64,000 nt of DNA from an uncultured Gammaproteobacteria bacterium. Lineage in GTDB: Bacteria > Patescibacteriota > Patescibacteriia > JAHIZJ01. This document shows positions 1-64,000 of this stretch, piece after piece; within the stretch, counting starts at the first letter, position 1; every line of letters starts with the position of its first letter. The notes beneath the pieces were generated by a model. The model saw only the letters and a list, made by a program, of their open reading frames with translations. It did not search any database and was not told the DNA's origin. The stretch is from the NCBI GenBank assembly GCA_964371245.1, contig CAYJKP010000001.1, forward strand, positions 443,042 to 507,041. The letters are read 5' to 3'. Position numbers and translations under genes: made by a program.

Positions 1-1143
1 GTCGTCTGGCTGAAGACGGTGTGCTTCTGGAAGGACCCGAAGACGCTTGAGCCCATCACGATGACCTTGGCGCTGGAATACCCGCCTGTCGACTACCAGG
101 GGAATCGATACTACCTGTATCAGTATCTCGCGTGCAACAACGCGGCAGGGAGTATCATCCCCATCGTCGACGAAGGCTCGACTGAGGTAACCGTCCAACC
201 GCCAGCTACGGAAGAGAAGAAACCGGAGCCGCCCACCACGACGGATCAAGCGCCGCCTCCTCGCGAGACGTCGCATGAATTCGTTCAGGGGGGCGTCTGG
301 TGGCTCGACTACCGGTATGCCCAGGGCGGGAAGGACCGGAAGGGCAACCTTGACCGGCAGCACTCGTTCCTGGGAGGACTGGAGTGGCTGCCACGGATTT
401 CCGGCTACGACGGCTGGGGTCGCCTGCGCGATCTCTCCACCGTTGTCCGGATTGAACAGGCGTCGCTGGACAAGAATCACGTGTCCGGCGAATACCGGCT
501 CGGCGGTCGGGGCTGGATCCTCGGCGACGAGGCCGGCTCCTGGCGTACGGGCTTTGAAGCCGGCGCCTGGTATCTGGCCAGCCAGCGTGAGTTCGTCAAC
601 TACCAGCAGATCTCGCCCTCGACCATTGAGGCGCGAGAAGACGCGAGGTATTTCGATGGCTACGGCGGCTATGGCCGTATCCTCGGGATCACGCCGAAGC
701 TGGGGTATTATGAGGGTATGTTCAAGCGAGGGACAAACCTCGATCGCGAGATCGCGGGGAGTTTCTCCATTGAACCTCACCCACTATATTTCCGGGCGTC
801 GTACGACGTCCAGTACCGCCGCGGACAGTCACGGCACTTCGACAACCAGACCCTGTCCTTCCCGGCCGACACCATGCAGGTGTTCGAGGGACGGATCGGA
901 TACAAGTTCAACCACTATGTCATTGTCTACGCATCGTATGACTCTTGGTCTTACGACAACCCGAGCTGGTCATTCGACTGGCGCGGCCCCGGGATCGGAA
1001 TTGAGTACCGGATCAACCGTTGGTGGCGTCTGAAGGGGCACTTCAAGTACCTGAATGACGCTACCGATAGAGATTTGGTCAACGGCAAGGTGTACCACAC
1101 GGACCGGCAGTGGGCGGGGATCGGCCTCGACCACAGCTGGTGA
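1..1143 (+). CDS. 5'-truncated high-GC CDS; outer-membrane beta-barrel-like protein. It has alternating hydrophobic/polar strands near the C-terminus and a terminal aromatic W
   Basis: The reading frame is open to window position 1. GC is about 62%. The C-terminus ...IGIEYRINRWW...GIGLDHSW ends in Trp, as in OMP beta-barrels. No family was recognised. Confidence 0.4.
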   Translation, partial: VVWLKTVCFWKDPKTLEPITMTLALEYPPVDYQGNRYYLYQYLACNNAAGSIIPIVDEGSTEVTVQPPATEEKKPEPPTTTDQAPPPRETSHEFVQGGVWWLDYRYAQGGKDRKGNLDRQHSFLGGLEWLPRISGYDGWGRLRDLSTVVRIEQASLDKNHVSGEYRLGGRGWILGDEAGSWRTGFEAGAWYLASQREFVNYQQISPSTIEAREDARYFDGYGGYGRILGITPKLGYYEGMFKRGTNLDREIAGSFSIEPHPLYFRASYDVQYRRGQSRHFDNQTLSFPADTMQVFEGRIGYKFNHYVIVYASYDSWSYDNPSWSFDWRGPGIGIEYRINRWWRLKGHFKYLNDATDRDLVNGKVYHTDRQWAGIGLDHSW

Positions 1144-1160
1144 GCAAGGAGGAACCGAAG

Positions 1161-2042
1161 ATGCGCAGGTGTGTGTTGATGGCACTGCTGGTCCTGGTGG
1201 CCTTTGCGCCGGGATGCAGCAGGGACAAGTGGACGATGACCGCGCCCGGGCTTGCCGAGCCGGAGCAGACAACGCTCGGCTTTTCCGTGACGTGCGCGGA
1301 GGTCGAGGACGGCTGGCCGGTGTTCATCAGCGGGCCGGTCGTGCCTGGATACGAACAGGATCAGAACATCAGAGTGCCGTTTGGCACCTATGCCGACGGC
1401 CACGTCGAGGGGGACTACCTCTGGTGGTCCTGGGGAAACGAGAAGCGAGTCCCCGTCTGGTTCTGGGCCCAGAACCCGGCAGACAGCCGCTACTTCCGGA
1501 TGGTCGACATCTCGGTCGGCGGCACTCCGATTCTGGGGTCAGCGGGTTCCAACGAGTGGGAGACCTGTCGTTCCTTCTCGGTCTACCTCGAGAACGGGGC
1601 GATCGTAGCGTCTCCGGACGGGCCTGATTCCCTGATCAATGCGCAGGTCTGGTACACCGGTACCGGTCTGCCTGACGGGAGGAACTGGCCAGCCGATCCT
1701 AACCAGCCGGTTGAATGGCTGGGGACATGGACCGGCTTCCGCGATCGTGCCCATGCGATGGAGTTCGTCAGCGGGCGATGGACCACCGAGAACGAGAACG
1801 TGATGGTCAAGAAGGGATCGAAGGGCTTCCTGAGGCTTCAGAAGCTCACTGGCGAAGAACTCCGGGCCGGTGTCTACTTCGGTCCGGAAGGCGACTTCGA
1901 TCGGGCGACGCTCCTGAAGTGCATCCATGACCTCGGTGGCGGCTACTGCGCCTTCGAGTACGCGATCACCGGCGCCGGGGGATTCGAAAACCCCAGGGAC
2001 GGCGATGAGCGGTTGTACGGCGTCCATATCGGGGGGCATTAG
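1161..2042 (+). CDS. high-GC lipoprotein (signal peptide plus lipobox LVAFAPGC)
   Basis: AAGGAGG sits 8 nt upstream of the ATG at 1161. The N-terminus is MRRCVLMALLVLVAFAPGCS. The function is unknown. Confidence 0.55.
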   Translation: MRRCVLMALLVLVAFAPGCSRDKWTMTAPGLAEPEQTTLGFSVTCAEVEDGWPVFISGPVVPGYEQDQNIRVPFGTYADGHVEGDYLWWSWGNEKRVPVWFWAQNPADSRYFRMVDISVGGTPILGSAGSNEWETCRSFSVYLENGAIVASPDGPDSLINAQVWYTGTGLPDGRNWPADPNQPVEWLGTWTGFRDRAHAMEFVSGRWTTENENVMVKKGSKGFLRLQKLTGEELRAGVYFGPEGDFDRATLLKCIHDLGGGYCAFEYAITGAGGFENPRDGDERLYGVHIGGH

Positions 2043-2109
2043 TAACAGCCCCCACGATCTGGTCTCGATGTTGCGTTCCAAAGGCATACCAACCCACGGA
2101 GGTAGTGAG

Positions 2110-2670
2110 ATGAAGCGGTTCATGGTTCTGATGGTGCTTCTGGTTGCGATGGTCGCCCTGACCCTGCCCGCGATGGCGCAGGTGAGGGATAGCAAGGTGG
2201 CGCCGCCGCCGGCTGACAGCGCGAAGGCGACGGTCACCCCGGCTCCCGCGGCTCCGGCGCGTCCGACGCTCTCCGACCGCAACCCGGTCGACGGCTGGCT
2301 CGACGCGAACGGCAACTGGCATCTGCGGATCTACGTCAATCTGCCCAAGGCCATCGAGTGGTCCGGACAGACGCCGGTGCCGGGACCGTTTACGGTCGTG
2401 CTCGGCGGCCTGCTCTGTGTGGAACAGGATCCGACAGTCACGGGAGTCAACGGCAGTACGGCGGTCGAATTCGTCATTCCGGCGAATGAGTGCAAGTGCC
2501 AGGAGGAAGGCTGCTTCCTCGCGGCACGCCCGGCTGACGACGGCATCACGGTCTGGCCCTGGACCTGGAATCACCCGAGTCGGGCCAAGAACGACAAGGG
2601 CCAGCAGATCGGCGGTTACCGTCTGATCATGCCGGCCGACGGTATCCTGACCTGGTCGGGCAAGCAGTAA
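2110..2670 (+). CDS. high-GC secreted protein of unknown function
   Basis: GGAGG RBS precedes the start. The signal peptide MKRFMVLMVLLVAMVALTLPAMAQV is followed by a proline/alanine-rich linker. Confidence 0.5.
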   Translation: MKRFMVLMVLLVAMVALTLPAMAQVRDSKVAPPPADSAKATVTPAPAAPARPTLSDRNPVDGWLDANGNWHLRIYVNLPKAIEWSGQTPVPGPFTVVLGGLLCVEQDPTVTGVNGSTAVEFVIPANECKCQEEGCFLAARPADDGITVWPWTWNHPSRAKNDKGQQIGGYRLIMPADGILTWSGKQ

Positions 2671-2698
2671 CAACGCCACAATCCTGTGGCGGCTCTTT

Positions 2699-2745
2699 AG
2701 AGCCTTAGTAGTCTCATCACGAGACGAACGGGCTCTTTTTCTTTG
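2699..2745 (+). terminator. rho-independent terminator (nested hairpin AGAGCC...GGCTCT followed by a T-run) ending the high-GC operon
   Basis: A second small hairpin, GCCACAatccTGTGGC, lies at 2675-2690. The T5CT3 run follows the stem. Confidence 0.5.
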
Positions 2746-2801
2746 TAATAAAAAACTGTTATCCAAATAGTAAGGATAGCAGTTTAGTATATGGAAACAG
2801 A

Positions 2802-4199
2802 CTACTTTAACGTCGGAAGTTTTTGCAAAACGGCCATACCTGCCCAGAAAAGCCACATATTCGCCGTACCCTGCAGAACATTGTCCGAAATGCTCATCAC
2901 CAGAACGGCCGCGATCAGCGATAAGCCGGAATACAGCCAGGCTTTATCGGTCGCTGGAAGTTTGGCTCGTAAATGTTGGAAAATATTGTACACAAGCTTA
3001 CCCAAAATTACTAGGTACGCCAATATGCCCACCAGGCCAAGCTCGATCACCAGGCGAAGATAATCGTTATGGGCCTCGGTGCTCTCGTACATACCCTTCA
3101 CGAATTGCTGGCGGATCACTGGAAACGCGCCAAAGCCGTAGCCCAAATACGGCCGGTCGGCGATTTTGCGGCTCATCTCGGTCCAGACCTTGAAGCGCCA
3201 ATCGATCGAGCTTTCGGCGTCGGAATTCTTTTCCGTCAGACGCTGGATGACGGGATTGCGGGAAAAATCGTAATCAAAATTAGTAAAGATGAAACGATTA
3301 AGCGTTGGACCAAAAAGCAACAGGAACATGGCCAGGCCAAAAAGCGCCACGAGAACTTTCTTATAGTATTTCAGGCCCATGATAAAAACAATAATTCCGA
3401 AACAAATCCAGGCGCCGCGAGTATAGGTCAAGATCAGCAGTCCGATAGTAAGAAGTAGGCCGATGATGAGCCAGCCGTGTTTTTTTATTCCCTCTTGACG
3501 ATGGGATAAAAAATAACCGAATCCGAGAATGAAGATTATGAGCAAATAGGTAGCGAAGGCATTGGGATGAACCAGCGTGCCGTAGACGCGATTATTCAAT
3601 CCGGCAAAGCTTAAACCAGTCTGCGTGAAGAATTGATACAAAGCAACCGTTATGGGTATGATACTGGAAAGCGCGATGGCCTTCAGAAAGCGAGCGGCGC
3701 CTTTTCTGTTGACGACCATGGCGCCGGCCATTAAATAGATAAAGAATATACTGGCGATCCTGACGACTTCCCTGATCGTGGCGGAGAGTGACGGGGTGTA
3801 GAATAATGAGATGACGCTGATAATGACAAAGATAAAAAATGGCCAAAACAGCGGCTGTTTCCAAACGCGCTGTTGACGGCGAATTAGGTAAAATAGGATC
3901 CAGGCGATGACCAGTAAACCGACCACGGACGACAGATTCAGGGAAAATTGTCCGACGTTCAGAAAATCAATCTGGCTGAACGTGTCCATGGCTGGGCGAA
4001 GGACGATAAGCGCGAGAAAGCCCAACTCATAGTCAATCAAAAATATCGGTAATAATACCGTTAAAATCAAAATTTGTAAGATATTTTCGTAGGTTGGATG
4101 CCGCGTAATGGCGTATAAGAGCGGCGCCGCAATCAACACCGTCAGAAAAAGAGTTTGTCCGATTCGTTGAGAGCTATACTTCTGCATTGGGACGGGCAT
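2802..4199 (-). CDS. polytopic membrane protein of the O-antigen ligase / Wzy-like polymerase family
   Basis: More than 10 predicted TM helices. It carries the EAHNDYLRLVIELG motif typical of the O-antigen ligase (Wzy_C) family. Confidence 0.6.
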   Translation of the reverse strand: MPVPMQKYSSQRIGQTLFLTVLIAAPLLYAITRHPTYENILQILILTVLLPIFLIDYELGFLALIVLRPAMDTFSQIDFLNVGQFSLNLSSVVGLLVIAWILFYLIRRQQRVWKQPLFWPFFIFVIISVISLFYTPSLSATIREVVRIASIFFIYLMAGAMVVNRKGAARFLKAIALSSIIPITVALYQFFTQTGLSFAGLNNRVYGTLVHPNAFATYLLIIFILGFGYFLSHRQEGIKKHGWLIIGLLLTIGLLILTYTRGAWICFGIIVFIMGLKYYKKVLVALFGLAMFLLLFGPTLNRFIFTNFDYDFSRNPVIQRLTEKNSDAESSIDWRFKVWTEMSRKIADRPYLGYGFGAFPVIRQQFVKGMYESTEAHNDYLRLVIELGLVGILAYLVILGKLVYNIFQHLRAKLPATDKAWLYSGLSLIAAVLVMSISDNVLQGTANMWLFWAGMAVLQKLPTLK

Positions 4200-5373
4200 G
4201 TTTAATAAAAATTGATTCGTATTTTTGAATAGCTATGTTCCAATCGTACTGCTCGGCAAAGATCCGGGCTTGGCGTTCAACCTTCTGACGCAGATCGGAC
4301 GACTCAAAGAGTCGGTGTATTTTTTCATACATTTCGTGGGAAGAATTTGCCACGAAGATATTCTCGCCGTCAGAGATCGGTAATCCAGCGAGGCTTGTCG
4401 GAGTAGCGACGATTGCCTTGCCGCACGCCATCGCCTCGACAATTTTGTTTTTAAAGCCGGCACCGAGCGTAATTGCAGACACATACACAGCCGAGCGCCA
4501 TAAATAACAGCGAATATCTTTCACATAATCGGTAACGATAATCTGTGGATCGAGCGACTGAAGCTCGAAAATATCGAGGGTCGGATTTTTCCCGACGATA
4601 TACCATTGAACCCGCGGGTGCGCCTGTTTAAGCGACGGCCACACATTTTTATTGAAATCGAGGACGGCCCGGACATTCGGCGGAAAATTCATGGTTCCGG
4701 TGAAGACAATTGTTTCGTTATCAGGCTGCGATTCAGAGGGACGGAAGAATTTTAGATCCACGCCATTGGCAATAACGGATACTTTGGCCGTTGGAGCTAA
4801 TTGCTGGATTGTTTTGCGGTCGACATCTGAGACAACAACGGTTTCCGACAAAGCAGGCAGGACATGTTGTTCAAGAGCTATTGCTTTTTCACGTTCGAAG
4901 CGATAATGAATCTTTCTTAACGGATTTTTCGTGATGGCCCGAAATTGTTCATACCATGAGGAATATGCGTCGATGTACCCAAAGACAACGGGCGTGCGCG
5001 AGATATGTTTCAGGTAGGCGGAAATGAACGGGGAGTGGAAGTAGACGAGATCGACATCAGGGCGACCGTCAAGCGTTTCGACTTCCCAGATCATTTCGGG
5101 CGTGTACAGCTGGTATTGGAACCAGGCCATTGAACGGGATTTCGGCGAGAGATAGTAGAATGGGAGCAGGCGTTTCGGACGGTCAAAAAGCTTCACGCTG
5201 ATGCCGAGGTCGGTGAAACGCTTGATATTCGGAAGATCGTGTTTGTCGCCAAAACAAAGCAGTCGGATCTGATGCCGTTGAGACAAACGCGTCAATAAGT
5301 GATAGGCGATTAAGGCCTGGCCGTCCTTTTCGGGCGGATAGGGGAGGCTATTGGTGACAAATGCTAAACGCAT
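4174..5373 (-). CDS. glycosyltransferase family 1 (GT4-type)
   Basis: The C-terminal motif GAGFKNKIVEAMACGKAIVAT is the EX7E-like GT4 signature. Confidence 0.75.
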   Translation of the reverse strand: MRLAFVTNSLPYPPEKDGQALIAYHLLTRLSQRHQIRLLCFGDKHDLPNIKRFTDLGISVKLFDRPKRLLPFYYLSPKSRSMAWFQYQLYTPEMIWEVETLDGRPDVDLVYFHSPFISAYLKHISRTPVVFGYIDAYSSWYEQFRAITKNPLRKIHYRFEREKAIALEQHVLPALSETVVVSDVDRKTIQQLAPTAKVSVIANGVDLKFFRPSESQPDNETIVFTGTMNFPPNVRAVLDFNKNVWPSLKQAHPRVQWYIVGKNPTLDIFELQSLDPQIIVTDYVKDIRCYLWRSAVYVSAITLGAGFKNKIVEAMACGKAIVATPTSLAGLPISDGENIFVANSSHEMYEKIHRLFESSDLRQKVERQARIFAEQYDWNIAIQKYESIFIKHARPNAEV

Positions 5374-5466
5374 GTATTTATCTTAGCGTAAAATTAGGAA
5401 TCTGAATATGGTACACAATCTTGGCGCTATTGTCAATCGTAGGGCGTTAGGCGGGAACTAGTGTAA

Positions 5467-5495
5467 TTGTCAGCGTCACCGGTGGCGTGTATACT
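5467..5495 (+). promoter_or_regulatory. sigma70-like promoter TTGTCA-N17-TATACT
   Basis: Near-consensus hexamers with a 17-nt spacer. The ATG at 5520 lies about 25 nt downstream. Confidence 0.4.
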
Positions 5496-5519
5496 GAGAA
5501 GCAGTTAGAAAATCATCAA

Positions 5520-6146
5520 ATGTCGCTAGCCTACAAAATATCAGAATACAATAGAAACCGGAAGTGGCGCGCCTTTATCAAAACGTTCACGCTTTCGCCG
5601 AACGTAAAAATACTGGACGTCGGTTTCACTGAACGCGAGTATAGCGAAACCGATAATTATTTGGAAAAACATTATCCGTATCAGCATAATATTACCGCGC
5701 TCGGCGTTGACCAGGCGGAGGAATTCAGGCATCGCTATCCGGCCGTGAACGTCGTAACGTATCGTGGCGGAAAATTTCCTTTTAACGACCATCAGTTCGA
5801 TATTTGTTGGTCAAATGCGGTGATCGAACACGTCGGTAATTCACAGAAACAGCTAGCGTTTTTACAAGAAATACGCCGCGTGGCGAGACATGGCTATCTG
5901 ACCACGCCCAATAAAATGTTTCCGATCGAGGTGCATACGCGCCTGCCGTTGCTGCACTATTTGCCAAAACCGTGGTTCGACGCGATTATCAAAAAAACAA
6001 ATCGAAAATGGGCGGCCGGCGATTATATGCATCTGTTGTCAGAACGCGCGTTGCGAAAATTATTGCAGACGGCGGGGTATACAAACTATACGATAATAAA
6101 AAATCGATTGGCCTTCATTCCGCTGGACTTCGTGATTGCGTTCTAA
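5520..6146 (+). CDS. class I SAM-dependent methyltransferase (type-11-like)
   Basis: Motif I is ILDVGF and the post-I acidic residue is present. The ORF track begins at a GTG at 5487; the ATG at 5520 was preferred. Confidence 0.6.
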   Translation: MSLAYKISEYNRNRKWRAFIKTFTLSPNVKILDVGFTEREYSETDNYLEKHYPYQHNITALGVDQAEEFRHRYPAVNVVTYRGGKFPFNDHQFDICWSNAVIEHVGNSQKQLAFLQEIRRVARHGYLTTPNKMFPIEVHTRLPLLHYLPKPWFDAIIKKTNRKWAAGDYMHLLSERALRKLLQTAGYTNYTIIKNRLAFIPLDFVIAF

Positions 6147-6161
6147 TTAGTATAAAATGGT

Positions 6162-6185
6162 AAGGGGGCTAAGCCCTTTTTTTGA
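6162..6185 (+). terminator. rho-independent terminator (AAGGGGGCTAAGCCCTT followed by T8)
   Basis: A GC stem followed by a poly-T run lies directly after the methyltransferase stop codon. Confidence 0.55.
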
Positions 6186-6241
6186 AAAAAATGCCTGGTC
6201 ACGGATGTGGCCAGGCGAAGGCAGAAGGTTCGAACAGGGGA

Positions 6242-7603
6242 TCAGTTGCCGATCGGTGGGGCGGGTGGAACTCGTGGCTTGCCACCACCTCCGACACAAT
6301 CCGGCGCGTTGTTGTCGACGACGCAGAGAAGCTGAAAGAGCTTCGTCATGTCGTCGTACCAGTCACCGGACTGTTGGCTGAAGTCGTAGCTGCAGCGAGC
6401 CGCGAATTCGGCCGGGACACCACTCTCAACGCACAGGTTGACGGCGTCCCAGTAGGAGTCGTCGACGACGTAGGCGCCGTAATCACGCAGCGCTTGCGCG
6501 ATCTTCATTGCCGGGGAGGTTTTCAGCCCCAGCGAATCGAGGTTCACGTTGGACGGAATGGCGAGCAGGCAGCCCATGCGTACGGCCGGCTTGGCGATAC
6601 CATCCTTGTCGTACTCCCGCTGGTAGTAATGATCGGCACGCGCGGCCGGCCAGCGGAAGCCTTTCTGGGTTTTCGATCCGTATCGGGCCATCCAGATGTC
6701 GATCTTCAGCGCGTGTCGGATCGGTTCCGGACCGAAGAGCTCGCCCCGGCGGATAGAACCACCGAGTGTGGCTAAGCTAGAACCGCCATGGCCGCCGCCG
6801 ATCCCATCTCCATACAGGTCGACGGTGGGCGCTTTCCAGCCGGCATAGGCGGGGCCAGTAGGATCGCAGCGGGCGGTCGGGTTTGCCTGGTAGACGGTGT
6901 TTCCGTCAGCCAAGACAAAGGCCGAGGTTGTGTTGCCGTCGTTCGCCGGGATCAAGGCACCGTCCGGCACGATGATCTTGGCCAGTTCATTGCTGCCGCT
7001 GCACTCTCCTGGCCACTTCCCGTTTCCGTAGAGCGGTCGCTCGCGTCCTTCGAAGAACAGGTACTCCTTGTCGGGTGCGATCCAGAGACAGGGCCTCAGA
7101 CCGGCCGGGACATAGTTTGCCTCGGATCCGATCGGCGCGTTCCAGATGCTGCCGGTCGAAAACGGCCACAGGTACTTGTCCCTGGTCGGAGCATGATCGC
7201 CGCCGCGACCTTGGCACTTCACCGTTTTCAGCTCGCTCGCCCCAAAAGTGATCTTGGCCTTGTGCTGACCGCGTTTCAAGGGCGAGTACGTAACGGTGAG
7301 CAGCCGAGACTCGAACGGCTGGAGAGTGATAACCGACGGATTGACCGAGAAGTGTTTGCTCGACGACTTCACCGAGCTCTCAATCGGGCTGGTCGTCAGG
7401 TTGTAGAGCCTGAGGCTCAGTGAGTTCGAGCGACCAGGCGAAACCGAGCCAAAGTCCAGCTTGAGAGGAGTGACTGGCTGGGTCGACACGATCGCGGGCT
7501 GCTGAACAGTCCGCTGACACGTTGTCGGCGCGCAGCAGGCTCCAGCAAGCACGAGAAAAGCGGCTACGAGTACCCAGATTCCTCTCATTGGATTTACCCC
7601 CAT
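6242..7603 (-). CDS. high-GC (about 60%) secreted protein of unknown function; probable true start at the second ATG, 7588
   Basis: The N-terminus MRGIWVLVAAFLVLAGACC is a signal peptide. GC and codon usage differ sharply from both flanks. Confidence 0.55.
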   Translation of the reverse strand: MGVNPMRGIWVLVAAFLVLAGACCAPTTCQRTVQQPAIVSTQPVTPLKLDFGSVSPGRSNSLSLRLYNLTTSPIESSVKSSSKHFSVNPSVITLQPFESRLLTVTYSPLKRGQHKAKITFGASELKTVKCQGRGGDHAPTRDKYLWPFSTGSIWNAPIGSEANYVPAGLRPCLWIAPDKEYLFFEGRERPLYGNGKWPGECSGSNELAKIIVPDGALIPANDGNTTSAFVLADGNTVYQANPTARCDPTGPAYAGWKAPTVDLYGDGIGGGHGGSSLATLGGSIRRGELFGPEPIRHALKIDIWMARYGSKTQKGFRWPAARADHYYQREYDKDGIAKPAVRMGCLLAIPSNVNLDSLGLKTSPAMKIAQALRDYGAYVVDDSYWDAVNLCVESGVPAEFAARCSYDFSQQSGDWYDDMTKLFQLLCVVDNNAPDCVGGGGKPRVPPAPPIGN

Positions 7604-7644
7604 GGTAAAGGTTATCGAAGAAGCTATCAGCTACCGAACGTATA

Positions 7645-7672
7645 AATATACACTAAAACGATTTTTTGTCAA
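7645..7672 (-). promoter_or_regulatory. minus-strand promoter TTGACA-N16-TATATT driving the high-GC gene
   Basis: Reverse complement of 7645-7672. The AT-rich host-like promoter is divergent from the GT4 promoter. Confidence 0.45.
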
Positions 7673-7691
7673 CCCGCGCTGGTCGCAGGTA

Positions 7692-7720
7692 TTGACAAGA
7701 AGTATAATAATTGCTATACT
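7692..7720 (+). promoter_or_regulatory. promoter TTGACA-N17-TATACT
   Basis: Consensus -35 with a 17-nt spacer, about 30 nt upstream of the ATG at 7751. Confidence 0.5.
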
Positions 7721-7750
7721 GCGCTGTTTTACTAATGGTATGATATCAAT

Positions 7751-8968
7751 ATGAAAATATTGCTGATCAACAAGTTTTACTACCTGAAGGGTGGAGCCGA
7801 ACGGCACTTCTTTGAGCTGAAAGAAATGCTCGAACGACATGGCCATGAAGTTGTCGTTTTTTCTATGCAGGACGAGAAAAATATCCCGTCACCCTATTCG
7901 AAGTATTTCGTTTCAGAAGTTAACTTTGAAAACGTGGCCCTGAATTGGCAGGGGTTACGTACGGCCGGCCGGATGCTGTATTCATTCGAGGCGCGCCGGA
8001 AAATCAGTCAGTTGCTGGATGCTGAAAAACCGGATCTCGTGCACGTGCACAATATTTATCACCAGATTTCGCCTTCGATATTGTCGGCGATAAAAAAGCG
8101 CAATATCCCGATTGTTCAGACGCTCCATGATTATAAATTGCTGTCGCCGAATTATGCCTTGTTTTGCCACGGTAAGATTTGCGAGTGTGCACTTGGCGGT
8201 AAATACTATACGTGCATTCGACACCGATGCATTAAAAACTCATATATCGCCTCAGCTCTATCGGCGCTTGAAATGTACTTTCATAAAACTCTGCAGCTGT
8301 ATGAAAAAAATATCGATGTCTTTATTTGTCCGAGTATATTCATGGCGAGACAGCTGAAGCGCTGGGGGATTCGTGCCAAGAGAATTGAGCAAATATACAA
8401 TTTTGTTTCCGAGACAGCGCCAACGGAAAATGTTATCGGCGACTACTTCGTATACGTCGGGCGACTGTCTGAAGAAAAGGGACTGCCGCTATTGCTCGAG
8501 GCATTTGCGGGTTTGCCGTCAAAATTGAAAATTGTCGGCACCGGGCCACTAGAAAAAGAGCTGAGGCAGAGAGTTCGGACTGAAGGAATGAAAAATGTTG
8601 AGTTTCTTGGTTATCGGGAGGGCGAGGAATTATCAGATATAGTGAGCAAATCCTTGGCGGTTGTCGTGCCGTCGCAATGGTATGAAAATTGCCCGCTGGT
8701 AATATTAGAAGCCTATCAGCATGGCAAGCCGGTTATTGCAACAGAAATCGGAGGCATTCCCGAGCTTGTTCGCCAGGGCCAAACGGGGTATACTTTCAAG
8801 CTCGGCTCGCCAAACGATTTGAGAAAGAAAATTCAACTCATGATAGAAAATACCAGCCGGGTCGATGAAATGGGACAGAACGCGAAGGCGTTTTCGGATC
8901 AGTTCCGTACCGAAAAATATTATCAGAAACTCATTACCATATATGAATCGCTGGTTGGCAAAAAATAG
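7751..8968 (+). CDS. glycosyltransferase family 1 (GT4-type)
   Basis: Carries PSQWYENCPLVILEAYQHGKPVIATEIGGIPE, the GT4 EX7E region. Confidence 0.75.
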   Translation: MKILLINKFYYLKGGAERHFFELKEMLERHGHEVVVFSMQDEKNIPSPYSKYFVSEVNFENVALNWQGLRTAGRMLYSFEARRKISQLLDAEKPDLVHVHNIYHQISPSILSAIKKRNIPIVQTLHDYKLLSPNYALFCHGKICECALGGKYYTCIRHRCIKNSYIASALSALEMYFHKTLQLYEKNIDVFICPSIFMARQLKRWGIRAKRIEQIYNFVSETAPTENVIGDYFVYVGRLSEEKGLPLLLEAFAGLPSKLKIVGTGPLEKELRQRVRTEGMKNVEFLGYREGEELSDIVSKSLAVVVPSQWYENCPLVILEAYQHGKPVIATEIGGIPELVRQGQTGYTFKLGSPNDLRKKIQLMIENTSRVDEMGQNAKAFSDQFRTEKYYQKLITIYESLVGKK

Positions 8969-11000
8969 ACTCGGCTATCATTGCGTGATCGCGCTCATAG
9001 CGGTAACGGCGTTTTTATTTGGTTTGCCAAAAAGCGTTGGCGCGCGGACGCTGGATAATACCTACCCGAGGCTGGCCAACATATTCTATACAACAAAGTT
9101 GACAATGGGCGAAGCGCAGAGCCTGGCGCGTTGGGACGCGATCATCCTAAGCATGGAGAACCAATACACAAACCCTGAGGCGATTCAACTGATGCGCCTG
9201 ATAAACCCTGATATCATCATATTAGCCTATGTGTCATCGCAAGAATTGCCAGACAGCATGTTTGCAATAACTGACAAGAACCATCCTGACTACAAACTGA
9301 CGCATGGTGTCTCAAGTAAATGGTTTTTGCGCGATGCCCAGGGCGGACAAGTAGTTTTTTGGCCGGGCACAAGAATGATGAATGTGACTAATTCGGCGGC
9401 GCGCGTTAACGGATTGCGCTGGAACACCTATCTGCCCGAGTTCGTGCATGAAAACGTCATGTCGACCGACTTATGGGATGGCATCTACTATGACAATATG
9501 TGGAATGATATTTCTTGGCTAAATAACGGCAATCTTGATCTCAACCGCGATGGCCAGAAAGAGAGCGCTGCTGCGCTCGACCGGGCCTGGCGCGATGGAA
9601 TGAGCGCCCTGCTTCGCTACTCGCGGCAATTAGAAGGCGACGAAAAAATAATTGTTGGGGGAGGTGGCGGTCAATATTTTGATTCGATCAACGGGCGGCT
9701 TTTCGAAGGATTTCCGACAAATCTCGATGGCGGCTGGGGCGGATCAATGGAAAAATATCTAGACGCTCAGGATCGAGCCCAGGCGCCGTCGGTAATAATT
9801 ATCAATAGCAGCACAACCACGGGCACGTCGGACGATTATCGACAGTTACGCTATTCCTTGGCGAGTGTATTGCTTGGAAACGGTTTTGCGAGCTTTGACT
9901 TCGGGATGTATCGGCACGCGGATCTCTGGTGGTATGACGAATATGATGTTTCGCTCGGACGGCCGAATGGCTCAGCCTACAATGTTCAAAATGCCTCCGC
10001 TCCGATTTCATCGGCGGGCGTCTGGCGCCGCGATTTCACGAACGGGGTAGTCTTGATAAATTCTACCAATAAGAGCCAGCGGGTGAATTTAGGCGCCGGT
10101 TATGAAAAAATAAAAGGCAAGCAAGCGCCGACGATCAACACTGGTGAAATCGTCAGTTCGGTAACGCTGCCGGCGCGCGACGGACTCATCGTCTACAAGC
10201 GCCAGTTTGAAATAGCCGAAGGTCAGTACACGAACGGGTGGCTGGCCGAAGCCTTCTCCGCCACCGGTCGGAAAGTCCGCCAAGGCTTTTTTACCTATAC
10301 GACCGAATATGCCGGCGGCGTGAATATTATTAAGACTGATTTAACAAACAACGGTACAATTGAGACAGTTGTTGCCTGGAATAATAAAGTTCAAGTTTAC
10401 AACCAGGCCGGCTTTTTGATTCGTGAGTTTTATCCCTACGGAGCTTCGTACAATCGCGGCATCAATCTGGCCGTTGGCGACTTGGATGGCGATAAGAAAA
10501 AGGAGATCGTAACCGGCACTGGTCCCGGCGGCGGTCCGCATGTCAGGATATTTAACGCCCGCGGCGGGTTAGTAAATGTTGGCTTTTTTGCCTACGACAA
10601 AAACTTCCGCGGCGGTGTCCATGTAGCCGTCGGCGATATGAATGGTGACGGCAAGGATGAGATAATCACCGGCGCAGGCTATGGCGGCGGTCCGCATGTC
10701 AGGGTCTTCAGCCGTTTTGGCCGTCCGTTGTCTGGCTTTTTTGCCTACGACAAAAACTTCCGCGGCGGAGTATCGGTCGCCTCGGATGATTTGAATAATG
10801 ATGGAAAAGATGAAATTATTACTGGGGCTGGCCCGGGCGGCGGCCCACATGTCCGAATATTTAATCAGTTTGGCAAAGCGGTGATGCTTGGTTTCTTTGC
10901 TTATAAAGAGAGCTGGCGGTCAGGAATCACGGTGACAACCGCTGATATCAATCGAGACAATAAGCCTGAAATAATAGTCTCGAGCCAAACGCTATATTAA
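8943..11000 (+). CDS. membrane-anchored surface protein. The N-terminal region is a putative glycoside-hydrolase-like domain. The C-terminus holds about 3.5 FG-GAP/VCBS-like 52-aa repeats
   Basis: Repeats read VGDxxGDGKDEIxTGxGxGGGPHVRxF...FFAYDKNFRGG. A TM anchor LGYHCVIALIAVTAFLF is present. An alternative upstream ATG at 8865 would overlap the preceding gene by 103 nt. Confidence 0.55.
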   Translation: MNRWLAKNRLGYHCVIALIAVTAFLFGLPKSVGARTLDNTYPRLANIFYTTKLTMGEAQSLARWDAIILSMENQYTNPEAIQLMRLINPDIIILAYVSSQELPDSMFAITDKNHPDYKLTHGVSSKWFLRDAQGGQVVFWPGTRMMNVTNSAARVNGLRWNTYLPEFVHENVMSTDLWDGIYYDNMWNDISWLNNGNLDLNRDGQKESAAALDRAWRDGMSALLRYSRQLEGDEKIIVGGGGGQYFDSINGRLFEGFPTNLDGGWGGSMEKYLDAQDRAQAPSVIIINSSTTTGTSDDYRQLRYSLASVLLGNGFASFDFGMYRHADLWWYDEYDVSLGRPNGSAYNVQNASAPISSAGVWRRDFTNGVVLINSTNKSQRVNLGAGYEKIKGKQAPTINTGEIVSSVTLPARDGLIVYKRQFEIAEGQYTNGWLAEAFSATGRKVRQGFFTYTTEYAGGVNIIKTDLTNNGTIETVVAWNNKVQVYNQAGFLIREFYPYGASYNRGINLAVGDLDGDKKKEIVTGTGPGGGPHVRIFNARGGLVNVGFFAYDKNFRGGVHVAVGDMNGDGKDEIITGAGYGGGPHVRVFSRFGRPLSGFFAYDKNFRGGVSVASDDLNNDGKDEIITGAGPGGGPHVRIFNQFGKAVMLGFFAYKESWRSGITVTTADINRDNKPEIIVSSQTLY
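10330..10985 (+). repeat. intragenic tandem DNA repeat with a period of about 156-162 nt, in about 3.5 copies
   Basis: A 34-nt block ggcttttttgcctacgacaaaaacttccgcggcgg is perfectly duplicated at 10581 and 10743. ggcggcggtccgcatgtcagg is also repeated. Confidence 0.7.
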
Positions 11001-11001
11001 C

Positions 11002-12423
11002 ATGATGAAAGAAGAATTACACCAAAAGAAGCACTGGTTTCTCCGGGGATGGAAAAGCCTGTCGCTGGCCACGTTTAACATTGTGGCGCCACCGATTGCC
11101 GGTAAATACAATGGACGCTATGATCAGCGTCGCTGGCTTTTGTTTATTGACACGCTTTTTACGCTGATCTTGTTTTTTTTGATCGCGACCGTTCTCTATT
11201 TTCTGACGAGCAAGCAACTCCTGCCCGCGCCCGTGGTAGAAGCAACGTTGTCAACATCCGAAGTAGCGACAAACGGCGGGCGATCGGAAATAGATATTCG
11301 CTTGAGCAATAATGGCACCCTGAACGTCCGGAATATTGAGGTGCGCATGAATTTTCCGGCTGAGTTTGTCTACGAATCCGCCAGCCTTGAACCAAGCCAG
11401 TCCGACAGCCTAATTTGGGAGATACCAGAGCTTAGCGGCGGGCAAGTCAGCCACCTCGTAATAATCGGCCATATCATTGGTGTCCCGAATTCACAACCAA
11501 ATATCAAGGCGCTGGTCCAGTATCTGAGCGGCGATCAATTGATGAGCCAGTCGTTGACTAGGTCATTCACCATTTCGGGTGAGCTTCTATCACTTACGCT
11601 TACGGCGCCCGAAACAGTCCGGAGCGGCCAGGAATACTCATTAACAATACGCGCCGTGAATAATAGCGAACGCGAGTTTTCAAGCGCGTCGATTGAAATA
11701 AAATTGCCTAGAGAGTTTATCCAGACCAGCGTTACGAAACCATTTGAAAAAGGCAGTACGCGGTGGGCAATAAGCAACCTGAAGCCGCAGGCGGAATGGA
11801 GCGTGCGGATCAGCGGACATACAGCGACTGAAAGAGATCATGCAAGCGTGTTTGAAACAACCGCCGGCATACTCGACAACAACCTTGAATACCTGCAGGC
11901 CACCGCAAAAGGGACGGTGAGCATACTCGGCTCAAGCGGTACCACGAATACAAACACCGGAACAGAAACTGCCGCAACCATTTTGAAGTTTGTGGCTGAG
12001 GCGCACTATTACAGCGATTCCGGCGTGCAATTCGGATACGGTCCGCTACCGCCGACGGTCGGTCAAACAACCGGTTATCGCGTTTTTTGGAAGATAAGAA
12101 AGGGCGCGGAATCATACGAAAACCTCACGGTTGAAGCGAGCCTGCCAGAAACTGTGGCTTGGGCTGGAAATGGCAGCGTTTCTTTTGGGCAGCCGCTTAC
12201 ATATGATGAAGAATCGCGCAAAGTAAGCTGGCCCGTTGGCGAGCTAGCAGGAAATCAACCAGACATAACGGCGAGCTTTGAAGTTACGATTTCCCCGACG
12301 GTGAACGATATCGGAAAATTTCTGACACTTTGCAATGCGGTCAGTGTATTGGAGCACGCCGGAGCGACGGTAAAAAATATTTCTACCTATCCGTATATCA
12401 CGACCCAGGTTAGCGACAGTTAG
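11002..12423 (+). CDS. type-II membrane-anchored surface protein with DUF11-like (conserved repeat domain) units
   Basis: One N-terminal TM helix. Repeated modules read EIDIRLSNNGTLNVRNIEVRMNFPAEF and SLTIRAVNNSEREFSSASIEIKLPREF. Confidence 0.5.
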   Translation: MMKEELHQKKHWFLRGWKSLSLATFNIVAPPIAGKYNGRYDQRRWLLFIDTLFTLILFFLIATVLYFLTSKQLLPAPVVEATLSTSEVATNGGRSEIDIRLSNNGTLNVRNIEVRMNFPAEFVYESASLEPSQSDSLIWEIPELSGGQVSHLVIIGHIIGVPNSQPNIKALVQYLSGDQLMSQSLTRSFTISGELLSLTLTAPETVRSGQEYSLTIRAVNNSEREFSSASIEIKLPREFIQTSVTKPFEKGSTRWAISNLKPQAEWSVRISGHTATERDHASVFETTAGILDNNLEYLQATAKGTVSILGSSGTTNTNTGTETAATILKFVAEAHYYSDSGVQFGYGPLPPTVGQTTGYRVFWKIRKGAESYENLTVEASLPETVAWAGNGSVSFGQPLTYDEESRKVSWPVGELAGNQPDITASFEVTISPTVNDIGKFLTLCNAVSVLEHAGATVKNISTYPYITTQVSDS

Positions 12424-12509
12424 GCCGCTGGCAGAGGGATAGTGCAAAAATAAAAACGTAACTGTGCCATCAGACAACGCTTGTTTTTTGGTATCGCCAG
12501 GTTAGCGCC

Positions 12510-12538
12510 TTGACACCAACGGCAGAGTTTGCTATGCT
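12510..12538 (+). promoter_or_regulatory. promoter TTGACA-N17-TATGCT
   Basis: Consensus -35 with a 17-nt spacer. The ATG at 12566 follows. Confidence 0.45.
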
Positions 12539-12565
12539 ATCCCGTTATATATTTTTTCTACGCAT

Positions 12566-13696
12566 ATGACGATGAAAATCGCGATGATTGGCCAAAAAGG
12601 AATTCCAGCGCTTTTCGGCGGGGTTGAACGACACGTCGAAGAACTGTCTGTTCGATTGGCTAAACGCGGACATATTGTAACAGTATATACGCGACCGAAT
12701 CATACGAACCCAAACCGGAAAAACTACCATGGGGTGCGTTTAGTTTCCTTGCCCAGCCTTCCGACCAAGCATTTCGACGCGATCAGCCACACCTTTCTGG
12801 CGACCGTGCATGCGCTGTTCCAGGATTATGACATTATTCATTATCATAGCGGAGGACCGTCGCTCCTGTCGTTTTTGCCAAGAATCTTCCGTCCGGGCGT
12901 AAAGGTCGTCGCTACCTTTCATAGTATTGAGCGGAAACACCAAAAATGGGGTTTATTCGCGCGTTTCGTGCTCCGGCTGGGAGAATGGGCCTGTGTCACT
13001 TTTCCCCATCAAACTATCGCGATTTCGCGACCGTTGCAGGAATACTGCGAAAAGACGTATCATAAGAAAACCATCTATATACCGAATGGCGTTTCAAGCG
13101 AATTTACGCGATCGCAAAAAGCCAAGGTAATTACGAAACAATTCGGCTTGATCGCCGATCAATATATTCTGACAGTTGCTCGGCTGATTCCGCCAAAGGG
13201 CATTCATTATTTGATCGCCGCCTATAAACGCCTCAATACGAAAAAGCAATTAGTGATTGCCGGAGATTCCGCTTATACCGACAGCTATGTAAAAAAGCTG
13301 AAAGAACTGGCGGCCGGCGATCCGCGCATCATCTTTACTGGTTTTCAAAAAGGAAAAACCCTGGCTGAGTTGTATTCGAACGCCTACCTCTTTGTCTTTC
13401 CGTCGGAAATTGAGGGGCTGCCACTGGCTCTGCTTGAGGCGGCCGGCTTCGGCCGTTGCTCGTTGGCCAGTAATATCCCGGAAAATCTTGAAGTTCTGCG
13501 GGCCAATAATGAAGTAATCGGCTACGTCTTTAAAAACAAGAATGTAAAGGATCTACAGACAAAGCTGGCCGAACTATTAAAACGTCCGGAAGAAACAAAG
13601 AAAGTCGGCCAGCGCGCTCGGAAAGTCGTCCTTCAGCATTTCAACTGGCAGTCAATCGCCCGCGAAACAGAAAAACTGTACAGCGTTTCGCAATAA
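12566..13696 (+). CDS. glycosyltransferase family 1 (GT4-type)
   Basis: Carries FVFPSEIEGLPLALLEAAGFGRCSLAS, the EX7E region. Confidence 0.75.
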   Translation: MTMKIAMIGQKGIPALFGGVERHVEELSVRLAKRGHIVTVYTRPNHTNPNRKNYHGVRLVSLPSLPTKHFDAISHTFLATVHALFQDYDIIHYHSGGPSLLSFLPRIFRPGVKVVATFHSIERKHQKWGLFARFVLRLGEWACVTFPHQTIAISRPLQEYCEKTYHKKTIYIPNGVSSEFTRSQKAKVITKQFGLIADQYILTVARLIPPKGIHYLIAAYKRLNTKKQLVIAGDSAYTDSYVKKLKELAAGDPRIIFTGFQKGKTLAELYSNAYLFVFPSEIEGLPLALLEAAGFGRCSLASNIPENLEVLRANNEVIGYVFKNKNVKDLQTKLAELLKRPEETKKVGQRARKVVLQHFNWQSIARETEKLYSVSQ

Positions 13697-13715
13697 TATA
13701 TACGATAGAAAATAA

Positions 13716-13750
13716 AACAGCCCCAGTCTAAAAGGGGTTGTTTTATTTTT
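13716..13750. terminator. bidirectional rho-independent terminator between convergent genes
   Basis: The hairpin AACAGCCCC-loop-GGGGTTGTT has an A-run on one side and a T-run on the other. Confidence 0.5.
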
Positions 13751-13789
13751 CTAATTTATGAATCGCTGCCAGGGCGGTGCTCGACGTCC

Positions 13790-14545
13790 TTATTTTACAT
13801 ATTTCTGACAATGGGCGATGAGGTATTTCGACTTATTGTCGCCGAGTTCAAAGATAACGTCTGCAGGTCCGGTCCGGACGATCCAGGATATTAATTTCAG
13901 TCGGATCCGTTCCGGCACCCAGCGAAAAAACTTCTTGATTGAAGAAAGTACAGGTTTATTATCTCGGTTCGGTTGGCCGAGATAGCGACCCTGGCCATAC
14001 CATAATGTGATCGTGAAGTATTTCGATAAAAGATCGGCGAATTCTTTTTTGGACAACTCGCGGACGTGAAAAGGATTTTTATATTCACTGGGGTTGATCA
14101 TAAAAAGCGGTATCACTTCACGGTCCGGCGTTGACATGAAAAGTGTGCCATTGTTTTTCAAAACTCGTCGTATTTCTTTCAGAAACGCATTTTGATCAGA
14201 TAGGTGTTCAATGGTTTCAAATGAGACAACCGCATCAAAGCATTGATCAGGAAACGGCAATGCCAAGGCGTCGCCGACTATGTATTTGAGGTTCGGCGAG
14301 TGATAGTGCTGATTTGCAAATTGAATGGACGCCGACGATATATCCAGCCCGATAACACTTTTTGCCAGCCGCGAAAGAGCGTGACTTCCATAACCGGTGC
14401 CGCACGCTACATCTAAGACGTCGCAACCCTTCAAGTGCGGTTTAACGAATGCGTAGCGGGCTTTGTGTTCCCGAAAGATATTATTACTCGGCCCCCAGGG
14501 AGGCGCGAAGATACGTTCGTCGGCATTGTCTCGTGATTGTTTCAT
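13790..14545 (-). CDS. class I SAM-dependent methyltransferase
   Basis: Motif I is VLDVACGTGYGS. The motif FDAVVSFETIEHL is also present. Confidence 0.7.
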   Translation of the reverse strand: MKQSRDNADERIFAPPWGPSNNIFREHKARYAFVKPHLKGCDVLDVACGTGYGSHALSRLAKSVIGLDISSASIQFANQHYHSPNLKYIVGDALALPFPDQCFDAVVSFETIEHLSDQNAFLKEIRRVLKNNGTLFMSTPDREVIPLFMINPSEYKNPFHVRELSKKEFADLLSKYFTITLWYGQGRYLGQPNRDNKPVLSSIKKFFRWVPERIRLKLISWIVRTGPADVIFELGDNKSKYLIAHCQKYVK

Positions 14546-14670
14546 TGTAGCTGGTCAGTTTATTGTGATTTACAACTTATAGCGCGCTATTATGACAGGT
14601 CGCGCCTGCAAACAGAATATCATAATTTAAGCAGGCTTGTAAATCAAGGGTGGAAGCGAGGATTCGGAAA

Positions 14671-14697
14671 TTAGCACTCTCACTTGACAAGTGCTAA
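14671..14697 (+). promoter_or_regulatory. CIRCE-like inverted repeat (HrcA operator) TTAGCACTC-N9-AAGTGCTAA
   Basis: It matches the CIRCE consensus TTAGCACTC-N9-GAGTGCTAA at 17 of 18 positions. It overlaps the -35 of the clpB promoter. Confidence 0.6.
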
Positions 14698-14712
14698 ATT
14701 CCCTTTTACACT
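14684..14712 (+). promoter_or_regulatory. clpB promoter TTGACA-N17-TACACT
   Basis: The -35 lies inside the CIRCE spacer and right arm. Confidence 0.5.
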
Positions 14713-14739
14713 GATTTTATAAGTATTATCGATATACCA

Positions 14740-17373
14740 ATGAATCCAAATAATTTCACTCTTCGTGCCCAAGAGGCGATCCAACGCGCCGAGCGAATCG
14801 CCTCTGAAAAAAAGCAGCAGCAAATCGACACGTATCATTTGCTAGCCGCTTTAATTACCCAAGCCGACGGGGTAGTGCCCTCGATCCTTCAGAAAATAGG
14901 CATTGAGCCGGCAAAGCTAGAAACGAATGTGTTTGGCGAGATTGAAAAGATGCCAAACGTCGAATTGCCGACCGGCGGCATTGCTCAAATATTCATTACA
15001 AAAAATCTGAAGGACGTCCTTGACCAGTCGATCAAAGAAGCGGAAAAGTTAAAAGATGAATACATCAGTACTGAGCACATGTTTTTAGCAATGCTGGAAG
15101 CAGATAAACGTGTGAAACAACTACTTAATGCACACGGCATAACAACCGAGTCAGTATTGAAGGTTTTGAAAGACGTCCGGGGAACACAGCGCATTACCGA
15201 TCAGGAACCGGAAAGTAAATATCAAGCGCTCGAAAAATATGGAACGAATTTAACGCAATTCGCCAGAGCAAAAAAACTTGATCCGGTGATCGGACGCGAT
15301 GACGAGGTGCGTCGCGTTATGCAGGTATTGTCCCGTCGGACAAAGAATAATCCCGTTTTGATCGGTGAGCCAGGTACGGGTAAAACCGCCATCGTTGAGG
15401 GACTGGCGCAACGAATCGTCGCCGGTGACGTGCCCGAGGGCTTAAAGAAAAAAGAAGTCGTTGCGCTCGACATGGGTTCTTTAGTGGCCGGCTCGAAATT
15501 TCGGGGTGAGTTTGAAGATCGTTTAAAAGCGGTACTCAAAGAAGTGAAAGTCTCTGAGGGGCAAATAGTGCTTTTTCTCGACGAGCTTCATACGATTGTC
15601 GGCGCGGGTGGTGCCGAGGGAGCAATTGATGCAGCCAATATGCTGAAGCCGATGCTGGCCCGAGGCGAGCTTCATGCAATCGGCGCGACAACCTTAAAAG
15701 AGTACCAGAAATACATTGAACGAGACGCCGCCCTAGAACGTCGCTTTCAGCCAATCTACGTGACTGAACCGTCGCTTGAAGATACGATCGCGATCCTTCG
15801 CGGGATCAAAGAAAAATACGAGGTTCATCACGGCGTGCGGATAACGGACCCAGCCATCGTCGCGGCGGCTGAATTGTCACAGCGCTATATCACGGACCGC
15901 TTTTTGCCGGATAAAGCTGTTGATCTCATTGATGAGGCAACCTCAGCGCTCCGCTTGGAAATCGATTCAATGCCCTCTGAGCTTGATAAGATGAAACGCC
16001 GGCTTCGCCAGCTCGAAATTGAAAAGCGCGTCCTACAAAAGGAAAGCGACGCTCAGTCAAAAGGGCAGCTTCAACAATTAAAAAAGCAAATTGCCGTGTT
16101 GCAGGAAGAAGCGGGCATATTGGAAATTAAATGGAAAACAGAAAAAGATATCATCGTTGATATTCGAAAAGGGAAGTCAGAAATAGAGTCACTGCGATCA
16201 GAAGCAGAAGTTGCCGAGCGGAAATCAGAGCTCGAACGCGTGGCCGAAATACGTTATGGCAAGATTCCGTTGCTTGAAAAAAAGATCAAGCGCAATCAAG
16301 AAAAATTACAAAAGATACAGAAAGACAGCCCGATTCTGAAAGAGGAAGTCACGGAAGAAGATATTGCCGGTGTTGTTTCGCGCTGGACGGGTATTCCGGT
16401 GTCAAAAATGCTCGAAAGCGAGATTGAAAAACTGGCTCACATGGAAGACGCCTTGAAAAAACGCGTCATCGGACAAGAAGAATCAATTATCGCAGTCTCG
16501 AACGCAGTCCGGCGGTCGCGTGCCGGCATTTCGGAAGAAAATCGGCCGATCGGGTCATTTATCTTTCTTGGTCCGACCGGGGTCGGGAAAACGGAATTGG
16601 CCCGCGCCATCGCCGAATTTATGTTCAACGATGAAAACGCGATGATTCGCTTAGACATGTCGGAATATATGGAACGGCACGCCGCCTCAAAAATGATCGG
16701 TTCGCCGCCAGGATATGTTGGCTATGATGAAGGGGGTCAATTAACGGAGCTCGTCAGACGACGCCCATATTCGGTCATCCTCTTTGATGAGATTGAAAAG
16801 GCGCACCCCGACGTCTTTAATATGCTCTTGCAGATTCTTGACGATGGACGACTGACGGACGCGAAGGGGCGGGTGGTGAACTTCAAAAACACAATTATTG
16901 TCATGACGTCGAACATCGGTTCTGACGTGATCCTTGATTTATCAACGAAAGGCGATCTCGGTTTTGAAGTAGCATCTCAAAAACACAAGAGTTTAGACGA
17001 TTTGATAAAAGAAAAAGTCATGGTCTTGCTGCGCAACCACTTCAAGCCGGAATTCCTCAATCGTGTTGATGAAATCATAACCTTCCACAGTCTCGACAAA
17101 AAACACCTTATGAGCATTGTTGAGCTTCAGTTACGGCGCACCGTCCTTCGTCTAAAAGAGAAAAGCATCTCGTTGTCGATTACGGAAAGGGCGAAAAAAC
17201 TATTGATAGAAAAGGGCTATGATCCGCAATTCGGAGCACGGCCGCTGAAACGTGTCATCCAGCAACAAATATTAGATCCATTGGCAATGGATATGATCAG
17301 CGGACGCGTGAAAACCGGAGAAAAAATAACGATTGATGTTCAGGGATCAAAAATCATCGTGAAATCACAGTAA
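14740..17373 (+). CDS. clpB: ATP-dependent chaperone ClpB (class I AAA+ disaggregase)
   Basis: 877 aa. Two Walker A motifs (GEPGTGKT and GPTGVGKTE). A long middle coiled coil and a Clp N-domain are present. Confidence 0.95.
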
Positions 17374-17418
17374 AGCAGAGGCTTGCGCTGACGTTTGCGT
17401 CTTTGGTACAATACAACT

Positions 17419-17883
17419 ATGAATTATTACGAAGCGAAACCATTCTATCGTGGTATTCTGGCGGTCTTTTTTAGCGTCATGACGATTCTCCTGGTGATCG
17501 CATTCTGGATAACATTGTTAAATCATGGCCAGCTGGCCTGGTTTCGGATCCTTTTAATTGTTGAGTGGCTGGCCGTTTTCCTAATCACTCATGCATTTTG
17601 GAAATTCAGCGTTATTATTCGAGATGGCTATTTGTATTTTGGTTTCGGTCTATTTAGGAAAAAAATAAATATCAAAGAAATTGCCGAAATCGATAAGGTT
17701 TCAATCACATCCAAGCGATTTTTTAATTACGGTTTTTTTCGGCAGCCAAGAAAAAATCTGACCGTTTACGCCGCCTTCAATGGTTCAGGTCTGCGCATCG
17801 GCATGAAAAATAGCCGCGAAATATATGTTTTTTCAACGCAATCGCCTCAGCATGTATCTGAAATACTGCGGGGTAATAAATAA
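17419..17883 (+). CDS. small membrane protein with a bacterial PH (bPH_2/YdbS-like) domain
   Basis: Two N-terminal TM helices followed by a soluble domain. The ORF track starts at a TTG at 17395. The ATG at 17419 lies 6 nt after a TGGTACAAT extended -10. Confidence 0.45.
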   Translation: MNYYEAKPFYRGILAVFFSVMTILLVIAFWITLLNHGQLAWFRILLIVEWLAVFLITHAFWKFSVIIRDGYLYFGFGLFRKKINIKEIAEIDKVSITSKRFFNYGFFRQPRKNLTVYAAFNGSGLRIGMKNSREIYVFSTQSPQHVSEILRGNK

Positions 17884-17910
17884 TAATGCTGAGAAAAGGA
17901 GGTGAAGAGA

Positions 17911-18042
17911 ATGCTTCGATTAAATGACGACGACGACCAAAGCATGAATGAAGAGGAAGAGAAAGAACAAAAGGACGAAGAAACGGAAACGGACAAAGAT
18001 GAAGATTCTGAAGATACGGATGCCGATGAAGAAACAATATAA
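17911..18042 (+). CDS. 43-aa hyper-acidic micro-protein (MLRLNDDDDQSMNEEEEKEQKDEETETDKDEDSEDTDADEETI)
   Basis: Absent from the ORF track because it is shorter than 60 aa. AAAAGGAGGTGA sits 9 nt before the ATG and is the strongest SD in the window. A hairpin terminator follows it. Confidence 0.45.
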   Translation: MLRLNDDDDQSMNEEEEKEQKDEETETDKDEDSEDTDADEETI

Positions 18043-18089
18043 TTGAGATAATGAAATACGCTGGAAAATAAGGTTTTCCGGCGTATTTA

Positions 18090-18118
18090 TTGATTAAAAT
18101 GCTGGTTTCTGCTACAAT
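18090..18118 (+). promoter_or_regulatory. promoter TTGATT-N17-TACAAT
   Basis: It sits upstream of the ABC/GT2 operon. The -35 overlaps the 3' side of the preceding hairpin. Confidence 0.45.
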
Positions 18119-18132
18119 ACGTCCATTATTCT

Positions 18133-18819
18133 ATGCCGCTGATCACACTCCAAAACATTAATAAGACATTTTCACCTGATTTGCCAAATCCGGTTACAGC
18201 CCTGAAAGGGGTTCATTTTACGATTGAGCGGGGAGAGTTTATCTCGATCATGGGTCCGTCAGGCTCGGGTAAGAGTACGCTCCTGAATATCTTGGGTTTG
18301 CTCGATGTGCCCGATTCCGGAAGTTATGTTTTGAATAACGTTGATATCAGTAAGGTACCGAAAAACCAATTGCCATTCTTACGCCGAAAAGAAATTGGTT
18401 TTGTTTTTCAAACGTTTAACCTGCTCTCAAGACTGACGGTCGCTCAAAATATACAATTACCCCTTGTTTATAGTCGCTGCCCGAGAAAAAAACAAATTGA
18501 TCGAGTAAACGAGATGCTCAAAACTGTAAAGTTAGAAAATAGAAAAAACTATAAACCAGCACTGCTGTCTGGTGGTGAGAAGCAGCGCGTTGCCATTGCT
18601 CGGGCGTTGGTGAATGACCCCTCGATAATATTAGCCGATGAACCGACGGGTAATCTCGACAGTAAATCGGGTAAAGATATTATGGCGGCCCTGCAATGGC
18701 TAAATCAGCAGGGACGGACAATAATTGTCGTTACCCATGACTCAAATATTGACGCATATGCCCAGCGACATTTTCGTATGTCGGACGGCGAATTAACGGA
18801 AATTACCACAAATAAATGA
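18133..18819 (+). CDS. ABC transporter ATP-binding protein (MacB/LolD-type)
   Basis: Walker [10 protein letters not shown] and signature [15 protein letters not shown] are present. The ATGA overlap with the downstream permease indicates coupled translation. Confidence 0.85.
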
Positions 18820-20042
18820 TTGGAGAAAATATCTCAAATGCCTTTTTGAGTCTGCGCTCAAGCAAGCTTCGATCATTTTTAACGATGCTCGGGATTATTA
18901 TTGGTGTAGCGCAAATCATCGTATTAATCGGACTCGGGCAGGGGATAAAGAAGGATATCACCAGCGAAATCACGCAGCTGGGCTCAAACGTACTTATTGT
19001 CTTGTCTGGTAAAGTGCAGACCAGCCAAGGCGGTTTTAATCCGGGTGCTTCGGTCGGAGCATCAACACTGACAGAAAATGATTTTACAGATTTAAAAAAA
19101 CTACCCGATATTATCGACGCTACCAGAATCGGATTGCTCTCCGCGGTGCCGACAGCTGACGGAAAACAGGCGGATGGCGCCATGATTATGGCGGCTGATC
19201 CAAGTTTTTTTCAATATACAAATACGTACCAAATTGTTTCTGGTCGATTTTTCAACGAGGCCGAGAACCAACAGAGCAAAAAGGTCATCGTGATCGGGAA
19301 CTACACGCGTGAACTGCTTTTTCCTGGCGTCGATCCAACAGCTGTAATCGGTCGGACCGTGTCGATAAGCAAAGAAAACTTTACGATCGTCGGCGTCTTT
19401 GAAATGGCCCAACAATCGTCATTTTTTGGAAATGGCAGCACCCAAATCGGCGTGGTAATTGTTCCATATTCCACAGCAAAAAGCGTAAACCCAAACACAC
19501 AGATATTCCGCATCGGTCTGAAAGCGAGTGACAATGCTGATGTGAAGGTAGTGGCACAAAATGTTCAAAATACATTGAATGAGCTCCATGGCGCAAATGA
19601 TACGACTGTCTTTACGCAGGAAGACCTATTAAAAGTGGTTGATAATATCCTGGGCTTGATTACGAAAGCAATCGTCGGATTGGCTTCGATATCCCTGCTG
19701 GTTGGTGGAATTGGTATCATGAATATTATGCTGGTGGCGGTTATGGAACGAACGCGAGAGATCGGCTTGCGAAAAGCGGTCGGTGCAACCGGTGGGAATA
19801 TCCTGCTGCAGTTTTTAACTGAGTCAGTTGTTCTCTCACTGTTCGGCGGCGCGATCGGCGTTGCCATCGCAACGGTCGCGAGCGTTATTGTGAAAAAGCA
19901 GTTTGATTTAACGATCATTGTTGACTCGCAATCGATTATTATCGCCATGGGATTTGCGCTCGCCGTTGGTGTCATCTTCGGTTTAGCCCCAGCTGCAAAA
20001 GCCGCTCTAAAAAATCCGATTGAAGCACTCCGGTACGAATAA
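18816..20042 (+). CDS. ABC transporter permease, FtsX/MacB family with a large extracytoplasmic domain
   Basis: It has the N-terminal TM, large loop and three C-terminal TM helices of the MacB/FtsX architecture. Confidence 0.75.
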   Translation: MIGENISNAFLSLRSSKLRSFLTMLGIIIGVAQIIVLIGLGQGIKKDITSEITQLGSNVLIVLSGKVQTSQGGFNPGASVGASTLTENDFTDLKKLPDIIDATRIGLLSAVPTADGKQADGAMIMAADPSFFQYTNTYQIVSGRFFNEAENQQSKKVIVIGNYTRELLFPGVDPTAVIGRTVSISKENFTIVGVFEMAQQSSFFGNGSTQIGVVIVPYSTAKSVNPNTQIFRIGLKASDNADVKVVAQNVQNTLNELHGANDTTVFTQEDLLKVVDNILGLITKAIVGLASISLLVGGIGIMNIMLVAVMERTREIGLRKAVGATGGNILLQFLTESVVLSLFGGAIGVAIATVASVIVKKQFDLTIIVDSQSIIIAMGFALAVGVIFGLAPAAKAALKNPIEALRYE

Positions 20043-20052
20043 TTGATTGTTT

Positions 20053-21540
20053 ATGTCGCTTTCTGACTACACAAAATATCGATTCTTAGAAATGATCCCC
20101 GGGGCACTTACCTGGGGAACGTTTGTTGGCATTATTATCCTGACATTAGTGCGTCCAATCATCGCTGTTTATTTTATTGTCATTTTTGATTTGTATTGGC
20201 TGATCCGAGTAGTCTATCTCATTATCTATATCGTCCTGTCATTTAAGCAATATCATAAAGATTCAAAGATCGACTGGCGTGAGCGTTGCCAAAAAATACC
20301 GGGCTGGGAAAAGATCTATCACTGTATTTTTATGCCGACATACAAAGAGCCACTTGACGTCCTCCGGATGAGTTTTGCCAGTCTGGCAAATGTTAACTTC
20401 CCGAAAGAGCGAATGATTATTGTTTTCTGTTTGGAAGAAGGTGACAAGGAAAACGCCTTGAGAAACGCGGAAGTGCTCCGCCGGGAGTTTGGCGATACGT
20501 TCTATAAATTTATTGTGACGCTTCATCCAAAGGGTTTACCAGGCGAAGTTCCGGGTAAAGGGTCGAACACCGCCTGGGCGGCGCAGGAAGCGAAAAAAGT
20601 AATCGACCAAGAAAAAATACCGTATGAAAATATTATTGTCTCGTCGTTTGACGTCGATTCCTGCGCTCATCCCCAATATTTTAGTTACGTTACCTATCAT
20701 TATTTAACCTCGGAAAATCCAACTCGGCAGAGCTACCAACCAGTACCGTTATTTAATAACAACATCTGGGAAGTACCGGCGATCATGCGTGTCGTCTCGA
20801 ATAGTACGACCTTTTGGCTGATGAGCGAACAGCTGCGCCCGGAACGGCTCTTCACGTTTTCTTCGCACAGCATGAGCTTTAAGGCGCTGGCCGATGTCGG
20901 TTTTTGGCAGAACGATATTGTGACTGAAGATTCACGGATTTTTTTGCAATGTCTTTTATATTACGACGGCGATTACCGTGTAAAATCGATGCACATCCCG
21001 ATCTCAATGGACGCAGTGGCCGGTAAAAATATCTGGCATGGTTTTGTGAATTTATACAAACAACAGCGGCGCTGGGCGTGGGGGGTAGAGCATTTTCCTT
21101 ACCTAATCTGGAACTTCTCTCGGAATAAAAAAATAGCCTTCATGACAAAGCTGCGGTATCTTTGGAATTTGACTGAGGGTATGTATTCGTGGGCGACCGC
21201 CCCGATTATTATCTTTATTTTAGGTAATTTCCCATTTCGGATGCCTGATTGGGAAGTGCGGAACAGCGTGATCAGTCAAAATGCGCCGCACGTCTTACAA
21301 ATATTAATGTCTGCCGCCATGATCGGCCTGCTTGTAAGCGCGATGATGAGCGTCTATTTCTTGCCTGATAAAAGCAAGCGCTTTCGAGGCCCACGAATCT
21401 TAATTATGTTGCTGCAGTGGGCGCTATTTCCAATCTGCATGATCGCTTTTGGATCCGCTCCGGCAACCGAAGCGCAAACGCGCCTCATGCTCGGTAAATA
21501 CCTTGGTTTCCGGGTAACGGAGAAAATGAGGAAGAAATAG
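20053..21540 (+). CDS. membrane-embedded processive family-2 glycosyltransferase (cellulose/chitin-synthase-like)
   Basis: The QxxRW motif (QQRRW) and a DxD motif (DVDSC) are present. N- and C-terminal TM helices flank the catalytic domain. The ORF track starts at a TTG at 20047. Confidence 0.6.
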   Translation: MSLSDYTKYRFLEMIPGALTWGTFVGIIILTLVRPIIAVYFIVIFDLYWLIRVVYLIIYIVLSFKQYHKDSKIDWRERCQKIPGWEKIYHCIFMPTYKEPLDVLRMSFASLANVNFPKERMIIVFCLEEGDKENALRNAEVLRREFGDTFYKFIVTLHPKGLPGEVPGKGSNTAWAAQEAKKVIDQEKIPYENIIVSSFDVDSCAHPQYFSYVTYHYLTSENPTRQSYQPVPLFNNNIWEVPAIMRVVSNSTTFWLMSEQLRPERLFTFSSHSMSFKALADVGFWQNDIVTEDSRIFLQCLLYYDGDYRVKSMHIPISMDAVAGKNIWHGFVNLYKQQRRWAWGVEHFPYLIWNFSRNKKIAFMTKLRYLWNLTEGMYSWATAPIIIFILGNFPFRMPDWEVRNSVISQNAPHVLQILMSAAMIGLLVSAMMSVYFLPDKSKRFRGPRILIMLLQWALFPICMIAFGSAPATEAQTRLMLGKYLGFRVTEKMRKK

Positions 21541-21543
21541 ATA

Positions 21544-22500
21544 TTATTTTCCGATATATCCTTTTAAGAAATCTGGGTGACCGCGTAGAAATGCCTCGAT
21601 TGAGGTTTCTTTTTTTGATTCCAGCCGCACTTTCTGGAGCATCAGGATATTTCCTTCTTGGCCGCCACCAGTCACGATTCCGGCCCGGCTTCCTTGGTCC
21701 GTCAGCATGCCCGGGGGTAATGAGGTCATCAACGGTGAATGTTCGGCTTCAATGATATCAAGTTTTTTTCCGTTCCAATACGTATAGGCGCCCGGCCACG
21801 GCTGATAGGCGCGGATTTTCCGTTCAATGATGGACGCTGATTGATGCCAGTCGATCAAACCGTCTGCTTTTGATAGTATCTTCGTATTTGAGGCGTCAGA
21901 CGCATGCTGAGGTATTGGTTTTATCGAACCAGCGACATAATCATTCAGGACTTGAAACAAAAATTCTGGACCGCGGCTCATGATTTTCTGTGTCAGAGAA
22001 GACGCGGTCTCATTTTTATCAAGCGCAATTTTGATAGCCTGTAATATCGGGCCTGTGTCAATCCCAGCATCCATTTTCATGATCGTGATGCCCGTTTCAG
22101 CGTCGCCCTCCAAAATAGGCGCTGGGATAGGACTGGGACCACGATATTTTGGTAATAGGGAAGGGTGGACGTTTATCGAGCCTAGCCGTGGCAGGCCAAG
22201 GATTTTTTTCGGAATGATCAAGCCATAGGCAACAACAATAAATAGATCAGGTTTCAATTCCGATAGCGCTGTAACTGATTCAGCCTTTCGTAATGAGTCA
22301 AATGTAAAAACTGTTAGCGATAGCTTCCGAGCCGCGACATTGATTGGCGTCGGCTGGAGTGCTTGGTGCCGTCCTTGCGGTTTGTCGGGTTGCGTGACAA
22401 CGCCGACGATACGAATATTTTTTTCATTCAGGAATTCTAAAAAAGGAACTGCCAATTCCGGGGTACCGAAAAATACGCATCGGGTATTCTCTAGCGTCAT
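21544..22500 (-). CDS. fmt: methionyl-tRNA formyltransferase
   Basis: Formyl-transferase N-terminal fold (VFFGTPELAVPFLEFL...VVTQPDKPQGR) in the conserved def-fmt arrangement. Confidence 0.9.
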   Translation of the reverse strand: MTLENTRCVFFGTPELAVPFLEFLNEKNIRIVGVVTQPDKPQGRHQALQPTPINVAARKLSLTVFTFDSLRKAESVTALSELKPDLFIVVAYGLIIPKKILGLPRLGSINVHPSLLPKYRGPSPIPAPILEGDAETGITIMKMDAGIDTGPILQAIKIALDKNETASSLTQKIMSRGPEFLFQVLNDYVAGSIKPIPQHASDASNTKILSKADGLIDWHQSASIIERKIRAYQPWPGAYTYWNGKKLDIIEAEHSPLMTSLPPGMLTDQGSRAGIVTGGGQEGNILMLQKVRLESKKETSIEAFLRGHPDFLKGYIGK

Positions 22501-22973
22501 GTTTTTTTATGATTGCTTACCGTCTTGGTGTATTTTTTGGTCCGGTCGATGAATAACACGCCATTTAAATGGTCCACTTCATGCTGGATCACGCGGGCGA
22601 ACATTCCTTCGGCCCTCAGTTTTTGCCTTGTGCCACGCGTGTCAAAAAATGAAACCCATAACGACCGGCTGCGACGAACCAGTCCAAAAACTCCGGGGAC
22701 ACTCAAACACCCCTCTTCGGCCTCGACTTGCCGCCATGATTTCCGTGATACGGTTGGGTTAATCATTACCAGCGGTCCGCTCTTGACGCCTATAACAACG
22801 AGACGGATATTTTTGCCTACCTGAGGCGCGGCAATACCAACGCCATCCGATTGATACATCGTTTCAGTCAGCTCTTTGGTAAAGTCGCGTAATTTTGAAT
22901 CACTCGGATCAGTAATAGTAACTGATTTTTGACGGAGACGATTATCGCCCAGAGTGATTATTTTCAGACCCAT
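22497..22973 (-). CDS. def: peptide deformylase
   Basis: Carries the GIAAPQVG, EGCLSVPG and QHEVDHLNG motifs. Confidence 0.9.
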   Translation of the reverse strand: MGLKIITLGDNRLRQKSVTITDPSDSKLRDFTKELTETMYQSDGVGIAAPQVGKNIRLVVIGVKSGPLVMINPTVSRKSWRQVEAEEGCLSVPGVFGLVRRSRSLWVSFFDTRGTRQKLRAEGMFARVIQHEVDHLNGVLFIDRTKKYTKTVSNHKKT

Positions 22974-22975
22974 AC

Positions 22976-24856
22976 TTATGATAAGAGGTTTAGCGGATTA
23001 ATATCGACAAGCCAGTCGTCAGTTGTTAATGATATCAAAGATCTGACGGTTGGCCAATCCTTAGGTAAAAATTTAATAATTAACTGCCAGGAATACTGGC
23101 CACGAATCTTTTCGATAAATGACGGACCGGGTTGCACAATGTCAATTGATGGCGGCAGGTTATCTTCTTCAAAAATTTGTCGGTAGAACGAATCCGCCTG
23201 GTCGGAAATCGTTTGCTTTTTCTTCCCCTTGATAAACAAGCGAACGAGCTCCGCTGCGGGTGGATAGCGGTACTCGGCTCGCTGTTGGTACTCACTTTTA
23301 TAAAATAGCTCTGAATCTTGTGTGACCGCGGAACGAATTGCATAATGGTCGGGGAACGATGTTTGAACCATGACCTCGCACCCATGCTCAGCCGCGTATT
23401 GAGTAATAAATGAAAGTTGGCGGTACGTTGATTCTGGAGCGGAAAAATCAGGCAAACGGAGGATCGTATCAGCGGAAATGACGATAATACCGTGAACGGT
23501 CTGGAGAATCACTGGATCGAGCGCGCGCTGTGCGCCGATAATAATATCAGTGTTCGCTGGAACCGAAAGCGAATGCGCGTCAGTGATCACGTGGGTTTTT
23601 GCTGCCGGAAATGAGGCGCTGATTTCAGAGGCAATTTTTTGCATGCCGGCGCCGCGTTGTTTTAATTGAACGCCATGGCAAACTGGACACGTTAATGGCA
23701 AGTCGCTGGTATACCCGCAGAGCGTGCAATGAAGCTGCTGATGTCCTTTCGAAACCTTTTCGATGATGAGGTTTTTCTGGCAGCGCGGGCAGGGAAATGG
23801 ATTATGACAATCAAGGCATTGGAAAGAGCGCGCTTCGCCGAGCTTATTATGAAATAGCAGCACGCGCTGTTTCTTCTGAAGCGCTTGAAATATATAGGCG
23901 CGCATTTTCGCGCTTATTAAGGTGTAATTGCCAAGCCGTTTTTCTTCATTCAAATCAACGATCACTGGTGTTATCGCGGGCAATTTTTTCCGCTGGTCGA
24001 TGAAATCAAGGGTATGTTTTTCAACCTGATGCATGGTGGTTGTCCGCGGGGCGCGGCTTGTCATAAGGACGGTGGCCTTAGTAAAACGGGCGATTAATCG
24101 AGCGACGTCCTCGGAATGATAGCGGGGGTTCATTTCAGCCTGTCGGTGATTTTGATTGTCCTCCTCGTCAATGATAATCAAGCGGACAGACGACTGGGGC
24201 GTAAACAAAGCGGTCCGCGTCCCGATTGTTAGACCGAATGAACGCTCGGCTTGATTTTTATATTGCGACCAGTAGAGAGAGGGTGGAAGTTGCCGGTGAA
24301 ACACGATCGGCTGATATTGTTTCAGGCGTCGTTCCCAATCGCGTACCCGTGATATTTCCGGAGCAATAATCAAAACGCCTTGTTCATTTTCTAAATAGGT
24401 TTTGACGACGGAGTGGATATAGTCTGACTTGCTATGATCCGTATTGTACAAGAGCAAACTGTCTTTTTTCAGGGCTGGAGAAAAATCGTGATTATGGTTC
24501 GCCAGCGGTTTTTGATCGGGCGTGATTTGAAAAAGTGTCCGGCGGGGGAGTGTTTGCAGGATTGAATTTACGACAGTCGCTGGCGAGACAAAGAATTTTC
24601 GTGCGAATTCATGGATGAGCGCCAATTGCTGCTGACGCAAGGAAATACCGGGGTAGACGCTTGTTATTGTTTTTATTGCGCCAGTTTTTTTTCGAGGCGA
24701 TTGCGATATTTCATCGATCACGCCAAATACCTTTCGGTTACGAAAGGGGATGATGACAATATCGCCAGGCTGGCAACCTAAGGTATCAGGAATACGATAG
24801 TCAAAGCTCGACAGCGTTCTGGGCATCCGTAGGCTCGGTATTACGTAAGCGTACAT
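22976..24856 (-). CDS. priA: primosomal protein N' (PriA-like) with a degenerate Walker A motif
   Basis: The Cys4 zinc-binding CPRC...CTLCGY, the DExH-like IIDEE motif and the conserved priA-def-fmt order are present. The expected GxGKT reads TDHSKSD. Confidence 0.6.
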   Translation of the reverse strand: MYAYVIPSLRMPRTLSSFDYRIPDTLGCQPGDIVIIPFRNRKVFGVIDEISQSPRKKTGAIKTITSVYPGISLRQQQLALIHEFARKFFVSPATVVNSILQTLPRRTLFQITPDQKPLANHNHDFSPALKKDSLLLYNTDHSKSDYIHSVVKTYLENEQGVLIIAPEISRVRDWERRLKQYQPIVFHRQLPPSLYWSQYKNQAERSFGLTIGTRTALFTPQSSVRLIIIDEEDNQNHRQAEMNPRYHSEDVARLIARFTKATVLMTSRAPRTTTMHQVEKHTLDFIDQRKKLPAITPVIVDLNEEKRLGNYTLISAKMRAYIFQALQKKQRVLLFHNKLGEARSFQCLDCHNPFPCPRCQKNLIIEKVSKGHQQLHCTLCGYTSDLPLTCPVCHGVQLKQRGAGMQKIASEISASFPAAKTHVITDAHSLSVPANTDIIIGAQRALDPVILQTVHGIIVISADTILRLPDFSAPESTYRQLSFITQYAAEHGCEVMVQTSFPDHYAIRSAVTQDSELFYKSEYQQRAEYRYPPAAELVRLFIKGKKKQTISDQADSFYRQIFEEDNLPPSIDIVQPGPSFIEKIRGQYSWQLIIKFLPKDWPTVRSLISLTTDDWLVDINPLNLLS

Positions 24857-24857
24857 A

Positions 24858-25370
24858 TTATTCAGAAAATCTTGAAACGGTAAATCTTTGGAGAGTATAT
24901 TTGTCCTTTGTTACATCGATGCCGGCTTTCGAAGCGGCAATGGAAACTTGTTCATCAACCGTGTTAACCCCCTCTATATCCGGCAACAAAACACCCCGGC
25001 GCTGATGCGATTGGACGATGACTCCATATTTGCGCGGATTCAGAGATTCACGTGTCGTTGGCTCAGGGGTATTCAAACGATCAACTTTTATGTCAGTCTC
25101 AGATAGTTCGGAAAGCTCCATTGGTTTAAAGCGCGGATCGCGAGTGGCCGCGGCAATGGCGTTAGCGATAATTTCTTCAGCCACGCAATTTGTTGTTGGT
25201 TCAAGCGTGCCAATACAGCCGCGCAATTCACCGTTTTTATGGAGCGATACGAATACGGCCGCTCTTTCGCGACGCAGCTCCATTGGTGCGCCCTTTGGAG
25301 ATTCAAGTATCGCGCCTGACTTCAAAAATGATTGTATGGCGTGACGGGCGAGAGAAACGTAAAAGTTCAT
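24858..25370 (-). CDS. AMMECR1-domain protein (AmmeMemoRadiSam system protein A)
   Basis: The AMMECR1 signature LRGCIGTLEP is present. It overlaps the upstream gene by 4 nt. Confidence 0.8.
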   Translation of the reverse strand: MNFYVSLARHAIQSFLKSGAILESPKGAPMELRRERAAVFVSLHKNGELRGCIGTLEPTTNCVAEEIIANAIAAATRDPRFKPMELSELSETDIKVDRLNTPEPTTRESLNPRKYGVIVQSHQRRGVLLPDIEGVNTVDEQVSIAASKAGIDVTKDKYTLQRFTVSRFSE

Positions 25371-26164
25371 GAGATTGGAAAGTGAATAACCGCATAACCG
25401 ACGCCAAACGGACCTTCGTATGAAAGAATGTTCGGTTGAGCTGGTTCAGATTCAAGCGCGCCCATCAGGATGCACAGCGATCGGTACCCGCATTCGCCGG
25501 CGGCATCAATAAAGTCCGGATCAAGCGACGCAATTGCCTCATACTTGCGTCGTCCAATAAGCTCAATGATTTTTTGGTCAAATTCTTTTCCGTGCGGAGA
25601 GAATCCGGCTGGCGCACCTTTGAAAAGACGGTGCGATAAATCACCTGACGCGATGAGGGCAATTCGTTTTGTTGATTTCTGACAATATTCTCGCAAACAG
25701 CGACCAAATTCAAGATGTTGTTCGATTGAGCAAAATGAATAACTTAGCGGTATAAGTTGCGCCGGCTTTGAACCACTTTCAAGAAACGATAATGGTACGA
25801 GGATACCATGATCAAGCTCTGGCTCTTTATAGAGATTAACGGGGATGTTCTTATCTGCTACCGAAGCATATAATTCAGCGCATTCGTTTGGCGAACCAGC
25901 ATATTCCTGGCGAATTTCATCATGGCCGAATGGAGCAAAAGAACCGTGAAATTTATCCGCTGAATTTATCAGAAAATAATCCGGCCAGAGTTGGCTGTGC
26001 GGAGAAATTATTATCGTGATTTCTGGTTTGGCGTTGCGATACAAAACAGCCAAGCGTGACATCGCCTGGCGTGTTTTCGCAACCAGCGTGAGATCGTTTG
26101 GCTGACCGATGCCGGCGACAATAATCGGCGGATGCGGAACAAAACCAGCAAAGACGAGTGCCAT
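25367..26164 (-). CDS. Memo1/LigB-like protein (AmmeMemoRadiSam system protein B)
   Basis: Class III extradiol-dioxygenase-like fold markers are present (SPHSQ, HGILVP, SGDLSHRL). Confidence 0.7.
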   Translation of the reverse strand: MALVFAGFVPHPPIIVAGIGQPNDLTLVAKTRQAMSRLAVLYRNAKPEITIIISPHSQLWPDYFLINSADKFHGSFAPFGHDEIRQEYAGSPNECAELYASVADKNIPVNLYKEPELDHGILVPLSFLESGSKPAQLIPLSYSFCSIEQHLEFGRCLREYCQKSTKRIALIASGDLSHRLFKGAPAGFSPHGKEFDQKIIELIGRRKYEAIASLDPDFIDAAGECGYRSLCILMGALESEPAQPNILSYEGPFGVGYAVIHFPIS

Positions 26165-26168
26165 GAGT

Positions 26169-27590
26169 CTAGGGGTTTAAGGCCCGACTACTCGGATGGA
26201 TGCGCACGGCGAAATCAGTGGTGGTCACAATGTTATCCCACTTATAGCCAAGCTGATTGAATACGTCAGCCGAGGCAATGCGTTTTCTTTTGCCGTTTGA
26301 AACTACAAAAACCGCGTGCGATTCGGGCGAAGTGATCAGCGTGCCGTCTTTGAATCGGAGCGGCTCGCCCGGCTGATACTGCTGGATTTCAGAATCGTCA
26401 ACCCTGATCAAGTTCGGTTTGGGGAAATTAGACAGGAGTATTTCTCTTGAAACAATGCCGTGGCGCGTGCCGTTTTTAACATAGGATACCGCGCCAGTTT
26501 TTTTTGATTGCAGCAGGACGCCAGTTGGATAGACGCTGTTCATGGAGATGGAATAGCCCGTCGGATAGCTTTTCAGATCTCCGGATTCGACTGGAATAAC
26601 TTCTTCCGGATTATATCCAATTTTTCGGAAAACCGATTCTGATTCGATGAGATGTTTCTCATTAAACGCGATTAAATACGTTTTTTCATCCGGTCCTTGC
26701 AGCAGACTATATTCTGGGAACTTGATTGGCGGCCCGTCTTCATAGGCATCAATATCGTTCTGAGAGACCGTCAGGATGTTCCTTGGGTTATAGTTGGCCA
26801 GGAATGCAGATTTGGACCAAAAGGCCCGCTTACGCCCGTTTTTAATCAAATAGACGGCTGGCTGACCGGCTACCTGGAGCAAGCTGCCGTCCGGATAGAC
26901 TTTTCCGAACCAGTCCGTCCATTTCTTCCAGACCAGCGAACTGCCACCCCAGCGCAGATCGCCACCGCCGTATTTTCCGACCCAGGGCGTATACGTATAA
27001 AGCGCTGCGGTAGCGGCGTTCTCTGGCGTAACGGCGATTCCATCCAATGTGTTTTTCGTGATAAACGGACCCCAGCCGCTGATCGTTCGACCGAGTTTTC
27101 GTATCCGCGTGATATACCCTTTGGGATTTCCATAGCTGTCTAGCTCCGCATTGAGAAATATTTTTGCCGCCCACATCACTTGAATAGAAAAACCTTTATA
27201 TGTACTTGAACAGCCGGTGCCGTCCGGGCAGCCGAAGCCGGCCGCGTAATCAATTTGGTTTTGAGTCGGAGTTGAATCAGAAATTAATCCTTGCTCGACT
27301 TCAAGGCGCACGAGCAGATACTTCGGATTAATTTTATACATCTGGGCAACATCGTAAATAATTTGAGCGGCCGACTTATTTACCCCAAAGACGGAAGTGG
27401 CATAGGTGTCGAGAACGCCAGTTTTTGACTCGAGGAACTTTTGAATCCTGTCTTTTGACATTGACTGGTAATTCAAGAGGTCCTCATCGGACAAGAGGTT
27501 ATTTGGATGACAAACGGCAGCCAGTAACGGAGCTGGCATAATAAAGTTTAGGATGACGAGAGAAACAATGAATCGTTTTATGAAGGTCAT
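26169..27590 (-). CDS. secreted protein with four ~55-aa tandem repeats, inserted within the AmmeMemoRadiSam operon
   Basis: An N-terminal signal peptide is present. Repeats follow the pattern xYLIxNGxKRxIxSxxVFxxxGYxxxxIxxV. It is separated from both flanking genes by 1-4 nt. Confidence 0.5.
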   Translation of the reverse strand: MTFIKRFIVSLVILNFIMPAPLLAAVCHPNNLLSDEDLLNYQSMSKDRIQKFLESKTGVLDTYATSVFGVNKSAAQIIYDVAQMYKINPKYLLVRLEVEQGLISDSTPTQNQIDYAAGFGCPDGTGCSSTYKGFSIQVMWAAKIFLNAELDSYGNPKGYITRIRKLGRTISGWGPFITKNTLDGIAVTPENAATAALYTYTPWVGKYGGGDLRWGGSSLVWKKWTDWFGKVYPDGSLLQVAGQPAVYLIKNGRKRAFWSKSAFLANYNPRNILTVSQNDIDAYEDGPPIKFPEYSLLQGPDEKTYLIAFNEKHLIESESVFRKIGYNPEEVIPVESGDLKSYPTGYSISMNSVYPTGVLLQSKKTGAVSYVKNGTRHGIVSREILLSNFPKPNLIRVDDSEIQQYQPGEPLRFKDGTLITSPESHAVFVVSNGKRKRIASADVFNQLGYKWDNIVTTTDFAVRIHPSSRALNP

Positions 27591-28613
27591 TTATTGTTGA
27601 ATAATATTTATGTTCATCTTACATTTTGGGCATAGGCCGTTTTTGTCATGTCGGGTAACGCGGTAGCCGTCGCGCTGGATGGCGATTTCGCCGCACTTCG
27701 GGCAATAGGTGTGTTCACTTTTATGGCCCGGGATATTTCCGATATAGACATAGCGCAGTCCGTTCTTCCGTCCGACGTCAATTGCGTGCTCAAGCGTCTC
27801 AACCGGAGTCTCGACGCCGTCAGTCAGGCGATATGAGATATCGGGATCAAAACGCGACAGATGCCAGGGCGTTTCCGGTCCAGCTTTTTTCGCAAGGAAT
27901 TTTGAAATACCGTCAAATGTACTCTGACTGTCGCTTAAGCCCGGTATGACCAGTGTCGTTACTTCTACCCAGCAACCGATCTTTTTGAAACGGACAATGT
28001 TATCGAGAACCGGCTGGAGATGACAACCGCAATTTTTCAAATAGGTTTCATCGTCAAAAAACTTCAGATCGATGTTTATCGCGTCGAGATACGGCTGAAT
28101 CAGTTCAACCGTTTGCTCGCTCATGTAGCCATTTGAAACCCAGATATTTTTCAAGCCGGCCGAGCGAGCCAATTTCATGGTCTCAAGCGCGTATTCGAGA
28201 AAGATGGTCGGCTCAGTATAGGTGTAGGCGATGCTTTGGCAATTGCGTGCAACCGCATGGTCAACGATCGCTTCGGGGGAGAGGTCGTGCCCAGAAATGG
28301 TTTTGCCGCCCTTGGAACCTTGCGAAATATCCCAATTTTGGCAATTATCGCAACGGAGATTACAGCCTAACGTTGCGATGGAAAGTCCAGTAGATCCTGG
28401 AAAAAAATGAAAAAATGGCTTTTTCTCAATTGGATCGACAGCCTCAGCGATGGCCTTACGGTAGTTTAGCGCAAAAAGAGTGCCGCCAATGTTTTCTCTG
28501 ACCGCACAAATGCCGCGACTACCCGTGTTTATTCGACAGTTGTGCGCGCAAACATGACATCGGACACTATTATTTTCTAGCTTTGAATACAAAAGTGCTT
28601 CTTTCATTCGCAT
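27591..28613 (-). CDS. radical SAM enzyme (AmmeMemoRadiSam system radical SAM protein, PFL-activase-like)
   Basis: CNLRCDNC matches CX3CX2C, and an additional N-terminal Cys cluster CHVCAHNC is present. Confidence 0.8.
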   Translation of the reverse strand: MRMKEALLYSKLENNSVRCHVCAHNCRINTGSRGICAVRENIGGTLFALNYRKAIAEAVDPIEKKPFFHFFPGSTGLSIATLGCNLRCDNCQNWDISQGSKGGKTISGHDLSPEAIVDHAVARNCQSIAYTYTEPTIFLEYALETMKLARSAGLKNIWVSNGYMSEQTVELIQPYLDAINIDLKFFDDETYLKNCGCHLQPVLDNIVRFKKIGCWVEVTTLVIPGLSDSQSTFDGISKFLAKKAGPETPWHLSRFDPDISYRLTDGVETPVETLEHAIDVGRKNGLRYVYIGNIPGHKSEHTYCPKCGEIAIQRDGYRVTRHDKNGLCPKCKMNINIIQQ

Positions 28614-28615
28614 TA

Positions 28616-28641
28616 AAGTATACCTGATTATATGGTATAAT
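28616..28641 (+). promoter_or_regulatory. promoter with extended -10 TGGTATAAT
   Basis: The element TGnTATAAT is followed 47 nt downstream by the thpR ATG. Confidence 0.45.
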
Positions 28642-28688
28642 TCAAGATGAAAAGGACAGTTTTTTATTAATATGTCAAGTTACTATTT

Positions 28689-29231
28689 ATGATACGAGCA
28701 TTTGTTTCCATACCTGTTCCGAAAAACTTTTTTATGGAATATGGAAAAATTATCCAAGAAAATTTCAGGAGCAATGATTTTTACATCCAACCCGATGAGA
28801 AGATCCATTGTACGCTGGTGTTCCTCGGAAATATTACCGAAGAGCAATTGAGGAAGGCGATTGAAATATTACAAATAGTTTCAAAAAAACATCGGCCACC
28901 CATGGTAACAATAAATAACATTAAGATATTACAAAATAGAAATTTCAATAGACTTGTGTTGTCAATTGAGAAAACAAAACCGCTCATGGATATTCAAAAG
29001 GATCTTCATAATAGATTACGAGCCGCGTCGATTGGACAAATCGAAGGAAGGGAGTATTATCCGCATATAACGCTTGGGAAAATAAAAAAGCAACGCGAGA
29101 TAAAAAATACCCTGCCCGCGTTGGAACAAAAATCGTTTTTCGCCACCACTATTGACCTCATGCGGAGCACGCTGTCATCAACCGGTTCAACGTATGATAT
29201 CTTAGTTCGCTGTAACTTTTCTCATGCATAA
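28689..29231 (+). CDS. thpR: RNA 2',3'-cyclic phosphodiesterase / 2'-5' RNA ligase (2H phosphoesterase)
   Basis: Two H-x-T-x motifs, HCTLVFLG and HITLGK. Confidence 0.8.
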   Translation: MIRAFVSIPVPKNFFMEYGKIIQENFRSNDFYIQPDEKIHCTLVFLGNITEEQLRKAIEILQIVSKKHRPPMVTINNIKILQNRNFNRLVLSIEKTKPLMDIQKDLHNRLRAASIGQIEGREYYPHITLGKIKKQREIKNTLPALEQKSFFATTIDLMRSTLSSTGSTYDILVRCNFSHA

Positions 29232-29967
29232 AGTAACAATATTAGGCGTTCAGATCGATAGCTTTACGAACGAGGAATTAATACAAAAACTCGAGCAGTA
29301 TTTGTTTGGCCAAAAGTCTCATTTAATCGTTACGCCAAATCCGGAATTCTGCATCCAGGCTACCCGTGATCATGAGTTTCGTGATATTCTTAATTCCGCC
29401 AGCCTGGCCATCCCGGACGGGATCGGTTTAAAATTTGCCGGCTGGTATCTCGGTCAGCCGATCACGCGGCGGGTAACAGGGGTTTCACTGGTTGAAGAAT
29501 TATGCCGCCAGGCGCGCGACAAGAATCTCAGCGTCTTTTTTCTGGGCGCGCTCAACGATATCGCGCATCGCACGGCGGCGAGTATGAAAGAAAAATATCC
29601 GGGGCTCCAAGTTGTCGGCGCGGAAAACGAATACGATTTCCTTGGCCGGAAACGTTCTGACAACGACATGATTGCGAGGATAAACAGAAAAAAACCCGCT
29701 ATCCTGTTTCTCGCGTTCGGCGCACCCGCCCAAGAAAAATGGCTGGCGCGAAATCTTCACTTCTTTGAAACGGTAAAAATCGCGGTCGGCGTCGGCGGTT
29801 CATTTGACTATTTATCAGGCCAGGTGCGTCGGGCGCCGGTGGTGATGCGTACGCTGGGATTAGAATGGCTATACCGGCTCATGAAACAGCCCTGGCGCAT
29901 CCGCCGCATCTATCGCGCCGTGATCGTATTCCCGATGAAAGTAATTATTTCTAAATTTTTTCAATAA
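29224..29967 (+). CDS. WecB/TagA/CpsF-family glycosyltransferase (GT26)
   Basis: C-terminal signature GVGGSFD...RAP...GLEWLYRL...PWRIRR. Confidence 0.8.
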   Translation: MHKVTILGVQIDSFTNEELIQKLEQYLFGQKSHLIVTPNPEFCIQATRDHEFRDILNSASLAIPDGIGLKFAGWYLGQPITRRVTGVSLVEELCRQARDKNLSVFFLGALNDIAHRTAASMKEKYPGLQVVGAENEYDFLGRKRSDNDMIARINRKKPAILFLAFGAPAQEKWLARNLHFFETVKIAVGVGGSFDYLSGQVRRAPVVMRTLGLEWLYRLMKQPWRIRRIYRAVIVFPMKVIISKFFQ

Positions 29968-31433
29968 TGCCAAAAAAAACGACCGAAGATGTCCGCGTAC
30001 GATTCGCACCGAGCCCAACTGGCTATCTTCACATTGGCGGCCTCAGGACAGCCTTGTTTAACTGGCTTTTTGCTAAGAAACACGAGGGTACTTTTATCTT
30101 ACGGATCGAAGACACGGACCAGCGGCGCTACGTTGAAAAAAGCGTAGAAGCCATCACTGAATCGTTAGCTTGGTGCGGCTTGCATTATGACGAAGGTCCG
30201 GACAAGGAAGGGGATTGCGGTCCATATATTCAATCGCAACGACTGGAAATATACAGAAAATATGCCAAAGAATTGGTACAAAACAATAAGGCGTATTACT
30301 GTTTTTGCACGACTGAGCGACTGGCTGAACTGAAGACGCAGCAAGCCGCTCAAAAAATTGCGCCTCGCTATGATCAGCGCTGCCGTTCGCTCGATCCGGC
30401 CGAGGCTGAAAAACGGGTTCACGCCGGCGAGCCGCACGTCATTCGGATGAAATTGCCGAACGAAGGGGCGCTTGTCGTCAATGATCTTGTTCGCGGTCAG
30501 GTTGAATTTTCATATCGCTATCTTGATGATGCTGTCATTATGAAGACAGACGGTTTTCCAACGTATCAGCTGGCCAGTGTCATTGATGATCATCTTATGC
30601 GCATCAGTCACGTGATCAGGGCAGAGGAGTGGTTGCCAAGCACGCCGAAGCATGTTTTTCTTTATGAAGCGCTTGGCTGGGATTTGCCGCAGTTTGCCCA
30701 CTTGCCATTAATCATGAGTCCTCAGGGTGGGAAACTCAGCAAGCGTGATGGCGCGGTTTCGACCCTCGAATACCGCGAGGCCGGCTATTTGCCAGAGGCG
30801 ATATTAAACTTCATTGTTTTATTGGGCTGGAATCCGAAAACTGAGCAAGAAATATTTACGGTACCTGAACTCATTGAACAATTTTCGCTTGATAAGGTAA
30901 ACAAATCCGGCGCGGTTTTTAATCTTGAAAAGCTTAACTTCATAAACGGCCGCCATATTCGTTTGTTGCCTGTAAAAGAGCTTGCTCAGCGGTGCTTGCC
31001 ATATTTTAAAAAAGCAAATTGGCCGTCATTAGAAAAAGCTCCGCTCGAAAAAATAGTAAAACTGGCTCAGGATCGCATGGTAACCCTGGCCGAAGCCGTC
31101 TCGCTGACAAAATTTATTGTTGAACTAGACGATTATGATCCGACGATATTAATTCCGAAAAAAAGTAATCAAGCTGACACGGTAAAAAATTTATTACTGG
31201 CAAAGGATATATATAACGGAGTAGGGGGGAATAAATTCCTTGCTAAGGAATTAAAGAGTATTTGCATAAAAAGAATTGACGAGCTGTCTTTAAAAACCGG
31301 CGATCTCTTATGGCCTTTGCGCGTGGCGTTATCGGGTTTAAAGGCCTCGCCGGATGTCTTTGAAATCAGTGAGGTGCTTGGAAAACAGGAATCACTGCGG
31401 CGCCTTGATCTCGCGATACAGAAAGTGCAATAG
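29967..31433 (+). CDS. gltX: glutamyl-tRNA synthetase
   Basis: The HIGH-type motif PTGYLHIGG and the KLSKR motif are present. Confidence 0.95.
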   Translation: MPKKTTEDVRVRFAPSPTGYLHIGGLRTALFNWLFAKKHEGTFILRIEDTDQRRYVEKSVEAITESLAWCGLHYDEGPDKEGDCGPYIQSQRLEIYRKYAKELVQNNKAYYCFCTTERLAELKTQQAAQKIAPRYDQRCRSLDPAEAEKRVHAGEPHVIRMKLPNEGALVVNDLVRGQVEFSYRYLDDAVIMKTDGFPTYQLASVIDDHLMRISHVIRAEEWLPSTPKHVFLYEALGWDLPQFAHLPLIMSPQGGKLSKRDGAVSTLEYREAGYLPEAILNFIVLLGWNPKTEQEIFTVPELIEQFSLDKVNKSGAVFNLEKLNFINGRHIRLLPVKELAQRCLPYFKKANWPSLEKAPLEKIVKLAQDRMVTLAEAVSLTKFIVELDDYDPTILIPKKSNQADTVKNLLLAKDIYNGVGGNKFLAKELKSICIKRIDELSLKTGDLLWPLRVALSGLKASPDVFEISEVLGKQESLRRLDLAIQKVQ

Positions 31434-31439
31434 AAATAT

Positions 31440-31468
31440 TTGCATAATTATTGAATTTGTAGTATACT
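31440..31468 (+). promoter_or_regulatory. promoter TTGCAT-N17-TATACT
   Basis: It lies just after the gltX stop, upstream of the M23 peptidase gene. Confidence 0.4.
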
Positions 31469-31491
31469 ACTACAATATAAAATATTTCGCT

Positions 31492-32775
31492 TTGCCTACA
31501 CTAAATAAAAGAAAACTCATATTTTCTCTCGGCATCCTGCTTCTTCTTGGAGTAGGCATTTTCGTATCTGGTAAATATACGGTCTGGGCGATCGACGATC
31601 CGACGCAAAATTCGAATCAGAATACGAATACTGAAAAAAGCAAGCTCACTGATGATGAAATAATCGATCTGAATCGACAGATCCAAGAACGCCGCCAAGC
31701 CCTGGAGCAACTAAACGATCAAAATAAAGCCTACCAGCAGGCGCTTGCCTTGAAGCAGCAGGAAACATTGACGCTCTCAAACCAAGTAGAGGTCATCGAC
31801 GATCAGATTGCAAAAACGGAGCTCGAAATACAAATTGCCGAGACGGAAATCGATACCTTAAAACTGCAAATACGCGAAGTTGAATCAAAGATTGCCGATC
31901 GTGAAAATCAGATCAACGATCAAAAGACGCGTTTATCGGAATTGATACGCGTCCTGAATAAATCGAAGAACGTCAGTCCACTCGTTATTTTCTTTAAGGA
32001 AAATACCTTCTCGGACTTTTTTTCGCAAATGAATTATCTCGAGGAATTGGAGCATAAATTGAAAAAGTCTCTCGACGATGTTAAAAAGCTCAAGACCGAA
32101 CTTGAAACCGTAAACACGGAACTGAATGGAAAAGAGGATGAACTTCAACAAACGAAAGACAAACTTGAAGCTGAACAAGCCGAAGCTGAAAGTCAACGCA
32201 GCTACAAAACGCAGTTGCTTGATGAGACTCGTTCGAGTGAATCGCAATATCAGGAACTCCTTGACGCCGTAAAACGTGAACAGGCTTCGGTGAGCTATGA
32301 TATCACGTCGATTGAAGACACAATCAGGAAGAAGCTTGCCGGAGATGACACCTTAACCGATGACACGACGACGCTGTCGTGGCCAGTCAGTCCGCTCGGT
32401 GGCATTACTGCGACGTTTCATGATCCCGCTTATATTTTCCGACGCATATTCGAACATCCGGCCATTGATATTCGAGCGAAACAGGGGACACCTGTTAAAG
32501 CGGCGGCGGCTGGCTATGTGGCCAGAGCAAAAGACGCCGGTCTTGGCTATAGCTATATTATGTTAATTCATGGAGATGGTATTTCGACCGTCTACGGGCA
32601 TATCAGTTCGATCAAGGTTCAAGAAGAGTCTTATGTTACCCGCGGACAGGTCATTGGGTTGAGCGGCGGTATGCCTGGAACTTCCGGCGCCGGCCGATTG
32701 ACGACTGGACCACACCTTCACTTTGAAGTTCGAAAAGATGGTATTCCGGTAAATCCAATCGATTACCTACCGTAA
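31492..32775 (+). CDS. secreted/membrane-anchored M23 family metallopeptidase with a long coiled coil (EnvC-like)
   Basis: The C-terminal M23 active site (HGDGISTVYGH, GPHLHFEV) is intact. The ORF-track start at 31354 lies inside gltX; a TTG at 31492 immediately precedes the signal/anchor sequence. Confidence 0.7.
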   Translation: MPTLNKRKLIFSLGILLLLGVGIFVSGKYTVWAIDDPTQNSNQNTNTEKSKLTDDEIIDLNRQIQERRQALEQLNDQNKAYQQALALKQQETLTLSNQVEVIDDQIAKTELEIQIAETEIDTLKLQIREVESKIADRENQINDQKTRLSELIRVLNKSKNVSPLVIFFKENTFSDFFSQMNYLEELEHKLKKSLDDVKKLKTELETVNTELNGKEDELQQTKDKLEAEQAEAESQRSYKTQLLDETRSSESQYQELLDAVKREQASVSYDITSIEDTIRKKLAGDDTLTDDTTTLSWPVSPLGGITATFHDPAYIFRRIFEHPAIDIRAKQGTPVKAAAAGYVARAKDAGLGYSYIMLIHGDGISTVYGHISSIKVQEESYVTRGQVIGLSGGMPGTSGAGRLTTGPHLHFEVRKDGIPVNPIDYLP

Positions 32776-32794
32776 AAAAACAATTCCGTATCAA

Positions 32795-32820
32795 AAGAAG
32801 GGCTTGCAGCCCTTTTTGTT
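32795..32820. terminator. bidirectional terminator AAGGGCT-TGC-AGCCCTT
   Basis: A perfect 7-bp stem flanked by A- and T-runs sits between convergent genes. Confidence 0.55.
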
Positions 32821-32868
32821 ACAGGGGAGGATTGTTAATGTGTCGCACAATATACAATTTATGAACCA

Positions 32869-33564
32869 TTATGCATAGGGGTCCGATAAAGGGGTGTATT
32901 TATTGAATGTAATAATAAATTCGTCTAACGAGACAAGTATGATGTTTTCTCTTATTTTATTCTTTTGAGTTTTGCGCCTAATATTTGTCATCTCATTATC
33001 AATACCTGCATTTGTCACGCATAAATATATAAGAAACGGAAAATCCTTATAAAAAATATATTTCATTGTTACATTTTGAGAAAAATGTCTATAATCGTTT
33101 GATGGGCAAAAGACATCCACCGCGAATTTACCATTTTTGTGATATACAATAAAATCTACTCTTATTACCTTATCAGTTAACGTTACCCTAGATTGGTAAT
33201 GTACATATGGTTCATGAAAGCGTCTTACAAGTTTCTCATATATAGATTCTTCGGATATATATCCTCGTTTACCTACCTGAAAAGCTGATCTGCTTCTTGG
33301 CGCACCGGATCGTAAATCGAATTCATTAATATTTAGTTGTTTTCGAATATTTATGATACCGCCAAATTTCCTTTCAAGTGTTTTAACGTTTGGCAAATAT
33401 TGACATAAGGACATATCATACTGACCAGGCCAATGTCCATTCTCCTCGAAAAACTTTCGAAATCCACATAGAACATTGTCCAAAGTCCAGCTGACATTAA
33501 ATTTACTCTTTCCTTCAGGGATTATTAGCACCCCTTTTTCTTGTCGATAAAAATCCTTACGCAT
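32869..33564 (-). CDS. low-GC (about 30%) orphan protein of unknown function
   Basis: 231 aa with no recognised motif. It is compositionally distinct and lies 9 nt downstream of ftsQ. Confidence 0.4.
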   Translation of the reverse strand: MRKDFYRQEKGVLIIPEGKSKFNVSWTLDNVLCGFRKFFEENGHWPGQYDMSLCQYLPNVKTLERKFGGIINIRKQLNINEFDLRSGAPRSRSAFQVGKRGYISEESIYEKLVRRFHEPYVHYQSRVTLTDKVIRVDFIVYHKNGKFAVDVFCPSNDYRHFSQNVTMKYIFYKDFPFLIYLCVTNAGIDNEMTNIRRKTQKNKIRENIILVSLDEFIITFNKYTPLSDPYA

Positions 33565-33573
33565 AACAATATG

Positions 33574-34620
33574 CTATTTATAATACACCCTTCCTGGGTA
33601 TCGAAGGTCAATATACGTCAATCTATCAAATAGGCCGCCGATTTTATCATTATATGACACGGTAAATGCCCCTATTTGATCGTTTGTCGAATACTTTGAT
33701 GAAAAGTACAACTTTACACCGGACGGTACAACGACGATATATTCGACCATTGGCTGCTCCGTGCATGGCACGATTTCTTTCTCGATAACCTCCTCATTGG
33801 TGTTTGTCTCAATATTTGAGTTTATCGTATCGTCAGAATTGGTATTTTCGTTCGTTGTCGTCTCAGTCTCATCTGTTTTTGGTAAATCCGGGCAGTCTCG
33901 GACAATCGTTTCAAAATGATCGATTGATATCTCCTGGTATTTTTCGAGAAACATGCGATTTGTCTCAAGTATGGATTGCGCCAAGGCCGCCGGTATAATC
34001 TGTTGACCGATTGAGACGGCTGATTTTGTCTCATGACGCAATATCGGATAAATAGTTTTCGACGGTTCTTCCGCCGCTGGAGCGCCTTCTTTTGTTTCCA
34101 CAACGGGATTAAGGTATTGCTCACTGATCACATATCCCTGGCGATCGAGAAGATATGACTGGTTGTCCGCCTGAAGGATGAGTTGGGCAGTTCGTTCACG
34201 AAACGTAACGTGGATCGTATGCGGAAAAGCCTTCTCTATCGTCAACGTTTCTAACGATATTTTATTCATGAGATCCTTATCAAGCCAATTTTTCAGGCGG
34301 TTCGACGACACGAGAAACCAGTTGTCGTTTTTTATGACGCCAAGCATTTTTCCCTGCAAATATTCGTCTACCCTGTTTTCAATAAATGAGATCCGATCAG
34401 TTGTTCCGCCTTCAACCGTTATTTCCCGTATTTGGAACACCGGCGAAATAAAAAGGAAATACGAGACCGCCAGACAGACAATGATTATGCCGATTACAAT
34501 AAATCGCTGGCGGCGTTTCCTTTTCTCGGAAAACGATTCTCTCGGAAAATACGGATTGCGGTAATTCAATTGTTTCGTGACGAATCTTCGTGATGACGTC
34601 CAATCGCGATAGTCTGCCAT
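33574..34620 (-). CDS. ftsQ: cell division protein FtsQ/DivIB with a TN/E-rich low-complexity insertion
   Basis: One TM helix, POTRA (FQIREITVEGG), the C-terminal YIDLRYPGRVYY, and the conserved ddl-ftsQ order are present. Confidence 0.7.
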   Translation of the reverse strand: MADYRDWTSSRRFVTKQLNYRNPYFPRESFSEKRKRRQRFIVIGIIIVCLAVSYFLFISPVFQIREITVEGGTTDRISFIENRVDEYLQGKMLGVIKNDNWFLVSSNRLKNWLDKDLMNKISLETLTIEKAFPHTIHVTFRERTAQLILQADNQSYLLDRQGYVISEQYLNPVVETKEGAPAAEEPSKTIYPILRHETKSAVSIGQQIIPAALAQSILETNRMFLEKYQEISIDHFETIVRDCPDLPKTDETETTTNENTNSDDTINSNIETNTNEEVIEKEIVPCTEQPMVEYIVVVPSGVKLYFSSKYSTNDQIGAFTVSYNDKIGGLFDRLTYIDLRYPGRVYYK

Positions 34621-34623
34621 AGC

Positions 34624-35727
34624 CTATAAATACCAATTTTTTGAAGGCTGGTACGATGAAACGATCCGCTCGCGTTCGCGGTGACGCTCGAGCGCAAGCG
34701 TAATGAGTCGATCGAGCAATTTCGGATACGCCAGTCCAGAGGCTGACCATAACTTCGGATACATGCTGATGCTTGTGAATCCGGGCAGCGTATTAATTTC
34801 ATTGACCAAAACCCGGTTTGTCCCCTTTTCGATAAAAAAGTCGACGCGGGCCAGTCCAGCACAATCAATCGCCAAAAAGGCTTTCACGGCAAGCTGCTGG
34901 ACGATTTTCCTTTGGGTTAATGTGATTGGCGCCGGAAGCAGCAATTCTGATTCGCCGTCGATATATTTCGCCTCATAGTCATAAAACTCGCGATTTGGCA
35001 CGATTTCTCCAGGGACCGAAGCGATAGGATTATTATTGCCCAAGACCGAACACTCGATTTCATGACCGTCGATCGCCTCTTCGATCAGCGCTTTTCGGTC
35101 GTAGGTAAAAGCGGTATTGAGCCCGCGGACAGTTTCATTAAGACTCCGGCATTTCATTATCCCAACGCTTGAGCCGAGATTAGCCGGTTTTGTAAAGTTT
35201 GGAAAGCCTATCTCTGAACGTATTTTTGAAATGATATCCTTGCGTTTCTTGCTCCATTCCGATTTCGTCAGCGGGACATATTTTGGGCCAGGAAGTTTGG
35301 CATTCTGAAAAAGCGCTTTCATGATAACTTTATCCATACCGCACGCTGAACCAACGACACCAGCCCCGACATATGGAAGATGGGCCAGCTCGAGCAAGCC
35401 TTGAATCGTGCCGTCCTCGCCATATGGCCCATGTAAAACCGGAAATATTACATCGATTTTCGATTGTAACAACAGACGTTGTTTTCTCGATGTTTCCGGC
35501 ACGATCGCTTCGCGTCTAAACTCCGAACCTTTCCCTGTTTTTAAATACTTCATGGCATCCGGACCGATCAGCCAATGGCCACCTTTCGTTATACCAATTG
35601 GCACGACACGGTATCTCTTCTTATCAAGTCCGGCCATAACGGCCTGCGCGGAAACAAGCGAAACCTCGTGTTCACCCGACTGACCGCCGAATATGACGCC
35701 GACTGTTAATTTACCCGGTTGTCTCAT
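34624..35727 (-). CDS. ddl: D-alanine--D-alanine ligase
   Basis: An ATP-grasp fold with N-terminal GVIFGGQSGEHEVSL. Confidence 0.9.
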   Translation of the reverse strand: MRQPGKLTVGVIFGGQSGEHEVSLVSAQAVMAGLDKKRYRVVPIGITKGGHWLIGPDAMKYLKTGKGSEFRREAIVPETSRKQRLLLQSKIDVIFPVLHGPYGEDGTIQGLLELAHLPYVGAGVVGSACGMDKVIMKALFQNAKLPGPKYVPLTKSEWSKKRKDIISKIRSEIGFPNFTKPANLGSSVGIMKCRSLNETVRGLNTAFTYDRKALIEEAIDGHEIECSVLGNNNPIASVPGEIVPNREFYDYEAKYIDGESELLLPAPITLTQRKIVQQLAVKAFLAIDCAGLARVDFFIEKGTNRVLVNEINTLPGFTSISMYPKLWSASGLAYPKLLDRLITLALERHRERERIVSSYQPSKNWYL

Positions 35728-35742
35728 ATGTGTCGTAAAATG

Positions 35743-36879
35743 TTAGACTACCCTTCTCTTCAATAATGGGTTTATTCTCGTCACGATTTCGTAATTTATT
35801 GTTCCAGCTTTTTCGGCTAACTCTTCAGCGCTGATATTTTCTTTTCCCTGCGTGCCAATCAGTGTCGCCTGTTCCCCTACTCTGACACCAGGGATGTCCG
35901 TAACGTCAACCATGGTCATGTTCATGCAAATCCTGCCCAGCACCCGGGCCCGGCGCGAACGGATCAATGCTTCACCGTGATTTGATAATTTCCGATCATA
36001 TCCATCCCAATACCCAATCGGCAAAACAGCGATCTTGGTGCGACGCTTGGTTTTGTAGGTACAGCCATAGCCCACATACGTATTAATCGGAACATTTTTT
36101 ATCTGGATAATTGTCGTGTGCCAGCTCAGGACTGGCCGAAGTTTAAAACCATTGAAATGCCGTTCATACAGGGCTTTTGTATCTTTCGATGGCCACAATC
36201 CATACAAACTTATACCGATCCGAACAAGACTGTTTCGAGAATTTGGATTTATGATCGTCGCGGCTGAACACGCGAGGTGTCGGACATTGATATCAAGCCC
36301 GCTCTTTTCTAATGCTTGACAAATACTATTAAAGGTCTTGATTTGTTTATTGGTATACTCTTGATTAAAATTTTCCGAGTCCGCCAAGTGGGAGAAAATA
36401 CCCGTAATTTTTAGACCGGGGAGCTTCTTAACAGCTTTTGCTACGCCCAATACGTCTTTCGGCAAAATTCCTAAACGCGTTGTTCCAACATCGATTTTTA
36501 AATGGACTGAAAGGGTTTTATGAAGTCTTTTCATCACCCGAGAAATCGTCTTGGCTCCTTCAAGGTCAAAAACTGGGAAGACGATATTTTTATTTGCTGC
36601 CAGGGAAATATTTTTCTCGTTAAAAAAACTCAGTACGAGTATGGGCGTTTTAATTCCAGACTTTCGTATTACCAGCGCTTCATCTAAACTCACGACACCG
36701 AGCCAATCAGATGTCGGAGCGACAATCTTTGCTACCTCAAGTATGCCATGCCCATAGGCATTGCTTTTAATAATCGGCATTATTGAAACGCCTGGCCCAA
36801 GCAGTTCATGAAAGGCGGCGAGGTTGTTTAATAAGGCTGATTTACTGATTTCCAGCCACGTCAGGTGGTTGTTTGCCAT
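35743..36879 (-). CDS. alr: alanine racemase
   Basis: The PLP-lysine motif IIKSNAYGHG is present. Confidence 0.9.
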   Translation of the reverse strand: MANNHLTWLEISKSALLNNLAAFHELLGPGVSIMPIIKSNAYGHGILEVAKIVAPTSDWLGVVSLDEALVIRKSGIKTPILVLSFFNEKNISLAANKNIVFPVFDLEGAKTISRVMKRLHKTLSVHLKIDVGTTRLGILPKDVLGVAKAVKKLPGLKITGIFSHLADSENFNQEYTNKQIKTFNSICQALEKSGLDINVRHLACSAATIINPNSRNSLVRIGISLYGLWPSKDTKALYERHFNGFKLRPVLSWHTTIIQIKNVPINTYVGYGCTYKTKRRTKIAVLPIGYWDGYDRKLSNHGEALIRSRRARVLGRICMNMTMVDVTDIPGVRVGEQATLIGTQGKENISAEELAEKAGTINYEIVTRINPLLKRRVV

Positions 36880-36942
36880 AGAAAAATAAAAAGGCTTCCA
36901 ATGAATTATAATGGATTCCCAGCGTTTTGTGAAATATGCTTG

Positions 36943-37386
36943 TTATTTGTTTAACTTTCGCTCCACCCAGTCAAGATTTATCTTCAATATTTCGTGTTTT
37001 ACCATTTCTCTGGCTTGTTCATATGGAAGCCAATAAGCGTGGCTTACTTGCTGGGTATTCGGCGTTATTTCTTCTACCTCGGTTTTAACAAGAAATACCT
37101 GGTATTTCGCAGGTTGTTTGTATCGTGATGACCCTTGGATCGAAAAAACGAATGAATTCGTCAGAGGAAGCTCCTCTATTTGTTCGTCGGCTGGTATAAA
37201 ATTGATTTCCTCCTGCAATTCGCGTTTTATGGTGTCACGCATCTCTTCGCCGCTGTCACTGGCGCCCCCGGGAAACGTGTGATTGCCGCTAAAAACGTTA
37301 TGGGTAACTAAGTAGACTCGTCCGCGCGGGGTCTCACGATAAATTATGGCGATCGCGCCGTTCATGATTGTTGAACCGTCATTCAT
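36943..37386 (-). CDS. NUDIX hydrolase
   Basis: The Nudix box GGASDSGEEMRDTIKRELQEEINF is present. Confidence 0.8.
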   Translation of the reverse strand: MNDGSTIMNGAIAIIYRETPRGRVYLVTHNVFSGNHTFPGGASDSGEEMRDTIKRELQEEINFIPADEQIEELPLTNSFVFSIQGSSRYKQPAKYQVFLVKTEVEEITPNTQQVSHAYWLPYEQAREMVKHEILKINLDWVERKLNK

Positions 37387-38378
37387 TACGTGTCACTGAA
37401 TTTTAGATAATATGTTTTTGGCTTGAGTTCGTTGTGGACGACCGTTTTCCAGATAGGATCGTTGTCTGACAATCGCTGCAGGGTACCGTCAGCCTGATAG
37501 AGTGGATCGACGATGCGGGATTTTACGTGTACTTCCGCTTCATAATCATGTGGGTCATTTGCATACGGTATTTTATTATTCATTCTCGTCCAAAGTTTTT
37601 GCAGCTGTGTGTCAATCGGTAAATGCGAATTTATTTTCTTCAACACATCATTATCAGTTGTATAGAGGTCATCGAGTGTTATATAGTGTTGCTTCAAGCC
37701 ATGTTTGAGGAAACTGCCAACCGAGTAAAACATGACAGCCGATTGCACATTGGAATAATATTTGCTGTTCATGGCACAAAAAACATCGGCGTATCGGCGC
37801 GCAACTACTTGGTCGGTAAATACCCACTGGCGATCATGAATGCGCAAGGCATTGAGAAATTCCAAGGCTTCAGAGGTGGATATTTCTCCAAAGAGAACGC
37901 CTTCGCGGAATGAATAATCAATACGGTCGGCACATAGATCTGGTAATTCGCGCTCTTTTAAAGGAAAATTTTCATCATTAAGTATATAGTCAACTGCCAG
38001 ATCATATTTTGCAACAATCGCGGGTATGTCGGATGATTTCACATATTGAATATGCAAATTATCTTGATGATGCTGCTTTGCTCCAGAACCCTCAGACAAC
38101 ACATAATCAATGGCATGCGAAAAAACAGAGTGCGACACATCATGAATAAGGCCGGCAACCTGCTCTTCGATCGGGGCGCCATACATTTTCAAAAGATGCA
38201 TCACGCCGATTGAATGCTCGAACCGCGTGCGAGATGTACCCGGAAAATGAGGCTCAAAATATCCGGCTGAATCTATTCCCTCCAGACGTTTAAGGGTCGG
38301 GCTCTCGATCAGTTCCAGCAGCACCGGCTCAGTGATTTCAATATTTCCGTATATCCGGTCTGTTATATGTCGTGACAT
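37386..38378 (-). CDS. HD-domain phosphohydrolase (dNTPase/SAMHD1-like short form)
   Basis: Carries the H...HD...D pattern (FEHSIGV...LIHDVSH). Confidence 0.6.
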   Translation of the reverse strand: MSRHITDRIYGNIEITEPVLLELIESPTLKRLEGIDSAGYFEPHFPGTSRTRFEHSIGVMHLLKMYGAPIEEQVAGLIHDVSHSVFSHAIDYVLSEGSGAKQHHQDNLHIQYVKSSDIPAIVAKYDLAVDYILNDENFPLKERELPDLCADRIDYSFREGVLFGEISTSEALEFLNALRIHDRQWVFTDQVVARRYADVFCAMNSKYYSNVQSAVMFYSVGSFLKHGLKQHYITLDDLYTTDNDVLKKINSHLPIDTQLQKLWTRMNNKIPYANDPHDYEAEVHVKSRIVDPLYQADGTLQRLSDNDPIWKTVVHNELKPKTYYLKFSDT

Positions 38379-39382
38379 TATGGCAGTTCGGTTTCATCGA
38401 TACGCTTTTTTATATCTTCCGGTACCTGATCCGGGAATTCATCGATGAGCGCCCTTACTCGTCTCATCGCTTGACCCATGAGCGGGCCCTTTTCAATCCC
38501 ACGTCCAGTCAAGTAGTCAAACAGGCTCGATCCGAAAATTTCACCTTCACGCTTCGCTCGGGCCGCTCGAAGCTCAGCCTCAACCTTCGCTTGTTCAGCT
38601 AATATTTTCCCATCCTCGTATCGCTTCCAGACCGCCTCAGGGTCAAAATGCTCTTTTTCGACATCATGGACAACAGAGAGCTTGCCCTCTGCCAATGTCG
38701 TGTACTGGGTCCCCAGACCGTCAACTTTTATCACTAAAGCCAAGAGATTGAGCGTTTCGCGGCGTTGGACATCGTCAGCGCCGAACGACTCTATAATCGG
38801 CACAATCTTAACAGGATTCATAATCAGGAGATCGGTCCGCATATGGTTTTGAATGACCGTCATGGCCCGATCAAGCCGCTCACCCGCCAGGCCGTTCGAC
38901 GCCAATGAACGATTGATATCATCGAGCCGCGCCTCCGTGTGGCCCATCATCGCCACTTGGAGCTTTCCTTTCTCAGCGCGCTCCTGCGTTCTTCCTTTAT
39001 TCCAGGGAAAACGGATTGCCACGGTTTTTCCGAGGTCATGATACAAAAGTATCAGCCGAAGCTCTTCGTTCTGGTCAGCTGGCAGGCCTAATTTTTCCAA
39101 TTCATGCAAACACCGCCGCGTATGGTCCCAGACGGTTCTTCCCTCGGAATGCGTGATGGACGTTATCCCTGCCTTTTCCATGGCAGTCTTCAATCGTTCC
39201 GGATCATCGAGCGAGCCTTCAATGTCAGCATAGCCGCGAGGCAGGTTTGGAAGACGCTGCATTTCTTGTGCGGCGGCGATATTTTCACGATTCGCCTCAA
39301 TGCCCAATTCACGCAACTGGATTGCGAAAGTCTCATCCCCGGATTCTATTGACCGTGGTCCGTTTTCTCCAGGTATACGCAT
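38378..39382 (-). CDS. HD-domain-like protein of unknown function
   Basis: WDHTRRCLH...LLYHDLGK is HD-like. GC is somewhat higher than neighbouring genes. Confidence 0.4.
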   Translation of the reverse strand: MRIPGENGPRSIESGDETFAIQLRELGIEANRENIAAAQEMQRLPNLPRGYADIEGSLDDPERLKTAMEKAGITSITHSEGRTVWDHTRRCLHELEKLGLPADQNEELRLILLYHDLGKTVAIRFPWNKGRTQERAEKGKLQVAMMGHTEARLDDINRSLASNGLAGERLDRAMTVIQNHMRTDLLIMNPVKIVPIIESFGADDVQRRETLNLLALVIKVDGLGTQYTTLAEGKLSVVHDVEKEHFDPEAVWKRYEDGKILAEQAKVEAELRAARAKREGEIFGSSLFDYLTGRGIEKGPLMGQAMRRVRALIDEFPDQVPEDIKKRIDETELP

Positions 39383-39383
39383 G

Positions 39384-40679
39384 TTATTTCGTTAATATCT
39401 TTGGCAGCGACAGACCGCCCTTCTCCGTTTGATAGTTTTCGATGAGGGCGATCAGCGTCCGTCCCATGGCAAACGCCGTACCATTAATAGTGTGGACCAG
39501 CTCGGAATGTTTGCCATCTGAATATTTGGTATTCAAACGACGAGCTTGAAAGTCTGTTGAGTTTGACGTTGAATGGGTTTCCCGGTACTCCCCTTTTCCA
39601 TCATTTTGACCTGGCAGCCAGCTCTCGATGTCAAATTGTTCCGCGTCCGTCGAAACCATGTCGCCGGTGCACACGTGAACAACGCGATACGGCAATTTCA
39701 GTTCCTGCATCAGCGCTTCCTGGATGGCGAGAAAAAAGCGATGTTCTTCCCTCGATAGGTCGGGTTGGGAGAATGAAAACATTTCCAGCTTGTCGAATTG
39801 GTGAACGCGCAATATACCCTTGGTATCTTTGCCGTAGCTGCCGGCCTCTCGCCGGAAATTTGTCGAGTAGCCAATAAACCGTATCGGCAATTGTTCCGCC
39901 GTGAGCGTTTCATTTTGATAGTATGGACCGAGTGTGTGTTCAGCACTACCGATCAAATAGAGGTTGTCCTTTGGAAGATGATAGCGTTCTTCTTCTTGTC
40001 CGGGATCGAGCTTGCCCATCGCCCGGAATACCTCCATCCGGATCATGTCAGGCGGCAAAACCGGAACAAATGCCTGTGACGGTACGGACAGTTTTGCCTT
40101 CTTGATAACCTTTGACAGCCACGCTTCGTTTGTTAATCGAGACAGCGTGAATTGGATCAGGGCGAACTGTGCCATAACAAGCTGCCCTTTGAGATAGCCG
40201 AAACGTGTTCCCGAAACGCGCGCCGCGCGATCAGTATCGATCAGATCAAGATTTGACGCTATTTCAAAATAATCCTTTGGTTTATACGAAAATGTCTTTT
40301 TTTGGCCAACGTTACGTAAAACCTTATTATCGGCTTCATTTTTGCCCACCGGAACATCCTCAAAGGGCACATTCGGCAATTTATACATTATGGCTGTAAA
40401 CTCCTCACTGGCGAGCTCCAGGGCTTTCTCAGAAGACTTTAAAGACTCTTTGAGTTTCTGGGCATTCAAAATCTTTGCTTGTTTTTCGGACGGGTTGGCC
40501 GTGCTTATCTCTTTAGCTGCTTTATTCATTACCGCGCGCAAATCATCTACTTTGGCGATGAGCAGCTTTCGCTCATTATCTAATTTTAATAATTTCGGTA
40601 TTGCCACAGTACAACCACGATTTTTTAAACCTTCGGCATAGCGGTCAGGTTCTAAACGAATTTTTTTTATGTCTAACAT
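39384..40679 (-). CDS. serS: seryl-tRNA synthetase
   Basis: An N-terminal coiled coil and a class II core of about 430 aa. Confidence 0.9.
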   Translation of the reverse strand: MLDIKKIRLEPDRYAEGLKNRGCTVAIPKLLKLDNERKLLIAKVDDLRAVMNKAAKEISTANPSEKQAKILNAQKLKESLKSSEKALELASEEFTAIMYKLPNVPFEDVPVGKNEADNKVLRNVGQKKTFSYKPKDYFEIASNLDLIDTDRAARVSGTRFGYLKGQLVMAQFALIQFTLSRLTNEAWLSKVIKKAKLSVPSQAFVPVLPPDMIRMEVFRAMGKLDPGQEEERYHLPKDNLYLIGSAEHTLGPYYQNETLTAEQLPIRFIGYSTNFRREAGSYGKDTKGILRVHQFDKLEMFSFSQPDLSREEHRFFLAIQEALMQELKLPYRVVHVCTGDMVSTDAEQFDIESWLPGQNDGKGEYRETHSTSNSTDFQARRLNTKYSDGKHSELVHTINGTAFAMGRTLIALIENYQTEKGGLSLPKILTK

Positions 40680-40685
40680 AGTATT

Positions 40686-41237
40686 TTACAATTCTAATTC
40701 TTGAGAAACTGATTGTAAGGCGGTCAGGCAATTATTAATATGTTCATCAAGCGGTATCTCTATTTCATTCGCGCCTTGGATAATATCCTCGCGCCGTATT
40801 TGACGCGCGAACGCCTTGTCTTTCATTTTTTTCTTTATTGACGCTAGCGTGACGTCGGCTAACTTTTTTGACGGCCTGACCAGGGTCACGGCGATAATCA
40901 AGCCACAAAGCTCATCGCAGGCGAACAAGGTTTTTGCCATCTTCGTTATTCTCGGTACGCCGGAATAATCAGCATGACCGAGAATCGCTTCAATAACTTC
41001 ATCTGGATAACCGTGCGTCCTGAGAATCTGCGCTCCCTTTAATGGATGATCGGGCGCATTGGGATACATTTCATAATCAAAATCATGCAGCAAGCCGGTA
41101 ATGCTCCATAGCTCTTCATCCTCATTTTTATGCTGTGCATACCACCGCATGGCTGCCTCAACAGCCAAGCCATGTTTAATGAGGTTTGGAGTCTTAGTAT
41201 GCTCCTTCAGTAATTGTAAGGCCTCAGCTCGGTTCAT
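40686..41237 (-). CDS. HDIG/YqeK-like HD-domain hydrolase (candidate Ap4A hydrolase)
   Basis: The pattern H..V..A...A...GLLHDFDYE is about 185 aa, the YqeK-like size. The ORF-track start at 41252 overlaps lysS by 29 nt; the internal ATG at 41237 was preferred. Confidence 0.5.
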   Translation of the reverse strand: MNRAEALQLLKEHTKTPNLIKHGLAVEAAMRWYAQHKNEDEELWSITGLLHDFDYEMYPNAPDHPLKGAQILRTHGYPDEVIEAILGHADYSGVPRITKMAKTLFACDELCGLIIAVTLVRPSKKLADVTLASIKKKMKDKAFARQIRREDIIQGANEIEIPLDEHINNCLTALQSVSQELEL

Positions 41238-42705
41238 GTGTTTCTTTTTCATAATCTTTCATCGGCGGGAAAAGAACGGTTTCGCGAACCGGCTTGTCCA
41301 TGATGACGGCGAAGAGACGTTCCGATAGGCCAAAGCCGGCCGCCGGCGGTAGGCCGTATTCCATCGCCTCAAGATAGTCTTCATCGAGACGCTGCGCTTC
41401 CGTATCACCGGCCGCCCGAAGCGACATTTGTTCTTCAAAACGTTTCCGCTGATCAAGAGGATCATTTAATTCGGAAAAGCCTTTGCCCAACTCCGTGCCC
41501 CAGGCGACAACCTGAAACCGTTGAACGCGGTCAGGCGCGTCAACGCGTCGTTTCGCCAATGGTTCAACAACCGCCGGCGGATCCATGAGAAAACCGGGAT
41601 TAATCAGTTTTGGCCGAACGCATTTCTTATAGACAGCGTCGATCAATCGGCCGTGACCAACATACGCTTCAAGGGCAATGCCTTGCTTTTCAGCAAATTG
41701 ACGCAGTTCTTCGTCTGTGGCCTTCTCGAGATTGCAACCGGTATACTTTTTAAATTCTTTGTAGTAGTCGTATTTTACCCAGGCCTTTTTCCAATCAATG
41801 GTTTGATTGTTATTTGTCACGACCAATGAACCCGTTACTTTCTTAATCACCTCTCGATACAAGCGTTGAACAAACTTCATGAGCTGGTGATAATCGGCAT
41901 ACGACCAATAAAATTCCAATTGCGTATAGTCTTGGAGGTGTTCAGTCGAAATGCCTTCATTTCGGAAGATACGGCCAATCTCAAATACTTTTTCATAGCC
42001 ACCGACCAGGAGTCTTTTTAAAGGTAATTCAAGCGAAATGCGTAAAAAGAGATCGCGGTGCAGCGTATTGTGATGCGTGATAAACGGCTCGGCTTCGGCG
42101 CCGCCAGGGACGTTTTCCAGAACCGGCGTTTCGACTTCCAGGAAACTATTCTTTATCATGAACGATCGGATCGCTTGCCAAAATATCGATTTCTTAACGA
42201 AGAGGTCGCGTGTTTTGGGGTTTACCGCCAGATCGAGATACCGCTTTCGCAAACGTGTTTCGACATCTTTGAGACCGAAATGCGCCTCGGGTATCGCGCG
42301 CAAAGCTTTGGCTAACAACTGGTACGCCTTGGCATCGAGTGTTGGTTGTCCTTGAGTAGTTTTAAATACCGTCCCGGTAAATTCAACGATGTCGCTGGTG
42401 TCTATACAATCGCTGAGTTGTTTAAACTTTTCCTGGCCGAGCCGGTCGAGTTTGCAAAAAATTTGAAAGGTGCCCGTCCCATCTTCAAGGTCATAGAATG
42501 ACGAGCCGCCGTGGCGACGAACTGACCTGACGCGACCGGCTAGAGTAATCGTTTTTTTACTATCTGCATATGCCTGAAAATTATCGATTGCCTGAACAAT
42601 CGTTGTCGTCCGTCCGCTGCTCGATGGATAGGGTTGGACGCCGAGTTTTTCAAGTGATTGTAATTTTTCTAGCCGGAGAGCGCGGCTTTCATCTAAACGA
42701 CTCAT
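41224..42705 (-). CDS. lysS: lysyl-tRNA synthetase, class II
   Basis: An N-terminal OB fold plus the class II catalytic core, about 493 aa. Confidence 0.9.
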   Translation of the reverse strand: MSRLDESRALRLEKLQSLEKLGVQPYPSSSGRTTTIVQAIDNFQAYADSKKTITLAGRVRSVRRHGGSSFYDLEDGTGTFQIFCKLDRLGQEKFKQLSDCIDTSDIVEFTGTVFKTTQGQPTLDAKAYQLLAKALRAIPEAHFGLKDVETRLRKRYLDLAVNPKTRDLFVKKSIFWQAIRSFMIKNSFLEVETPVLENVPGGAEAEPFITHHNTLHRDLFLRISLELPLKRLLVGGYEKVFEIGRIFRNEGISTEHLQDYTQLEFYWSYADYHQLMKFVQRLYREVIKKVTGSLVVTNNNQTIDWKKAWVKYDYYKEFKKYTGCNLEKATDEELRQFAEKQGIALEAYVGHGRLIDAVYKKCVRPKLINPGFLMDPPAVVEPLAKRRVDAPDRVQRFQVVAWGTELGKGFSELNDPLDQRKRFEEQMSLRAAGDTEAQRLDEDYLEAMEYGLPPAAGFGLSERLFAVIMDKPVRETVLFPPMKDYEKETHEPS

Positions 42706-42856
42706 ACGTATTTCGGTAATTTGTTCTTTATTACTGATATTCGGATACTGCCCATATTTTACTTCATTTGCCGAATTTTTTCAAGAAAAACGCACTTTTT
42801 AAATTATGAAGCCAACAAAAAAACCACCCGATTCGGATGATTTCTTTATTGCCTAT

Positions 42857-43333
42857 CTATTTGATACCGAGAATTTTATAGATAACCTTTCCAGACGGCA
42901 CCTCTATCTCTATTTGTTCGCCAATCTTGTGTCCCAGAAAAGCTTGACCGAGTGGTGACTCGTTTGAAATAAAGCCTTTTTCCGGGTCAGCCTCATTCGA
43001 ACCGACGATCGTATAGGAAAGCTTTTTGTTGTGAGCCTCCAGTTCGACATTGCAGCCGACATGAACAGTGTTATCTTTACCTTGAACAATGCTACTATTA
43101 TCAATAATAGTTACGTTTTTCAAGAGATTCTCTAATTGGGCAATTCTTCCTTCAACAAAAGATTGCTCGTTTTTTGCCTCGGCATATTCTGCGTTTTCTG
43201 ATAAATCGCCCAGCTCTTTGGCATCCTGAATACGATCGGCAATTTCTTTCCGCTTGATGTTCTTTAAATCATCGAGCTCTTTTTTCAACTTAACAAAGCC
43301 CTCGCTCGTTATATATGTTTTTTTATCAGCCAT
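42857..43333 (-). CDS. greA: transcription elongation factor GreA
   Basis: A coiled-coil N-terminus with acidic tip residues and an FKBP-like C-terminus, 158 aa. Confidence 0.9.
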   Translation of the reverse strand: MADKKTYITSEGFVKLKKELDDLKNIKRKEIADRIQDAKELGDLSENAEYAEAKNEQSFVEGRIAQLENLLKNVTIIDNSSIVQGKDNTVHVGCNVELEAHNKKLSYTIVGSNEADPEKGFISNESPLGQAFLGHKIGEQIEIEVPSGKVIYKILGIK

Positions 43334-43449
43334 GATATTTCGTTTTTTAAAAAAAGCCCTTCGTGCAAGTAAAATATTTTATTCGGAAATTGAGTAGACT
43401 ATAGTTTAAAAACAAATTCGGTCTTTTGTCAATAGACTTATCCACATAA

Positions 43450-45402
43450 CTATCGTTTACCATAATACCAAGTAAGAAAATCCTTGGCAACAGGCAAAGC
43501 AACAGCGTTTCCTTCTCCGCCGCCTTCTATCAGAACAGTGATGACAATCTCGGGATTATCATATGGCGCAAAACCGGTAAACCAGGCATGCGTTTTATCG
43601 TCAGAATACTGTGCTGTGCCTGTTTTCCCAGCTGAGGTTACTGGTAAATCTTGGAGTGAACGAGAACTGCCTGTTAGCACGCCTTCACGTAACCCCTGTC
43701 GAACCGGCTGAATCGACGTTTTTGGCAATATTTGTTCTTGAATAATCTGAGGATTCTGATACGTAACGGCATGGGTTATCGGATCAATGGTTGATCGAAC
43801 CACATGTGGCTGATAAAAGGTGCCGCCATTGGCCATAATTGCCGTCAAATTTGCAATTTGAAGCGGCGTCACGAGCAGGTCGCCCTGGCCGATGGCGAGG
43901 TGGTAGGTATCGCCGATATACCAACTTTCTTTCTTCACTCTTTCTTTCCATTCTTTGTCTGGCAGAAAACCGGTTGCCTCGCCGCTCATATCGATGCCGA
44001 GCGTCTTACCGAAGCCAAACTTGTCGGCATATTCTTTTATCTTCTCAACGCCCAAACCCTTGATATCTTCATAGCCGCCACCGATCGCATAGAAGAACGT
44101 GTTGACTGATTCCGATAACGCCTTCGTCAGATTTGTCACGCCATGGCCGCCAGCTTTCCAATCAGGAAAAAACCATTTGTCGATCTTAATACCACCGGTG
44201 CTCGTGACCGTTGTGCTCGGCGTAATATTTCCCTCGTTCAGCGCTGCGCTCGCAATAAGCGGTTTGATCGTTGACCCGGATGGATATTCGCCGCTGAGCG
44301 GCCGATTAAATAATGGCTGTCTCGGATCGGCGATTAACTGCTGGTATTGTTCATTTGTCAGACCGCCCGAAAAAACGTTGTTATCATAGGTTGGCGAGGT
44401 AACGAGTGCGAGTATCTCACCATTGCGCGGGTCGAGGGCAATCGCGGCACCACCCGTTTTCTGGAGTCGGTTCACTTGGTCGTCGAGTAGTTGCTGGAGC
44501 TTGTTCTGGTAATCCTTATCAATCGATAATATTAGATTCATGCCTGGCTGGGGCTGTTCTGACGCGATCACTTTTTTTACTTTGCCCATCGAGTCGACTT
44601 CAACGTGATTGCGTCCATAGGTGCCTCGAAGCACGTCTTCATAATATTTTTCTACCCCAACCTTGCCGATAACGTCATCGGCCTGATAATTTTTATCGAG
44701 ATAGCTTTTTTGTTCCGCCTCGTTTATTTTCCCGGTATACCCGAGGATATTTGAAAATACGTTTCCGCCGAGATATTTTCTGCCCGATTCGGCTGAGATC
44801 GCAATACCCGGCAATTGATTACTTTCGATTTTTAATTTAATCGCATGATTGATATCAATATGCTCCGCGAGCATGAGCGGTTGATAGACAGTTATTTTTT
44901 TTTGATCGTTTTTACTCACCTCGGTTAAATAGCTGTCGACCTTTTCCTGGATGACCTTCTCATCTAAATCCAGGGTTTTCGAGACGCTCGAAAGAACCTG
45001 GACGCGTTCAGTATTATCTTTAGGCAAATCACCGGGCACGACAAAAAGGGTAAAATTGGGAACGTTTTCTACGAGTGGCTTCTCATTACGATCGAGTATC
45101 AATCCCCGGGGCGGTTTTATCCACTGAATTCGGACGCGATTGCCTTCAGCAATTTCACGGTATTGAGCTCCCTGCGCCATCTGCAATTCGATCGTGCGCA
45201 CCCCAAGGGTAATAAAACAGGCAATAATTATATAAATAATTATGTTCAGCTTGCCAAACGGAACATGAAGTCGTAATGATTCCCGTTCAGCGTCCTCGGG
45301 CCGATATTCGTCGCCTTGAGAATGATTAAAATTATAGTCTCTAACCAGACGTTTTTTTATATCGTCAGTTTGACCGTATATTTCAAATGGGTTTATTGGC
45401 AT
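43450..45402 (-). CDS. mrdA: penicillin-binding protein 2 (elongasome transpeptidase)
   Basis: Transpeptidase motifs STIK (SxxK), SVN (SxN) and KTGTA (KTG) are present. It lies adjacent to mreD. Confidence 0.85.
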   Translation of the reverse strand: MPINPFEIYGQTDDIKKRLVRDYNFNHSQGDEYRPEDAERESLRLHVPFGKLNIIIYIIIACFITLGVRTIELQMAQGAQYREIAEGNRVRIQWIKPPRGLILDRNEKPLVENVPNFTLFVVPGDLPKDNTERVQVLSSVSKTLDLDEKVIQEKVDSYLTEVSKNDQKKITVYQPLMLAEHIDINHAIKLKIESNQLPGIAISAESGRKYLGGNVFSNILGYTGKINEAEQKSYLDKNYQADDVIGKVGVEKYYEDVLRGTYGRNHVEVDSMGKVKKVIASEQPQPGMNLILSIDKDYQNKLQQLLDDQVNRLQKTGGAAIALDPRNGEILALVTSPTYDNNVFSGGLTNEQYQQLIADPRQPLFNRPLSGEYPSGSTIKPLIASAALNEGNITPSTTVTSTGGIKIDKWFFPDWKAGGHGVTNLTKALSESVNTFFYAIGGGYEDIKGLGVEKIKEYADKFGFGKTLGIDMSGEATGFLPDKEWKERVKKESWYIGDTYHLAIGQGDLLVTPLQIANLTAIMANGGTFYQPHVVRSTIDPITHAVTYQNPQIIQEQILPKTSIQPVRQGLREGVLTGSSRSLQDLPVTSAGKTGTAQYSDDKTHAWFTGFAPYDNPEIVITVLIEGGGEGNAVALPVAKDFLTWYYGKR

Positions 45403-45407
45403 GGTGA

Positions 45408-45929
45408 TTATGATTTTTGAATGAGGAATCGATCGCGAAAACGCTTTACGGCCTGATTAAAAACCAAATAGCATAAAACGCACGTCACGGTTGTGGCAAA
45501 CGCCTGACTCAGCATTGCCACCGGATAAAATATGAGGTGCGTCGGATCAGAAGCGAAGAATATCCAGACTTGCGAAATGCCGTATAATAAGAGCGCGTAA
45601 ACAAGGCACATCAACACTACTAATAGGATGAGCGTAAGGCCGGTGCGATGTGAAAAATAATTCAGATACAGAAAATAGGCAACCAACGCCGTACCAAGCA
45701 AAGAAATTGTAATGACGCCGATCGGTAGGCTTGAAAATATGTCCGCCAGTAAACCGAGTATTGCCGTCCAAATAAAATAATTCCTCGTCTTCAACGTGAT
45801 GAGAAAATACAGGGTGGCAATAATTAATATATTAATGCCAGAGGGAAGCGGAAAAAATATTGGCACAATCGATGTTTGCGCAACCACGAAAAATAGGACG
45901 AGCAATAATATCCCAAACTGTTTAATCAT
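45408..45929 (-). CDS. mreD: rod shape-determining protein MreD
   Basis: A small polytopic membrane protein in the mreBCD operon position. Confidence 0.7.
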   Translation of the reverse strand: MIKQFGILLLVLFFVVAQTSIVPIFFPLPSGINILIIATLYFLITLKTRNYFIWTAILGLLADIFSSLPIGVITISLLGTALVAYFLYLNYFSHRTGLTLILLVVLMCLVYALLLYGISQVWIFFASDPTHLIFYPVAMLSQAFATTVTCVLCYLVFNQAVKRFRDRFLIQKS

Positions 45930-46737
45930 TGATTATCGTTTGCGGGATAATAACCGAGATAATTTGGAGATGGTCAAACCTGATCGGGGACGTAACGACG
46001 GCACTCTGAAATATGTCGCCTGGATTTATGGCCGTAGCGCTGATCGTCCCGATCACAATCCCCTGCGGTATATTCGATTCCAACCCCGAGGTAATAACAA
46101 TCTGATCGCGCGTGATAATTTCATTTTGCGGAATAAGTTGCATTTCAAGCGAGAGGCCATGTTGTCCGATGACAATGCCGGGCGCATTCGTATCGTTCTG
46201 AACGGTTGCGGCAACTTCACTTTGACGGTCGATGATGAGTCGTACTTTTGAGATTGAATCGCGTGATTCAATGACCTTGCCGATTAAATAGCCGTTTTGT
46301 GAAATAACGGCATACCCCTCGTTTATACCGTTATTTGTACCGATATTTATCAGTATTTCTTCCGTCATCGAATCACTGGTACGCCCGATGATTCGCGAAA
46401 CAACCCCGTGATACCCCTTGTTTTTTAGAAATTCTTCTTCTTGGCGCGTAATCGTGAGTTCGCGTATTTCTGAATCTAAAAGACTTTTTTCTTGGATCAA
46501 TTTGTCGCGCTCAGCGCGCAAGCTTTCATTTTCCTTCTGGAGATCGTTAAACGCCTCCCTCTTCTCAAGATATTTGTGAATCGTGCTCGAAAAGATAAAC
46601 GTATTGCCCTGGATCGGTTTCAAAATAACGGTCACGAGGTCTGTCAGCGGGTTAAAAACACCGCTTGTTCGAAATAAAAAAACAACCATCAGAGCCAGAA
46701 TAATAATACCGCCGATAAGCGTATATCTTTTTTTCAT
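45922..46737 (-). CDS. mreC: rod shape-determining protein MreC
   Basis: An N-terminal TM helix, a coiled coil and beta domains in the conserved position. Confidence 0.8.
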   Translation of the reverse strand: MKKRYTLIGGIIILALMVVFLFRTSGVFNPLTDLVTVILKPIQGNTFIFSSTIHKYLEKREAFNDLQKENESLRAERDKLIQEKSLLDSEIRELTITRQEEEFLKNKGYHGVVSRIIGRTSDSMTEEILINIGTNNGINEGYAVISQNGYLIGKVIESRDSISKVRLIIDRQSEVAATVQNDTNAPGIVIGQHGLSLEMQLIPQNEIITRDQIVITSGLESNIPQGIVIGTISATAINPGDIFQSAVVTSPIRFDHLQIISVIIPQTIIND

Positions 46738-46742
46738 GGGTT

Positions 46743-47795
46743 CTATTCCTCGTGAGTAGACAACGAGAGAATGCCTTTGAGGTTATCAAGATCCTCGAGC
46801 ACGATGCCGGTGCCCCGAACAAGGCAGGTCAAGGGATCATCGGCAATATGAACGGGTATTTGTGTTTCGTGTTGGATGACACGGTCGAGCCCCCGCAGCA
46901 GCGCGCCGCCACCGGTTAATACCAAGCCGCGCTCGAAGATATCGGCCACCAATTCCGGCGGCGTTGATTCGATAGTGTCTTTGATATTTTCGATTATCAT
47001 TCGAATTGAGCGCTGGATCGCTTCCTGAACATGATAGCTATTGATTGTAACCTCGCGCGGCAAACCGGACAACAGATCGCGACCGCGCATTTTTGTTTCG
47101 AGCGGTTCGGTGATATCGCCAACCATGGCAACCTTTATTTTTACATTTTCGGCCGTTTGTTCGCCCAAGAGCAAATTAAAGTTTTCGCGCGCATACTGAA
47201 TGATATTTTGGTCCAATTCGTCGCCAGCGATTCTGAGCGATCGCCAGGTGATAACACCACCTAACGAAATAACGGCTATTTCCGTCGTGCCCCCGCCGAT
47301 ATCGACGATCATGTTTCCGGAAGCGTCTTGAATCGGTAACCGCGCCCCTATCGCCGCCGCCATCGGTTCTTCAATCAGAAAAACTTGACGCGCCCCGGCG
47401 TTCAGTGTGGCATCTTCAACGGCTTTCAATTCCACTTCGGTTATCCCTTGGGGCACCCCGATAACAATTCTCGGTCGCGGCACCACCGTGTAGGTTTCAC
47501 GATGTACTTTTTCAATAAAATGTCTGAGCATCCGTTCGGTAATTTCAAAGTCGGAAATTACTCCATGTATCAGCGCTTTGCTGGCTACAATATGAGCGGG
47601 CGTCTTCCCCACCATCCGGCGCGCTTCTTCACCGACCGCGACAATTTGATCAGTGCGCGTGTTAATCGCGACAATTGATGGCTCATTAATCACAATCCCC
47701 TTGTCTTTTATGTAGACAAGCGTATTCGAGGTACCCAAATCAATTCCCATGTCTTTTGAGAAGCGTCCAAAAAAGCGATTGAAGATATTGATCAT
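46743..47795 (-). CDS. mreB: actin-like rod shape protein MreB (with an N-terminal amphipathic extension)
   Basis: Carries GIDLGTSNT and is 350 aa. Confidence 0.9.
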   Translation of the reverse strand: MINIFNRFFGRFSKDMGIDLGTSNTLVYIKDKGIVINEPSIVAINTRTDQIVAVGEEARRMVGKTPAHIVASKALIHGVISDFEITERMLRHFIEKVHRETYTVVPRPRIVIGVPQGITEVELKAVEDATLNAGARQVFLIEEPMAAAIGARLPIQDASGNMIVDIGGGTTEIAVISLGGVITWRSLRIAGDELDQNIIQYARENFNLLLGEQTAENVKIKVAMVGDITEPLETKMRGRDLLSGLPREVTINSYHVQEAIQRSIRMIIENIKDTIESTPPELVADIFERGLVLTGGGALLRGLDRVIQHETQIPVHIADDPLTCLVRGTGIVLEDLDNLKGILSLSTHEE

Positions 47796-48033
47796 GAAAC
47801 CAGCATATTCATTAATTCTATTTCGCTCATCATTTTGGCTTGTCGTTTTGACCGTCTTTTTTCCTCTATCTGACCATTTGTTTTCGGGCTGACCAGGAGA
47901 CGATACGGAATTCCCAATGAATCGGCATCATTCAGCTTTTGGCCCGGGCTTGCATTTCGGTCATCGAATAGTATCTCAACGCCCTTTTTTACGCAAGCGT
48001 TATATATCTCTTCGGCCAGCGTAAGACAACTTT

Positions 48034-49143
48034 TTAGCCAAAAATATTTTTTATAAATCCGAATATGTTGTCTTTGAAACGATTGAGATCGCGCAAGGTA
48101 ATTAACACAATCAGCAACATCAACACGGTAAACCCGACATTATGAATCATCGCCTCAACGCGTCGATTAATTTGCTTGCCGCGTATTTTTTCAATCACGA
48201 CGAAGAGCACGCGCCCGCCATCGAGCGCCGGGAACGGGATAAAATTAATAATCGCGAGATTCAACGATAACAGCGCGGTAAATTGGATCAAGTAGGCAAA
48301 GCCTAATTGTGCGACCTGACCTGTTAAGACCGCTATTCCGATCGGTCCTGAGACATCGGCGCCAGTGGGTTGTCCAGTCAGCCAATTGCGAATTAATTGA
48401 TAAAACGCTACCAATATTACCCAAATAATTTCAAAGGTGGTTTTTACGCCGCGCCAAATCGCATCATACCAAGGATATGAGATAATGCCTGTTTCAACCA
48501 ACGTGGCGCCCATTTTACCTTCACCGGTGGCATCAAGGTTTTCAAGCGTTATGGTAACGGTTTTTTCCTTGTTCAAATGTTTATAGGTCAGCGTCTCGGC
48601 TGAGCCGACTTTGTCGCGGTTGTAATTTTGTACTTGGTCGACTGTCGTGATCGTCACGTTATCGATCTTAACGATTTGATCGCCCGAGACAAGTCCGGCT
48701 TTTTCGGCGGGTGTGTTTTTGGCCACTTCAATAATTTGAACCTTTTGATCTCGTATTTTGGCCGTGCCCATATTATCACCGAGCGTACTTGGTAAACCAA
48801 CGCCGAAACCGATCGAAAATAAAACCATCGCCAACACGACATTCATCGTTACGCCAGCGGACAGCATAAATATGCGTTGCCATACTTTTTTCGAGGCAAA
48901 GCTTTTCTGGTCGTTTGGATCGGCACCGTCCTCGCCCTTTATCTTCACGAAGCCGCCGACGGGAATCCAATTCAGTGAGTACAGCGTATCTTTTTTCTTA
49001 ATGCCAATAATTTTCGGCGGCAAGCCGAAGCCAAATTCTTCTACGGCGGCGCCCATTCTTCGTGCTGCTAAAAAATGACCTAATTCATGAACAAACACGA
49101 TCAGCCCAAGGATAACGACAAATGTGATAATGGTTACAACCAT
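48034..49143 (-). CDS. rseP: RIP metalloprotease RseP (site-2 protease)
   Basis: The HELGH zinc site, a PDZ domain and a polytopic membrane topology are present. Confidence 0.85.
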   Translation of the reverse strand: MVVTIITFVVILGLIVFVHELGHFLAARRMGAAVEEFGFGLPPKIIGIKKKDTLYSLNWIPVGGFVKIKGEDGADPNDQKSFASKKVWQRIFMLSAGVTMNVVLAMVLFSIGFGVGLPSTLGDNMGTAKIRDQKVQIIEVAKNTPAEKAGLVSGDQIVKIDNVTITTVDQVQNYNRDKVGSAETLTYKHLNKEKTVTITLENLDATGEGKMGATLVETGIISYPWYDAIWRGVKTTFEIIWVILVAFYQLIRNWLTGQPTGADVSGPIGIAVLTGQVAQLGFAYLIQFTALLSLNLAIINFIPFPALDGGRVLFVVIEKIRGKQINRRVEAMIHNVGFTVLMLLIVLITLRDLNRFKDNIFGFIKNIFG

Positions 49144-49145
49144 AG

Positions 49146-49694
49146 TTAGACGGTAGTTATTTCTTTTTCCTTGTCAGCGGCGACGGCAGAGAGCGCCTCA
49201 ATCGCCGTATCGATTTCATTCTGAAGCTCTTTTTGTCTATTGAAGAGTTGATCTTCAGATATTGTGCCGGCTTCTTTATCCTTCTTGTTCATTTTATTGT
49301 GCTCTTCGCGCGTTTGGCGGATGCGTACTTTGTATTTCTCAGCAATCTCGTGTACTTTTTTCACCATGGCTAAACGCCGTTCTTCGGTCATTTGCGGGAT
49401 AATAATCCGCAACACATTCCCGTCGCTCGTCGGACTGGCACCGAGATTTGCTTTTTGCAATGCTTGTTCAACATCTTTGAACGCGTTTTTATCCCAGGGT
49501 TGAATAACTAAGGTTTGGGCATCGCTCACGGTAACGCTCGCCAGTTGCTTCAACGCGGTTGGCGTACCATAATAGTTGACCATGACATTTTCGACCAGCC
49601 CGGGGTGAGCCCGACCCAGCCTGAGGGCGGACATTTCCTCATGAAAATATCGCTGTGTTAATTCGAGCTCTTCGGTTAGATTATTGGTGCCCAT
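49146..49694 (-). CDS. frr: ribosome recycling factor
   Basis: 182 aa with conserved RRF sequence. Confidence 0.9.
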   Translation of the reverse strand: MGTNNLTEELELTQRYFHEEMSALRLGRAHPGLVENVMVNYYGTPTALKQLASVTVSDAQTLVIQPWDKNAFKDVEQALQKANLGASPTSDGNVLRIIIPQMTEERRLAMVKKVHEIAEKYKVRIRQTREEHNKMNKKDKEAGTISEDQLFNRQKELQNEIDTAIEALSAVAADKEKEITTV

Positions 49695-50758
49695 TATTTC
49701 GATTGAATAGTAAAGACGCCGGCGTAGAGTATCTCCGGCTGGGTCGGATGGATAAGCAATTGATTAATTCTCCGTTTTGAAGGCAAGGTTCGAAGCGTTG
49801 ACCAATTAAAACCGCCATCGTCTGAACGGTACAGCACTGATTGATCAGTGTGATAGATTTGATTTGAGTTCAGGGGGTTAATAGCGACGAGATTTATTGG
49901 CGTATTAAAATTCAAGAGCGTTTTCATGGCTTCCCAGCTCAGGCCCTCGTCATTGCTTTTAAGTAAACCATAATCGGTGGCGAGGTAGAGCGTTTGTGGT
50001 TTATTCGGATCGAAGACGATATCATGGATACTTTTTCCGTTTTTTCCAAATGACTTTAATGACTCTGCCTGCGGCGTCCAATTCTCTCCGCCATCGAGCG
50101 AAATATACAAACCAGCATCATCATTTACCGCCGCAAAAACGATCCGAGAATCCCGCGGACTCAGCCGCACGAGCGAAACCGCTTTCTTAAACCAGTAGAT
50201 TTTTTGCCAAGAATCGCCACCGTCATAGCTTTTAAAAATGCCACCGGCGTCATTCGTCACATAGATTCGTAACGGCTCAAACGGATCAACGACCACATTA
50301 TAGACGATGTCATCGGCTCGATCTTCGGTATAGACAATTTTCCAGTTTTCGCCACCGTCGCTGCTGCGATAAAGATTGCGTCCACTGGCAGCGTAGAGAG
50401 TGTTTGTATTTTTTGGATTTATGTCGAGACTGGTGATTTGATTTACGGCCAGCGAGAGTTTTTGCCACTGGTCGCCGCTATTGGCGGTTTTAAATAAACC
50501 GCTCCCGTTCGTGCCAGCATACAATATATCCGTATTTTGCGGATCGAAAATTAGCTTGCGCACGTCGACGTTACCGATGGTAATTGTCTTCTTTTTTAGA
50601 GTTTCAACGAATACCTTTTGTTCCCAACTTTCGCCCCGATTCGTTGAGCGAAAGACGCCTCCATCGGTAGTTGATTTTTTTGAACCGCATGACAATCCCA
50701 GCAAAAAAAGCATCGGCAGCAAAAGCAATAAAACTTTGGTACTTTTGTGATTGTTCAT
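49694..50758 (-). CDS. secreted BNR/Asp-box repeat protein (Ycf48/sortilin-like beta-propeller)
   Basis: At least five SxDxGxxW motifs, for example SSDGGENWK and SLDGGENWT. A signal peptide is present. Confidence 0.6.
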   Translation of the reverse strand: MNNHKSTKVLLLLLPMLFLLGLSCGSKKSTTDGGVFRSTNRGESWEQKVFVETLKKKTITIGNVDVRKLIFDPQNTDILYAGTNGSGLFKTANSGDQWQKLSLAVNQITSLDINPKNTNTLYAASGRNLYRSSDGGENWKIVYTEDRADDIVYNVVVDPFEPLRIYVTNDAGGIFKSYDGGDSWQKIYWFKKAVSLVRLSPRDSRIVFAAVNDDAGLYISLDGGENWTPQAESLKSFGKNGKSIHDIVFDPNKPQTLYLATDYGLLKSNDEGLSWEAMKTLLNFNTPINLVAINPLNSNQIYHTDQSVLYRSDDGGFNWSTLRTLPSKRRINQLLIHPTQPEILYAGVFTIQSK

Positions 50759-50760
50759 AC

Positions 50761-51816
50761 TTATAGCTGAAGAAAGAAATTTTCGAGCGCTAACCGTGGG
50801 TTTATATTAAAACGCAAACTTTTTTGAATCAGCTGCAGCTGCTTGACCAACCGGCTTAACACTTTCGGTGTATATGTTTTTTTCATCTGCACCAGCGAGT
50901 CTTGTGTAAAATAATTTACCGTAAACGGCACAAGCTGATAATGAAGCAAGATAATATCCCGTAAGACATTTTGCCAAACTCCGATCGTTGTACTCACCGT
51001 ATCAATCGATTCTTGATATGACGGACCAGCGGTGAGTTCGCCTAAATATGAGAATTTCGAAGGTAAATCAGCTTGAAGATATGAGAGAAAATCGTTGACC
51101 TGGGCTTTTCGCTCTTCGAGCAATTCCGGTATGTGGAGATACTGCCAGGCTAGACCCGGCCGGCCAGCTGAGAGTCGGGCGATCGCCAAGGCGCTGGTTC
51201 GATCAATAGACGGTTGTTCTTTTTGAATGAACGTAAGAACATCATCAGTCGAGACCGGCCGGAATTCTATCAGCTGACAGCGCGAGATAACGGTGCGCGG
51301 TAGATTTTCGAGTCGATTCGCAATCAGAATGATTAATGTGTTTTTTGTCGGCTCCTCAAGAGTTTTTAAAAGGCTATTCGCGGCATCGGTGCTTAAATAT
51401 TCAGCGCCATTGATTACGGCCACTTTATATGAATTGAAAAACGAACTGAGCTGAAGACGATGGATTATTTTTTCACGAATATCATCAATGCTGATATTTT
51501 TTTTATCAACTTCTTTCTCGAGTAAGGCAGCGTCCGGATGACTGCGGTTAACCAGCTTCTGGCAATTTTCGCAGATTCCGCAGGGCCGCGTCTCTTCATT
51601 CGTGCAAAAAAGCATTTGAATAAAAGTCTGGGCTGTGGCTGTCTTACCGAGATGCAAAGGGCCGTGAAATAAATACGCTGGCACAACATTTTGTGTGCTG
51701 ACGCATTGAGAAAGATACTTTATATTTTCCCGATGACCGATTATTGGCCAGGTTAATTTATACCCTTTTCTTTTTAACATCGTTGCTATTGTAACAGAAA
51801 GACCGCAAATAATCAA
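50761..51816 (-). CDS. holB: DNA polymerase III delta' subunit
   Basis: An AAA+ fold with a degenerate P-loop and a CGICENCQ zinc module. Confidence 0.75.
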   Translation of the reverse strand: MIICGLSVTIATMLKRKGYKLTWPIIGHRENIKYLSQCVSTQNVVPAYLFHGPLHLGKTATAQTFIQMLFCTNEETRPCGICENCQKLVNRSHPDAALLEKEVDKKNISIDDIREKIIHRLQLSSFFNSYKVAVINGAEYLSTDAANSLLKTLEEPTKNTLIILIANRLENLPRTVISRCQLIEFRPVSTDDVLTFIQKEQPSIDRTSALAIARLSAGRPGLAWQYLHIPELLEERKAQVNDFLSYLQADLPSKFSYLGELTAGPSYQESIDTVSTTIGVWQNVLRDIILLHYQLVPFTVNYFTQDSLVQMKKTYTPKVLSRLVKQLQLIQKSLRFNINPRLALENFFLQL

Positions 51817-51819
51817 GTC

Positions 51820-53016
51820 TCATGATGTCCCGGTTATAACCGCAAGGGTTTTCTTGGCACATTCATCCCAGCGAAAATGATGTATCCTGGAGAAGCCCCG
51901 CTGTTGCAGGTTATGGCGGTAGTCCTGATCAGTCGCCAGTCGCTTTAAAATAGCGGCAAGTTCGTCAGGGCGTTCGGTCTCAAATAGTTCCGCGGCATCG
52001 CCAGCTACTTCCGGTATTGAGGCAGCACGGCTGGCTACGACTGGTGACCCACACGCCATTGCCTCAAGAAGCGGCAAGCCAAATCCTTCATAAAATGAAG
52101 GAAAAACAAAGGCAGTCGCCTTATTTAACAAGGCAACGAGCGACTCCGGCTGGAGATAGCCAGGCATGATGATGGCCGAGGCAAGATTGCTTTTCAGGAT
52201 TTCATTTCGTACTTCATCAAAACCATATCCGGGCTGACCGGCTAAAATCATTACGTGCGGTAGTTTCGTCTCATTTTTAAAGATTGAGAACGCCTTGATT
52301 AATCCGGCCGTATTCTTCTTCTTCTCCAGCCGACCGACATACAGAAAATATGGCGCCGTAATTTTCAAACGATCCAACTCGTTCTGAATTATTGACGTGT
52401 CAGTGATCGGATGATAAATGTTCTGGTCGACGCCGTGATAGATTACCTGGATGCGTTTTTCGGGTATGCCGTAGACATCGATAACTTCATTCTTCGTAAA
52501 ACTCGACGGGACAATAATCTGGGTAGCTTTTGTAATCGCGGTTCGCATCGCCCAACGATGATAATCGAGCTCGCTTGAACCGTAGCGACCTCTCGTAAAT
52601 ATCCTGGTACCAGCCGATAATATTTTCTTCCCCAGGCGCCGCCCACCGATTGCTTCCTTTGAATAGAGCCCATGAAGCCGTTCAAAACCGATGTCATGGA
52701 CGGTTAAAACGGTTCTTTTGCTTTTAATGAGAGGGAGCGTGTGAGCCGGCACGAAGAGCACGTCAACGGGTTTTACGGCCAGCCGGAGTGAGAGACGAAT
52801 TTGAGTCCAAAGAAATTTTGGCGGCCAGCGTAATACTTGCGAATGAAAATTTGTTGGCAGATTTTGATATTCCGAGCGCAATTTTTCCTTGGTATACAAA
52901 AAATACTGATCGTTCGGGTCAGCAATTTTGCAAAATTCTTTAATCAGCCAATACGAATACCATTCGGTTCCGGTTTTGTTTTCGACATTGGCGCGCGAGG
53001 CGTCAATACCAATCTT
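51820..53016 (-). CDS. glycosyltransferase family 1 (GT4-type)
   Basis: Carries FVFPSFYEGFGLPLLEAMACGSPVVAS. The ATG at 53016 (MKIGID...) was preferred over the ORF-track start at 53076. Confidence 0.75.
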   Translation of the reverse strand, partial: KIGIDASRANVENKTGTEWYSYWLIKEFCKIADPNDQYFLYTKEKLRSEYQNLPTNFHSQVLRWPPKFLWTQIRLSLRLAVKPVDVLFVPAHTLPLIKSKRTVLTVHDIGFERLHGLYSKEAIGGRRLGKKILSAGTRIFTRGRYGSSELDYHRWAMRTAITKATQIIVPSSFTKNEVIDVYGIPEKRIQVIYHGVDQNIYHPITDTSIIQNELDRLKITAPYFLYVGRLEKKKNTAGLIKAFSIFKNETKLPHVMILAGQPGYGFDEVRNEILKSNLASAIIMPGYLQPESLVALLNKATAFVFPSFYEGFGLPLLEAMACGSPVVASRAASIPEVAGDAAELFETERPDELAAILKRLATDQDYRHNLQQRGFSRIHHFRWDECAKKTLAVITGTS

Positions 53017-53038
53017 CATAAGGTACGCGCTAAAGGAA

Positions 53039-54046
53039 TTACTTTGTATACAAGATACTGCGCTTGTATGACTCAAGATTCTCTAAGGCAATGCCAGTTC
53101 CGCGAGCAACGCACAGGAGTGCTTCATCAGCGACATACGACGGCACCCCGGTGGCCTGAGCCAATAATTGATCGAGGTTCCGCAACAGCGCCGTACCGCC
53201 GCTCAAGACCATGCCTTTGTCGATGACATCAGCCGCTAACTCAGGTGGTGTTTCTTGTAAAACGGATTTTACCGCTTGAACGATACTAGCAAGTTCGTCC
53301 TGGATCGCTTCCGTGATATCATCCGAGGAAACCGTGATGGTTTTTGGTAGACCAGTGATCATGTCGCGTCCCCGGATGTCCATTGACATGCGCTCTTCCA
53401 TCGGTAAGGCCGAACCGATCGTAATCTTCAGTTCCTCGGCGCTTCGATCACCAATCGCCAAACCGTATTTACGACGGGTGTAATCTGTGATGGCGGCGTC
53501 GAGTCGATTGCCGCCAATCCGGACCGAGGTGCTCGCGACAATGCCGCCGAGCGAAATCACGGCAATTTCTGAGGTACCGCCGCCAAGATCGATGATCATA
53601 TGGCCGGATGCGGAACCAATCGGTATATTTGCTCCGATCGCCGCGGCGATCGGTTCTTTGATGATAAAGGCGGCTTTCGCGCCAGCTTGCAGAGTGGCAT
53701 CAATGACAGCGCGTCGTTCGGTCGACGTGATGCCGGCCGGTACTGAAACCATTACCTCGGGTCTGAAAAAATGCACCCCGCCGAGCGCCTTATTTATAAA
53801 ATACCGCAGCATGCTCTCCGTTGTCCGATAATCGGCAATGACGCCATCGCGCAGCGGTCGCGAGGCCGTGATCGTATCAGGCGTCCGACCGAGCATCTCT
53901 TTCGCTTCCTCGCCCACCGCAAGCACCTTTTTATCGGCAATGGAAATTGCCACGACCGATGGTTCATTGATAATAATGCCTCGTTTCGGTATGTAAACGA
54001 GCGTATTCGCAGTGCCGAGATCTATACCAATTTTTTTGACAAACAT
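53039..54046 (-). CDS. second MreB-family actin-like protein, lacking the N-terminal amphipathic extension
   Basis: Carries GIDLGTANT. It is about 55-60% identical by eye to the mreB gene at 46743-47795. Confidence 0.8.
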   Translation of the reverse strand: MFVKKIGIDLGTANTLVYIPKRGIIINEPSVVAISIADKKVLAVGEEAKEMLGRTPDTITASRPLRDGVIADYRTTESMLRYFINKALGGVHFFRPEVMVSVPAGITSTERRAVIDATLQAGAKAAFIIKEPIAAAIGANIPIGSASGHMIIDLGGGTSEIAVISLGGIVASTSVRIGGNRLDAAITDYTRRKYGLAIGDRSAEELKITIGSALPMEERMSMDIRGRDMITGLPKTITVSSDDITEAIQDELASIVQAVKSVLQETPPELAADVIDKGMVLSGGTALLRNLDQLLAQATGVPSYVADEALLCVARGTGIALENLESYKRSILYTK

Positions 54047-54049
54047 AGA

Positions 54050-56020
54050 CTAACGAAAGGTTACTTCGACGCTTCGATCGCGTTGCAGATCAGTATTTAA
54101 CGTCATGCTAGTATCATCTGTTTTTTTGATTTTGTCAATAGGATCAGCCGTAAATATCTTTTGGTCGAACGCAAACGACAAGGACAGTGGGTATGATCGA
54201 GTACCAGGCTGTTTCTGAAAGTTCAAGACGTATTTATTTCCGTCTGTTTGATTGATGATTGAGTCGGGCAAACGATACCGATAATGGATGGTGCCCTCGT
54301 CACCAGGTTCGATCGAGATAAACCCGCCAAAAACTGTCTTGCCAAGCTCTTCGGTGACGTCTGGATCGGTTGGTTTACCGTTGTGGAGCTTGTCATTCGT
54401 CATCGGACCCGAGGACTCGATGAGCGTGCTCCCTTTTGGTACATAGACCCTGGTATACGTGCGATAGCGTGTTGTTTTCCAATCAATGCTCCCCTTGTTT
54501 GAATATTGTATCGTCAGGTCGCCAATCAAACCGTCGTTTGTTTGTTCAACGCGGTACGTGACCGAGCGATCAACAATTCGATCGGTTTTTAAGGCTGCCA
54601 TATTGGCATCAACGAACATGACGTAGTCTGTGTTTTCTTCTTGGGACACTGCCCCACCCCAGTTCTCCCGCGCGATGACGGTTTGCAATGATTCATCCTT
54701 TGAATAAAACATCAATTGTTTTTCCTCGATATGATTCATGATCACCTGCCACAATTCGCCCCAGCGCGATTGCGGAAAGTTCAACAGCCGATCCATCAAC
54801 TGCTGCGACATCACACCGATAATCTCCTTCCGCTCAGCATCAGATATGCCCTGCCGATAGAAACCCTGTTCGACTTGATATTGCATTGTCTCAACAAAAT
54901 TATCAGGTGTGAATTTTACGCCGTTCACGGTAATGTCGCCCGTCAATCGGATTAACGATTCGATAAAGTTCGGAGTCACGGCCACGACGCCATCGATATG
55001 TTTTTCCGGTCCGTTTTCCTGCTGGTAAAACCAGAGTGCTTTTTGAGCCGAGGTCGGAAAGTCCGGCGACCAGTTGCTGTCGCGCATAAACCATTTCTCG
55101 GCCGCCAAATATTTCTGGAGTGGTTCTGGCGGCGTTGCAATCAATGTGTTTTGGAATGGGTTGTCGAGATTGTAGATATTGTCCGTTTTAAAATATGATA
55201 TCTCCGCATCTTTAATCTTCAAAATACCGTAGGTACCGATAAAACCACCAGCCGGGCGTAGCTCGGTATTGTTCTCCAATAAAAAGAGATAGGTTTTTCC
55301 GTTCGGATAGCCGGCGATCGGTGGCAGCAGTTCCGCCGCCGGTAATGCCTGGGCGATTGATTTCTTTATACTCGGTAGTTGGTCTTTGATCGGCTGGATC
55401 ATTTTTTTAATCGTTGGGTAGATACCATGATCAGGTATCTGTTCCATGCTCAGAACGGCTAAATCTATTTCCGCTTTTACACCAACCAGGTCTGGATACG
55501 CTTCAGATATTTTTTGCAAAATAACATGCTTTTGCTCCGGCTTCAGCTTCGCCAGGCTGAATTCAGCATCGGTTTTTACCGGCGTGATTATTTCATCGGC
55601 GAGATAGGCAATTTTTGACAAGGCTGAGGCTGTTTGCGTGCCCGCCTTTAAAATATTATCAACGGCCGAGAGCTGCGTTTTGACATACGGGATCGAACGC
55701 AAGCCGCCCATTTTTTCGATTTCCTGCTGAGCCAAGGCTAATTCCTTTTGGGCGGTTACGAGCGTATCACCAGCCTCGCGAAAATGTTCGTCCGTCACCG
55801 CCTGTTGGGCGGTGGTAAAACTATTTTTTCCGTTTTTGGCATGCGCCACCAGACTGCGCATCGGGTTCAAATATTTTATAGCGAAAATTGCCAGAATAAT
55901 TATAATTATTCCAAGCGGTATGCCAATACCAAGAAGCCATGGCTTCGCTTTTTGTTTCCAGTTTTTTTTGCCTCTCTGAAACATTTTCGATTGCGCTTGA
56001 TTTGGTGTAAGATTGATCAT
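54050..56020 (-). CDS. N-terminally anchored extracytoplasmic protein, DUF4012-like
   Basis: One TM helix. The motif LFLLENNTELRPAGGFIGTYG resembles the DUF4012 ELRPxGGFIG signature. 656 aa. Confidence 0.5.
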   Translation of the reverse strand: MINLTPNQAQSKMFQRGKKNWKQKAKPWLLGIGIPLGIIIIILAIFAIKYLNPMRSLVAHAKNGKNSFTTAQQAVTDEHFREAGDTLVTAQKELALAQQEIEKMGGLRSIPYVKTQLSAVDNILKAGTQTASALSKIAYLADEIITPVKTDAEFSLAKLKPEQKHVILQKISEAYPDLVGVKAEIDLAVLSMEQIPDHGIYPTIKKMIQPIKDQLPSIKKSIAQALPAAELLPPIAGYPNGKTYLFLLENNTELRPAGGFIGTYGILKIKDAEISYFKTDNIYNLDNPFQNTLIATPPEPLQKYLAAEKWFMRDSNWSPDFPTSAQKALWFYQQENGPEKHIDGVVAVTPNFIESLIRLTGDITVNGVKFTPDNFVETMQYQVEQGFYRQGISDAERKEIIGVMSQQLMDRLLNFPQSRWGELWQVIMNHIEEKQLMFYSKDESLQTVIARENWGGAVSQEENTDYVMFVDANMAALKTDRIVDRSVTYRVEQTNDGLIGDLTIQYSNKGSIDWKTTRYRTYTRVYVPKGSTLIESSGPMTNDKLHNGKPTDPDVTEELGKTVFGGFISIEPGDEGTIHYRYRLPDSIINQTDGNKYVLNFQKQPGTRSYPLSLSFAFDQKIFTADPIDKIKKTDDTSMTLNTDLQRDRSVEVTFR

Positions 56021-56833
56021 TTAATCCTTTATAATTGGTTCTTTCGTTCCAAAATATTTAGCAAAATATTTTATAGCACTGGTAATATGAATGCGCGTCG
56101 CGTAGCTAAAAACTCCTTTTATGCCAGGATTCACAGCTGAGATGCGTTGATGATAATGGACCATTTCGGCGTCAGCCACGTAATACACTTGGTAGCCTGA
56201 TTGCCAAAACCGGCGACACCAATCAACGTCTTCCAGATACAGGAAAAAGCGTTCGTCTAGCAATCCGACTTTTTTCATGGCATCCGTTCTGGCAAAAAAA
56301 CATGCCCCAATCATCCAGTCAACAGCGCGATTATGAGAATGATCAAAATCGAGCATTAGATGACGACGGAGTTTTTGGCGCGGTCCGTGTAACCGTCCAA
56401 GGGGCGTCCGGCGATAGAGTAACAACGTTTGCCAGGAGGGAAAGGTGCGGCACGACGCCTGTGTTGTGCCGTCGGGATTGATCAGTTTCGGGCCAATCAG
56501 GCCAACGGTCGGGTGTTCCTCCATGAAACGATACATGACATCGAGCGAATTATTCATGATCGAGACGTCAGGATTGAGAATCATGATATATTTTCCCGTC
56601 GCTTGTTTTATCCCGAGATTATTACCAGCCGCGTAACCACAATTCACGGCCGATTCGATAATTTTAACGCTTGGAAATTCCTCCCTGATCATTTCCACGG
56701 TGCCGTCGTGCGAGGAATTATCGACAACAATGATCTCATAATCAATTTTTGGATTAAGTAATTGCAGTCCTTTTAAGCACTGCTTCGTTAATCCCTTCGT
56801 CTTATAATTGAGAATGATGATTGAGAGATCCAT
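56021..56833 (-). CDS. glycosyltransferase family 2
   Basis: Carries DLSIIILNYKT...YEIIVVDNSSHDGT. Confidence 0.8.
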   Translation of the reverse strand: MDLSIIILNYKTKGLTKQCLKGLQLLNPKIDYEIIVVDNSSHDGTVEMIREEFPSVKIIESAVNCGYAAGNNLGIKQATGKYIMILNPDVSIMNNSLDVMYRFMEEHPTVGLIGPKLINPDGTTQASCRTFPSWQTLLLYRRTPLGRLHGPRQKLRRHLMLDFDHSHNRAVDWMIGACFFARTDAMKKVGLLDERFFLYLEDVDWCRRFWQSGYQVYYVADAEMVHYHQRISAVNPGIKGVFSYATRIHITSAIKYFAKYFGTKEPIIKD

Positions 56834-56834
56834 G

Positions 56835-57881
56835 TTAGTAAAACCATTGACGCAGATCGTGGTCGCTGATGATTCGGCGACTGAGAATTTCCCGACGCTG
56901 GCGCAATAATGCTGGTAAGCGACGCCAAATTTGGAATGATTGTATTATTGTACGTGGCTCAAAAATTATGAGATAGAAAAATTTTTTTATTTCATAGCCA
57001 ATCAGCCAGGGCGCGTCACGGACGATGTTCGCGAACGATTCATTCTTTATTATTGTCGCCAGATGATTCCGATATGACCATTGATTCATAAGTGTTGATT
57101 TCGTTCGGCGGTGGAGTATTTGCTTAACGGTGCTGGCGGCGGCCGCGCTTTGGGCCGAACGCCGGTGCCAAGCAATGGCTTTTGGGACATACCGACTTTT
57201 CCAGCCGCGCAATTTCAATCGCCAGGCCAAATCAAAATCTTCTTGATACATGAAGTAACTCTCGTCAAAATACTGTCCCTTCGACAACCGGACATCTTCG
57301 AGCGCCTGCGTATTAAAAAGTACCAAGGCTCCACTGATCCCAAACACGTCGTTGCTCGTATCATACTGTCCGGTATCCTTTTCGCCCTCTCCCCGATCGA
57401 CAATTCGTCTATTTTTAAAACACATGAAACCAGTGCTGTCAAGCATATCAGATTTTTGCATGCTCTTCAAGTCAGGGTTTAATTTATACAATTTTCCACC
57501 AATCGAGGCAATTCTCTTGTCAGACTCAATGTGCGAAAACACCTCCATCAAGTAATTTTCATCTAGTCGAATATCAGGATTTGCCACGAGCACATATGGC
57601 GCGCGCGCTTCGCGAATGCCCTGATTATGCGCTTTGCCGTACCCTTCATTCACGTGATTCTTGATGATTTTTACGTTCGGCCGACATTGCTCAAGATACT
57701 GGCACGTGGTATCAACTGAAGCGTTATCGACGACAATTACTTCAAAGTCCGTAAATGTCTGATTTTCTAATGACTCAAAAAAGTTCGGCAAATCGGAAGC
57801 CGAATTATACGTGACCAGACTAATGCTGAGCCGCGGCAAGCTGGTTTTCGGATTGATAATTTCCATGTCGAAGCTGTTCAA
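56835..57881 (-). CDS. glycosyltransferase family 2
   Basis: Carries LSISLVTYNS...FEVIVVDNASVDTT. The ORF-track start overlaps the upstream Wzy-like gene; an internal ATG may be the true start. Confidence 0.75.
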   Translation of the reverse strand: MNSFDMEIINPKTSLPRLSISLVTYNSASDLPNFFESLENQTFTDFEVIVVDNASVDTTCQYLEQCRPNVKIIKNHVNEGYGKAHNQGIREARAPYVLVANPDIRLDENYLMEVFSHIESDKRIASIGGKLYKLNPDLKSMQKSDMLDSTGFMCFKNRRIVDRGEGEKDTGQYDTSNDVFGISGALVLFNTQALEDVRLSKGQYFDESYFMYQEDFDLAWRLKLRGWKSRYVPKAIAWHRRSAQSAAAASTVKQILHRRTKSTLMNQWSYRNHLATIIKNESFANIVRDAPWLIGYEIKKFFYLIIFEPRTIIQSFQIWRRLPALLRQRREILSRRIISDHDLRQWFY

Positions 57882-59361
57882 ATATTACGGCGCATGTCAT
57901 GATGAAACCGAGACCGAGCGGATGATTAAGATAAGGCGTAGTCGCGTGCGTAATGAGCAGCGACGTCAACGCGAGAAGCAAACCAAGAATAAACATTTTT
58001 TCACCATTTTCGTTTTTTCGATAGGCCTGAATGCCATTTTTGAATATCTGATAAAGAAATAGGGCGTAGATAACAAGTCCAATCAGACCGAGTTTTAAGG
58101 CCAGGTCAAGATACCCCCATTCAAACGAATACGTCTTATACAAACCCCCGGTCGTGGCGACGACGCGCGGATCCTTTGATACGTATGTCACCTCACTGCC
58201 AAAACCCTGACCAAGAAACGGCGATTTCCATATTTCTTGCCCAAGCGGTTTGATAAGATTCCAGCGGCTCTGCAGGGCAACTTCATTCGTATCACCAAGT
58301 CGATCTTCAACCAGACTTGATAAGCTGACACCACCGCCGTGAGCCTTCAACCATTGCGGCGCGTTGACGAGAAGGTAGATACAACCAATTTCGACAATAA
58401 AGATTCCAATCATGATGGCTCCGAGCGCGATGATATTCTTGAATCGATAATTATAGCGTTGGATCAATGCTACTGTCACGAATATCAGGGTGACAGCAAA
58501 AGACAACCAGAGGCTTCTCGAGTAACTGATGAGTATCGTGGTCGTTGCCATAATATAGAGTATTATTAACGCTCGGTGTTTTTTTATGCCTTCGCGCCTG
58601 ACCGCAACAGCCAAAACTACTAAGACCAATATGGCTCCGAAGAGACTGAATATATGACTCTGCGAGAAAACGCGATAGAAATTGTGACTAATGAGCGTTA
58701 TTTCATTGACGCGCGTATCGCGAACCCAGCGGTAAAGCGACGGCAGGAACGAGACCTGTGAAGCGAAGAGTAAAAGCAAGACAAGAGTTTTTACAGCCAC
58801 CGCCGTCAGGCCGGCCAGTATAACCTCAATGGCAGTCGCGATCTTTTTTCGATCGATCATTACTTCATAGAATACAAATATCAAACCAAGGTATAAAAAT
58901 CCGTTGACATCAAGAAAAATATTTTTTGATGGATGATGGCGGATCAGGCCGTTCGCTATCCCCCAACCGAGCGCCCCTAAGAATATGACATACCACCAAA
59001 ATAATTTTGATTTAAAAAACTGTACCTTGCGTTTTAGCAGACGGGTGAGCAGCCAAACCGCGATCACCACGCAAAACAGCCCCAAGCGTATTGAAACTGA
59101 AAACGATCCAACGTTGCTGGAAAACAGGTACCCTTTTGATCCAACCACTAGTTCCGCAATGACAATCCAGAGCGCGATATCGAGTCGCCAAAACGCAACG
59201 AGTCCTGTCACGCCGAGTATCACCCAAAACGCTATTTTGCCAACCAGCGGCCAGCTCCAACCGGCCAGACTCAACACCTCAATACAAGCGATGGCCAGCA
59301 CAATGTACCAGAAGGTTTTTGTAATTCGAATGGTGCTCATCGATGAAATGGCTGGATACAT
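57820..59361 (-). CDS. polytopic membrane protein, O-antigen ligase / Wzy-like polymerase family
   Basis: About 12 TM helices. A periplasmic loop carries GQGFGSEV...SFEWGYLDLALKLG. Confidence 0.55.
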   Translation of the reverse strand: MYPAISSMSTIRITKTFWYIVLAIACIEVLSLAGWSWPLVGKIAFWVILGVTGLVAFWRLDIALWIVIAELVVGSKGYLFSSNVGSFSVSIRLGLFCVVIAVWLLTRLLKRKVQFFKSKLFWWYVIFLGALGWGIANGLIRHHPSKNIFLDVNGFLYLGLIFVFYEVMIDRKKIATAIEVILAGLTAVAVKTLVLLLLFASQVSFLPSLYRWVRDTRVNEITLISHNFYRVFSQSHIFSLFGAILVLVVLAVAVRREGIKKHRALIILYIMATTTILISYSRSLWLSFAVTLIFVTVALIQRYNYRFKNIIALGAIMIGIFIVEIGCIYLLVNAPQWLKAHGGGVSLSSLVEDRLGDTNEVALQSRWNLIKPLGQEIWKSPFLGQGFGSEVTYVSKDPRVVATTGGLYKTYSFEWGYLDLALKLGLIGLVIYALFLYQIFKNGIQAYRKNENGEKMFILGLLLALTSLLITHATTPYLNHPLGLGFIMTCAVIFEQLRHGNYQSENQLAAAQH

Positions 59362-60245
59362 AGGCTCACAACAAGGCTTGGCACAAGACTCCAGGGATAA
59401 AGGAGTAGAACGGACAGACGCTCGAGCGCCGTACCATGTTTTTTATAATATTTTAACAGGCTATTATTGAGGCGCGCCTGTTTCCGTAGGCTCATTACCT
59501 GTCGAAAGCTTTGACCATAGAAATGGATTATTTCAGCATCAGCATAATACCACGTTTCCAAACCGGCCTTTTTTGCCATCCGGCAATAATCAACCTCCTC
59601 AAACCAAATGAAATAGCGCTCGTCCAGATTGCCAAGGCGCTTTCGGGTTTCTGGCGCGATCATGAAAAACGCACCCATGACTTGGTCTACCTTCTGACTT
59701 TTACTGAAATCAAAATTTGGCAGAAGATACTTTTTTAAAGGTTTCGCCCAAGGAAATATCCGATGAAGCTTTAATAAGATGAGGGCCATGGCGGCCAGTG
59801 ACGGAAAACTTCGAACTGATTCCTGGTTCGTACCATCAGGATTTTTTATTCGACAGCCAACGATTGCTGCCTGATGATTATCGTTCATCCAGGCGTACGT
59901 TTTTTCGATCGCCCGATCGACAATAATTGTGTCAGGATTTAATAGGAGCGTATATTCACCCCGGGCAATCTCAAGACCCTGATTGTTGGCTTTCGCAAAA
60001 CCATCATTTGTCTTGTTACTGATCAGTCGTACTTGAGGAAATATTTTTTTGACCATCTCAGCTGAACCATCATGCGATGCATTGTCGATGACAATCACTT
60101 CAAAACGGATGTTTTTTGTTTGTTCAAAAATTGAGCTTATGCATTGTCGCAAAAGCTCTCGGACGTTCCACGATACGACTATTACACTAACATCATATTC
60201 GCTCGGCATATTTCCAGTTAAAACACACCTGCAGTATACCGTCAA
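59337..60245 (-). CDS. glycosyltransferase family 2
   Basis: Carries VSVIVVSWNV...FEVIVIDNASHDGS. Confidence 0.8.
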   Translation of the reverse strand: MTVYCRCVLTGNMPSEYDVSVIVVSWNVRELLRQCISSIFEQTKNIRFEVIVIDNASHDGSAEMVKKIFPQVRLISNKTNDGFAKANNQGLEIARGEYTLLLNPDTIIVDRAIEKTYAWMNDNHQAAIVGCRIKNPDGTNQESVRSFPSLAAMALILLKLHRIFPWAKPLKKYLLPNFDFSKSQKVDQVMGAFFMIAPETRKRLGNLDERYFIWFEEVDYCRMAKKAGLETWYYADAEIIHFYGQSFRQVMSLRKQARLNNSLLKYYKKHGTALERLSVLLLYPWSLVPSLVVSLCIQPFHR

Positions 60246-60332
60246 ATGTCGAGAATGTAAAAAAGGACGGTATTTGGCCGTGGCTTCTTAAGACGATAAA
60301 TCCGCGATTTTTTTTATTCCCATAGAATGAAT

Positions 60333-60355
60333 AAAAAAACGGGTTTTTCCCGTTT
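60333..60355 (-). terminator. terminator-like hairpin AACGGG-TTTTT-CCCGTT with an A7 run upstream (T-run on the minus strand)
   Basis: A perfect 6-bp stem. It is unexpectedly located inside a divergent intergenic region. Confidence 0.35.
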
Positions 60356-60394
60356 AAGTTATCCCCAGAAATGAAGAGTTTAAAGGTATCACGT

Positions 60395-60423
60395 GGCTTT
60401 TAACATGTCAAAGCCTTTTTTTC
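60395..60423 (+). terminator. terminator-like hairpin GGCTTT-N10-AAAGCC followed by T7
   Basis: A classic intrinsic-terminator shape on the plus strand, 100 nt upstream of the ABC permease start. Confidence 0.35.
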
Positions 60424-60522
60424 ACCGCTTACCCACAGTCCTCTAACAATAGACAAAAAGTGCTACTTTTGATAGTATGAAATGGCATTAAATCAAATAT
60501 TCTAACACTAGCCGACATTGCT

Positions 60523-61812
60523 ATGATGGAAATTTTTCGAAACATGTGGCGTAAAAAATTTCGTTCCTTTCTGACGATCTTCGGGATCGCAATCGGTATC
60601 TTTGCCTTTACGGTCATGGGCTCAATGGCGCTCCGTTTCAATAAAATGATCCAGGGCGGTAAGCGCTTTATTACAGGACAAATTTCATTAATGCCAAAAG
60701 GTTACACCGGATATAGCGGCGGCTCCACAACCTTACCGCTGAATACATTAAACGAGATCGCAAAAATTGACGGAGTCGACGCCGTTGCCGGTATCGTTGA
60801 GCTAATGCTCGAGGAGCCTAATCCAGACGATCCTCTTGGCAGTATGGCGAGTTTCAGTACGCCACCGACGATCGAAGGTACGGATTTCAACACCAAATAC
60901 CGAAACCGTAACTGGGAGGAAATGGTTATGAAAGAAGGCCGGATGGTCGGACCAGGCGACGCTGATACGAATGTGGCGATCGGATATACCGTCGCGCTTG
61001 ATAAAAAACTAAAGACCGGCGATACGATGAGAATACGCGGCCGGGATTTCACGGTCGTCGGCGTTGTCGATAAAACCATGACCGGCCCCGATACGTATGT
61101 CTTTATGTCGATCAAGCCAGCCCGGGAAATGCTGATCGAGTCAACGCCGTTTCTGAAATCATTGCAAGACCAAGCGGACGAGGCGGCGAAAATTTCCGAT
61201 CAGGCTTTAGCAAAACTTCCCCAGGAGTCACGAAGTCAAATTCAACAGGCAAGGCTATTCAGCCCCGAAGATATCAATACGATGGCTGGCGTCTCGTGGA
61301 AAGACGGCGTTGACCCAGACGTGCTTTCAAACACCATAAAAGATAGGTTTAAGAACGAGGTGATGGTTCTATCCCCGAAAATGATGGGCGATACCATTGA
61401 TAAGGCGTCGGCTATTTTTAACGCGGTCATACTCGGAAGTGCCCTACTCGCCTTAATCGTCGGCGGCTTCTCGATCGTGAACACCATGCTGATGTCGATT
61501 TCTGAGCGGACCAAGGAAATCGGAGTCCGGAAAGCACTCGGCGCTTCACCGTCTTCGATTGCCCGCGATTTTACGGTTGAAGCTGGCGTGATTGGGTTGA
61601 TTGGCGGAATTATCGGTATTGGCTTGGGCTTGCTGATGATTGTGCTTCTCAACCGCGCCCTGGCCGGCAAAGGCGCCGAAATATTTATTATTGATACAAC
61701 CTTCTTACTTAGCGTTATTGGATTTTCCTTTGTCCTTGGCGTTATCGCCGGCGTCTTGCCTGCCTGGCGGGCCGCACGGCTACAGGTTGTCCAAGCCTTA
61801 CGCGAACTATAA
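60523..61812 (+). CDS. ABC transporter permease, FtsX/MacB family
   Basis: MacB-like topology with a large extracytoplasmic domain. Confidence 0.75.
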   Translation: MMEIFRNMWRKKFRSFLTIFGIAIGIFAFTVMGSMALRFNKMIQGGKRFITGQISLMPKGYTGYSGGSTTLPLNTLNEIAKIDGVDAVAGIVELMLEEPNPDDPLGSMASFSTPPTIEGTDFNTKYRNRNWEEMVMKEGRMVGPGDADTNVAIGYTVALDKKLKTGDTMRIRGRDFTVVGVVDKTMTGPDTYVFMSIKPAREMLIESTPFLKSLQDQADEAAKISDQALAKLPQESRSQIQQARLFSPEDINTMAGVSWKDGVDPDVLSNTIKDRFKNEVMVLSPKMMGDTIDKASAIFNAVILGSALLALIVGGFSIVNTMLMSISERTKEIGVRKALGASPSSIARDFTVEAGVIGLIGGIIGIGLGLLMIVLLNRALAGKGAEIFIIDTTFLLSVIGFSFVLGVIAGVLPAWRAARLQVVQALREL

Positions 61813-61822
61813 CCCTATCACT

Positions 61823-62506
61823 ATGCCAAAAACGATTATCCGAGCGGAAAACATCCACAAGACATATCACATGTCAAAAACAAACGAGGTTCACGCCCTG
61901 CAAGGGATCAATCTTGAAGTTATGGAAGGTGATTTTTCTGCGATTATCGGCCCGTCGGGCTGCGGGAAATCAACGCTTATGCAAATCCTCGGTTTGTTGG
62001 ATCGACCCGATAGCGGTCGTTTGTTCATCAACGATGTCGACACCAGCACGATGAAGGAACGCCAAGCCGTAAAATTTCGAGCGAACACAATCGGCTTTAT
62101 ATTCCAAGGGTTTAATCTATTGCCCGCGCTTACCGCCCTTGAAAATGTCATGCTGGCCGGTCGGTATGGTGGCCTTAACCGAGTCGAAAAGAAAAAACGC
62201 GCTCGACAGCTACTCGAAATGATGGGGCTTGCTGAACGCCTGCACCACACGCCGAACGAATTGTCGGGCGGCCAGCAACAGCGCGTCGCAATTGCCCGGG
62301 CGCTCATCAATAGTCCGTCGTTGATCTTAGCCGATGAACCAACCGGCGAACTCGACAGTGAGACGTCGCTTGAAATTATTGATCTGTTGAAAAATTTGAA
62401 CGCAAAAAACAATCAAACCTTTGTTCTCGTGACGCATAATCTCGACGTCGCTAAATCGTGCAAGAAAATCATTCATCTCAAAGACGGTAAAAACACTTCA
62501 GCCTAA
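61823..62506 (+). CDS. ABC transporter ATP-binding protein (MacB/LolD-type)
   Basis: Walker A GPSGCGKST and signature [15 protein letters not shown] are present. The ORF-track start at 61640 lies inside the permease; the ATG at 61823 was preferred. Confidence 0.85.
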   Translation: MPKTIIRAENIHKTYHMSKTNEVHALQGINLEVMEGDFSAIIGPSGCGKSTLMQILGLLDRPDSGRLFINDVDTSTMKERQAVKFRANTIGFIFQGFNLLPALTALENVMLAGRYGGLNRVEKKKRARQLLEMMGLAERLHHTPNELSGGQQQRVAIARALINSPSLILADEPTGELDSETSLEIIDLLKNLNAKNNQTFVLVTHNLDVAKSCKKIIHLKDGKNTSA

Positions 62507-62512
62507 CTACCC

Positions 62513-62995
62513 ATGGCATTGAAAAGCTCCTGGCTTACAGGTATAAGCTTTGGACTTACGTCCGGTGTTATTACGACGCTCGGGCTTTTAACCGGCTTGG
62601 CCGCGAGTACGAATTCGAAAATGGCCGTGCTTGGCGGTATTTTCACCATCGCCGTCGCTGACGCCCTCTCTGACGCGCTCGGTATGCATATTTCTCAAGA
62701 ATCGAACGCTGGCACGACCGCGAAAAGCGTTTGGGAGGCAACCGTGGCGACCGCATTAACGAAGTTTATTATTGCGATCACGTTTGCTGTTCCGGTGTTG
62801 CTGTTTGGTTTGATCGCGGCCACTATTATTGGTTCTGTTTGGGGCGTTATCCTCGTGAGTGTATTGAGTTATCGCATGGCGCGATCAAAAAATGAAAAAC
62901 CTTTTAGAGTAATTTTCGAACACGTGTCCATCACCGTTCTGGTTGTTTTACTAACGTATTTTATCGGCGATTTGATTGGTCAAATATTCGAATAA
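62513..62995 (+). CDS. small membrane protein, VIT1/CCC1-family-like
   Basis: Carries SFGLTSGVITTLGLLTGLAAS and four predicted TM helices. The family assignment is tentative. Confidence 0.35.
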   Translation: MALKSSWLTGISFGLTSGVITTLGLLTGLAASTNSKMAVLGGIFTIAVADALSDALGMHISQESNAGTTAKSVWEATVATALTKFIIAITFAVPVLLFGLIAATIIGSVWGVILVSVLSYRMARSKNEKPFRVIFEHVSITVLVVLLTYFIGDLIGQIFE

Positions 62996-63204
62996 CATCT
63001 ACAGTTTTATAAACATTTTGGAGAAAAATAAGAAGCCTGTTGGATATATTCCTTCAGGCTTATTGCTTGATCCATCTCTTCCTTAACTCGATCAGCTTTC
63101 GTATTATCAACGCTCCCCTCCTGGCAATAAGCTAACAGATATCAGCAAGCCGTTCCTGCTGGTCGTGGACAAGAAAGCTAGCACAGAACATTCCCGTGTC
63201 AATA

Positions 63205-63226
63205 CAAAAAAGCAGCTAGGCTGCCT
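63205..63226 (-). terminator. rho-independent terminator after the tRNA pair (GGCAGC-cta-GCTGC followed by T6 on the minus strand)
   Basis: Inferred from the reverse complement of 63205-63226. Confidence 0.45.
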
Positions 63227-63245
63227 ATTTATATGAGATATTGGA

Positions 63246-63331
63246 TGGTGGGAAGGGAAGGATTCGAACCTTCGAAGCCCGGAGGCACCAGATTTACAGT
63301 CTGGCCCCGTTGACCGCTTGGGTACCTTCCC
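63246..63331 (-). tRNA. tRNA-Tyr (anticodon GTA), class II with a long variable arm, CCA encoded
   Basis: The cloverleaf was folded by hand. The acceptor is GGGAAGG/CCTTCCC, the anticodon loop CTGTAAA, the T-loop TTCGAAT, and the length 86 nt. Confidence 0.8.
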
Positions 63332-63344
63332 ACAATTGTGATAC

Positions 63345-63420
63345 TGGAGCCGTTGGCCGGAATCGAACCGGCGACCTACTCCTTACCATGGAGTTGCTCT
63401 ACCAGCTGAGCTACAACGGC
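63345..63420 (-). tRNA. tRNA-Thr (anticodon GGT), CCA encoded
   Basis: The acceptor is GCCGTTG/CAACGGC, the anticodon loop ATGGTAA, the T-loop TTCGATT, and the length 76 nt. Confidence 0.85.
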
Positions 63421-63429
63421 AAAGACGTC

Positions 63430-63963
63430 TTACTTCTGCACGTTCGCTGGCCGAATCGTCGGATGACTAACTTCAAGTTCTTTTAACTTATCCTCCATTT
63501 CTTGTATTTTCATATTCTCGGGGTTTACCTGCTTTAAACGATCGTGCGCTTCCCAGGCCAAAACTTTGTTACCGGCAAGTATACTGATTTCAAATAATAA
63601 ATCAAGGTTCCGCGGGTTATTTGATTCTAAACGACAAGCCTTTTCTGTCTTCTCAAGGGCATCTTCAAAATCACCCAGCTCGCGTAAAACCAGGGCAAGA
63701 TTTATACAGTCGCTAGCTTTTTCAACGTTTGCCGTTCCGTTAATAATCTCGCTCTCACTTTCGAGCTTATCATCGAGCGAGATTACATATTCATAGGTTT
63801 CCTTGGCTTGATCATACTGGCGCGTTTCCATATAGATCTCGCCCAGACAGCGATACCAATTCGGGTCCTTCGGCGTATGCGAGATCATCTCAATGATCTT
63901 CTTTTCAGCAATCGCATATTCTTTCTTTTCAAGCAACTCATCTATTTCCGTGCTCAATTTCAA
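63430..63963 (-). CDS. TPR-repeat protein
   Basis: Several 34-aa TPR-like helical repeats, for example WYRCLGEIYMETRQYDQAKETYEYVISLD. Confidence 0.6.
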   Translation of the reverse strand: MKLSTEIDELLEKKEYAIAEKKIIEMISHTPKDPNWYRCLGEIYMETRQYDQAKETYEYVISLDDKLESESEIINGTANVEKASDCINLALVLRELGDFEDALEKTEKACRLESNNPRNLDLLFEISILAGNKVLAWEAHDRLKQVNPENMKIQEMEDKLKELEVSHPTIRPANVQK

Positions 63964-64000
63964 GGTTGTTGATTCAACCGGCGCGTCACTGCTCTTTGGT

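Follow-up and report, generated by a model that had tools for sequence, protein, structure and literature searches.

A conserved GC-rich cassette encoding a predicted wall-tethered beta-barrel beside a Wzy gene in Patescibacteria

The GC-rich block that opens the 64,000-nucleotide stretch of uncultured Patescibacteria (CPR) DNA analysed here (the window) is best read, at a probability of roughly 0.6, as the distal two-thirds of an operon, A-B-C, that is lineage-specific and has been passed on vertically, and its products as a peptidoglycan-tethered barrel complex that would serve the Wzy-dependent surface glycan of the locus. That the block is native, conserved and non-chimeric is very probable. 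A first-pass annotation of the same DNA had considered it either a horizontal acquisition from a high-GC diderm or a chimeric join at the edge of a contig. The features referred to below are as follows.

1..1143, + strand: 3' part of gene A, residues 235-614 of 614, frame open from base 1; comprises the end of the middle domain (nt 1-189), a Pro-rich linker (nt ~190-270) and the barrel (nt 271-1140), followed by the stop codon
271..1140, + strand: predicted barrel domain of gene A, residues 325-614, the C-terminal strand ending ...GIGLDHSW
1146..1152, + strand: Shine-Dalgarno sequence (SD) of gene B, AAGGAGG, 8 nt 5' of the ATG
1161..2042, + strand: gene B, probable lipoprotein, 293 aa, family-specific, without known domain
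2098..2103, + strand: SD of gene C, GGAGGT, 6 nt 5' of the ATG
2110..2670, + strand: gene C, small secreted protein, 186 aa, signal peptide ...PAMA followed by QV
2674..2691: hairpin CGCCACA-ATCC-TGTGGCG between the convergent C and Wzy genes
2802..4187, - strand: Wzy_C membrane protein (O-antigen polymerase/ligase-like; Pfam Wzy_C, 1.1e-21), convergent with the cassette
4174..5373, - strand: GT4 glycosyltransferase of the same polysaccharide locus
6242..7603, - strand: gene X (the 'second island'), 453 aa, secreted or lipid-anchored, leader ...LAGACC

Conservation and composition of the cassette

We measured 62.1% GC over positions 1-2745, in agreement with the first-pass value of about 62%, versus 46.1% in the remaining window. 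The block lies ~8 standard deviations off the 2745-bp sliding windows (GC 0.461 ± 0.020, maximum 0.510). Between 2650 and 2750, just past the stop codon of gene C, GC drops from 0.60 to 0.36. The true extent of the block is ~3.45 kb, as read in L011 (~3800-7290). GC3 exceeds 0.7 in only 4 of the ~58 window ORFs: A, B, C and gene X. The high GC of the cassette lies chiefly at third codon positions. The codon shift in A, B and C is mostly towards C- and G-ending two-fold codons (TTC 0.77 versus 0.32; AAG 0.84 versus 0.31), and GC is higher at every codon class, four-fold codons included (Val 0.81 versus 0.53; Pro 0.78 versus 0.62). The earlier description of three co-directional genes with strong GGAGG-type SDs was accurate, as was that of weak or no SDs elsewhere: a match of at least 5 nt precedes just one of the ~52 other genes in the window. 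A terminator scan flagged a single site, the hairpin at 2674..2691, on the - strand of L011 with a weak T-run; judging from its sequence and position, it may be a terminator serving both strands.

The arrangement is not confined to one species. The gene order PCP (Wzz-like), A, B, C, Wzy, GT4, X, GT4, GHL15-FG-GAP, DUF11 is kept in relatives at 79%, 57%, 46%, 28% and 27% identity and in L024. A PCP gene lies directly upstream of A in every locus, the divergent L023 and L024 included, and its domains (Wzz and GNVR) are Pfam-confirmed in four loci. Beyond C, the six syntenic loci that reach that far, like L024, carry Wzy in convergent orientation, and the cassette lies inside a surface-glycan locus rich in glycosyltransferases. 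The composition is conserved along with the order. In six low-GC genomes GC3 of A, B and C is 0.67-0.89 versus 0.43-0.62 in the flanking genes, and strong SDs precede A, B and C in all six low-GC relatives and in L023 but not the neighbouring genes of related loci. A strong SD is found 5' of the B orthologue in L013, L014, L017, L020, L021 and L024. The GC3 excess is weak in L023 (0.63 versus 0.51-0.64), where the SD is present; L024 belongs to a 62% GC genome and is GC-rich throughout the neighbourhood. Four-fold sites are saturated in distant pairs (L014, L020, L021), with differences of 0.6-0.8 in A and B and 0.5-0.7 in C. High GC3 together with canonical SDs is a gene-specific signature at equilibrium in the low-GC lineages examined, not a foreign footprint.

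What maintains this signature can be named only tentatively. Our preferred cause, held at slightly less than even odds, is expression-linked selection, in which abundant envelope proteins would call for strong or special translation. Two observations speak against it: the moderately expressed housekeeping genes of the window (GreA, Frr, MreB, ClpB) have neither high GC3 nor a strong SD, and the excess in L023 is weak. Alternatively, GC-biased gene conversion at a recombination hotspot, driven by frequent exchange of surface-protein genes among strains, could raise GC3 in place of translational selection. Such conversion would fit both the rise of GC at all codon classes, four-fold included, and the faster protein evolution of A, B, C and X, of the kind seen in exposed, diversifying loci: their protein identities are 82, 87, 71 and 88%, respectively, versus 99, 97 and 90% for flanking enzymes, at similar synonymous divergence. 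We nevertheless consider gene conversion unlikely, as the GC boundaries of A-B-C match the ends of coding sequences and the conserved strong SDs would be left unexplained. The strain contigs compared are only 0-3 bases apart. The faster protein change of the four genes is likewise what would be expected of exposed proteins.

Deviant GC, codon usage and SDs together mimic a textbook foreign island, yet here they are native and conserved. Tools that call islands by composition or decontaminate bins would mistakenly strip such genes from CPR genomes. A few genes at GC3 0.7-0.9 with strong SDs, in SD-poor genomes of ~46-52% GC and across saturated divergence, represent an unexplained gene-specific control of composition.

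Origin of the block

Among origins other than simple vertical descent, the one that fares best is an ancient one: either a forebear of this CPR clade received the cassette from a GC-rich diderm, or the clade kept it from an ancestor that was itself GC-rich or diderm, with selection since then keeping the composition while the genome drifted AT-ward. A barrel fold and C-terminal signal of diderm type are consistent with it, as are the L024 member in its 62% GC genome and the homologues of X, at 45-50% identity, in Cyanobacteria, Chloroflexota and Gemmatimonadota. CPR have also been placed within Terrabacteria, whose diderm members have wall-tethered porins (10.1101/2021.05.31.446380). However, no homologue of A, B or C was detected in a putative donor, and GC3 at 0.7-0.9 still requires an ongoing force, so that origin alone is insufficient. 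We judge this scenario improbable, on a par with gene conversion.

A genomic island recently received from a high-GC diderm bacterium, the origin favoured in the first pass, is far less credible. Its appeal is clear: GC is 16 points over the genome background with sharp boundaries at gene ends, codons are used as in a GC-rich genome, SD use differs from that of host genes, and the fold of A is typical of diderms. Yet a search of 5.8e9 and 1.84e9 sequences returned no A or B homologue outside Patescibacteria and unclassified MAGs. Synteny, GC3 excess and SDs are the same in relatives down to ~27% identity, with synonymous sites saturated in the distant pairs. Nor were signs of mobility found near the cassette: no integrase or transposase is a neighbour, the tRNAs of the window lie only at 63.2-63.4 kb, and repeats are at chance level with none att-like. 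The patchy presence characteristic of genomic islands is not seen either: every related locus found carries the cassette in one and the same position. It had been argued that two high-GC islands in one window favour transfer; since the second (6242-7603) shares the same conserved pattern, it lends no support to transfer.

The 'contig-edge' position of the block reflects the window and not the assembly. Window base 1 falls 702 nt into gene A (614 aa), whose 5' part, encoding the signal peptide, an N-terminal beta-sandwich (Ig-like) domain and LysM, lies upstream of the window; the full-length gene was read in L011 (3858-5702) and L025. Window positions 1-11143 are 100% identical to ~464-486 kb of a 918,384-bp contig (48x coverage), where the block is interior, and also to a 67-kb contig from another sample. 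A chimeric assembly join, for which the abrupt GC change near the window start is the sole argument, is excluded: more than 20 contigs, some longer than 200 kb and obtained from independent samples, runs and assembly pipelines, repeat the junction between block and Wzy together with the genes to either side, and orthologous junctions were found in other species.

Predicted products of genes A, B and C

The domain order of A, taken from the AlphaFold2 model and the family alignment, is signal peptide, Ig-like domain, LysM, conserved middle domain, Pro-rich linker, barrel. The signal peptide was assigned by inspection (MKQLTVLLFVCALVFSANALA followed by Q), and almost all of the 31 family members begin with a hydrophobic leader. 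A search with the profile of the A family recovers LysM at 1.7e-11, and Pfam recognizes LysM in 14 of the 31; no SLH domain match was found in A, LysM taking that place. The family is narrow: a search of 5.8e9 proteins yielded 4 close homologues, and one of 1.84e9 representatives yielded 31 clusters. The architecture is common to almost all of these clusters, and every one that bears a name is assigned to Patescibacteria or to a 'bacterium' MAG.

We predict with good confidence that the C-terminal domain of A adopts an OMP-type barrel fold. The AlphaFold2 model (31 sequences; pLDDT 88.1) is all-beta in this domain, with ~15 long antiparallel strand segments by DSSP, an ambiguous count in a predicted model that probably corresponds to about 14-16 strands. 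In a Foldseek search against the PDB, all of the best 50 matches are outer-membrane barrels (FadL, OmpG, porins, autotransporter barrels; probability 1.00), headed by the 14-stranded FadL (E 2.8e-8) and OmpG (TM-score 0.57 on target); AlgE, PgaA, BcsC and Wzi are absent from these 50. A viral structure library likewise returned mostly porin and autotransporter barrels. Most strands of A are dyad-amphipathic, one face being 0.5-0.7 hydrophobic and the other 0.13-0.36, and the chain ends in F, W or Y in 23 of 31 members, often within G-L-x-Y-x-[FW]. The first-pass suggestion of an OMP-like beta-barrel, based on the ...GIGLDHSW terminus and alternating hydrophobic/polar strands, both of which we also see, is thus borne out at the level of predicted fold by the model, the structural matches and the terminal aromatics. 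On the other side, 8 of the 31 members lack a terminal aromatic residue and carry a short basic tail instead, and no Pfam outer-membrane family exceeds its threshold in A (OMP_b-brl, 21.2 bits versus a cut-off of 28.7), so the barrel stands as a prediction. The sub-threshold Pfam matches of this domain are all to outer-membrane barrel families (OMP_b-brl, OmpA_membrane, LptD, Porin_4, Toluene_X), and a profile match to the C-terminus of OpcA was obtained at E 0.021.

The lipoprotein and secreted-protein assignments of B and C, also made in the first pass, stand on inspection, a conserved leader and the G-C motif. B has a hydrophobic leader and an invariant G18-C19, a probable lipobox, in 8 homologues; its homologues were found only in Patescibacteria or unnamed MAGs. 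No match to B was found in Pfam, NCBIfam, PHROG or the PDB; B and seven homologues gave no Pfam match of any kind at E ≤ 0.1, the OPX signature (Poly_export/SLBB) included, and no PDB sequence match. C has a Pro/Ala-rich N-terminal stretch and diverges fast (71% identity to the closest species). It has no family match, the NCBIfam hit to hit_Bd0108 (E 0.024) spanning the signal peptide only.

Envelope context and neighbouring genes

After Sec export, A would be anchored to the cell wall via LysM, and its Pro-rich linker could allow the barrel to reach the outermost layer of the envelope. Together with B and C, it might form a distal conduit or anchor for the Wzy-pathway glycan, by analogy with the beta-barrel partners of PCP/OPX systems and with wall-tethered barrels of the OmpM/OmpA type. 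A role of the three genes in glycan export or anchoring is a tentative proposal. The cassette resembles the PCP/OPX/beta-barrel translocons (EpsX-EpsY, WzpX-WzaX), Wzi and GfcABCD in placing a barrel, a lipoprotein and a small secreted gene beside PCP and Wzy (PMC9601211; PMC9603273; PMC8592465), and its gene set is reminiscent of gfcA-D, which comprises a small secreted protein, a lipoprotein, a periplasmic protein and a barrel. However, none of the three products showed a signature of Poly_export/SLBB, GfcC, YjbH or Wzi. Barrels of PCP/OPX systems have 16-18 strands and are AlgE/PgaA-like, whereas the best matches of A are 14-stranded, its own strand count being ambiguous at 14-16; all described systems occur in diderms. 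No Wzx flippase was identified within the stretch examined.

A close architectural parallel is with the wall-tethered porins OmpM/SlpA of diderm Terrabacteria, and with the Omp-alpha/Omp-beta toga system of Thermotoga: there too one chain runs from a wall-binding module through a long linker to a porin-type barrel at the C-terminus. Terrabacteria is the superclade common to CPR and the OmpM/SlpA lineages (10.1101/2021.05.31.446380; PMC10628300; PMC10160955). A differs in having LysM and not SLH, a Pro-rich linker and not a coiled coil, additional Ig-like and middle domains, and best barrel matches to 14-stranded FadL/OmpG; no sequence homology to OmpM/SlpA was detected. Loss of OmpM, of SLH/CsaB and of the outer membrane has been reported for the phylum that carries A, unlike those of OmpM/SlpA. 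The OmpA family (A has weak sub-threshold matches to OmpA_membrane and OMP_b-brl) also combines a membrane beta-barrel with a peptidoglycan-binding domain, but in the reverse order, with the OmpA C-terminal domain in place of LysM and with 8 strands versus ~14-16. FadL, OmpG and general porins, the best Foldseek neighbours, share terminal aromatics and dyad-amphipathic strands with A at 8-13% sequence identity, a fold match that carries no inference of function.

An OMP-type barrel is unexpected in CPR, a group thought to be single-membraned. CPR are reported to be devoid of BamA/Omp85 and other outer-membrane biogenesis genes (10.1101/2021.05.31.446380; PMC10160955; PMC12102498), and scenarios of envelope evolution have CPR/Patescibacteria losing the outer membrane, porins and tethers (10.1101/2021.05.31.446380; PMC10160955; 10.64898/2026.06.29.735159). 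In the 64-kb window and the ~20-kb flanks that were read, neither a gene for outer-membrane biogenesis nor a second candidate barrel was seen. It is conceivable, although we would bet against it, that this clade is not simply monoderm and has an outer lipid or protein layer, outer-membrane- or toga-like, into which a LysM-tethered porin-type barrel is inserted without the canonical markers of didermy; A-B-C would then be a relic or reinvention of the Terrabacterial wall-tethered porin system, coupled to Wzy and marked by its GC3 and SDs.

Considerably less likely is that A is an exported barrel destined for the outer membrane of a diderm cell to which the episymbiont attaches, where it would channel nutrients or serve in attachment while LysM holds peptidoglycan. 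The hydrophobic face of the barrel would suit such a fate, cultured Patescibacteria are obligate episymbionts of both monoderm and diderm hosts (10.1101/2024.03.08.584096), and CPR cells themselves are thought to be without an outer membrane (PMC12102498). The close and long-standing association with PCP and Wzy genes argues instead for a role in the glycan pathway of the producer itself, and no secretion-system genes adjoin the cassette. Nor is a route known by which a monomeric 14-16-strand barrel is inserted from outside, which counts further against host delivery. A clade-restricted family joining a wall-binding domain to a confidently predicted porin-type barrel offers a testable handle on the outermost layer of uncultured CPR cells.

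The neighbourhood has further features of interest. The Wzy gene is of ordinary GC (0.476) and has no SD. Directly upstream of the locus lie nucleoside-salvage genes of CPR: R15P isomerase, form III RuBisCO and AMP phosphorylase. Gene X, for which translation may actually begin with the Met codon at 7588, shows the conserved GC3 excess as well (0.74). Its product combines an Ig domain of ASH/HYDIN type with a C-terminal domain of 310 aa, whose family is widespread but uncharacterised (>522 clusters at ~45-50% identity; Cyanobacteria, Dehalococcoidia, Gemmatimonadaceae) and has some members fused to CBM6 or dockerin. Among PHROG families, X matches phrog_17388, 'minor tail protein', at 2.2e-17.

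Placement of the high-GC block

The high-GC block at the start of the window belongs to a candidate phyla radiation (CPR; Patescibacteria) bacterium, in whose clade it forms a conserved, lineage-restricted envelope operon with an unusual and equally conserved composition and translation signature. One of its products is predicted to be an outer-membrane-type barrel, apparently wall-tethered and tied to a Wzy locus, which is unexpected in this phylum. As the first-pass annotation had described, window positions 1–2745 are GC-rich (62.1% versus 46.1% in the remainder) and carry three co-directional genes, with Shine-Dalgarno (SD) sequences before B and C:

1–1143, plus strand: gene A, predicted barrel protein (frame 1, open up to the stop at 1143)
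1146–1152, plus strand: AAGGAGG, SD of gene B
1161–2042, plus strand: gene B, probable lipoprotein
2098–2103, plus strand: GGAGGT, SD of gene C
2110–2670, plus strand: gene C, small secreted protein

In sliding windows of 2745 bp past 7.7 kb, GC is 0.461 ± 0.020 and reaches 0.510 at most. It drops from 0.60 to 0.36 across 2650–2750, right behind the stop codon of C. GC at third codon positions (GC3) exceeds 0.7 in only four of the ~58 window ORFs: A, B, C and gene X (6242–7603, minus strand). The SD contrast between block and surroundings also held, as an SD-like match of at least 5 nt was found in only 1 of ~52 other genes.

The block had been placed at a contig edge and a chimeric join considered. 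Neither view survives. The window start merely cuts the 614-aa gene A, 702 nt into it, and window positions 1–11143 are 100% identical to the interior (~464–486 kb) of a 918,384-bp contig with 48x coverage and, likewise, to a 67-kb contig from a different sample. Exact-protein look-ups placed B and C on 10–13 contigs and A on 21, from varied samples and assemblers; 8 of the contigs with such matches are longer than 200 kb. Since the block is interior to long contigs and recurs across samples and assemblers, a chimeric join is excluded. At full extent the block measures ~3.45 kb (~3800–7290 in the related locus L011), and upstream of it lie genes of normal GC: a Wzz-like polysaccharide co-polymerase (PCP), a GT2 and an AMP/thymidine-phosphorylase-like gene.

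Inheritance within Patescibacteria

A search of 5.8 billion proteins gave just 4 close homologues of A; those with a name belong to ‘Patescibacteria group bacterium’ MAGs, and B gave an equivalent result. Searching for related loci with the 4-sequence A alignment returned only the two MAGs already found. An exhaustive search of 1.84 billion cluster representatives, with a profile of the C-terminal domain of A, yielded 31 proteins in total, nearly all of 450–640 aa and of common architecture; the few named members come from Patescibacteria or unclassified ‘bacterium’ MAGs. The gene order PCP, A, B, C, Wzy (minus), GT4 (minus), X (minus), GT4, GHL15-FG-GAP, DUF11 is common to loci at 79%, 57%, 46%, 28% and 27% identity, and the yet more distant L024 retains PCP-A-B...Wzy-X. 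The CPR nucleoside-salvage trio (ribose-1,5-bisphosphate isomerase, form III RuBisCO, AMP phosphorylase) often precedes this run.

Recent horizontal acquisition, which the first-pass annotation had favoured, is refuted: homologues of A and B were found only in Patescibacteria or unclassified MAGs, synteny extends down to 27% identity, and the composition signature is conserved among relatives and is thus not a relic of transfer. A repeat search found no att-like repeats flanking the block, and no tRNA or integrase marking it was found. A phage origin was rejected: PHROGs gave no match to A, B or C, the structures matched in the viral fold search carry porin annotations of their own, and a domain in common with a phage minor tail protein is limited to X. 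A-B-C has been passed down vertically in this Patescibacteria clade for a long time.

Upstream of the window, the trio (CPR/archaeal nucleoside salvage) directly adjoins the glycan locus (L025 3878–7531; also L013, L014 and L021). A Cache-PAS histidine kinase and two response regulators likewise lie directly upstream, an arrangement conserved clade-wide.

The barrel protein and its partners

The call of an OMP-like beta-barrel for A is supported at the level of fold. The 4 close homologues alone gave an unusable AlphaFold2 model (pLDDT 40.7), but the 31-sequence alignment gave one with a mean pLDDT of 88.1. Its parts are:

N-terminal: signal peptide (model)
residues 30–106: beta-sandwich domain (model)
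residues ~119–156: LysM (model, family profile and Pfam)
residues 169–297: conserved, beta-rich middle domain (C279 and N281 near-invariant)
residues 303–319: disordered Pro-rich linker (model)
residues 332–613: barrel region with ~15 long antiparallel strand segments

The profile of the A family matches the LysM of LytE (E 1.7e–11), and Pfam LysM is detected in 14 of 31 members. In Foldseek against the PDB the top 50 matches of the A model were outer-membrane barrels only, each with probability 1.00, among them FadL (2.8e–8), OmpG (target TM-score 0.57), general porins and autotransporter barrels. In a viral structure library the top matches were mostly annotated porins and autotransporter barrels. 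Sequence matches of the barrel were all sub-threshold and exclusively to outer-membrane barrel families (OMP_b-brl, OmpA_membrane, LptD, Porin_4, OpcA C-terminus). Strands in the family are two-faced, with a hydrophobic/aromatic and a polar side, and the last residue is F, W or Y in 23 of 31 members, frequently within G-L-x-Y-x-[FW]. In one subgroup (P0018, P0019, P0022, P0027, P0028; locus L020) the terminal aromatic residue is missing and ...G-[LIV]-V-[YF]-x-P is followed by a short basic tail (e.g. ...KLGLVYAPATKTHRR), pointing to a variant of the C-terminal signal.

B has an invariant G-C behind a hydrophobic leader and is probably a lipoprotein; C is secreted and small, and its sequence evolves fast. 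Neither has a significant match in Pfam, NCBIfam, PHROGs or PDB sequences. We rejected a hit_Bd0108 match for C that covers the signal peptide alone (E 0.024), weak insecticidal-toxin and LpqN matches for B (E ~0.2) and a weak SycD match for X (E 0.029). In X, an ASH/HYDIN-type Ig domain is joined by a ~310-aa C-terminal domain from a large uncharacterised family that has no Pfam model. Invariant motifs of this domain are GDGxxGGHGGS and DYGAYVxDD. The family comprises >522 clusters at ~45–50% identity (Cyanobacteria, Dehalococcoidia, Gemmatimonadaceae) and includes fusions to CBM6 or dockerin, and the domain matches PHROG 17388 ‘minor tail protein’ (2.2e–17). It is a candidate glycan-active domain, and a glycan-binding or glycan-cleaving role of X is plausible.

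A-B-C is always adjacent to the PCP gene (at L023, like L024 a more distant locus, this gene lies near A on the upstream side, with two genes intervening), which suggests coupling to the glycan pathway. Gene order, domain architecture, predicted fold and conservation are observed, and from them we infer the remainder of a working model. A would be exported via Sec and then held on peptidoglycan by its LysM; the Pro-rich linker would push the barrel out into the outermost envelope layer; and A, lipoprotein B and secreted C may together form the distal end of a Wzy-dependent glycan pathway, as conduit or anchor. Known analogues are the beta-barrel/OPX composite translocons of Wzx/Wzy pathways (PMC9601211, PMC9603273), Wzi and GfcA-D (PMC8592465) and, for the architecture of A, the wall-tethered OmpM/OmpA barrels (PMC10628300). 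However, no SLH, OmpA_C, Poly_export/SLBB or GfcC signatures were found in A-B-C, and the A barrel resembles the 14-stranded FadL and OmpG, unlike the 16–18-stranded polysaccharide porins. Assigning A-B-C to any of these families is therefore not supported.

In the literature, CPR bacteria figure as monoderms whose lineages have lost porins, SLH tethers and the outer-membrane machinery (10.1101/2021.05.31.446380; PMC10160955; PMC12102498; 10.64898/2026.06.29.735159). We found no BamA/Omp85 or other barrels in the 64-kb window or the flanks read, and no second barrel candidate among window ORFs of at least 150 aa scanned for a terminal aromatic residue. Three sites for the barrel are accordingly considered. 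It could sit in a host-cell membrane or in another assembly that buries its hydrophobic face; an unrecognised outer layer, lipid or toga-like, is an unlikely third. Two MacB/FtsX-type ABC permeases (MacB_PCD + FtsX; 18133–20042 and 60523–61812, both plus strand), one with an adjoining ATPase, do not diagnose the envelope type, since this family, which includes LolCDE, is frequent in monoderms too. By eye, MreB-like N-termini were seen in two ORFs (46743–47795 and 53039–54046, both minus strand); the former is followed by MreC/MreD-like ORFs, and the latter has somewhat raised GC (0.53).

Composition and translation signature

In six genomes of 46–52% GC, GC3 is 0.67–0.89 for A, B and C and 0.69–0.75 for the gene at the X position versus 0.43–0.62 for flanking genes. 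At identical amino acids, four-fold sites differ from the 57%, 28% and 27% relatives in fractions of 0.6–0.8 (A, B) and 0.5–0.7 (C), which amounts to saturation; the high GC3 must therefore be actively maintained lineage by lineage. The codon shift is strongest at two-fold codons, and among amino acids G, P, W and D are up and I, K and L down.

Codon fractions in the high-GC island and in the remainder of the window
Codon, island, remainder
TTC, 0.77, 0.32
TAC, 0.74, 0.32
AAC, 0.80, 0.37
AAG, 0.84, 0.31
CAG, 0.89, 0.47

GGAGG-type motifs precede A, B and C in every related locus examined, while the neighbours have none. At L023 the SDs are kept and the GC excess is weak. L024 (GCA_040960375.1, contig JBFOMN010008276.1) belongs to a 62% GC genome with GC3 of 0.73–0.81 in all genes, DprA and TopA included, and could bear on the question of a GC-rich clade ancestor. 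The window genome is essentially SD-less, yet canonical SDs stay on A-B-C, a contrast repeated in all related genomes examined. This implies a functional anti-SD serving very few genes.

We prefer selection for strong, SD-dependent translation of abundant envelope proteins as the cause of the GC3/SD signature; GC-rich, structured mRNAs may depend on an SD where initiation is otherwise SD-free. GC-biased gene conversion at often-exchanged surface genes is a live rival for the GC3 excess. Relative to the closest relative (L013/L018), protein identity is 82% for A, 87% for B, 71% for C and 88% for X versus 99% for Wzy, 97% for GT4 and 90% for GT4b at similar synonymous divergence, which points to faster protein evolution of A, B, C and X, as in exposed proteins. 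General secretion is rejected as the cause, since other exported window products (GHL15/FG-GAP, DUF11, a BNR lipoprotein and the 26169–27590 product) have normal GC3. A promoter/terminator scan of the cassette gave counts no higher than shuffled expectation. An opposite outlier is a 231-aa ORF at 32869–33564 (minus strand; GC 0.33, GC3 0.28), and the 1-kb bin 33001–34000 has a GC of 0.368.

Follow-up and report, generated by a model that had tools for sequence, protein, structure and literature searches.

A long-resident GC-rich gene with a maintained, class-specific codon bias in a surface-glycan locus of Patescibacteria

Atypical GC content is routinely read as a sign of horizontal transfer, and a GC-rich gene within a surface-glycan locus of a Patescibacteria genome raises the question of whether that reading holds here. 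The gene lies in the window analysed in this study, a 64,000-nt stretch of contig CAYJKP010000001.1 (positions 443,042 to 507,041; assembly GCA_964371245.1). A first-pass annotation of this DNA had described a gene of about 60% GC with GC-rich third positions and lower flanks, and we measured a GC content of 0.612 for the coding sequence on the minus strand (GC1 0.586, GC2 0.509, GC3 0.740), compared to 0.455 and 0.454 for the genes on either side, 0.474 and 0.367 for the intergenic stretches and 0.471 for the window overall. Its GC3 is a 4.5-sd outlier relative to the 53 other genes in the window (0.493 ± 0.054, maximum 0.597). The GC-rich stretch coincides exactly with the coding sequence and is bordered on both sides by host-like, AT-rich control regions.

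The chance that a high-GC fragment was joined into a low-GC contig by misassembly or misbinning is negligible, since nothing beyond the sharp GC steps points to it, whereas at both junctions there is 100% identity among five assemblies that differ in sample and assembler, span coverages of 3.5x to 48x and include a 918-kb contig, and the same gene arrangement recurs in six more diverged genomes. This agrees with the earlier statement that the gene is not an assembly chimera. Identity among the five assemblies extends over positions 4500–9500 with one exception, a gap of ~50 bp in L005 (8786–8834) that falls inside the neighbouring gene GT4b, far from both GC transitions. In addition, an 88.8%-identical relative is collinear with the region in one alignment, and the exact protein was recovered on 14 contigs.

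The account that we favour, and hold to be rather probable as a whole, is that the gene has long resided in a variable surface-glycan locus of a Patescibacteria subclade and has been passed on mainly by vertical descent, with a maintained class-specific bias and a putative role in glycan biology.

Control regions, locus and exchange of the slot gene

The open reading frame as listed encodes 453 aa, or 448 aa if begun at the second ATG (7588). The latter is probably the true start, because a Shine-Dalgarno-like GGGGGT precedes it and aligns with the GGAGG of the orthologues (Table 1). The two promoter motifs that had been named, TTGACA-N16-TATATT on the minus strand and, divergent from it, TTGACA-N17-TATACT of the neighbouring GT4 gene on the plus strand, are both exactly present, and sites matching at least 11/12 positions number only five in the entire 64-kb window. 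In the four orthologous loci aligned first (L001, L006, L008 and L010) the -35 box and GTGTATAT are invariant; with two more loci added to the alignment, the -35 box is still invariant and most of the -10 box is kept. The promoter is identical in L014, where different cargo lies behind it. Given that the boxes are kept across loci despite saturated synonymous divergence, the promoter is native to the host, in line with the earlier claim that a host promoter drives the gene. The terminator hairpin is conserved in L001, L006 and L008, and L010 has a different hairpin; no RNA element was matched in the gene region (Rfam). Transcription would start from this conserved, near-consensus sigma-70 promoter and be ended by the gene's own terminator.

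Table 1. Coordinates of the features discussed, as positions in the 64,000-nt window
Feature	Position	Strand	Basis
GC-rich ORF, exported two-domain protein	6242..7603	-	ORF list; GC 0.612, GC3 0.74
Signal peptide MRGIWVLVAAFLVLAGAC, possibly lipobox-like AGAC↓C	7535..7588	-	sequence reading; heuristic export call
Ig-like ASH/PapD/MSP-type domain, aa 47-124	7232..7465	-	Pfam PF15780, E 1.2e-11
C-terminal ~315-aa domain, putative glycan-active module	6245..7186	-	AF2 pLDDT 94.8
Sigma-70-type promoter of the gene, TTGACA-N16-TATATT	7645..7672	-	11/12 matches
Shine-Dalgarno-like GGGGGT, 7 nt upstream of ATG 7588	7596..7601	-	aligns with orthologue GGAGG/GGGAGG
Intrinsic terminator of the gene, hairpin GCCUGG.CAC/GUG.CCAGGC then U-run	6184..6216	-	dG -15.4 kcal/mol, z -2.6
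Divergent promoter of neighbouring GT4b, TTGACA-N17-TATACT with TG	7692..7720	+	11/12 matches; conserved
Terminator-like hairpin between convergent genes	6162..6178	.	terminator scan, called on both strands
Methyltransferase MT208, convergent with the gene	5487..6146	+	Pfam Methyltransf_11
Second GC-rich block: hC 3' part 1-1143, hB about 1179-2042, hA about 2005-2670	1..2670	+	GC 0.60-0.65, GC3 0.78-0.80, z > 5

The locus encodes Wzy_C, three GT4 proteins, a methyltransferase, a GHL15+FG-GAP protein and a DUF11 protein (Pfam), a set of neighbours that agrees with the first-pass placement of the gene inside a glycan-assembly locus. Wzz, Wzy, GT4 and GHL15 proteins are components of this locus.

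The cargo behind the promoter is exchangeable. In L014, an unrelated small GHL15-type gene has taken the place of the gene behind this promoter; both breakpoints are clean, one lying at -42 relative to the start codon and the other at -41 relative to the next gene. The methyltransferase gene MT208 is lost along with it in this cassette swap (blastn breakpoints) and is also absent in L010 and L016. L008 and L014 are 94% identical and mosaic both in the slot and across Wzy-3'/hA/hB. Both L014 and L096 have the slot occupied by another gene of the same codon class (see below).

The gene had been described as a single-gene island, a description that does not hold: the first 2,670 positions of the window form a second GC-rich block of three genes with the same codon pattern. 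All three (hA, hB and hC) encode exported proteins without a Pfam family, and the block is conserved and GC-rich in L006, L008, L010, L014 and L016. No homologues of hC were found outside this Patescibacteria clade, and no promoter of their own was detected for hC, hB and hA downstream of the host-like Wzz.

Long residence in a shared slot

Seven Patescibacteria genomes (L001, L006/L013, L008, L010, L015, L016 and L093) carry the gene, GC-rich, in the same slot, with orthologues reaching down to about 46% protein identity. The gene was present in all seven slot-sharing genomes and an empty slot was not seen, the slot of L014 and L096 being filled otherwise. The Patescibacteria copies are monophyletic, and their pairwise distances track those of GHL15 (r 0.96) and GT4b (r 0.93). 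At four-fold sites the gene is saturated (0.24–0.37 identity among orthologues), therefore any donor signature would have decayed. Because synonymous sites are saturated and yet the gene co-diverges with its neighbours, the GC excess is maintained and is not the scar of a recent transfer. The gene is a long resident of a variable surface-sugar locus rather than a recent import.

The first-pass annotation had read the gene as horizontally acquired and domesticated under a host promoter, a model that we take to mean recent transfer out of a high-GC lineage with amelioration still to come. The absence of a chimera and the native promoter stand from that reading, and the exchangeable cargo is in keeping with it, whereas GC content as evidence of acquisition does not stand, and we regard recent acquisition as very unlikely. 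The composition does look foreign, the C-terminal domain belongs to a family of patchy occurrence among phyla, of the roughly 85 related Patescibacteria loci only about 7 carry it, and the L014 swap demonstrates that cargo can change behind the same promoter. As in a horizontally acquired GC island, the anomaly is sharp, gene-sized and set in a surface-polysaccharide locus that exchanges cassettes. Unlike such an island, however, it is conserved in synteny across saturated divergence, in copies that are monophyletic and co-diverge with host genes, and it is also seen in clade-specific genes; moreover, the four-fold sites of the gene follow the host while its two-fold sites do not. The locus also lacks signs of mobility: there are no integrase or transposase genes among the neighbours, no tRNA lies beside the island (tRNAs sit 56 kb off), and a search for att-like repeats flanking the gene returned only short chance repeats. 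A search for the donor lineage, as had been suggested, identified none. The Nostoc and Dehalococcoidia homologues have the composition of their own genomes, hC is clade-restricted, the best identity outside the CPR (about 53%) is on a par with the depth reached inside the CPR clade, and a closer homologue was not found in any high-GC lineage. It is plausible, however, that the C-terminal domain is ultimately of horizontal origin, given its patchy distribution and its rarity in Patescibacteria.

Long residence thus accompanies a GC excess of 15 points (25 at third positions) that is conserved across saturated divergence, and the unrelated replacement gene in the slot is also GC-rich. Therefore, composition-based island detection would mislabel a functional gene class here.

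A maintained, class-specific codon bias

With the GC excess kept for so long, something must maintain the coding style, and none of the known causes fits it well. Amino-acid composition, with much Gly, Pro, Ala, Trp and Cys and little Lys, Ile and Glu, would account for about half of the high GC. The remaining half would be due to a maintained synonymous bias, in which two-fold and Ile codons tend to end in C or G and codons are arranged to interrupt A/T runs. In all six genomes compared, the logit offset of the gene from host genes is -0.05 to +0.56 at four-fold sites and +1.1 to +1.5 at NNY/NNR two-fold sites. In Phe, Tyr, Asn, Ile and Asp codons, NNC is favoured at the expense of NNT, and Lys, Gln and Glu are encoded preferentially by AAG, CAG and GAG instead of their A-ending counterparts.

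This synonymous bias is maintained and specific to a class of genes. Within the window, the NNY-C fraction of class genes is 0.69–0.76 compared to 0.35 ± 0.065 in host genes (host maximum 0.54), and the small GHL15 cargo in L014 and L096, unrelated to the gene, has the same codon signature. The S-ending level of class genes is 0.69–0.89 in L096/L097 and 0.62–0.85 in the genomes that bear the gene, over host backgrounds that range from 0.21 to 0.56. In shuffles that held each gene's own codon usage fixed and left dinucleotide biases at codon junctions free, A/T runs of at least 4 were depleted in class genes relative to synonymous shuffles (z <= -2.0 in 8/11 tests), whereas host genes gave z values of -0.4 to +2.5 (14 tests). 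Export is predicted more often for class ORFs (29/40, a count that includes orthologues and a few antisense artefacts) than for others (197/887) across 72 loci, by heuristic signal-peptide calls (odds ratio 9.2, p 7e-11). The exported GHL15+FG-GAP and DUF11 proteins of the locus have ordinary codon usage, so being exported is not enough to place a gene in the class. The bias would rather mark a small, discrete class of exported-protein genes, comprising the slot gene, whatever the occupant, together with hA, hB and hC, and this class would be held at roughly 0.6–0.9 S-ending (mostly 0.65–0.85), whatever the host background.

Four-fold sites of host genes are already GC-rich. Against this background, the smaller four-fold than two-fold offset is not by itself a plain signal of codon selection, but the argument holds, because in L008, L010 and L016 the four-fold GC of the gene (0.54–0.55) tracks the host and its two-fold S fraction (0.62–0.68) does not.

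GC-biased gene conversion, with the surface locus acting as a recombination hot spot and W-to-S changes being fixed in exchanged cassettes, could in principle produce such a pattern. In its favour, the mosaicism between L008 and L014 described above is clearly recombinational, the class genes are fast-evolving, and the offsets of hA–hC in L010 and L016 are similar at four-fold and two-fold sites and about equal over all synonymous classes, as a uniform force of this kind would also produce. On the other hand, the four-fold shift of the slot gene is small beside the two-fold shift, Wzy lies within the mosaic zone and yet has host-like codons, the GC step ends exactly at the start and stop codons and leaves AT-rich UTRs, and A/T runs are avoided beyond what codon usage accounts for. 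A GC3 effect of +0.25 to +0.35 is also, to our knowledge, far above the cases of gene conversion reported in bacteria. We therefore consider this process an improbable cause.

Only slightly better placed, and still unlikely, is ordinary translational selection, under which these would be abundant surface proteins, expressed at top levels, whose optimal codons happen to end in C or G. Highly expressed genes are known for a Sharp-type preference of NNC over NNU, and the strong preference for C in Phe, Tyr, Asn, Ile and Asp codons is this classic signature; the bias is specific to codon class, and the promoter of the gene is among the five best-matching sites noted above. The class, however, is discrete, with four members and without a gradient, and it does not take in chaperone or cytoskeletal genes: ClpB, two MreB copies and the aminoacyl-tRNA synthetases are host-like and lack the class codon preferences (genes for ribosomal proteins, EF-Tu and GroEL are absent from the 64-kb window). 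The promoter of GT4b is just as strong (11/12), yet GT4b has host-like codons, and hC, hB and hA follow the host-like Wzz with no detected promoter of their own. The preference for G in Lys, Gln and Glu codons and the context-dependent avoidance of A/T runs, which remains once codon usage is fixed per gene, also set the class apart from expression-linked bias. In slow growers with small genomes, selection usually leaves little mark on codon usage.

What might instead maintain the bias is selection against AT-rich stretches in class genes, acting at the mRNA or DNA level. We tentatively propose, as a possibility that we place above either of these two processes, that a dedicated set of surface and exported genes is kept in a distinct coding style, marked by S-ending two-fold codons and a near absence of A/T runs, by selection at the nucleic-acid level, with a set point that is absolute and does not follow genome GC. 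One option is that class transcripts escape AU-directed RNases, toxin-type mRNA interferases or AT-directed silencing, in which case they would outlast a shutdown of all other transcripts. If true, this would be a gene-class-specific compositional code, distinct from horizontal transfer, biased gene conversion and expression-linked codon bias. A maintained, class-specific avoidance of A/T-ending codons and A/T runs is unexpected for reduced genomes; literature searches on GC islands in Patescibacteria, GC3 of secreted proteins and Gordonia minor-tail hydrolases gave nothing relevant.

The encoded protein and its relatives

Behind its signal peptide, the encoded product has an Ig-like ASH/PapD domain followed by a domain of ~315 aa. 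A signal-peptide-like N-terminus is present, as the first-pass annotation had stated; in the structural model, residues 10–20 form an N-terminal helix of low pLDDT. The lipobox region varies among copies, with LAGAC↓C in the window copy (-3 non-canonical), LSSC in L015 and no Cys in L010 and L016. The same annotation had found no recognisable family in the product, which our searches contradict for both domains. The match to PF15780 (aa 47–122) scores 45.1 bits against a gathering threshold of 27, and in Foldseek the Ig domain matches the PapD-like domains of MSP, VAP, HYDIN and CEP192 with a probability of 0.99–1.0 (whole-model E about 3e-3); there is also a weak, sub-threshold NCBIfam match to choice-of-anchor D. 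The C-terminal domain matches PHROG 17388 (hmmscan, E 5.6e-18), with domain residues 10–314 aligned on profile positions 195–480, and structures in BFVD (Foldseek, TM 0.64–0.73, E 1e-16 to 3e-19).

Solved structures added little for this domain: a Foldseek search of the PDB with the C-terminal domain alone gave no match (best E 0.67), the full model matched PDB entries in its Ig domain and nowhere else, and a sequence-profile search of the PDB with the protein gave no match. Pfam scans of 92 members of the C-domain family at E values up to 1 returned no consistent family, and the domain matched no CAZy-type family. The family is nonetheless large, as its profile matches 3,319 cellular clusters at 50% identity. 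Secreted stand-alone proteins from Cyanobacteria, Chloroflexota and Actinomycetota carry the domain too, and tblastn matches extend to 63 Gordonia phages. Across the family the domain is fused to PA14, dockerin, SGNH and phage parallel beta-helix modules, and in Dehalococcoidia a homologue adjoins an EPS locus. dN/dS is 0.24 for the whole protein and 0.165 for the C-terminal domain, therefore both are under constraint. The family, about 3,300 clusters in size, lacks both a Pfam model and a match among solved structures, and it joins secreted proteins from several phyla to actinophage tail proteins; its domain is a promising candidate for a novel class of enzymes acting on glycans or for a receptor-binding module.

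The protein is probably an enzyme acting on surface glycans, a putative assignment made from gene content and domain relationships. It may bind and cleave or remodel cell-surface polysaccharide, either the cell's own or that of a partner. Glycan-degrading enzymes sit in exopolysaccharide and capsule loci in arrangements of the PslG, PelA, AlgL and BcsZ type. Similarly, the protein studied here is exported and encoded among Wzy, Wzz and glycosyltransferase genes, the slot of a sister genome holds a GHL15 glycoside-hydrolase-like protein, and members of the family are fused to PA14, dockerin and SGNH. It differs from the PslG, PelA, AlgL and BcsZ type in having no sequence or fold relationship to it, and its own activity is putative.

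A close comparison is with the Gordonia phage proteins annotated as 'minor tail protein' (PHROG 17388; for instance, Guillaume gp9 and Stormageddon gp18), which match the C-terminal domain over its full length (Foldseek TM 0.73, E 2e-18). These are virion-type proteins of 640–750 aa with extra N- and C-terminal modules, whereas the protein from the window is cellular and carries a signal peptide and an Ig domain, and its gene has glycosyltransferase, Wzy and methyltransferase genes as neighbours and no phage genes. It is a cellular homologue of PHROG 17388 and not a tail protein. The phage domain has no Pfam match either; one record calls it 'glycosylhydrolase', which is an annotation and not an experimental result. 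At about 29–36% identity, the phage copies and the Patescibacteria protein share an invariant set of polar residues, W154, N155, R285, E288, H297, D324, Y331, D381, D418 and N431.

Composition of the target and its control regions

The GC-rich gene examined here (the target), from a variable Patescibacteria glycan locus, is conserved and belongs to a class of exported-protein genes set apart by composition. It has a GC content of 61.2% (GC1 0.586, GC2 0.509, GC3 0.740) between genes of 45.5% and 45.4% and two intergenic stretches of 47% and 37%, in a window of 47.1%. Its GC3 is a 4.5 standard deviation outlier against the 53 other window genes (0.493 ± 0.054, maximum 0.597), which confirms the first-pass annotation of a GC-rich gene within poorer flanks. 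The island is not limited to a single gene, as had been proposed, since another GC-rich block comprises three genes (hC, hB and hA; see table). From amino-acid composition and the codon usage of the ordinary (host) genes, a GC of 0.535 and a GC3 of 0.527 are predicted for the target, and codon choice accounts for the rest of the excess (to the observed 0.612 and 0.74).

Features of the window (unprefixed positions refer to the window)
Feature	Position	Strand	Remark
Target coding sequence	6242-7603	-	
Likely target start, second ATG	7588	-	GGGGGT upstream, aligned with GGAGG of orthologues
Conserved stretch directly 3' of the -10 box	7620-7645	-	~12-15 nt
Second GC-rich block (hC, hB, hA)	1-2670		three genes
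hC, 3' part	1-1143		L001:16461-18305 (window's own locus)
AMMECR1, LigB/Memo-like, unannotated 473-aa ORF, radical-SAM	24858-28613	-	co-directional run
Two MreB paralogues	46743-47795 and 53039-54046	-	MreC and PBP2 near
Second glycan cluster (GT4, DUF4012, three GT2, second Wzy_C)	51820-60245		45-54 kb from first cluster

Both promoter-like motifs, of the target and of GT4b, the divergently transcribed neighbouring GT4 gene, are exactly as first described; each matches 11 of 12 consensus positions, a quality reached by only five sites in 64 kb. Aligning the window's locus (L001) with L006, L008 and L010 showed no variation in either -35 box, in the -10 region (GTGTATAT) or in the GT4b -10; when L014, L015 and L016 were added, the -35 boxes still did not vary and the -10 was mostly retained. 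The same promoter is found in L008 and L014 despite their differing cargo. A terminator hairpin 3' of the target (dG -15.4 kcal/mol, z -2.6) is retained in three genomes. Because conserved control regions surround the gene, the GC-rich stretch is exactly the coding sequence, which, judging from the aligned upstream sequences, likely starts at the second ATG. The stretch following the -10 box (TATACGTTCGGT) is conserved in L001, L006, L008 and L014 (alignments A2 and A6), even across differing downstream cargo, and could be an initial-transcribed or operator element.

Cassette exchange and descent

The glycan-assembly setting noted at first reading was borne out, with Wzy_C, three GT4 glycosyltransferases, a methyltransferase, a GHL15+FG-GAP protein and a DUF11 protein around the target. 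L014 and L008 are 94.4% identical over ~10 kb, ending 42 bp before the start codon, where 1.3 kb in L014 takes the place of 2.2 kb (target and methyltransferase); beyond this cassette, 94% identity returns, starting 41 bp upstream of the following gene. In place of the target, L014 carries the gene of a lipoprotein-like protein of 401 aa with a GHL15 domain and only 31% identity to the resident GHL15, and the same small-GHL15 type occupies this slot in L096. A second zone, covering the 3' part of Wzy and hA/hB (L008:13755-16373 vs L014:2822-5801), is 70-73% identical or unalignable within 94% flanks and forms a recombinational mosaic, reminiscent of serotype switching in O-antigen loci. With its cassette swap and diverged Wzy-3'/hA/hB region, the locus thus resembles variable surface-antigen loci in its behaviour. 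In the 46% relative, the glycan locus adjoins AMP-phosphorylase-like (Glycos_transf_3) and form II/III-type RuBisCO large-subunit genes (L010:13016-15192), the nucleotide-salvage pair described in CPR bacteria.

Syntenic orthologues of the target lie between the same GT4 genes at protein identities of 88%, 60% and 46%, and GT4b is likewise the divergent neighbour on the contig of a sister sequence (P0008). With GHL15, a conserved neighbour, as query, a scan of GTDB species genomes gave 80 loci from Patescibacteria (Falkow-, Kerfeld-, Buchanan-, Uhr- and Komeilibacteria and unnamed lineages), including further target loci L013, L015 and L016. The target is richer in GC than its own neighbours in every genome, with GC3 values of 0.74-0.77 vs ~0.52, 0.60 vs ~0.48, 0.62 vs ~0.40, 0.71 vs ~0.52 and 0.68 vs 0.38-0.53. 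Four-fold sites of the window genome are only 24-37% identical to those of L008 or L010, in host and GC-rich genes alike, indicating synonymous saturation. The GC excess is thus maintained, since a donor signature cannot outlast such turnover.

Recent import was rejected on the basis of synteny down to 46% identity, saturated four-fold sites and co-divergence with neighbours: target copies form one clade in the C-domain tree, and their pairwise distances correlate at r = 0.96 with GHL15 distances and at r = 0.93 with GT4b distances. No donor is left, as homologues fit their own genomes (in Nostoc, GC3 is 0.23 and regional GC 38%; in a Dehalococcoidia MAG, 0.86 and 68%) and a search of 5.8 billion proteins gave just four relatives of hC, none from outside this clade. 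The island lacks mobility genes, a tRNA target and flanking repeats. The earlier proposal of a domesticated recent transfer is supported only in part: the promoter is native and the slot takes different cargo, but the GC content is no sign of transfer. An assembly artefact or chimera, already disfavoured by the first-pass annotation, was rejected: the exact target protein occurs on 14 contigs from several samples (one of 918 kb at 48x, short ones at 3.5-7.7x) with identical neighbours throughout, a relative from a different project is collinear in one single 88.8% alignment, and five of these assemblies match the window at 100% identity from 4500 to 9500, across both GC transitions, interrupted solely by a ~50-bp gap in L005 (8786-8834, within GT4b). 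In L005 (ERZ13692949), the GT4b product has 392 aa vs 405 aa in the window; this gap (window 8785-8835) is a strain-level indel in a glycosyltransferase.

Codon choice in the exported-protein gene class

The target and hA, hB and hC form a discrete codon class within the window, preferring NNC over NNT, NNG over NNA and ATC for Ile. NNY-C is 0.69-0.76 in these four genes vs 0.35 ± 0.065 in host genes (maximum 0.54), and NNR-G is 0.72-0.82 vs 0.35 ± 0.07 (maximum 0.50). With the host genes of each locus as reference, the logit offset of the target is +1.1 to +1.5 at two-fold NNY/NNR codons in six of six genomes and -0.05 to +0.56 at four-fold codons. In L008, L010 and L016, its four-fold GC (0.54-0.55) tracks the host, whereas its share of G/C-ending two-fold codons (0.62-0.68) does not. 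The L014 replacement cargo carries the same signature (two-fold +0.31, four-fold +0.06). In L096/L097, this two-fold share is 0.69-0.89 in the slot gene and h-genes over a host range of 0.21 to 0.56, which suggests that class genes are held at an absolute set point. ClpB, both MreB paralogues and the aminoacyl-tRNA synthetases group with the bulk of genes, and GT4b has ordinary codons despite a promoter as strong as that of the target. For hC, hB and hA, all downstream of a host-like Wzz, no promoter of their own was detected. Host genes are themselves split, with ~59% G/C-ending codons at four-fold sites and ~35% at two-fold and Ile codons; host codon usage is context-dependent, which complicates any single GC3 statistic for the genome.

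Against shuffles keeping the protein sequence and the gene's own codon usage, A/T runs of at least 4 are depleted in class genes (z ≤ -2.0 in 8 of 11 tests; -1.3, -0.4 and +0.1 in the others), whereas host genes gave z of -0.4 to +2.5. Runs of at least 6 number 0 in the target and 27 in GT4b. We infer that, in a small set of genes for exported proteins, AT-rich stretches are selected against. Candidate agents would include mRNA stability or decoding, a need to escape AU-directed nucleases or toxins, and avoidance of AT-directed DNA binding. A literature search found no report of such a maintained class-specific coding style, rich in GC and poor in A/T runs.

Among 927 ORFs of 72 loci, 40 have a two-fold offset of at least 0.25; by a heuristic signal-peptide rule, 29 of these 40, many of them orthologues, look exported, vs 197 of 887 others (odds ratio 9.2, p 7e-11). 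Independent biased, exported-looking cases are found in L018, L020, L025, L027, L050, L062 and L075. GC content reaches 0.61 against a background of 0.385 in GC-rich islands of distant Patescibacteria (L019:67-1839, L020:4094-4789, L023:116-772 and L025:3307-4758). The products of these islands are repeat proteins rich in Cys and Asp, with CxGxDNDCDGxxDE-like motifs; similar motifs are known in high-GC bacteria.

The exported proteins and other genes of the window

The target protein had been described as lacking a recognizable family, yet an Ig-like ASH/PapD/MSP domain (aa 47-124) follows its signal peptide (Pfam 45.1 bits vs a cutoff of 27, with agreeing fold matches) and its ~315-aa C-domain matches PHROG 17388 (E 5.6e-18). 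The C-domain, modelled at pLDDT 94.8, had no fold match among PDB structures (best E 0.67, TM ≤ 0.23), no match among PDB sequences and no Pfam model. Among predicted phage structures, matches were to a minor tail protein from a Gordonia phage (TM 0.73, E 1.6e-18) and to a protein carrying parallel beta-helix repeats; tblastn detected the domain in 63 Gordonia phage genomes, with one copy annotated "glycosylhydrolase." The cellular family comprises 3,319 clusters at E ≤ 1e-3 (1,116 at E ≤ 1e-30), often multi-domain proteins with fusion partners including PA14, dockerin and SGNH, and one homologue adjoins an EPS locus. Ten residues (W154, N155, R285, E288, H297, D324, Y331, D381, D418 and N431) are invariant across cellular and phage copies, and two cysteines throughout the cellular family. 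Of the protein's two domains, the main one belongs to a large uncharacterised family also found in actinophage tail proteins. Against the 88% relative, dN/dS is 0.24 overall, 0.50 in the N-terminal part and 0.165 in the C-domain, vs 0.02-0.10 in neighbouring enzymes. Together with the GHL15 replacement in the slot, these domain relations, fusions, the EPS neighbour and dN/dS suggest an exported enzyme or binding module that would act on a surface glycan.

The 614-aa hC has a LysM-like segment and an aromatic last residue, and its C-terminal part weakly matches profiles of LptD and outer-membrane beta-barrels (E 3.5e-4). This is odd in a lineage generally regarded as lacking an outer membrane. 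Elsewhere in the window, the co-directional AMMECR1 run represents the conserved AMMECR1/MEMO/radical-SAM association.

What the first reader, a model, noticed from the sequence alone, without database searches (positions are those of the whole stretch)
51820..60245. MreB paralog embedded in a co-directional glycan-assembly operon (GT4, MreB2, DUF4012-like, two GT2, Wzy-like, GT2)
The window has the canonical mrdA-mreD-mreC-mreB elongasome operon at 43450-47795. It also has a second MreB-family gene at 53039-54046, wedged between a GT4 and a DUF4012-like anchored protein. Three GT2 genes and a Wzy-like polymerase continue on the same strand with gaps of 25 nt or less. MreB2 lacks the N-terminal amphipathic extension MINIFNRFFGRFSKD seen in MreB1. 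An actin-like filament dedicated to positioning a surface polysaccharide or glycoconjugate assembly machine would be an undescribed arrangement.
Basis: partly seen in the sequence, partly recalled or inferred. Interest (0 to 1): 0.62.

Follow-up and report, generated by a model that had tools for sequence, protein, structure and literature searches.

The report
Second MreB wired to surface-glycan genes
This uncultivated Patescibacteria (CPR) bacterium carries an intact second actin-like MreB gene that, across a whole class of relatives, sits right after a membrane-anchored protein of unknown function (DUF4012) inside surface-sugar assembly gene clusters; this hints at, but does not prove, a cytoskeleton-guided wall-sugar machine.

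Summary
On the minus strand lie GT2c, a Wzy_C-type membrane protein, GT2b, GT2a, DUF4012, MreB2 and GT4, with gaps of 19 nt or less. The same tight string runs on into holB, a BNR protein, frr and rseP, then mreB1-mreC-mreD-mrdA. MreB2 is a bona fide MreB. It keeps the catalytic and nucleotide-binding residues and has a Thermotoga-type hydrophobic membrane loop in place of MreB1's N-terminal helix. It evolves more slowly than MreB1 in 34 of 34 genomes. In 160 related loci the DUF4012-MreB2 pair is adjacent in 77-88% of cases, tested from both sides. The pair sits in Wzx/Wzy, synthase-type and other glycan clusters, and occasionally alone. Two caveats apply. Functionally unrelated neighbours (holB-BNR-frr-rseP) are just as syntenic. 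In four more distant MreB2-type lineages the gene lies next to murA or holB-frr-rseP-mreB1 (two), an orthologous GT4 (one) or peptidoglycan genes (one), never next to DUF4012. My best reading, at about 45% confidence, is an MreB2 filament that organises wall-glycopolymer assembly with DUF4012, much as Bacillus MreB associates with teichoic-acid enzymes. Two CPR MreB clades were already published; the DUF4012/glycan link appears undescribed. I rate it a new variant of a known kind, of moderate interest.

The parts
59337..60245 (-). GT2c, a soluble family-2 glycosyltransferase and first gene of the string. The likely true start is the ATG at 60209.
   Evidence: Pfam Glycos_transf_2, E 2.5e-28. 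Partial match to the rhamnosyltransferase model, below cut-off. Promoter-like site just upstream.
60233..60261 (-). Promoter-like site, TTTACA-17-TATACT, in the divergent intergenic region.
   Evidence: Consensus scan with 10 of 12 matches and sequence reading. This is a prediction only.
57820..59361 (-). Wzy_C / O-antigen-ligase-family polytopic membrane protein (polymerase or ligase type).
   Evidence: Pfam Wzy_C, 35.7 bits against a cut-off of 31.7. Orthologues at the same position in relatives.
56835..57881 (-). GT2b glycosyltransferase.
   Evidence: Pfam Glycos_transf_2, E 2.8e-23. GT2b is followed by GT2a in 80% of relatives.
56021..56833 (-). GT2a glycosyltransferase.
   Evidence: Pfam Glycos_transf_2, E 2.4e-21. 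GT2a is followed by DUF4012 in 73% of relatives.
54050..56020 (-). DUF4012 protein. It has a short basic cytoplasmic tail, one transmembrane helix, a long extracytoplasmic helical stalk (about residues 21-235), an alpha/beta core and a C-terminal beta-sandwich.
   Evidence: Pfam PF13196, 110 bits. AF2 models with pLDDT 86 and 90. No solved homologue by fold or by sequence. Tail motif [ND][FL][LIVA]xP.
53039..54046 (-). MreB2, a second-class MreB actin-like ATPase with a hydrophobic membrane loop.
   Evidence: Pfam MreB_Mbl, 452 bits. NCBIfam MreB models above their cut-offs. 56% identical to Geobacillus MreB. Motif checks.
51820..53019 (-). GT4 glycosyltransferase and the conserved downstream neighbour of MreB2.
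   Evidence: Pfam Glycos_transf_1 and Glyco_transf_4. MreB2 is followed by GT4 in 59% of relatives. An orthologous GT4 also follows a distant MreB2-type gene.
48034..51816 (-). holB, a BNR/sortilin-like lipoprotein, frr and rseP. These housekeeping genes continue the same tight string and are probably co-transcribed.
   Evidence: Pfam and gaps of 0-3 nt. Adjacencies are 88-93% conserved.
43450..47795 (-). mreB1-mreC-mreD-mrdA, the canonical elongasome operon. MreB1 has an N-terminal amphipathic helix.
   Evidence: Pfam and NCBIfam. MreB1 is followed by MreC in 100% of relatives. N-termini shown.
20047..21540 (+). Displaced cluster member: a roughly 500-aa integral-membrane GT2 synthase with TED and QxxRW motifs. 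In many relatives it lies directly upstream of GT2b-GT2a-DUF4012-MreB2.
   Evidence: 48% identical to L062:4189-5694. Found upstream of MreB2 in 41 of 96 loci. Pfam Glyco_trans_2_3.

Best explanation
Shown:
- MreB2 is a functional-looking member of an old, Patescibacteria-specific second class of MreB.
- It is tightly packed, and probably co-transcribed, with a DUF4012 protein upstream and a GT4 downstream, inside a surface-glycan assembly cluster.
- This triad is conserved across one whole class-level radiation of Patescibacteria, while the surrounding glycan genes are swapped between Wzx/Wzy, membrane-synthase and priming-transferase types.

Inferred:
- MreB2 polymerises on the inner face of the membrane through its hydrophobic loop. 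There it acts as the cytoplasmic organiser of a wall- or surface-glycopolymer pathway, recruiting the peripheral GT4/GT2 enzymes.
- It is coupled across the membrane to the bitopic DUF4012 protein, whose large, residue-conserved outside domain handles the glycan.
- Glycopolymer would thus be laid down along the cell cylinder in step with the peptidoglycan elongation run by MreB1-MreC-MreD-PBP2, which is encoded a few genes downstream.

This is the same logic as the MreB/Mbl/MreBH association with teichoic-acid enzymes and LCP ligases in Bacillus subtilis. The difference is that here a separate paralogue is genetically fixed to the pathway.
For: MreB2 looks functional:
- It scores above the curated MreB cut-offs.
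- The equivalents of catalytic E143 and T170 are conserved in 73/79 and 79/79 orthologues, and the phosphate loops are intact (residue roles from PMC4051119).
- Its membrane loop aligns with T. maritima L93/F94 (PMC3163269).
- It is more conserved than MreB1 in 34 of 34 genomes (79% against 65% identity to the window copy). The two clades are each monophyletic.

Linkage to DUF4012 and glycan genes:
- DUF4012 is followed by MreB2 in 50 of 57 MreB2-anchored loci and in 48 of 62 DUF4012-anchored loci.
- The median gap between them is 17.5 nt, and it is 13 nt or less in 24 of 50.
- Glycan genes lie within three genes upstream of 68 of 73 adjacent pairs.
- Cluster types A, B and C differ in glycan content but all keep MreB2 and DUF4012.
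- Where the glycan block and the holB block are separated, MreB2 stays with the glycan genes in 18 loci (plus 7 of the Komeili type), against 3-4 with holB only.
- The pair occurs as an isolated bicistron in L131 and behind MacB transporter genes in L118, L139 and L140.
- An orthologous GT4 follows a 47%-identical MreB2-type gene in a distant lineage.

DUF4012 and wall context:
- DUF4012 sits in a Bifidobacterium EPS cluster (PMC5412050) and is enriched in CPR and Gram-positive bacteria (PMC6744442).
- It has many invariant polar residues and a conserved motif in its cytoplasmic tail.
- A TagA/WecG-family gene in the window points to a wall-linked polymer pathway.
- In the related class ABY1, dTDP-rhamnose genes have been suggested to feed rhamnose wall polysaccharides (PMC11809585). 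I did not establish that this window belongs to that class.
Against: - Gene order is very conserved in this clade regardless of function. holB-BNR, BNR-frr and frr-rseP are adjacent in 88-93% of loci, the same as DUF4012-MreB2.
- In two distant MreB2-type lineages the gene lies in murA-mreB2-holB-frr-rseP-mreB1 with no glycan genes. In a third it lies among mur/ddl genes. The deepest linkage is therefore to cell-wall and housekeeping genes.
- Some lineages keep SynGT2-GT2b-GT2a-DUF4012 with dnaE instead of mreB2 downstream.
- The tail motif is also present in DUF4012 proteins that are not next to MreB2.
- There is no interaction, localisation or transcript evidence.
- The window cluster contains no priming transferase, flippase or LCP ligase.
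Confidence: 0.45

Rival explanations
1. Inherited synteny. MreB2 is simply a second general elongasome filament. It either partners MreB1 or forms a parallel filament with a different membrane anchor. It sits beside glycan genes only because the whole cell-envelope/housekeeping neighbourhood is frozen in these small genomes.
For: - Unrelated neighbours are equally syntenic.
- Distant MreB2-type genes lie in murA-mreB2-holB-frr-rseP-mreB1 without glycan genes.
- L033 has murA-mreB2-GT4-holB.
- In Komeilibacteria mreB2 directly follows mreB1CD-mrdA-greA.
- Both paralogues score equally well as canonical MreB.
- Bacillus paralogues co-polymerise laterally on membranes in vitro, according to the title of PMC7641798 as listed.
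Against: - When the blocks separate, MreB2 goes with DUF4012 and the glycan genes far more often than with holB.
- The DUF4012-MreB2 pair survives in new contexts, including as an isolated bicistron.
- The inter-protofilament position (E. coli V121) is Thr in 78 of 79 MreB2 but Val in all MreB1 and outgroups. This argues for separate rather than mixed filaments.
- There are 24 MreB2-specific conserved positions.
Confidence: 0.35
2. MreB2 and DUF4012 form a two-protein envelope module whose substrate is not a polysaccharide. Examples would be positioning an export or adhesion apparatus, or remodelling peptidoglycan. On this reading the glycosyltransferases are neighbours, not partners.
For: - The pair occurs without any glycosyltransferase nearby in L118, L131 and L139, twice behind HlyD/MacB-type transporter genes.
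- MacB-type genes also flank the window cluster.
- DUF4012 has no known fold or activity.
Against: - 68 of 73 pairs have glycan genes directly upstream.
- DUF4012 lies in a polysaccharide cluster in Bifidobacterium, which is the only literature context found (PMC5412050).
Confidence: 0.12
3. MreB2 is a decaying or non-polymerising pseudo-paralogue.
For: It lacks the N-terminal helix. It also has clade-specific changes next to the catalytic Glu (E142K) and in the GGG adenosine motif (SGGT).
Against: - It is the slower-evolving paralogue in 34 of 34 genomes.
- All catalytic and phosphate-binding residues are kept.
- From my own knowledge, SGGT-type motifs are normal in actin and Hsp70.
- It has a Thermotoga-type membrane loop.
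Confidence: 0.02

Closest known systems
B. subtilis MreB/Mbl/MreBH association with wall teichoic acid enzymes and LCP ligases (TagTUV), and the Streptomyces spore-wall synthesising complex with PdtA
   Same: An MreB filament is linked to the attachment or synthesis of a wall glycopolymer in a single-membrane bacterium, coordinated with peptidoglycan synthesis (PMC7831098, PMC11481543). Several MreB paralogues coexist, and only one of them lies in the mreBCD operon.
   Different: In those systems the link was found through protein interactions, and as far as I know the genes are not clustered. Here one paralogue class is embedded in the glycan gene cluster next to a DUF4012 protein. No LCP gene is in the cluster, and nothing has been tested experimentally.
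Two CPR MreB clades (Takahashi et al., bioRxiv 10.1101/2020.05.13.095042)
   Same: That work reports that CPR MreBs split into two clades, with some species holding both, and suggests different roles. This matches the MreB1 and MreB2 clades seen here.
   Different: The passages I read mention no gene-neighbourhood link, no DUF4012 or glycan link, and no analysis of the two membrane-binding modes. I did not show that their clades are identical to mine.
MreB-RodZ / MreB-MreC type coupling through a bitopic membrane protein
   Same: DUF4012 has a short cytoplasmic tail, one transmembrane helix and a large outside domain. It is encoded immediately upstream of an MreB, like the adaptors that connect MreB to outside enzymes.
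   Different: There is no homology to RodZ or MreC. The cytoplasmic part is only 8-42 residues with one short motif, and binding is untested.
DUF4012 in Gram-positive EPS/CPS clusters (Bifidobacterium longum 105-A)
   Same: It is the same Pfam family and sits in a polysaccharide cluster beside the priming transferase and Wzz (PMC5412050).
   Different: From my own knowledge, Bifidobacterium has no MreB, so that cluster has no actin partner. The function is unknown in both cases.
T. maritima MreB (membrane insertion loop) versus E. coli MreB (N-terminal amphipathic helix)
   Same: MreB2 carries the loop type and MreB1 the helix type (PMC3163269).
   Different: Both devices occur in one genome, one on each of two paralogues. 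Membrane binding is inferred from sequence only.

Membership tests
MreB (PF06723 / TIGR00904 / NF010539) | Profile score above the curated cut-off | tested here: met
   MreB2 scores: Pfam 452 bits (cut-off 27), NF010539 468.8 (cut-off 293), TIGR00904 462.1 (cut-off 365.75). MreB1 scores are similar.
MreB (PF06723 / TIGR00904 / NF010539) | Actin-fold nucleotide-binding motifs and the catalytic Glu/Thr (C. crescentus MreB E140/T167, equal to E. coli MreB E143/T170) | tested here: met
   DLGT, DxGGGT and EP..AAAIGA are present. Glu is kept in 73/79 (Gln in 6) and Thr in 79/79 MreB2 orthologues (PMC4051119).
MreB (PF06723 / TIGR00904 / NF010539) | Direct membrane-binding element (N-terminal amphipathic helix or hydrophobic loop) | tested here: met
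   This is at sequence level only. The MreB2 loop GG[VM][RHK][LF]F aligns with T. maritima GGMNLF (L93/F94). MreB1 has an E. coli-like N-terminal helix (PMC3163269).
MreB (PF06723 / TIGR00904 / NF010539) | Forms antiparallel double protofilaments | not testable with these tools
   The intra-protofilament position (S284 equivalent) is Ala, as in Geobacillus. The inter-protofilament position V121 is Thr in 78 of 79 MreB2. Polymerisation itself was not assayed.
Canonical elongasome MreB (mreBCD operon member) | Encoded with mreC and mreD | tested here: not met
   MreB2 is flanked by DUF4012 and GT4. MreB1 is the copy followed by mreC in 32 of 32 loci.
MreBH (NF010540) | Score above the exception-model cut-off of 515 bits | tested here: not met
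   384 bits for MreB2 and 399 bits for MreB1.
DUF4012 (PF13196) | Profile score above the gathering threshold | tested here: met
   110.1 bits against 28. 1338 homologues, with those listed named DUF4012.
Wzx/Wzy-dependent polysaccharide pathway | A Wzy-type polymerase, a Wzx flippase and a priming phosphoglycosyl transferase together in the locus | tested here: not met
   The window cluster has a Wzy_C protein but no Wzx and no priming enzyme. Relatives do have Wzx (Polysacc_synt) upstream, and the Komeili type has a Bac_transf gene.
Synthase-dependent polysaccharide pathway | A membrane-embedded processive GT2 with TED and QxxRW motifs in the locus | tested here: inconclusive
   Such a gene is adjacent in 41 of 96 relatives. 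In this window it lies 36 kb away on the other strand, at 20047-21540.
Bacillus-type MreB-glycopolymer coupling | Physical association of MreB with wall-polymer enzymes or LCP ligases | not testable with these tools
   Only genomic linkage was measured. None of the window ORFs I scanned against Pfam matched an LCP family (four longer ORFs had no Pfam match at all). A TagA/WecG-family gene is present at 29224-29967.
Single operon GT2c to rseP | Co-transcription | tested here: inconclusive
   Gaps are 19 nt or less or overlapping, there are no intergenic terminator-like sites, and one promoter-like site lies upstream. No transcript data were available.

The most novel reading that the evidence does not exclude
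DUF4012 and MreB2 form a previously unrecognised two-part machine. A dedicated actin-like filament, separate from the elongasome filament, is tied through the short motif-bearing tail of a bitopic protein to an extracytoplasmic enzyme of novel fold. That enzyme processes or attaches a surface polysaccharide. This would be a bacterial counterpart of cytoskeleton-guided polysaccharide deposition, and it would assign a first function to DUF4012, a family also present in Gram-positive bacteria.
Probability: 0.3. Interest if true: 0.8.

Novelty: new variant of a known kind. Interest (0 to 1): 0.5.

Why it matters
If the link is functional, it would show that bacteria can devote a separate MreB paralogue to laying down a secondary wall polymer. 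It would also give a first handle on DUF4012, a widespread family of unknown function in CPR and Gram-positive bacteria. And it would offer a concrete, testable picture of how the envelope of ultra-small, uncultivated Patescibacteria is built, since that envelope is the interface with their hosts. The two paralogues carry the two known MreB membrane anchors, which makes them a natural experiment on why those anchors differ. If the link is only inherited synteny, the finding is still useful as a warning. In these genomes adjacency is conserved at about 90% even between unrelated genes, so guilt-by-association needs stricter controls.

Tried and rejected
- Fold searches of the full DUF4012 model and of the ectodomain alone matched only generic beta-sandwiches: M1 aminopeptidase N-terminal domains, Ost1/ribophorin and ITIH1, all with TM-score of 0.29 or less. 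Nothing matched the alpha/beta core.
- A profile search of DUF4012 against PDB sequences found nothing meaningful.
- PADLOC found no defence-system match.
- I looked for a DUF4012-MreB2 fusion as a Rosetta-stone clue. The 1010-aa top hit, P0241, turned out to be a Ser/Thr kinase with two tandem MreB domains and is unrelated.
- I tested whether the DUF4012 tail motif is lost when MreB2 is not adjacent. It is not, so the motif cannot yet be tied to MreB2.
- Unknown proteins next to distant MreB2-type genes are not diverged DUF4012 proteins.
- An Rfam scan of the upstream intergenic region found no known RNA.
- Co-folding MreB2 with the DUF4012 tail was not possible with the single-chain tool.
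- The pseudo-paralogue idea was rejected on conservation grounds.
- An MreBH identity was rejected on score.

Full report
**What is in the window.** The region 51.8-60.2 kb carries seven genes, all on the minus strand. In transcription order they are GT2c, a Wzy_C-family membrane protein, GT2b, GT2a, a DUF4012 protein, MreB2 and a GT4. Every family assignment passes its Pfam threshold. DUF4012 scores 110 bits against a threshold of 28, and Wzy_C scores 35.7 against 31.7.

- The second MreB (335 aa) scores as well as MreB1 (350 aa) on the Pfam and NCBIfam MreB models. Neither reaches the MreBH model cut-off. The two are 49% identical.
- Reading the junctions shows a 3-nt gap between DUF4012 and mreB2. 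The GT4 most likely starts at the ATG at 53019, 19 nt after the mreB2 stop, and independent gene calls on identical contigs agree.
- The string does not stop at the GT4. holB follows after 3 nt, then a BNR/sortilin-like protein, frr and rseP. After 238 nt come mreB1-mreC-mreD-mrdA, greA, tRNA synthetase genes, alr and ddl.
- No intergenic terminator-like hairpin lies between 60.2 and 48.0 kb. A promoter-like site sits just upstream of GT2c.

**The organism.** The exact MreB2 protein occurs on contigs of up to 1.18 Mb named Patescibacteria group bacterium. Close relatives are labelled Kerfeld-, Komeili-, Uhr-, Magasanik-, Falkow- and Buchananbacteria. NCBI places Kerfeld- and Uhrbacteria, the two I looked up, as separate candidate phyla of the Parcubacteria group. 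From my own knowledge these correspond to the GTDB class ABY1.

**Is MreB2 a working MreB?**
- Its best solved relatives are Geobacillus MreB (390 bits) and T. maritima MreB (349 bits). MreB1 gives almost the same scores.
- I aligned 79 MreB2 and 35 MreB1 orthologues with E. coli, Geobacillus and Thermotoga MreB. The phosphate-1 and phosphate-2 motifs are intact.
- The catalytic Glu is kept in 73 of 79 MreB2 (Gln in the other 6). The catalytic Thr is kept in 79 of 79. These correspond to C. crescentus MreB E140 and T167 (PMC4051119).
- The adenosine motif reads SGG[ST] instead of GGG. From my own knowledge this is the form found in actin and Hsp70.
- MreB2 lacks the N-terminal helix, but it has a GG-x-x-[LF]-F loop that aligns with the T. 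maritima L93/F94 membrane-insertion loop. MreB1 has an E. coli-type amphipathic N-terminus (PMC3163269). The two paralogues therefore carry the two known membrane anchors.
- MreB2 has 24 clade-specific conserved positions. One is Thr at the inter-protofilament position, where E. coli V121E abolishes double filaments. That position is Val in every MreB1 and outgroup (PMC4051119). I read this, speculatively, as a sign of separate filaments.
- Each paralogue clade is monophyletic in a neighbour-joining tree. Within a genome the two are about 47% identical, as far apart as either is from E. coli MreB. MreB2 is the more conserved copy in 34 of 34 genomes.

The pseudo-paralogue option is out.

**Conservation of the neighbourhood.** I fetched 80 species-representative loci anchored on MreB2, at 73-93% identity, and labelled their ORFs by similarity to the window proteins.
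- The immediate upstream gene is DUF4012 in 50 of 74 loci and GT2a in 8.
- The immediate downstream gene is the GT4 in 42 of 71.
- A glycan gene lies within three genes in 69 of 78.

As a reciprocal test, 80 metagenome loci were anchored on DUF4012 alone, at 32-53% identity. MreB2 is immediately downstream in 48 of 62 non-redundant cases. The exceptions are followed by dnaE, ileS, an S41 protease, a Wzy_C protein or lepA.

**Cluster types.** The glycan context varies around a fixed core.
- Type A is Wzx-GT4-GT2c-Wzy-GT2b-GT2a-DUF4012-MreB2-GT4. The complete genome CP060223.1 has this form, while the window lacks the Wzx and the upstream GT4.
- Type B replaces the Wzx/Wzy part with a roughly 500-aa membrane GT2 carrying TED and QxxRW motifs. 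This gene is upstream of MreB2 in 41 of 96 loci. Its orthologue in this window sits 36 kb away at 20047-21540.
- Type C (Komeilibacteria) is mreB1CD-mrdA-greA-MreB2-GT4-Bac_transf-GT4-GT4-GT4-DUF4012.
- The DUF4012-MreB2 pair also occurs as an isolated two-gene unit between opposite-strand genes (L131). It also occurs behind HlyD/MacB transporter genes (L118, L139, L140).
- Where the glycan block and the holB block are apart, MreB2 stays with glycan genes in 18 loci (plus 7 of type C), against 3-4 with holB only.

A fixed DUF4012-MreB2 core with variable surroundings is the strongest argument for a functional tie.

**Why caution is needed.**
- First, gene order in this clade is conserved whatever the function. 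holB-BNR, BNR-frr and frr-rseP are adjacent in 93%, 91% and 88% of loci and mreB1-mreC in 100%, against 88% for DUF4012-MreB2 and 59% for MreB2-GT4.
- Second, I reached further out with the exhaustive representative search. Among the best 150 representatives, five of the 115 full-length ones carry the MreB2 signature (K5, P20, S108, T109, K130) at only 44-56% identity. They lie on low-GC, CPR-like contigs.
- I could read the neighbourhoods of four of these lineages:
  - murA-mreB2-holB-frr-rseP-mreB1, seen in two lineages;
  - mreB2-GT4-x-GT4-GT4, where the first GT4 is the orthologue of the window's GT4;
  - mreB2 among mur-ligase and ddl genes.
- None of the four has DUF4012 beside it.

The deepest linkage is therefore to murA, the holB-to-mreB1 block and the GT4. 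The DUF4012/GT2 link is a feature of the ABY1-type radiation.

**DUF4012.**
- The AF2 models are confident, with pLDDT 86 for the full length and 90 for residues 236-656.
- They show an N-terminal tail, one transmembrane helix, a long helical stalk, an alpha/beta core and a beta-sandwich.
- Only the beta-sandwich finds weak fold matches. The core finds none by fold, and the sequence profile finds no solved relative.
- Many polar residues are invariant among 54 homologues, including N250, N251, E253, D286, R313, R397, K398, D465, D471, D480, R518, R520 and R524. To me this suggests an enzyme or a specific binding site rather than a spacer.
- The cytoplasmic tails are 8-42 residues long, strongly basic and otherwise unalignable.
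- Even so, 82 of 112 tails keep an [ND][FL][LIVA]xP motif near the N-terminus. Shuffled tails average 28.6 with a maximum of 42, although shared ancestry inflates the observed figure. The motif is also present where MreB2 is not adjacent, so it is only a candidate docking site.
- The literature holds only three open-access mentions of DUF4012. One places it in a Bifidobacterium EPS cluster, and one notes enrichment in CPR and Gram-positive bacteria.

**Mechanism and comparison with what is known.** The most economical model is that MreB2 filaments, anchored by the hydrophobic loop, organise the cytoplasmic steps of a wall- or surface-glycopolymer pathway and are tied to DUF4012 outside the membrane. 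This would run in parallel with the MreB1 elongasome encoded downstream. Several things are already known.
- MreB proteins associate with teichoic-acid enzymes and LCP ligases in B. subtilis, and with PdtA in the Streptomyces spore-wall complex.
- Two CPR MreB clades have been noted before.
- A TagA/WecG-family gene in the window and the suggestion of rhamnose wall polysaccharides in class ABY1 fit a wall-linked polymer.

What seems new is the genetic fixing of one MreB class to DUF4012 and glycan clusters. No paper in the searchable library links them.

**Verdict.**
- Observation: confirmed.
- Glycan-organiser model: 0.45.
- Inherited synteny with a general elongasome role: 0.35.
- A DUF4012-MreB2 module with a non-glycan substrate: 0.12.
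- Pseudo-paralogue: 0.02.
- Novelty: a new variant of a known kind.
- Interest: about 0.5.

Noticed in passing
window 20047-21540 (+), with 18133-20042 upstream: A 497-aa integral-membrane GT2 with TED and QRRW motifs, which are typical of processive synthases. It is the orthologue (48% identity) of the gene that sits directly upstream of GT2b-GT2a-DUF4012-MreB2 in 41 of 96 related loci. Here it is displaced 36 kb onto the other strand, directly after an ABC/MacB transporter pair.
   Followed up: partly
window 29224-29967 (+): A TagA/WecG/CpsF-family glycosyltransferase (Pfam E 6e-56). In Gram-positive bacteria this enzyme type makes the linkage unit of wall-attached polymers. It suggests that this organism anchors a secondary polymer to peptidoglycan.
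   Followed up: no
window 2802-13696: A second surface-glycan neighbourhood. It holds another Wzy_C protein, three GT4s, a methyltransferase, an ASH/HYDIN-type Ig-domain protein, a GHL15 plus FG-GAP protein and a DUF11 protein. I counted at least 11 glycan-assembly genes in the 64 kb: three soluble GT2, one membrane GT2 synthase, four GT4, a TagA-family gene and two Wzy_C proteins.
   Followed up: no
window 1-2800 and 6400-7600: Two islands of about 62% GC in a genome of about 45% GC. The first holds long overlapping ORFs with no Pfam match. One of them (19-1143) has an aromatic-rich C-terminus ending in Trp, which to my eye looks like an outer-membrane barrel. That would be odd for a single-membrane CPR cell. 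The islands could be foreign DNA, a mis-assembly or an unusual surface protein.
   Followed up: partly
window 60300-60420 (-): A structured intergenic stretch with a GC-rich hairpin plus a T-run, just upstream of the cluster's promoter-like site. The fold z-score is -3.4. There is no minus-strand gene before it and no Rfam family match. It could be a small RNA or a leader/attenuator.
   Followed up: partly
window 49694-50758 (-) and orthologues in L001-L161: A BNR/sortilin-type beta-propeller protein with a signal or lipoprotein-like N-terminus is wedged between holB and frr. It keeps that position in about 91-93% of related loci, and I have no explanation for it. The frr-rseP adjacency looks like a remnant of the widespread frr-uppS-cdsA-rseP cluster with uppS and cdsA missing (from my own knowledge).
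   Followed up: no
L174:22-8735 (JGI Ga0167658_1000527, 68% GC, not CPR-like): An MreB that is 61% identical to MreB2 but lacks the MreB2 signature. It heads a cluster of TagA/WecG, GT4, three GT87, PHP, LPG_synthase_TM and PMT_2 genes. L175 shows the same MreB-PHP-LPG_synthase_TM order. MreB genes at the head of glycan clusters may therefore not be confined to CPR.
   Followed up: partly
DUF4012 proteins P0121-P0240, N-terminal 8-42 residues (window 55940-56020): The otherwise unalignable, strongly basic cytoplasmic tails keep a short [ND][FL][LIVA]xP motif near the N-terminus. It is found in 82 of 112 tails, against a mean of 28.6 after shuffling. In the window protein it reads I-N-L-T-P.
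   Followed up: partly
P0241 (1010 aa, from the representative library): A protein with an N-terminal Ser/Thr kinase domain followed by two tandem MreB domains. It is not related to this locus but has a curious architecture.
   Followed up: no
L094:9290-12838 (+): An isoleucyl/valyl-type class I tRNA synthetase (1182 aa) with a histidine-phosphatase (His_Phos_1) domain inserted in the catalytic domain.
   Followed up: no
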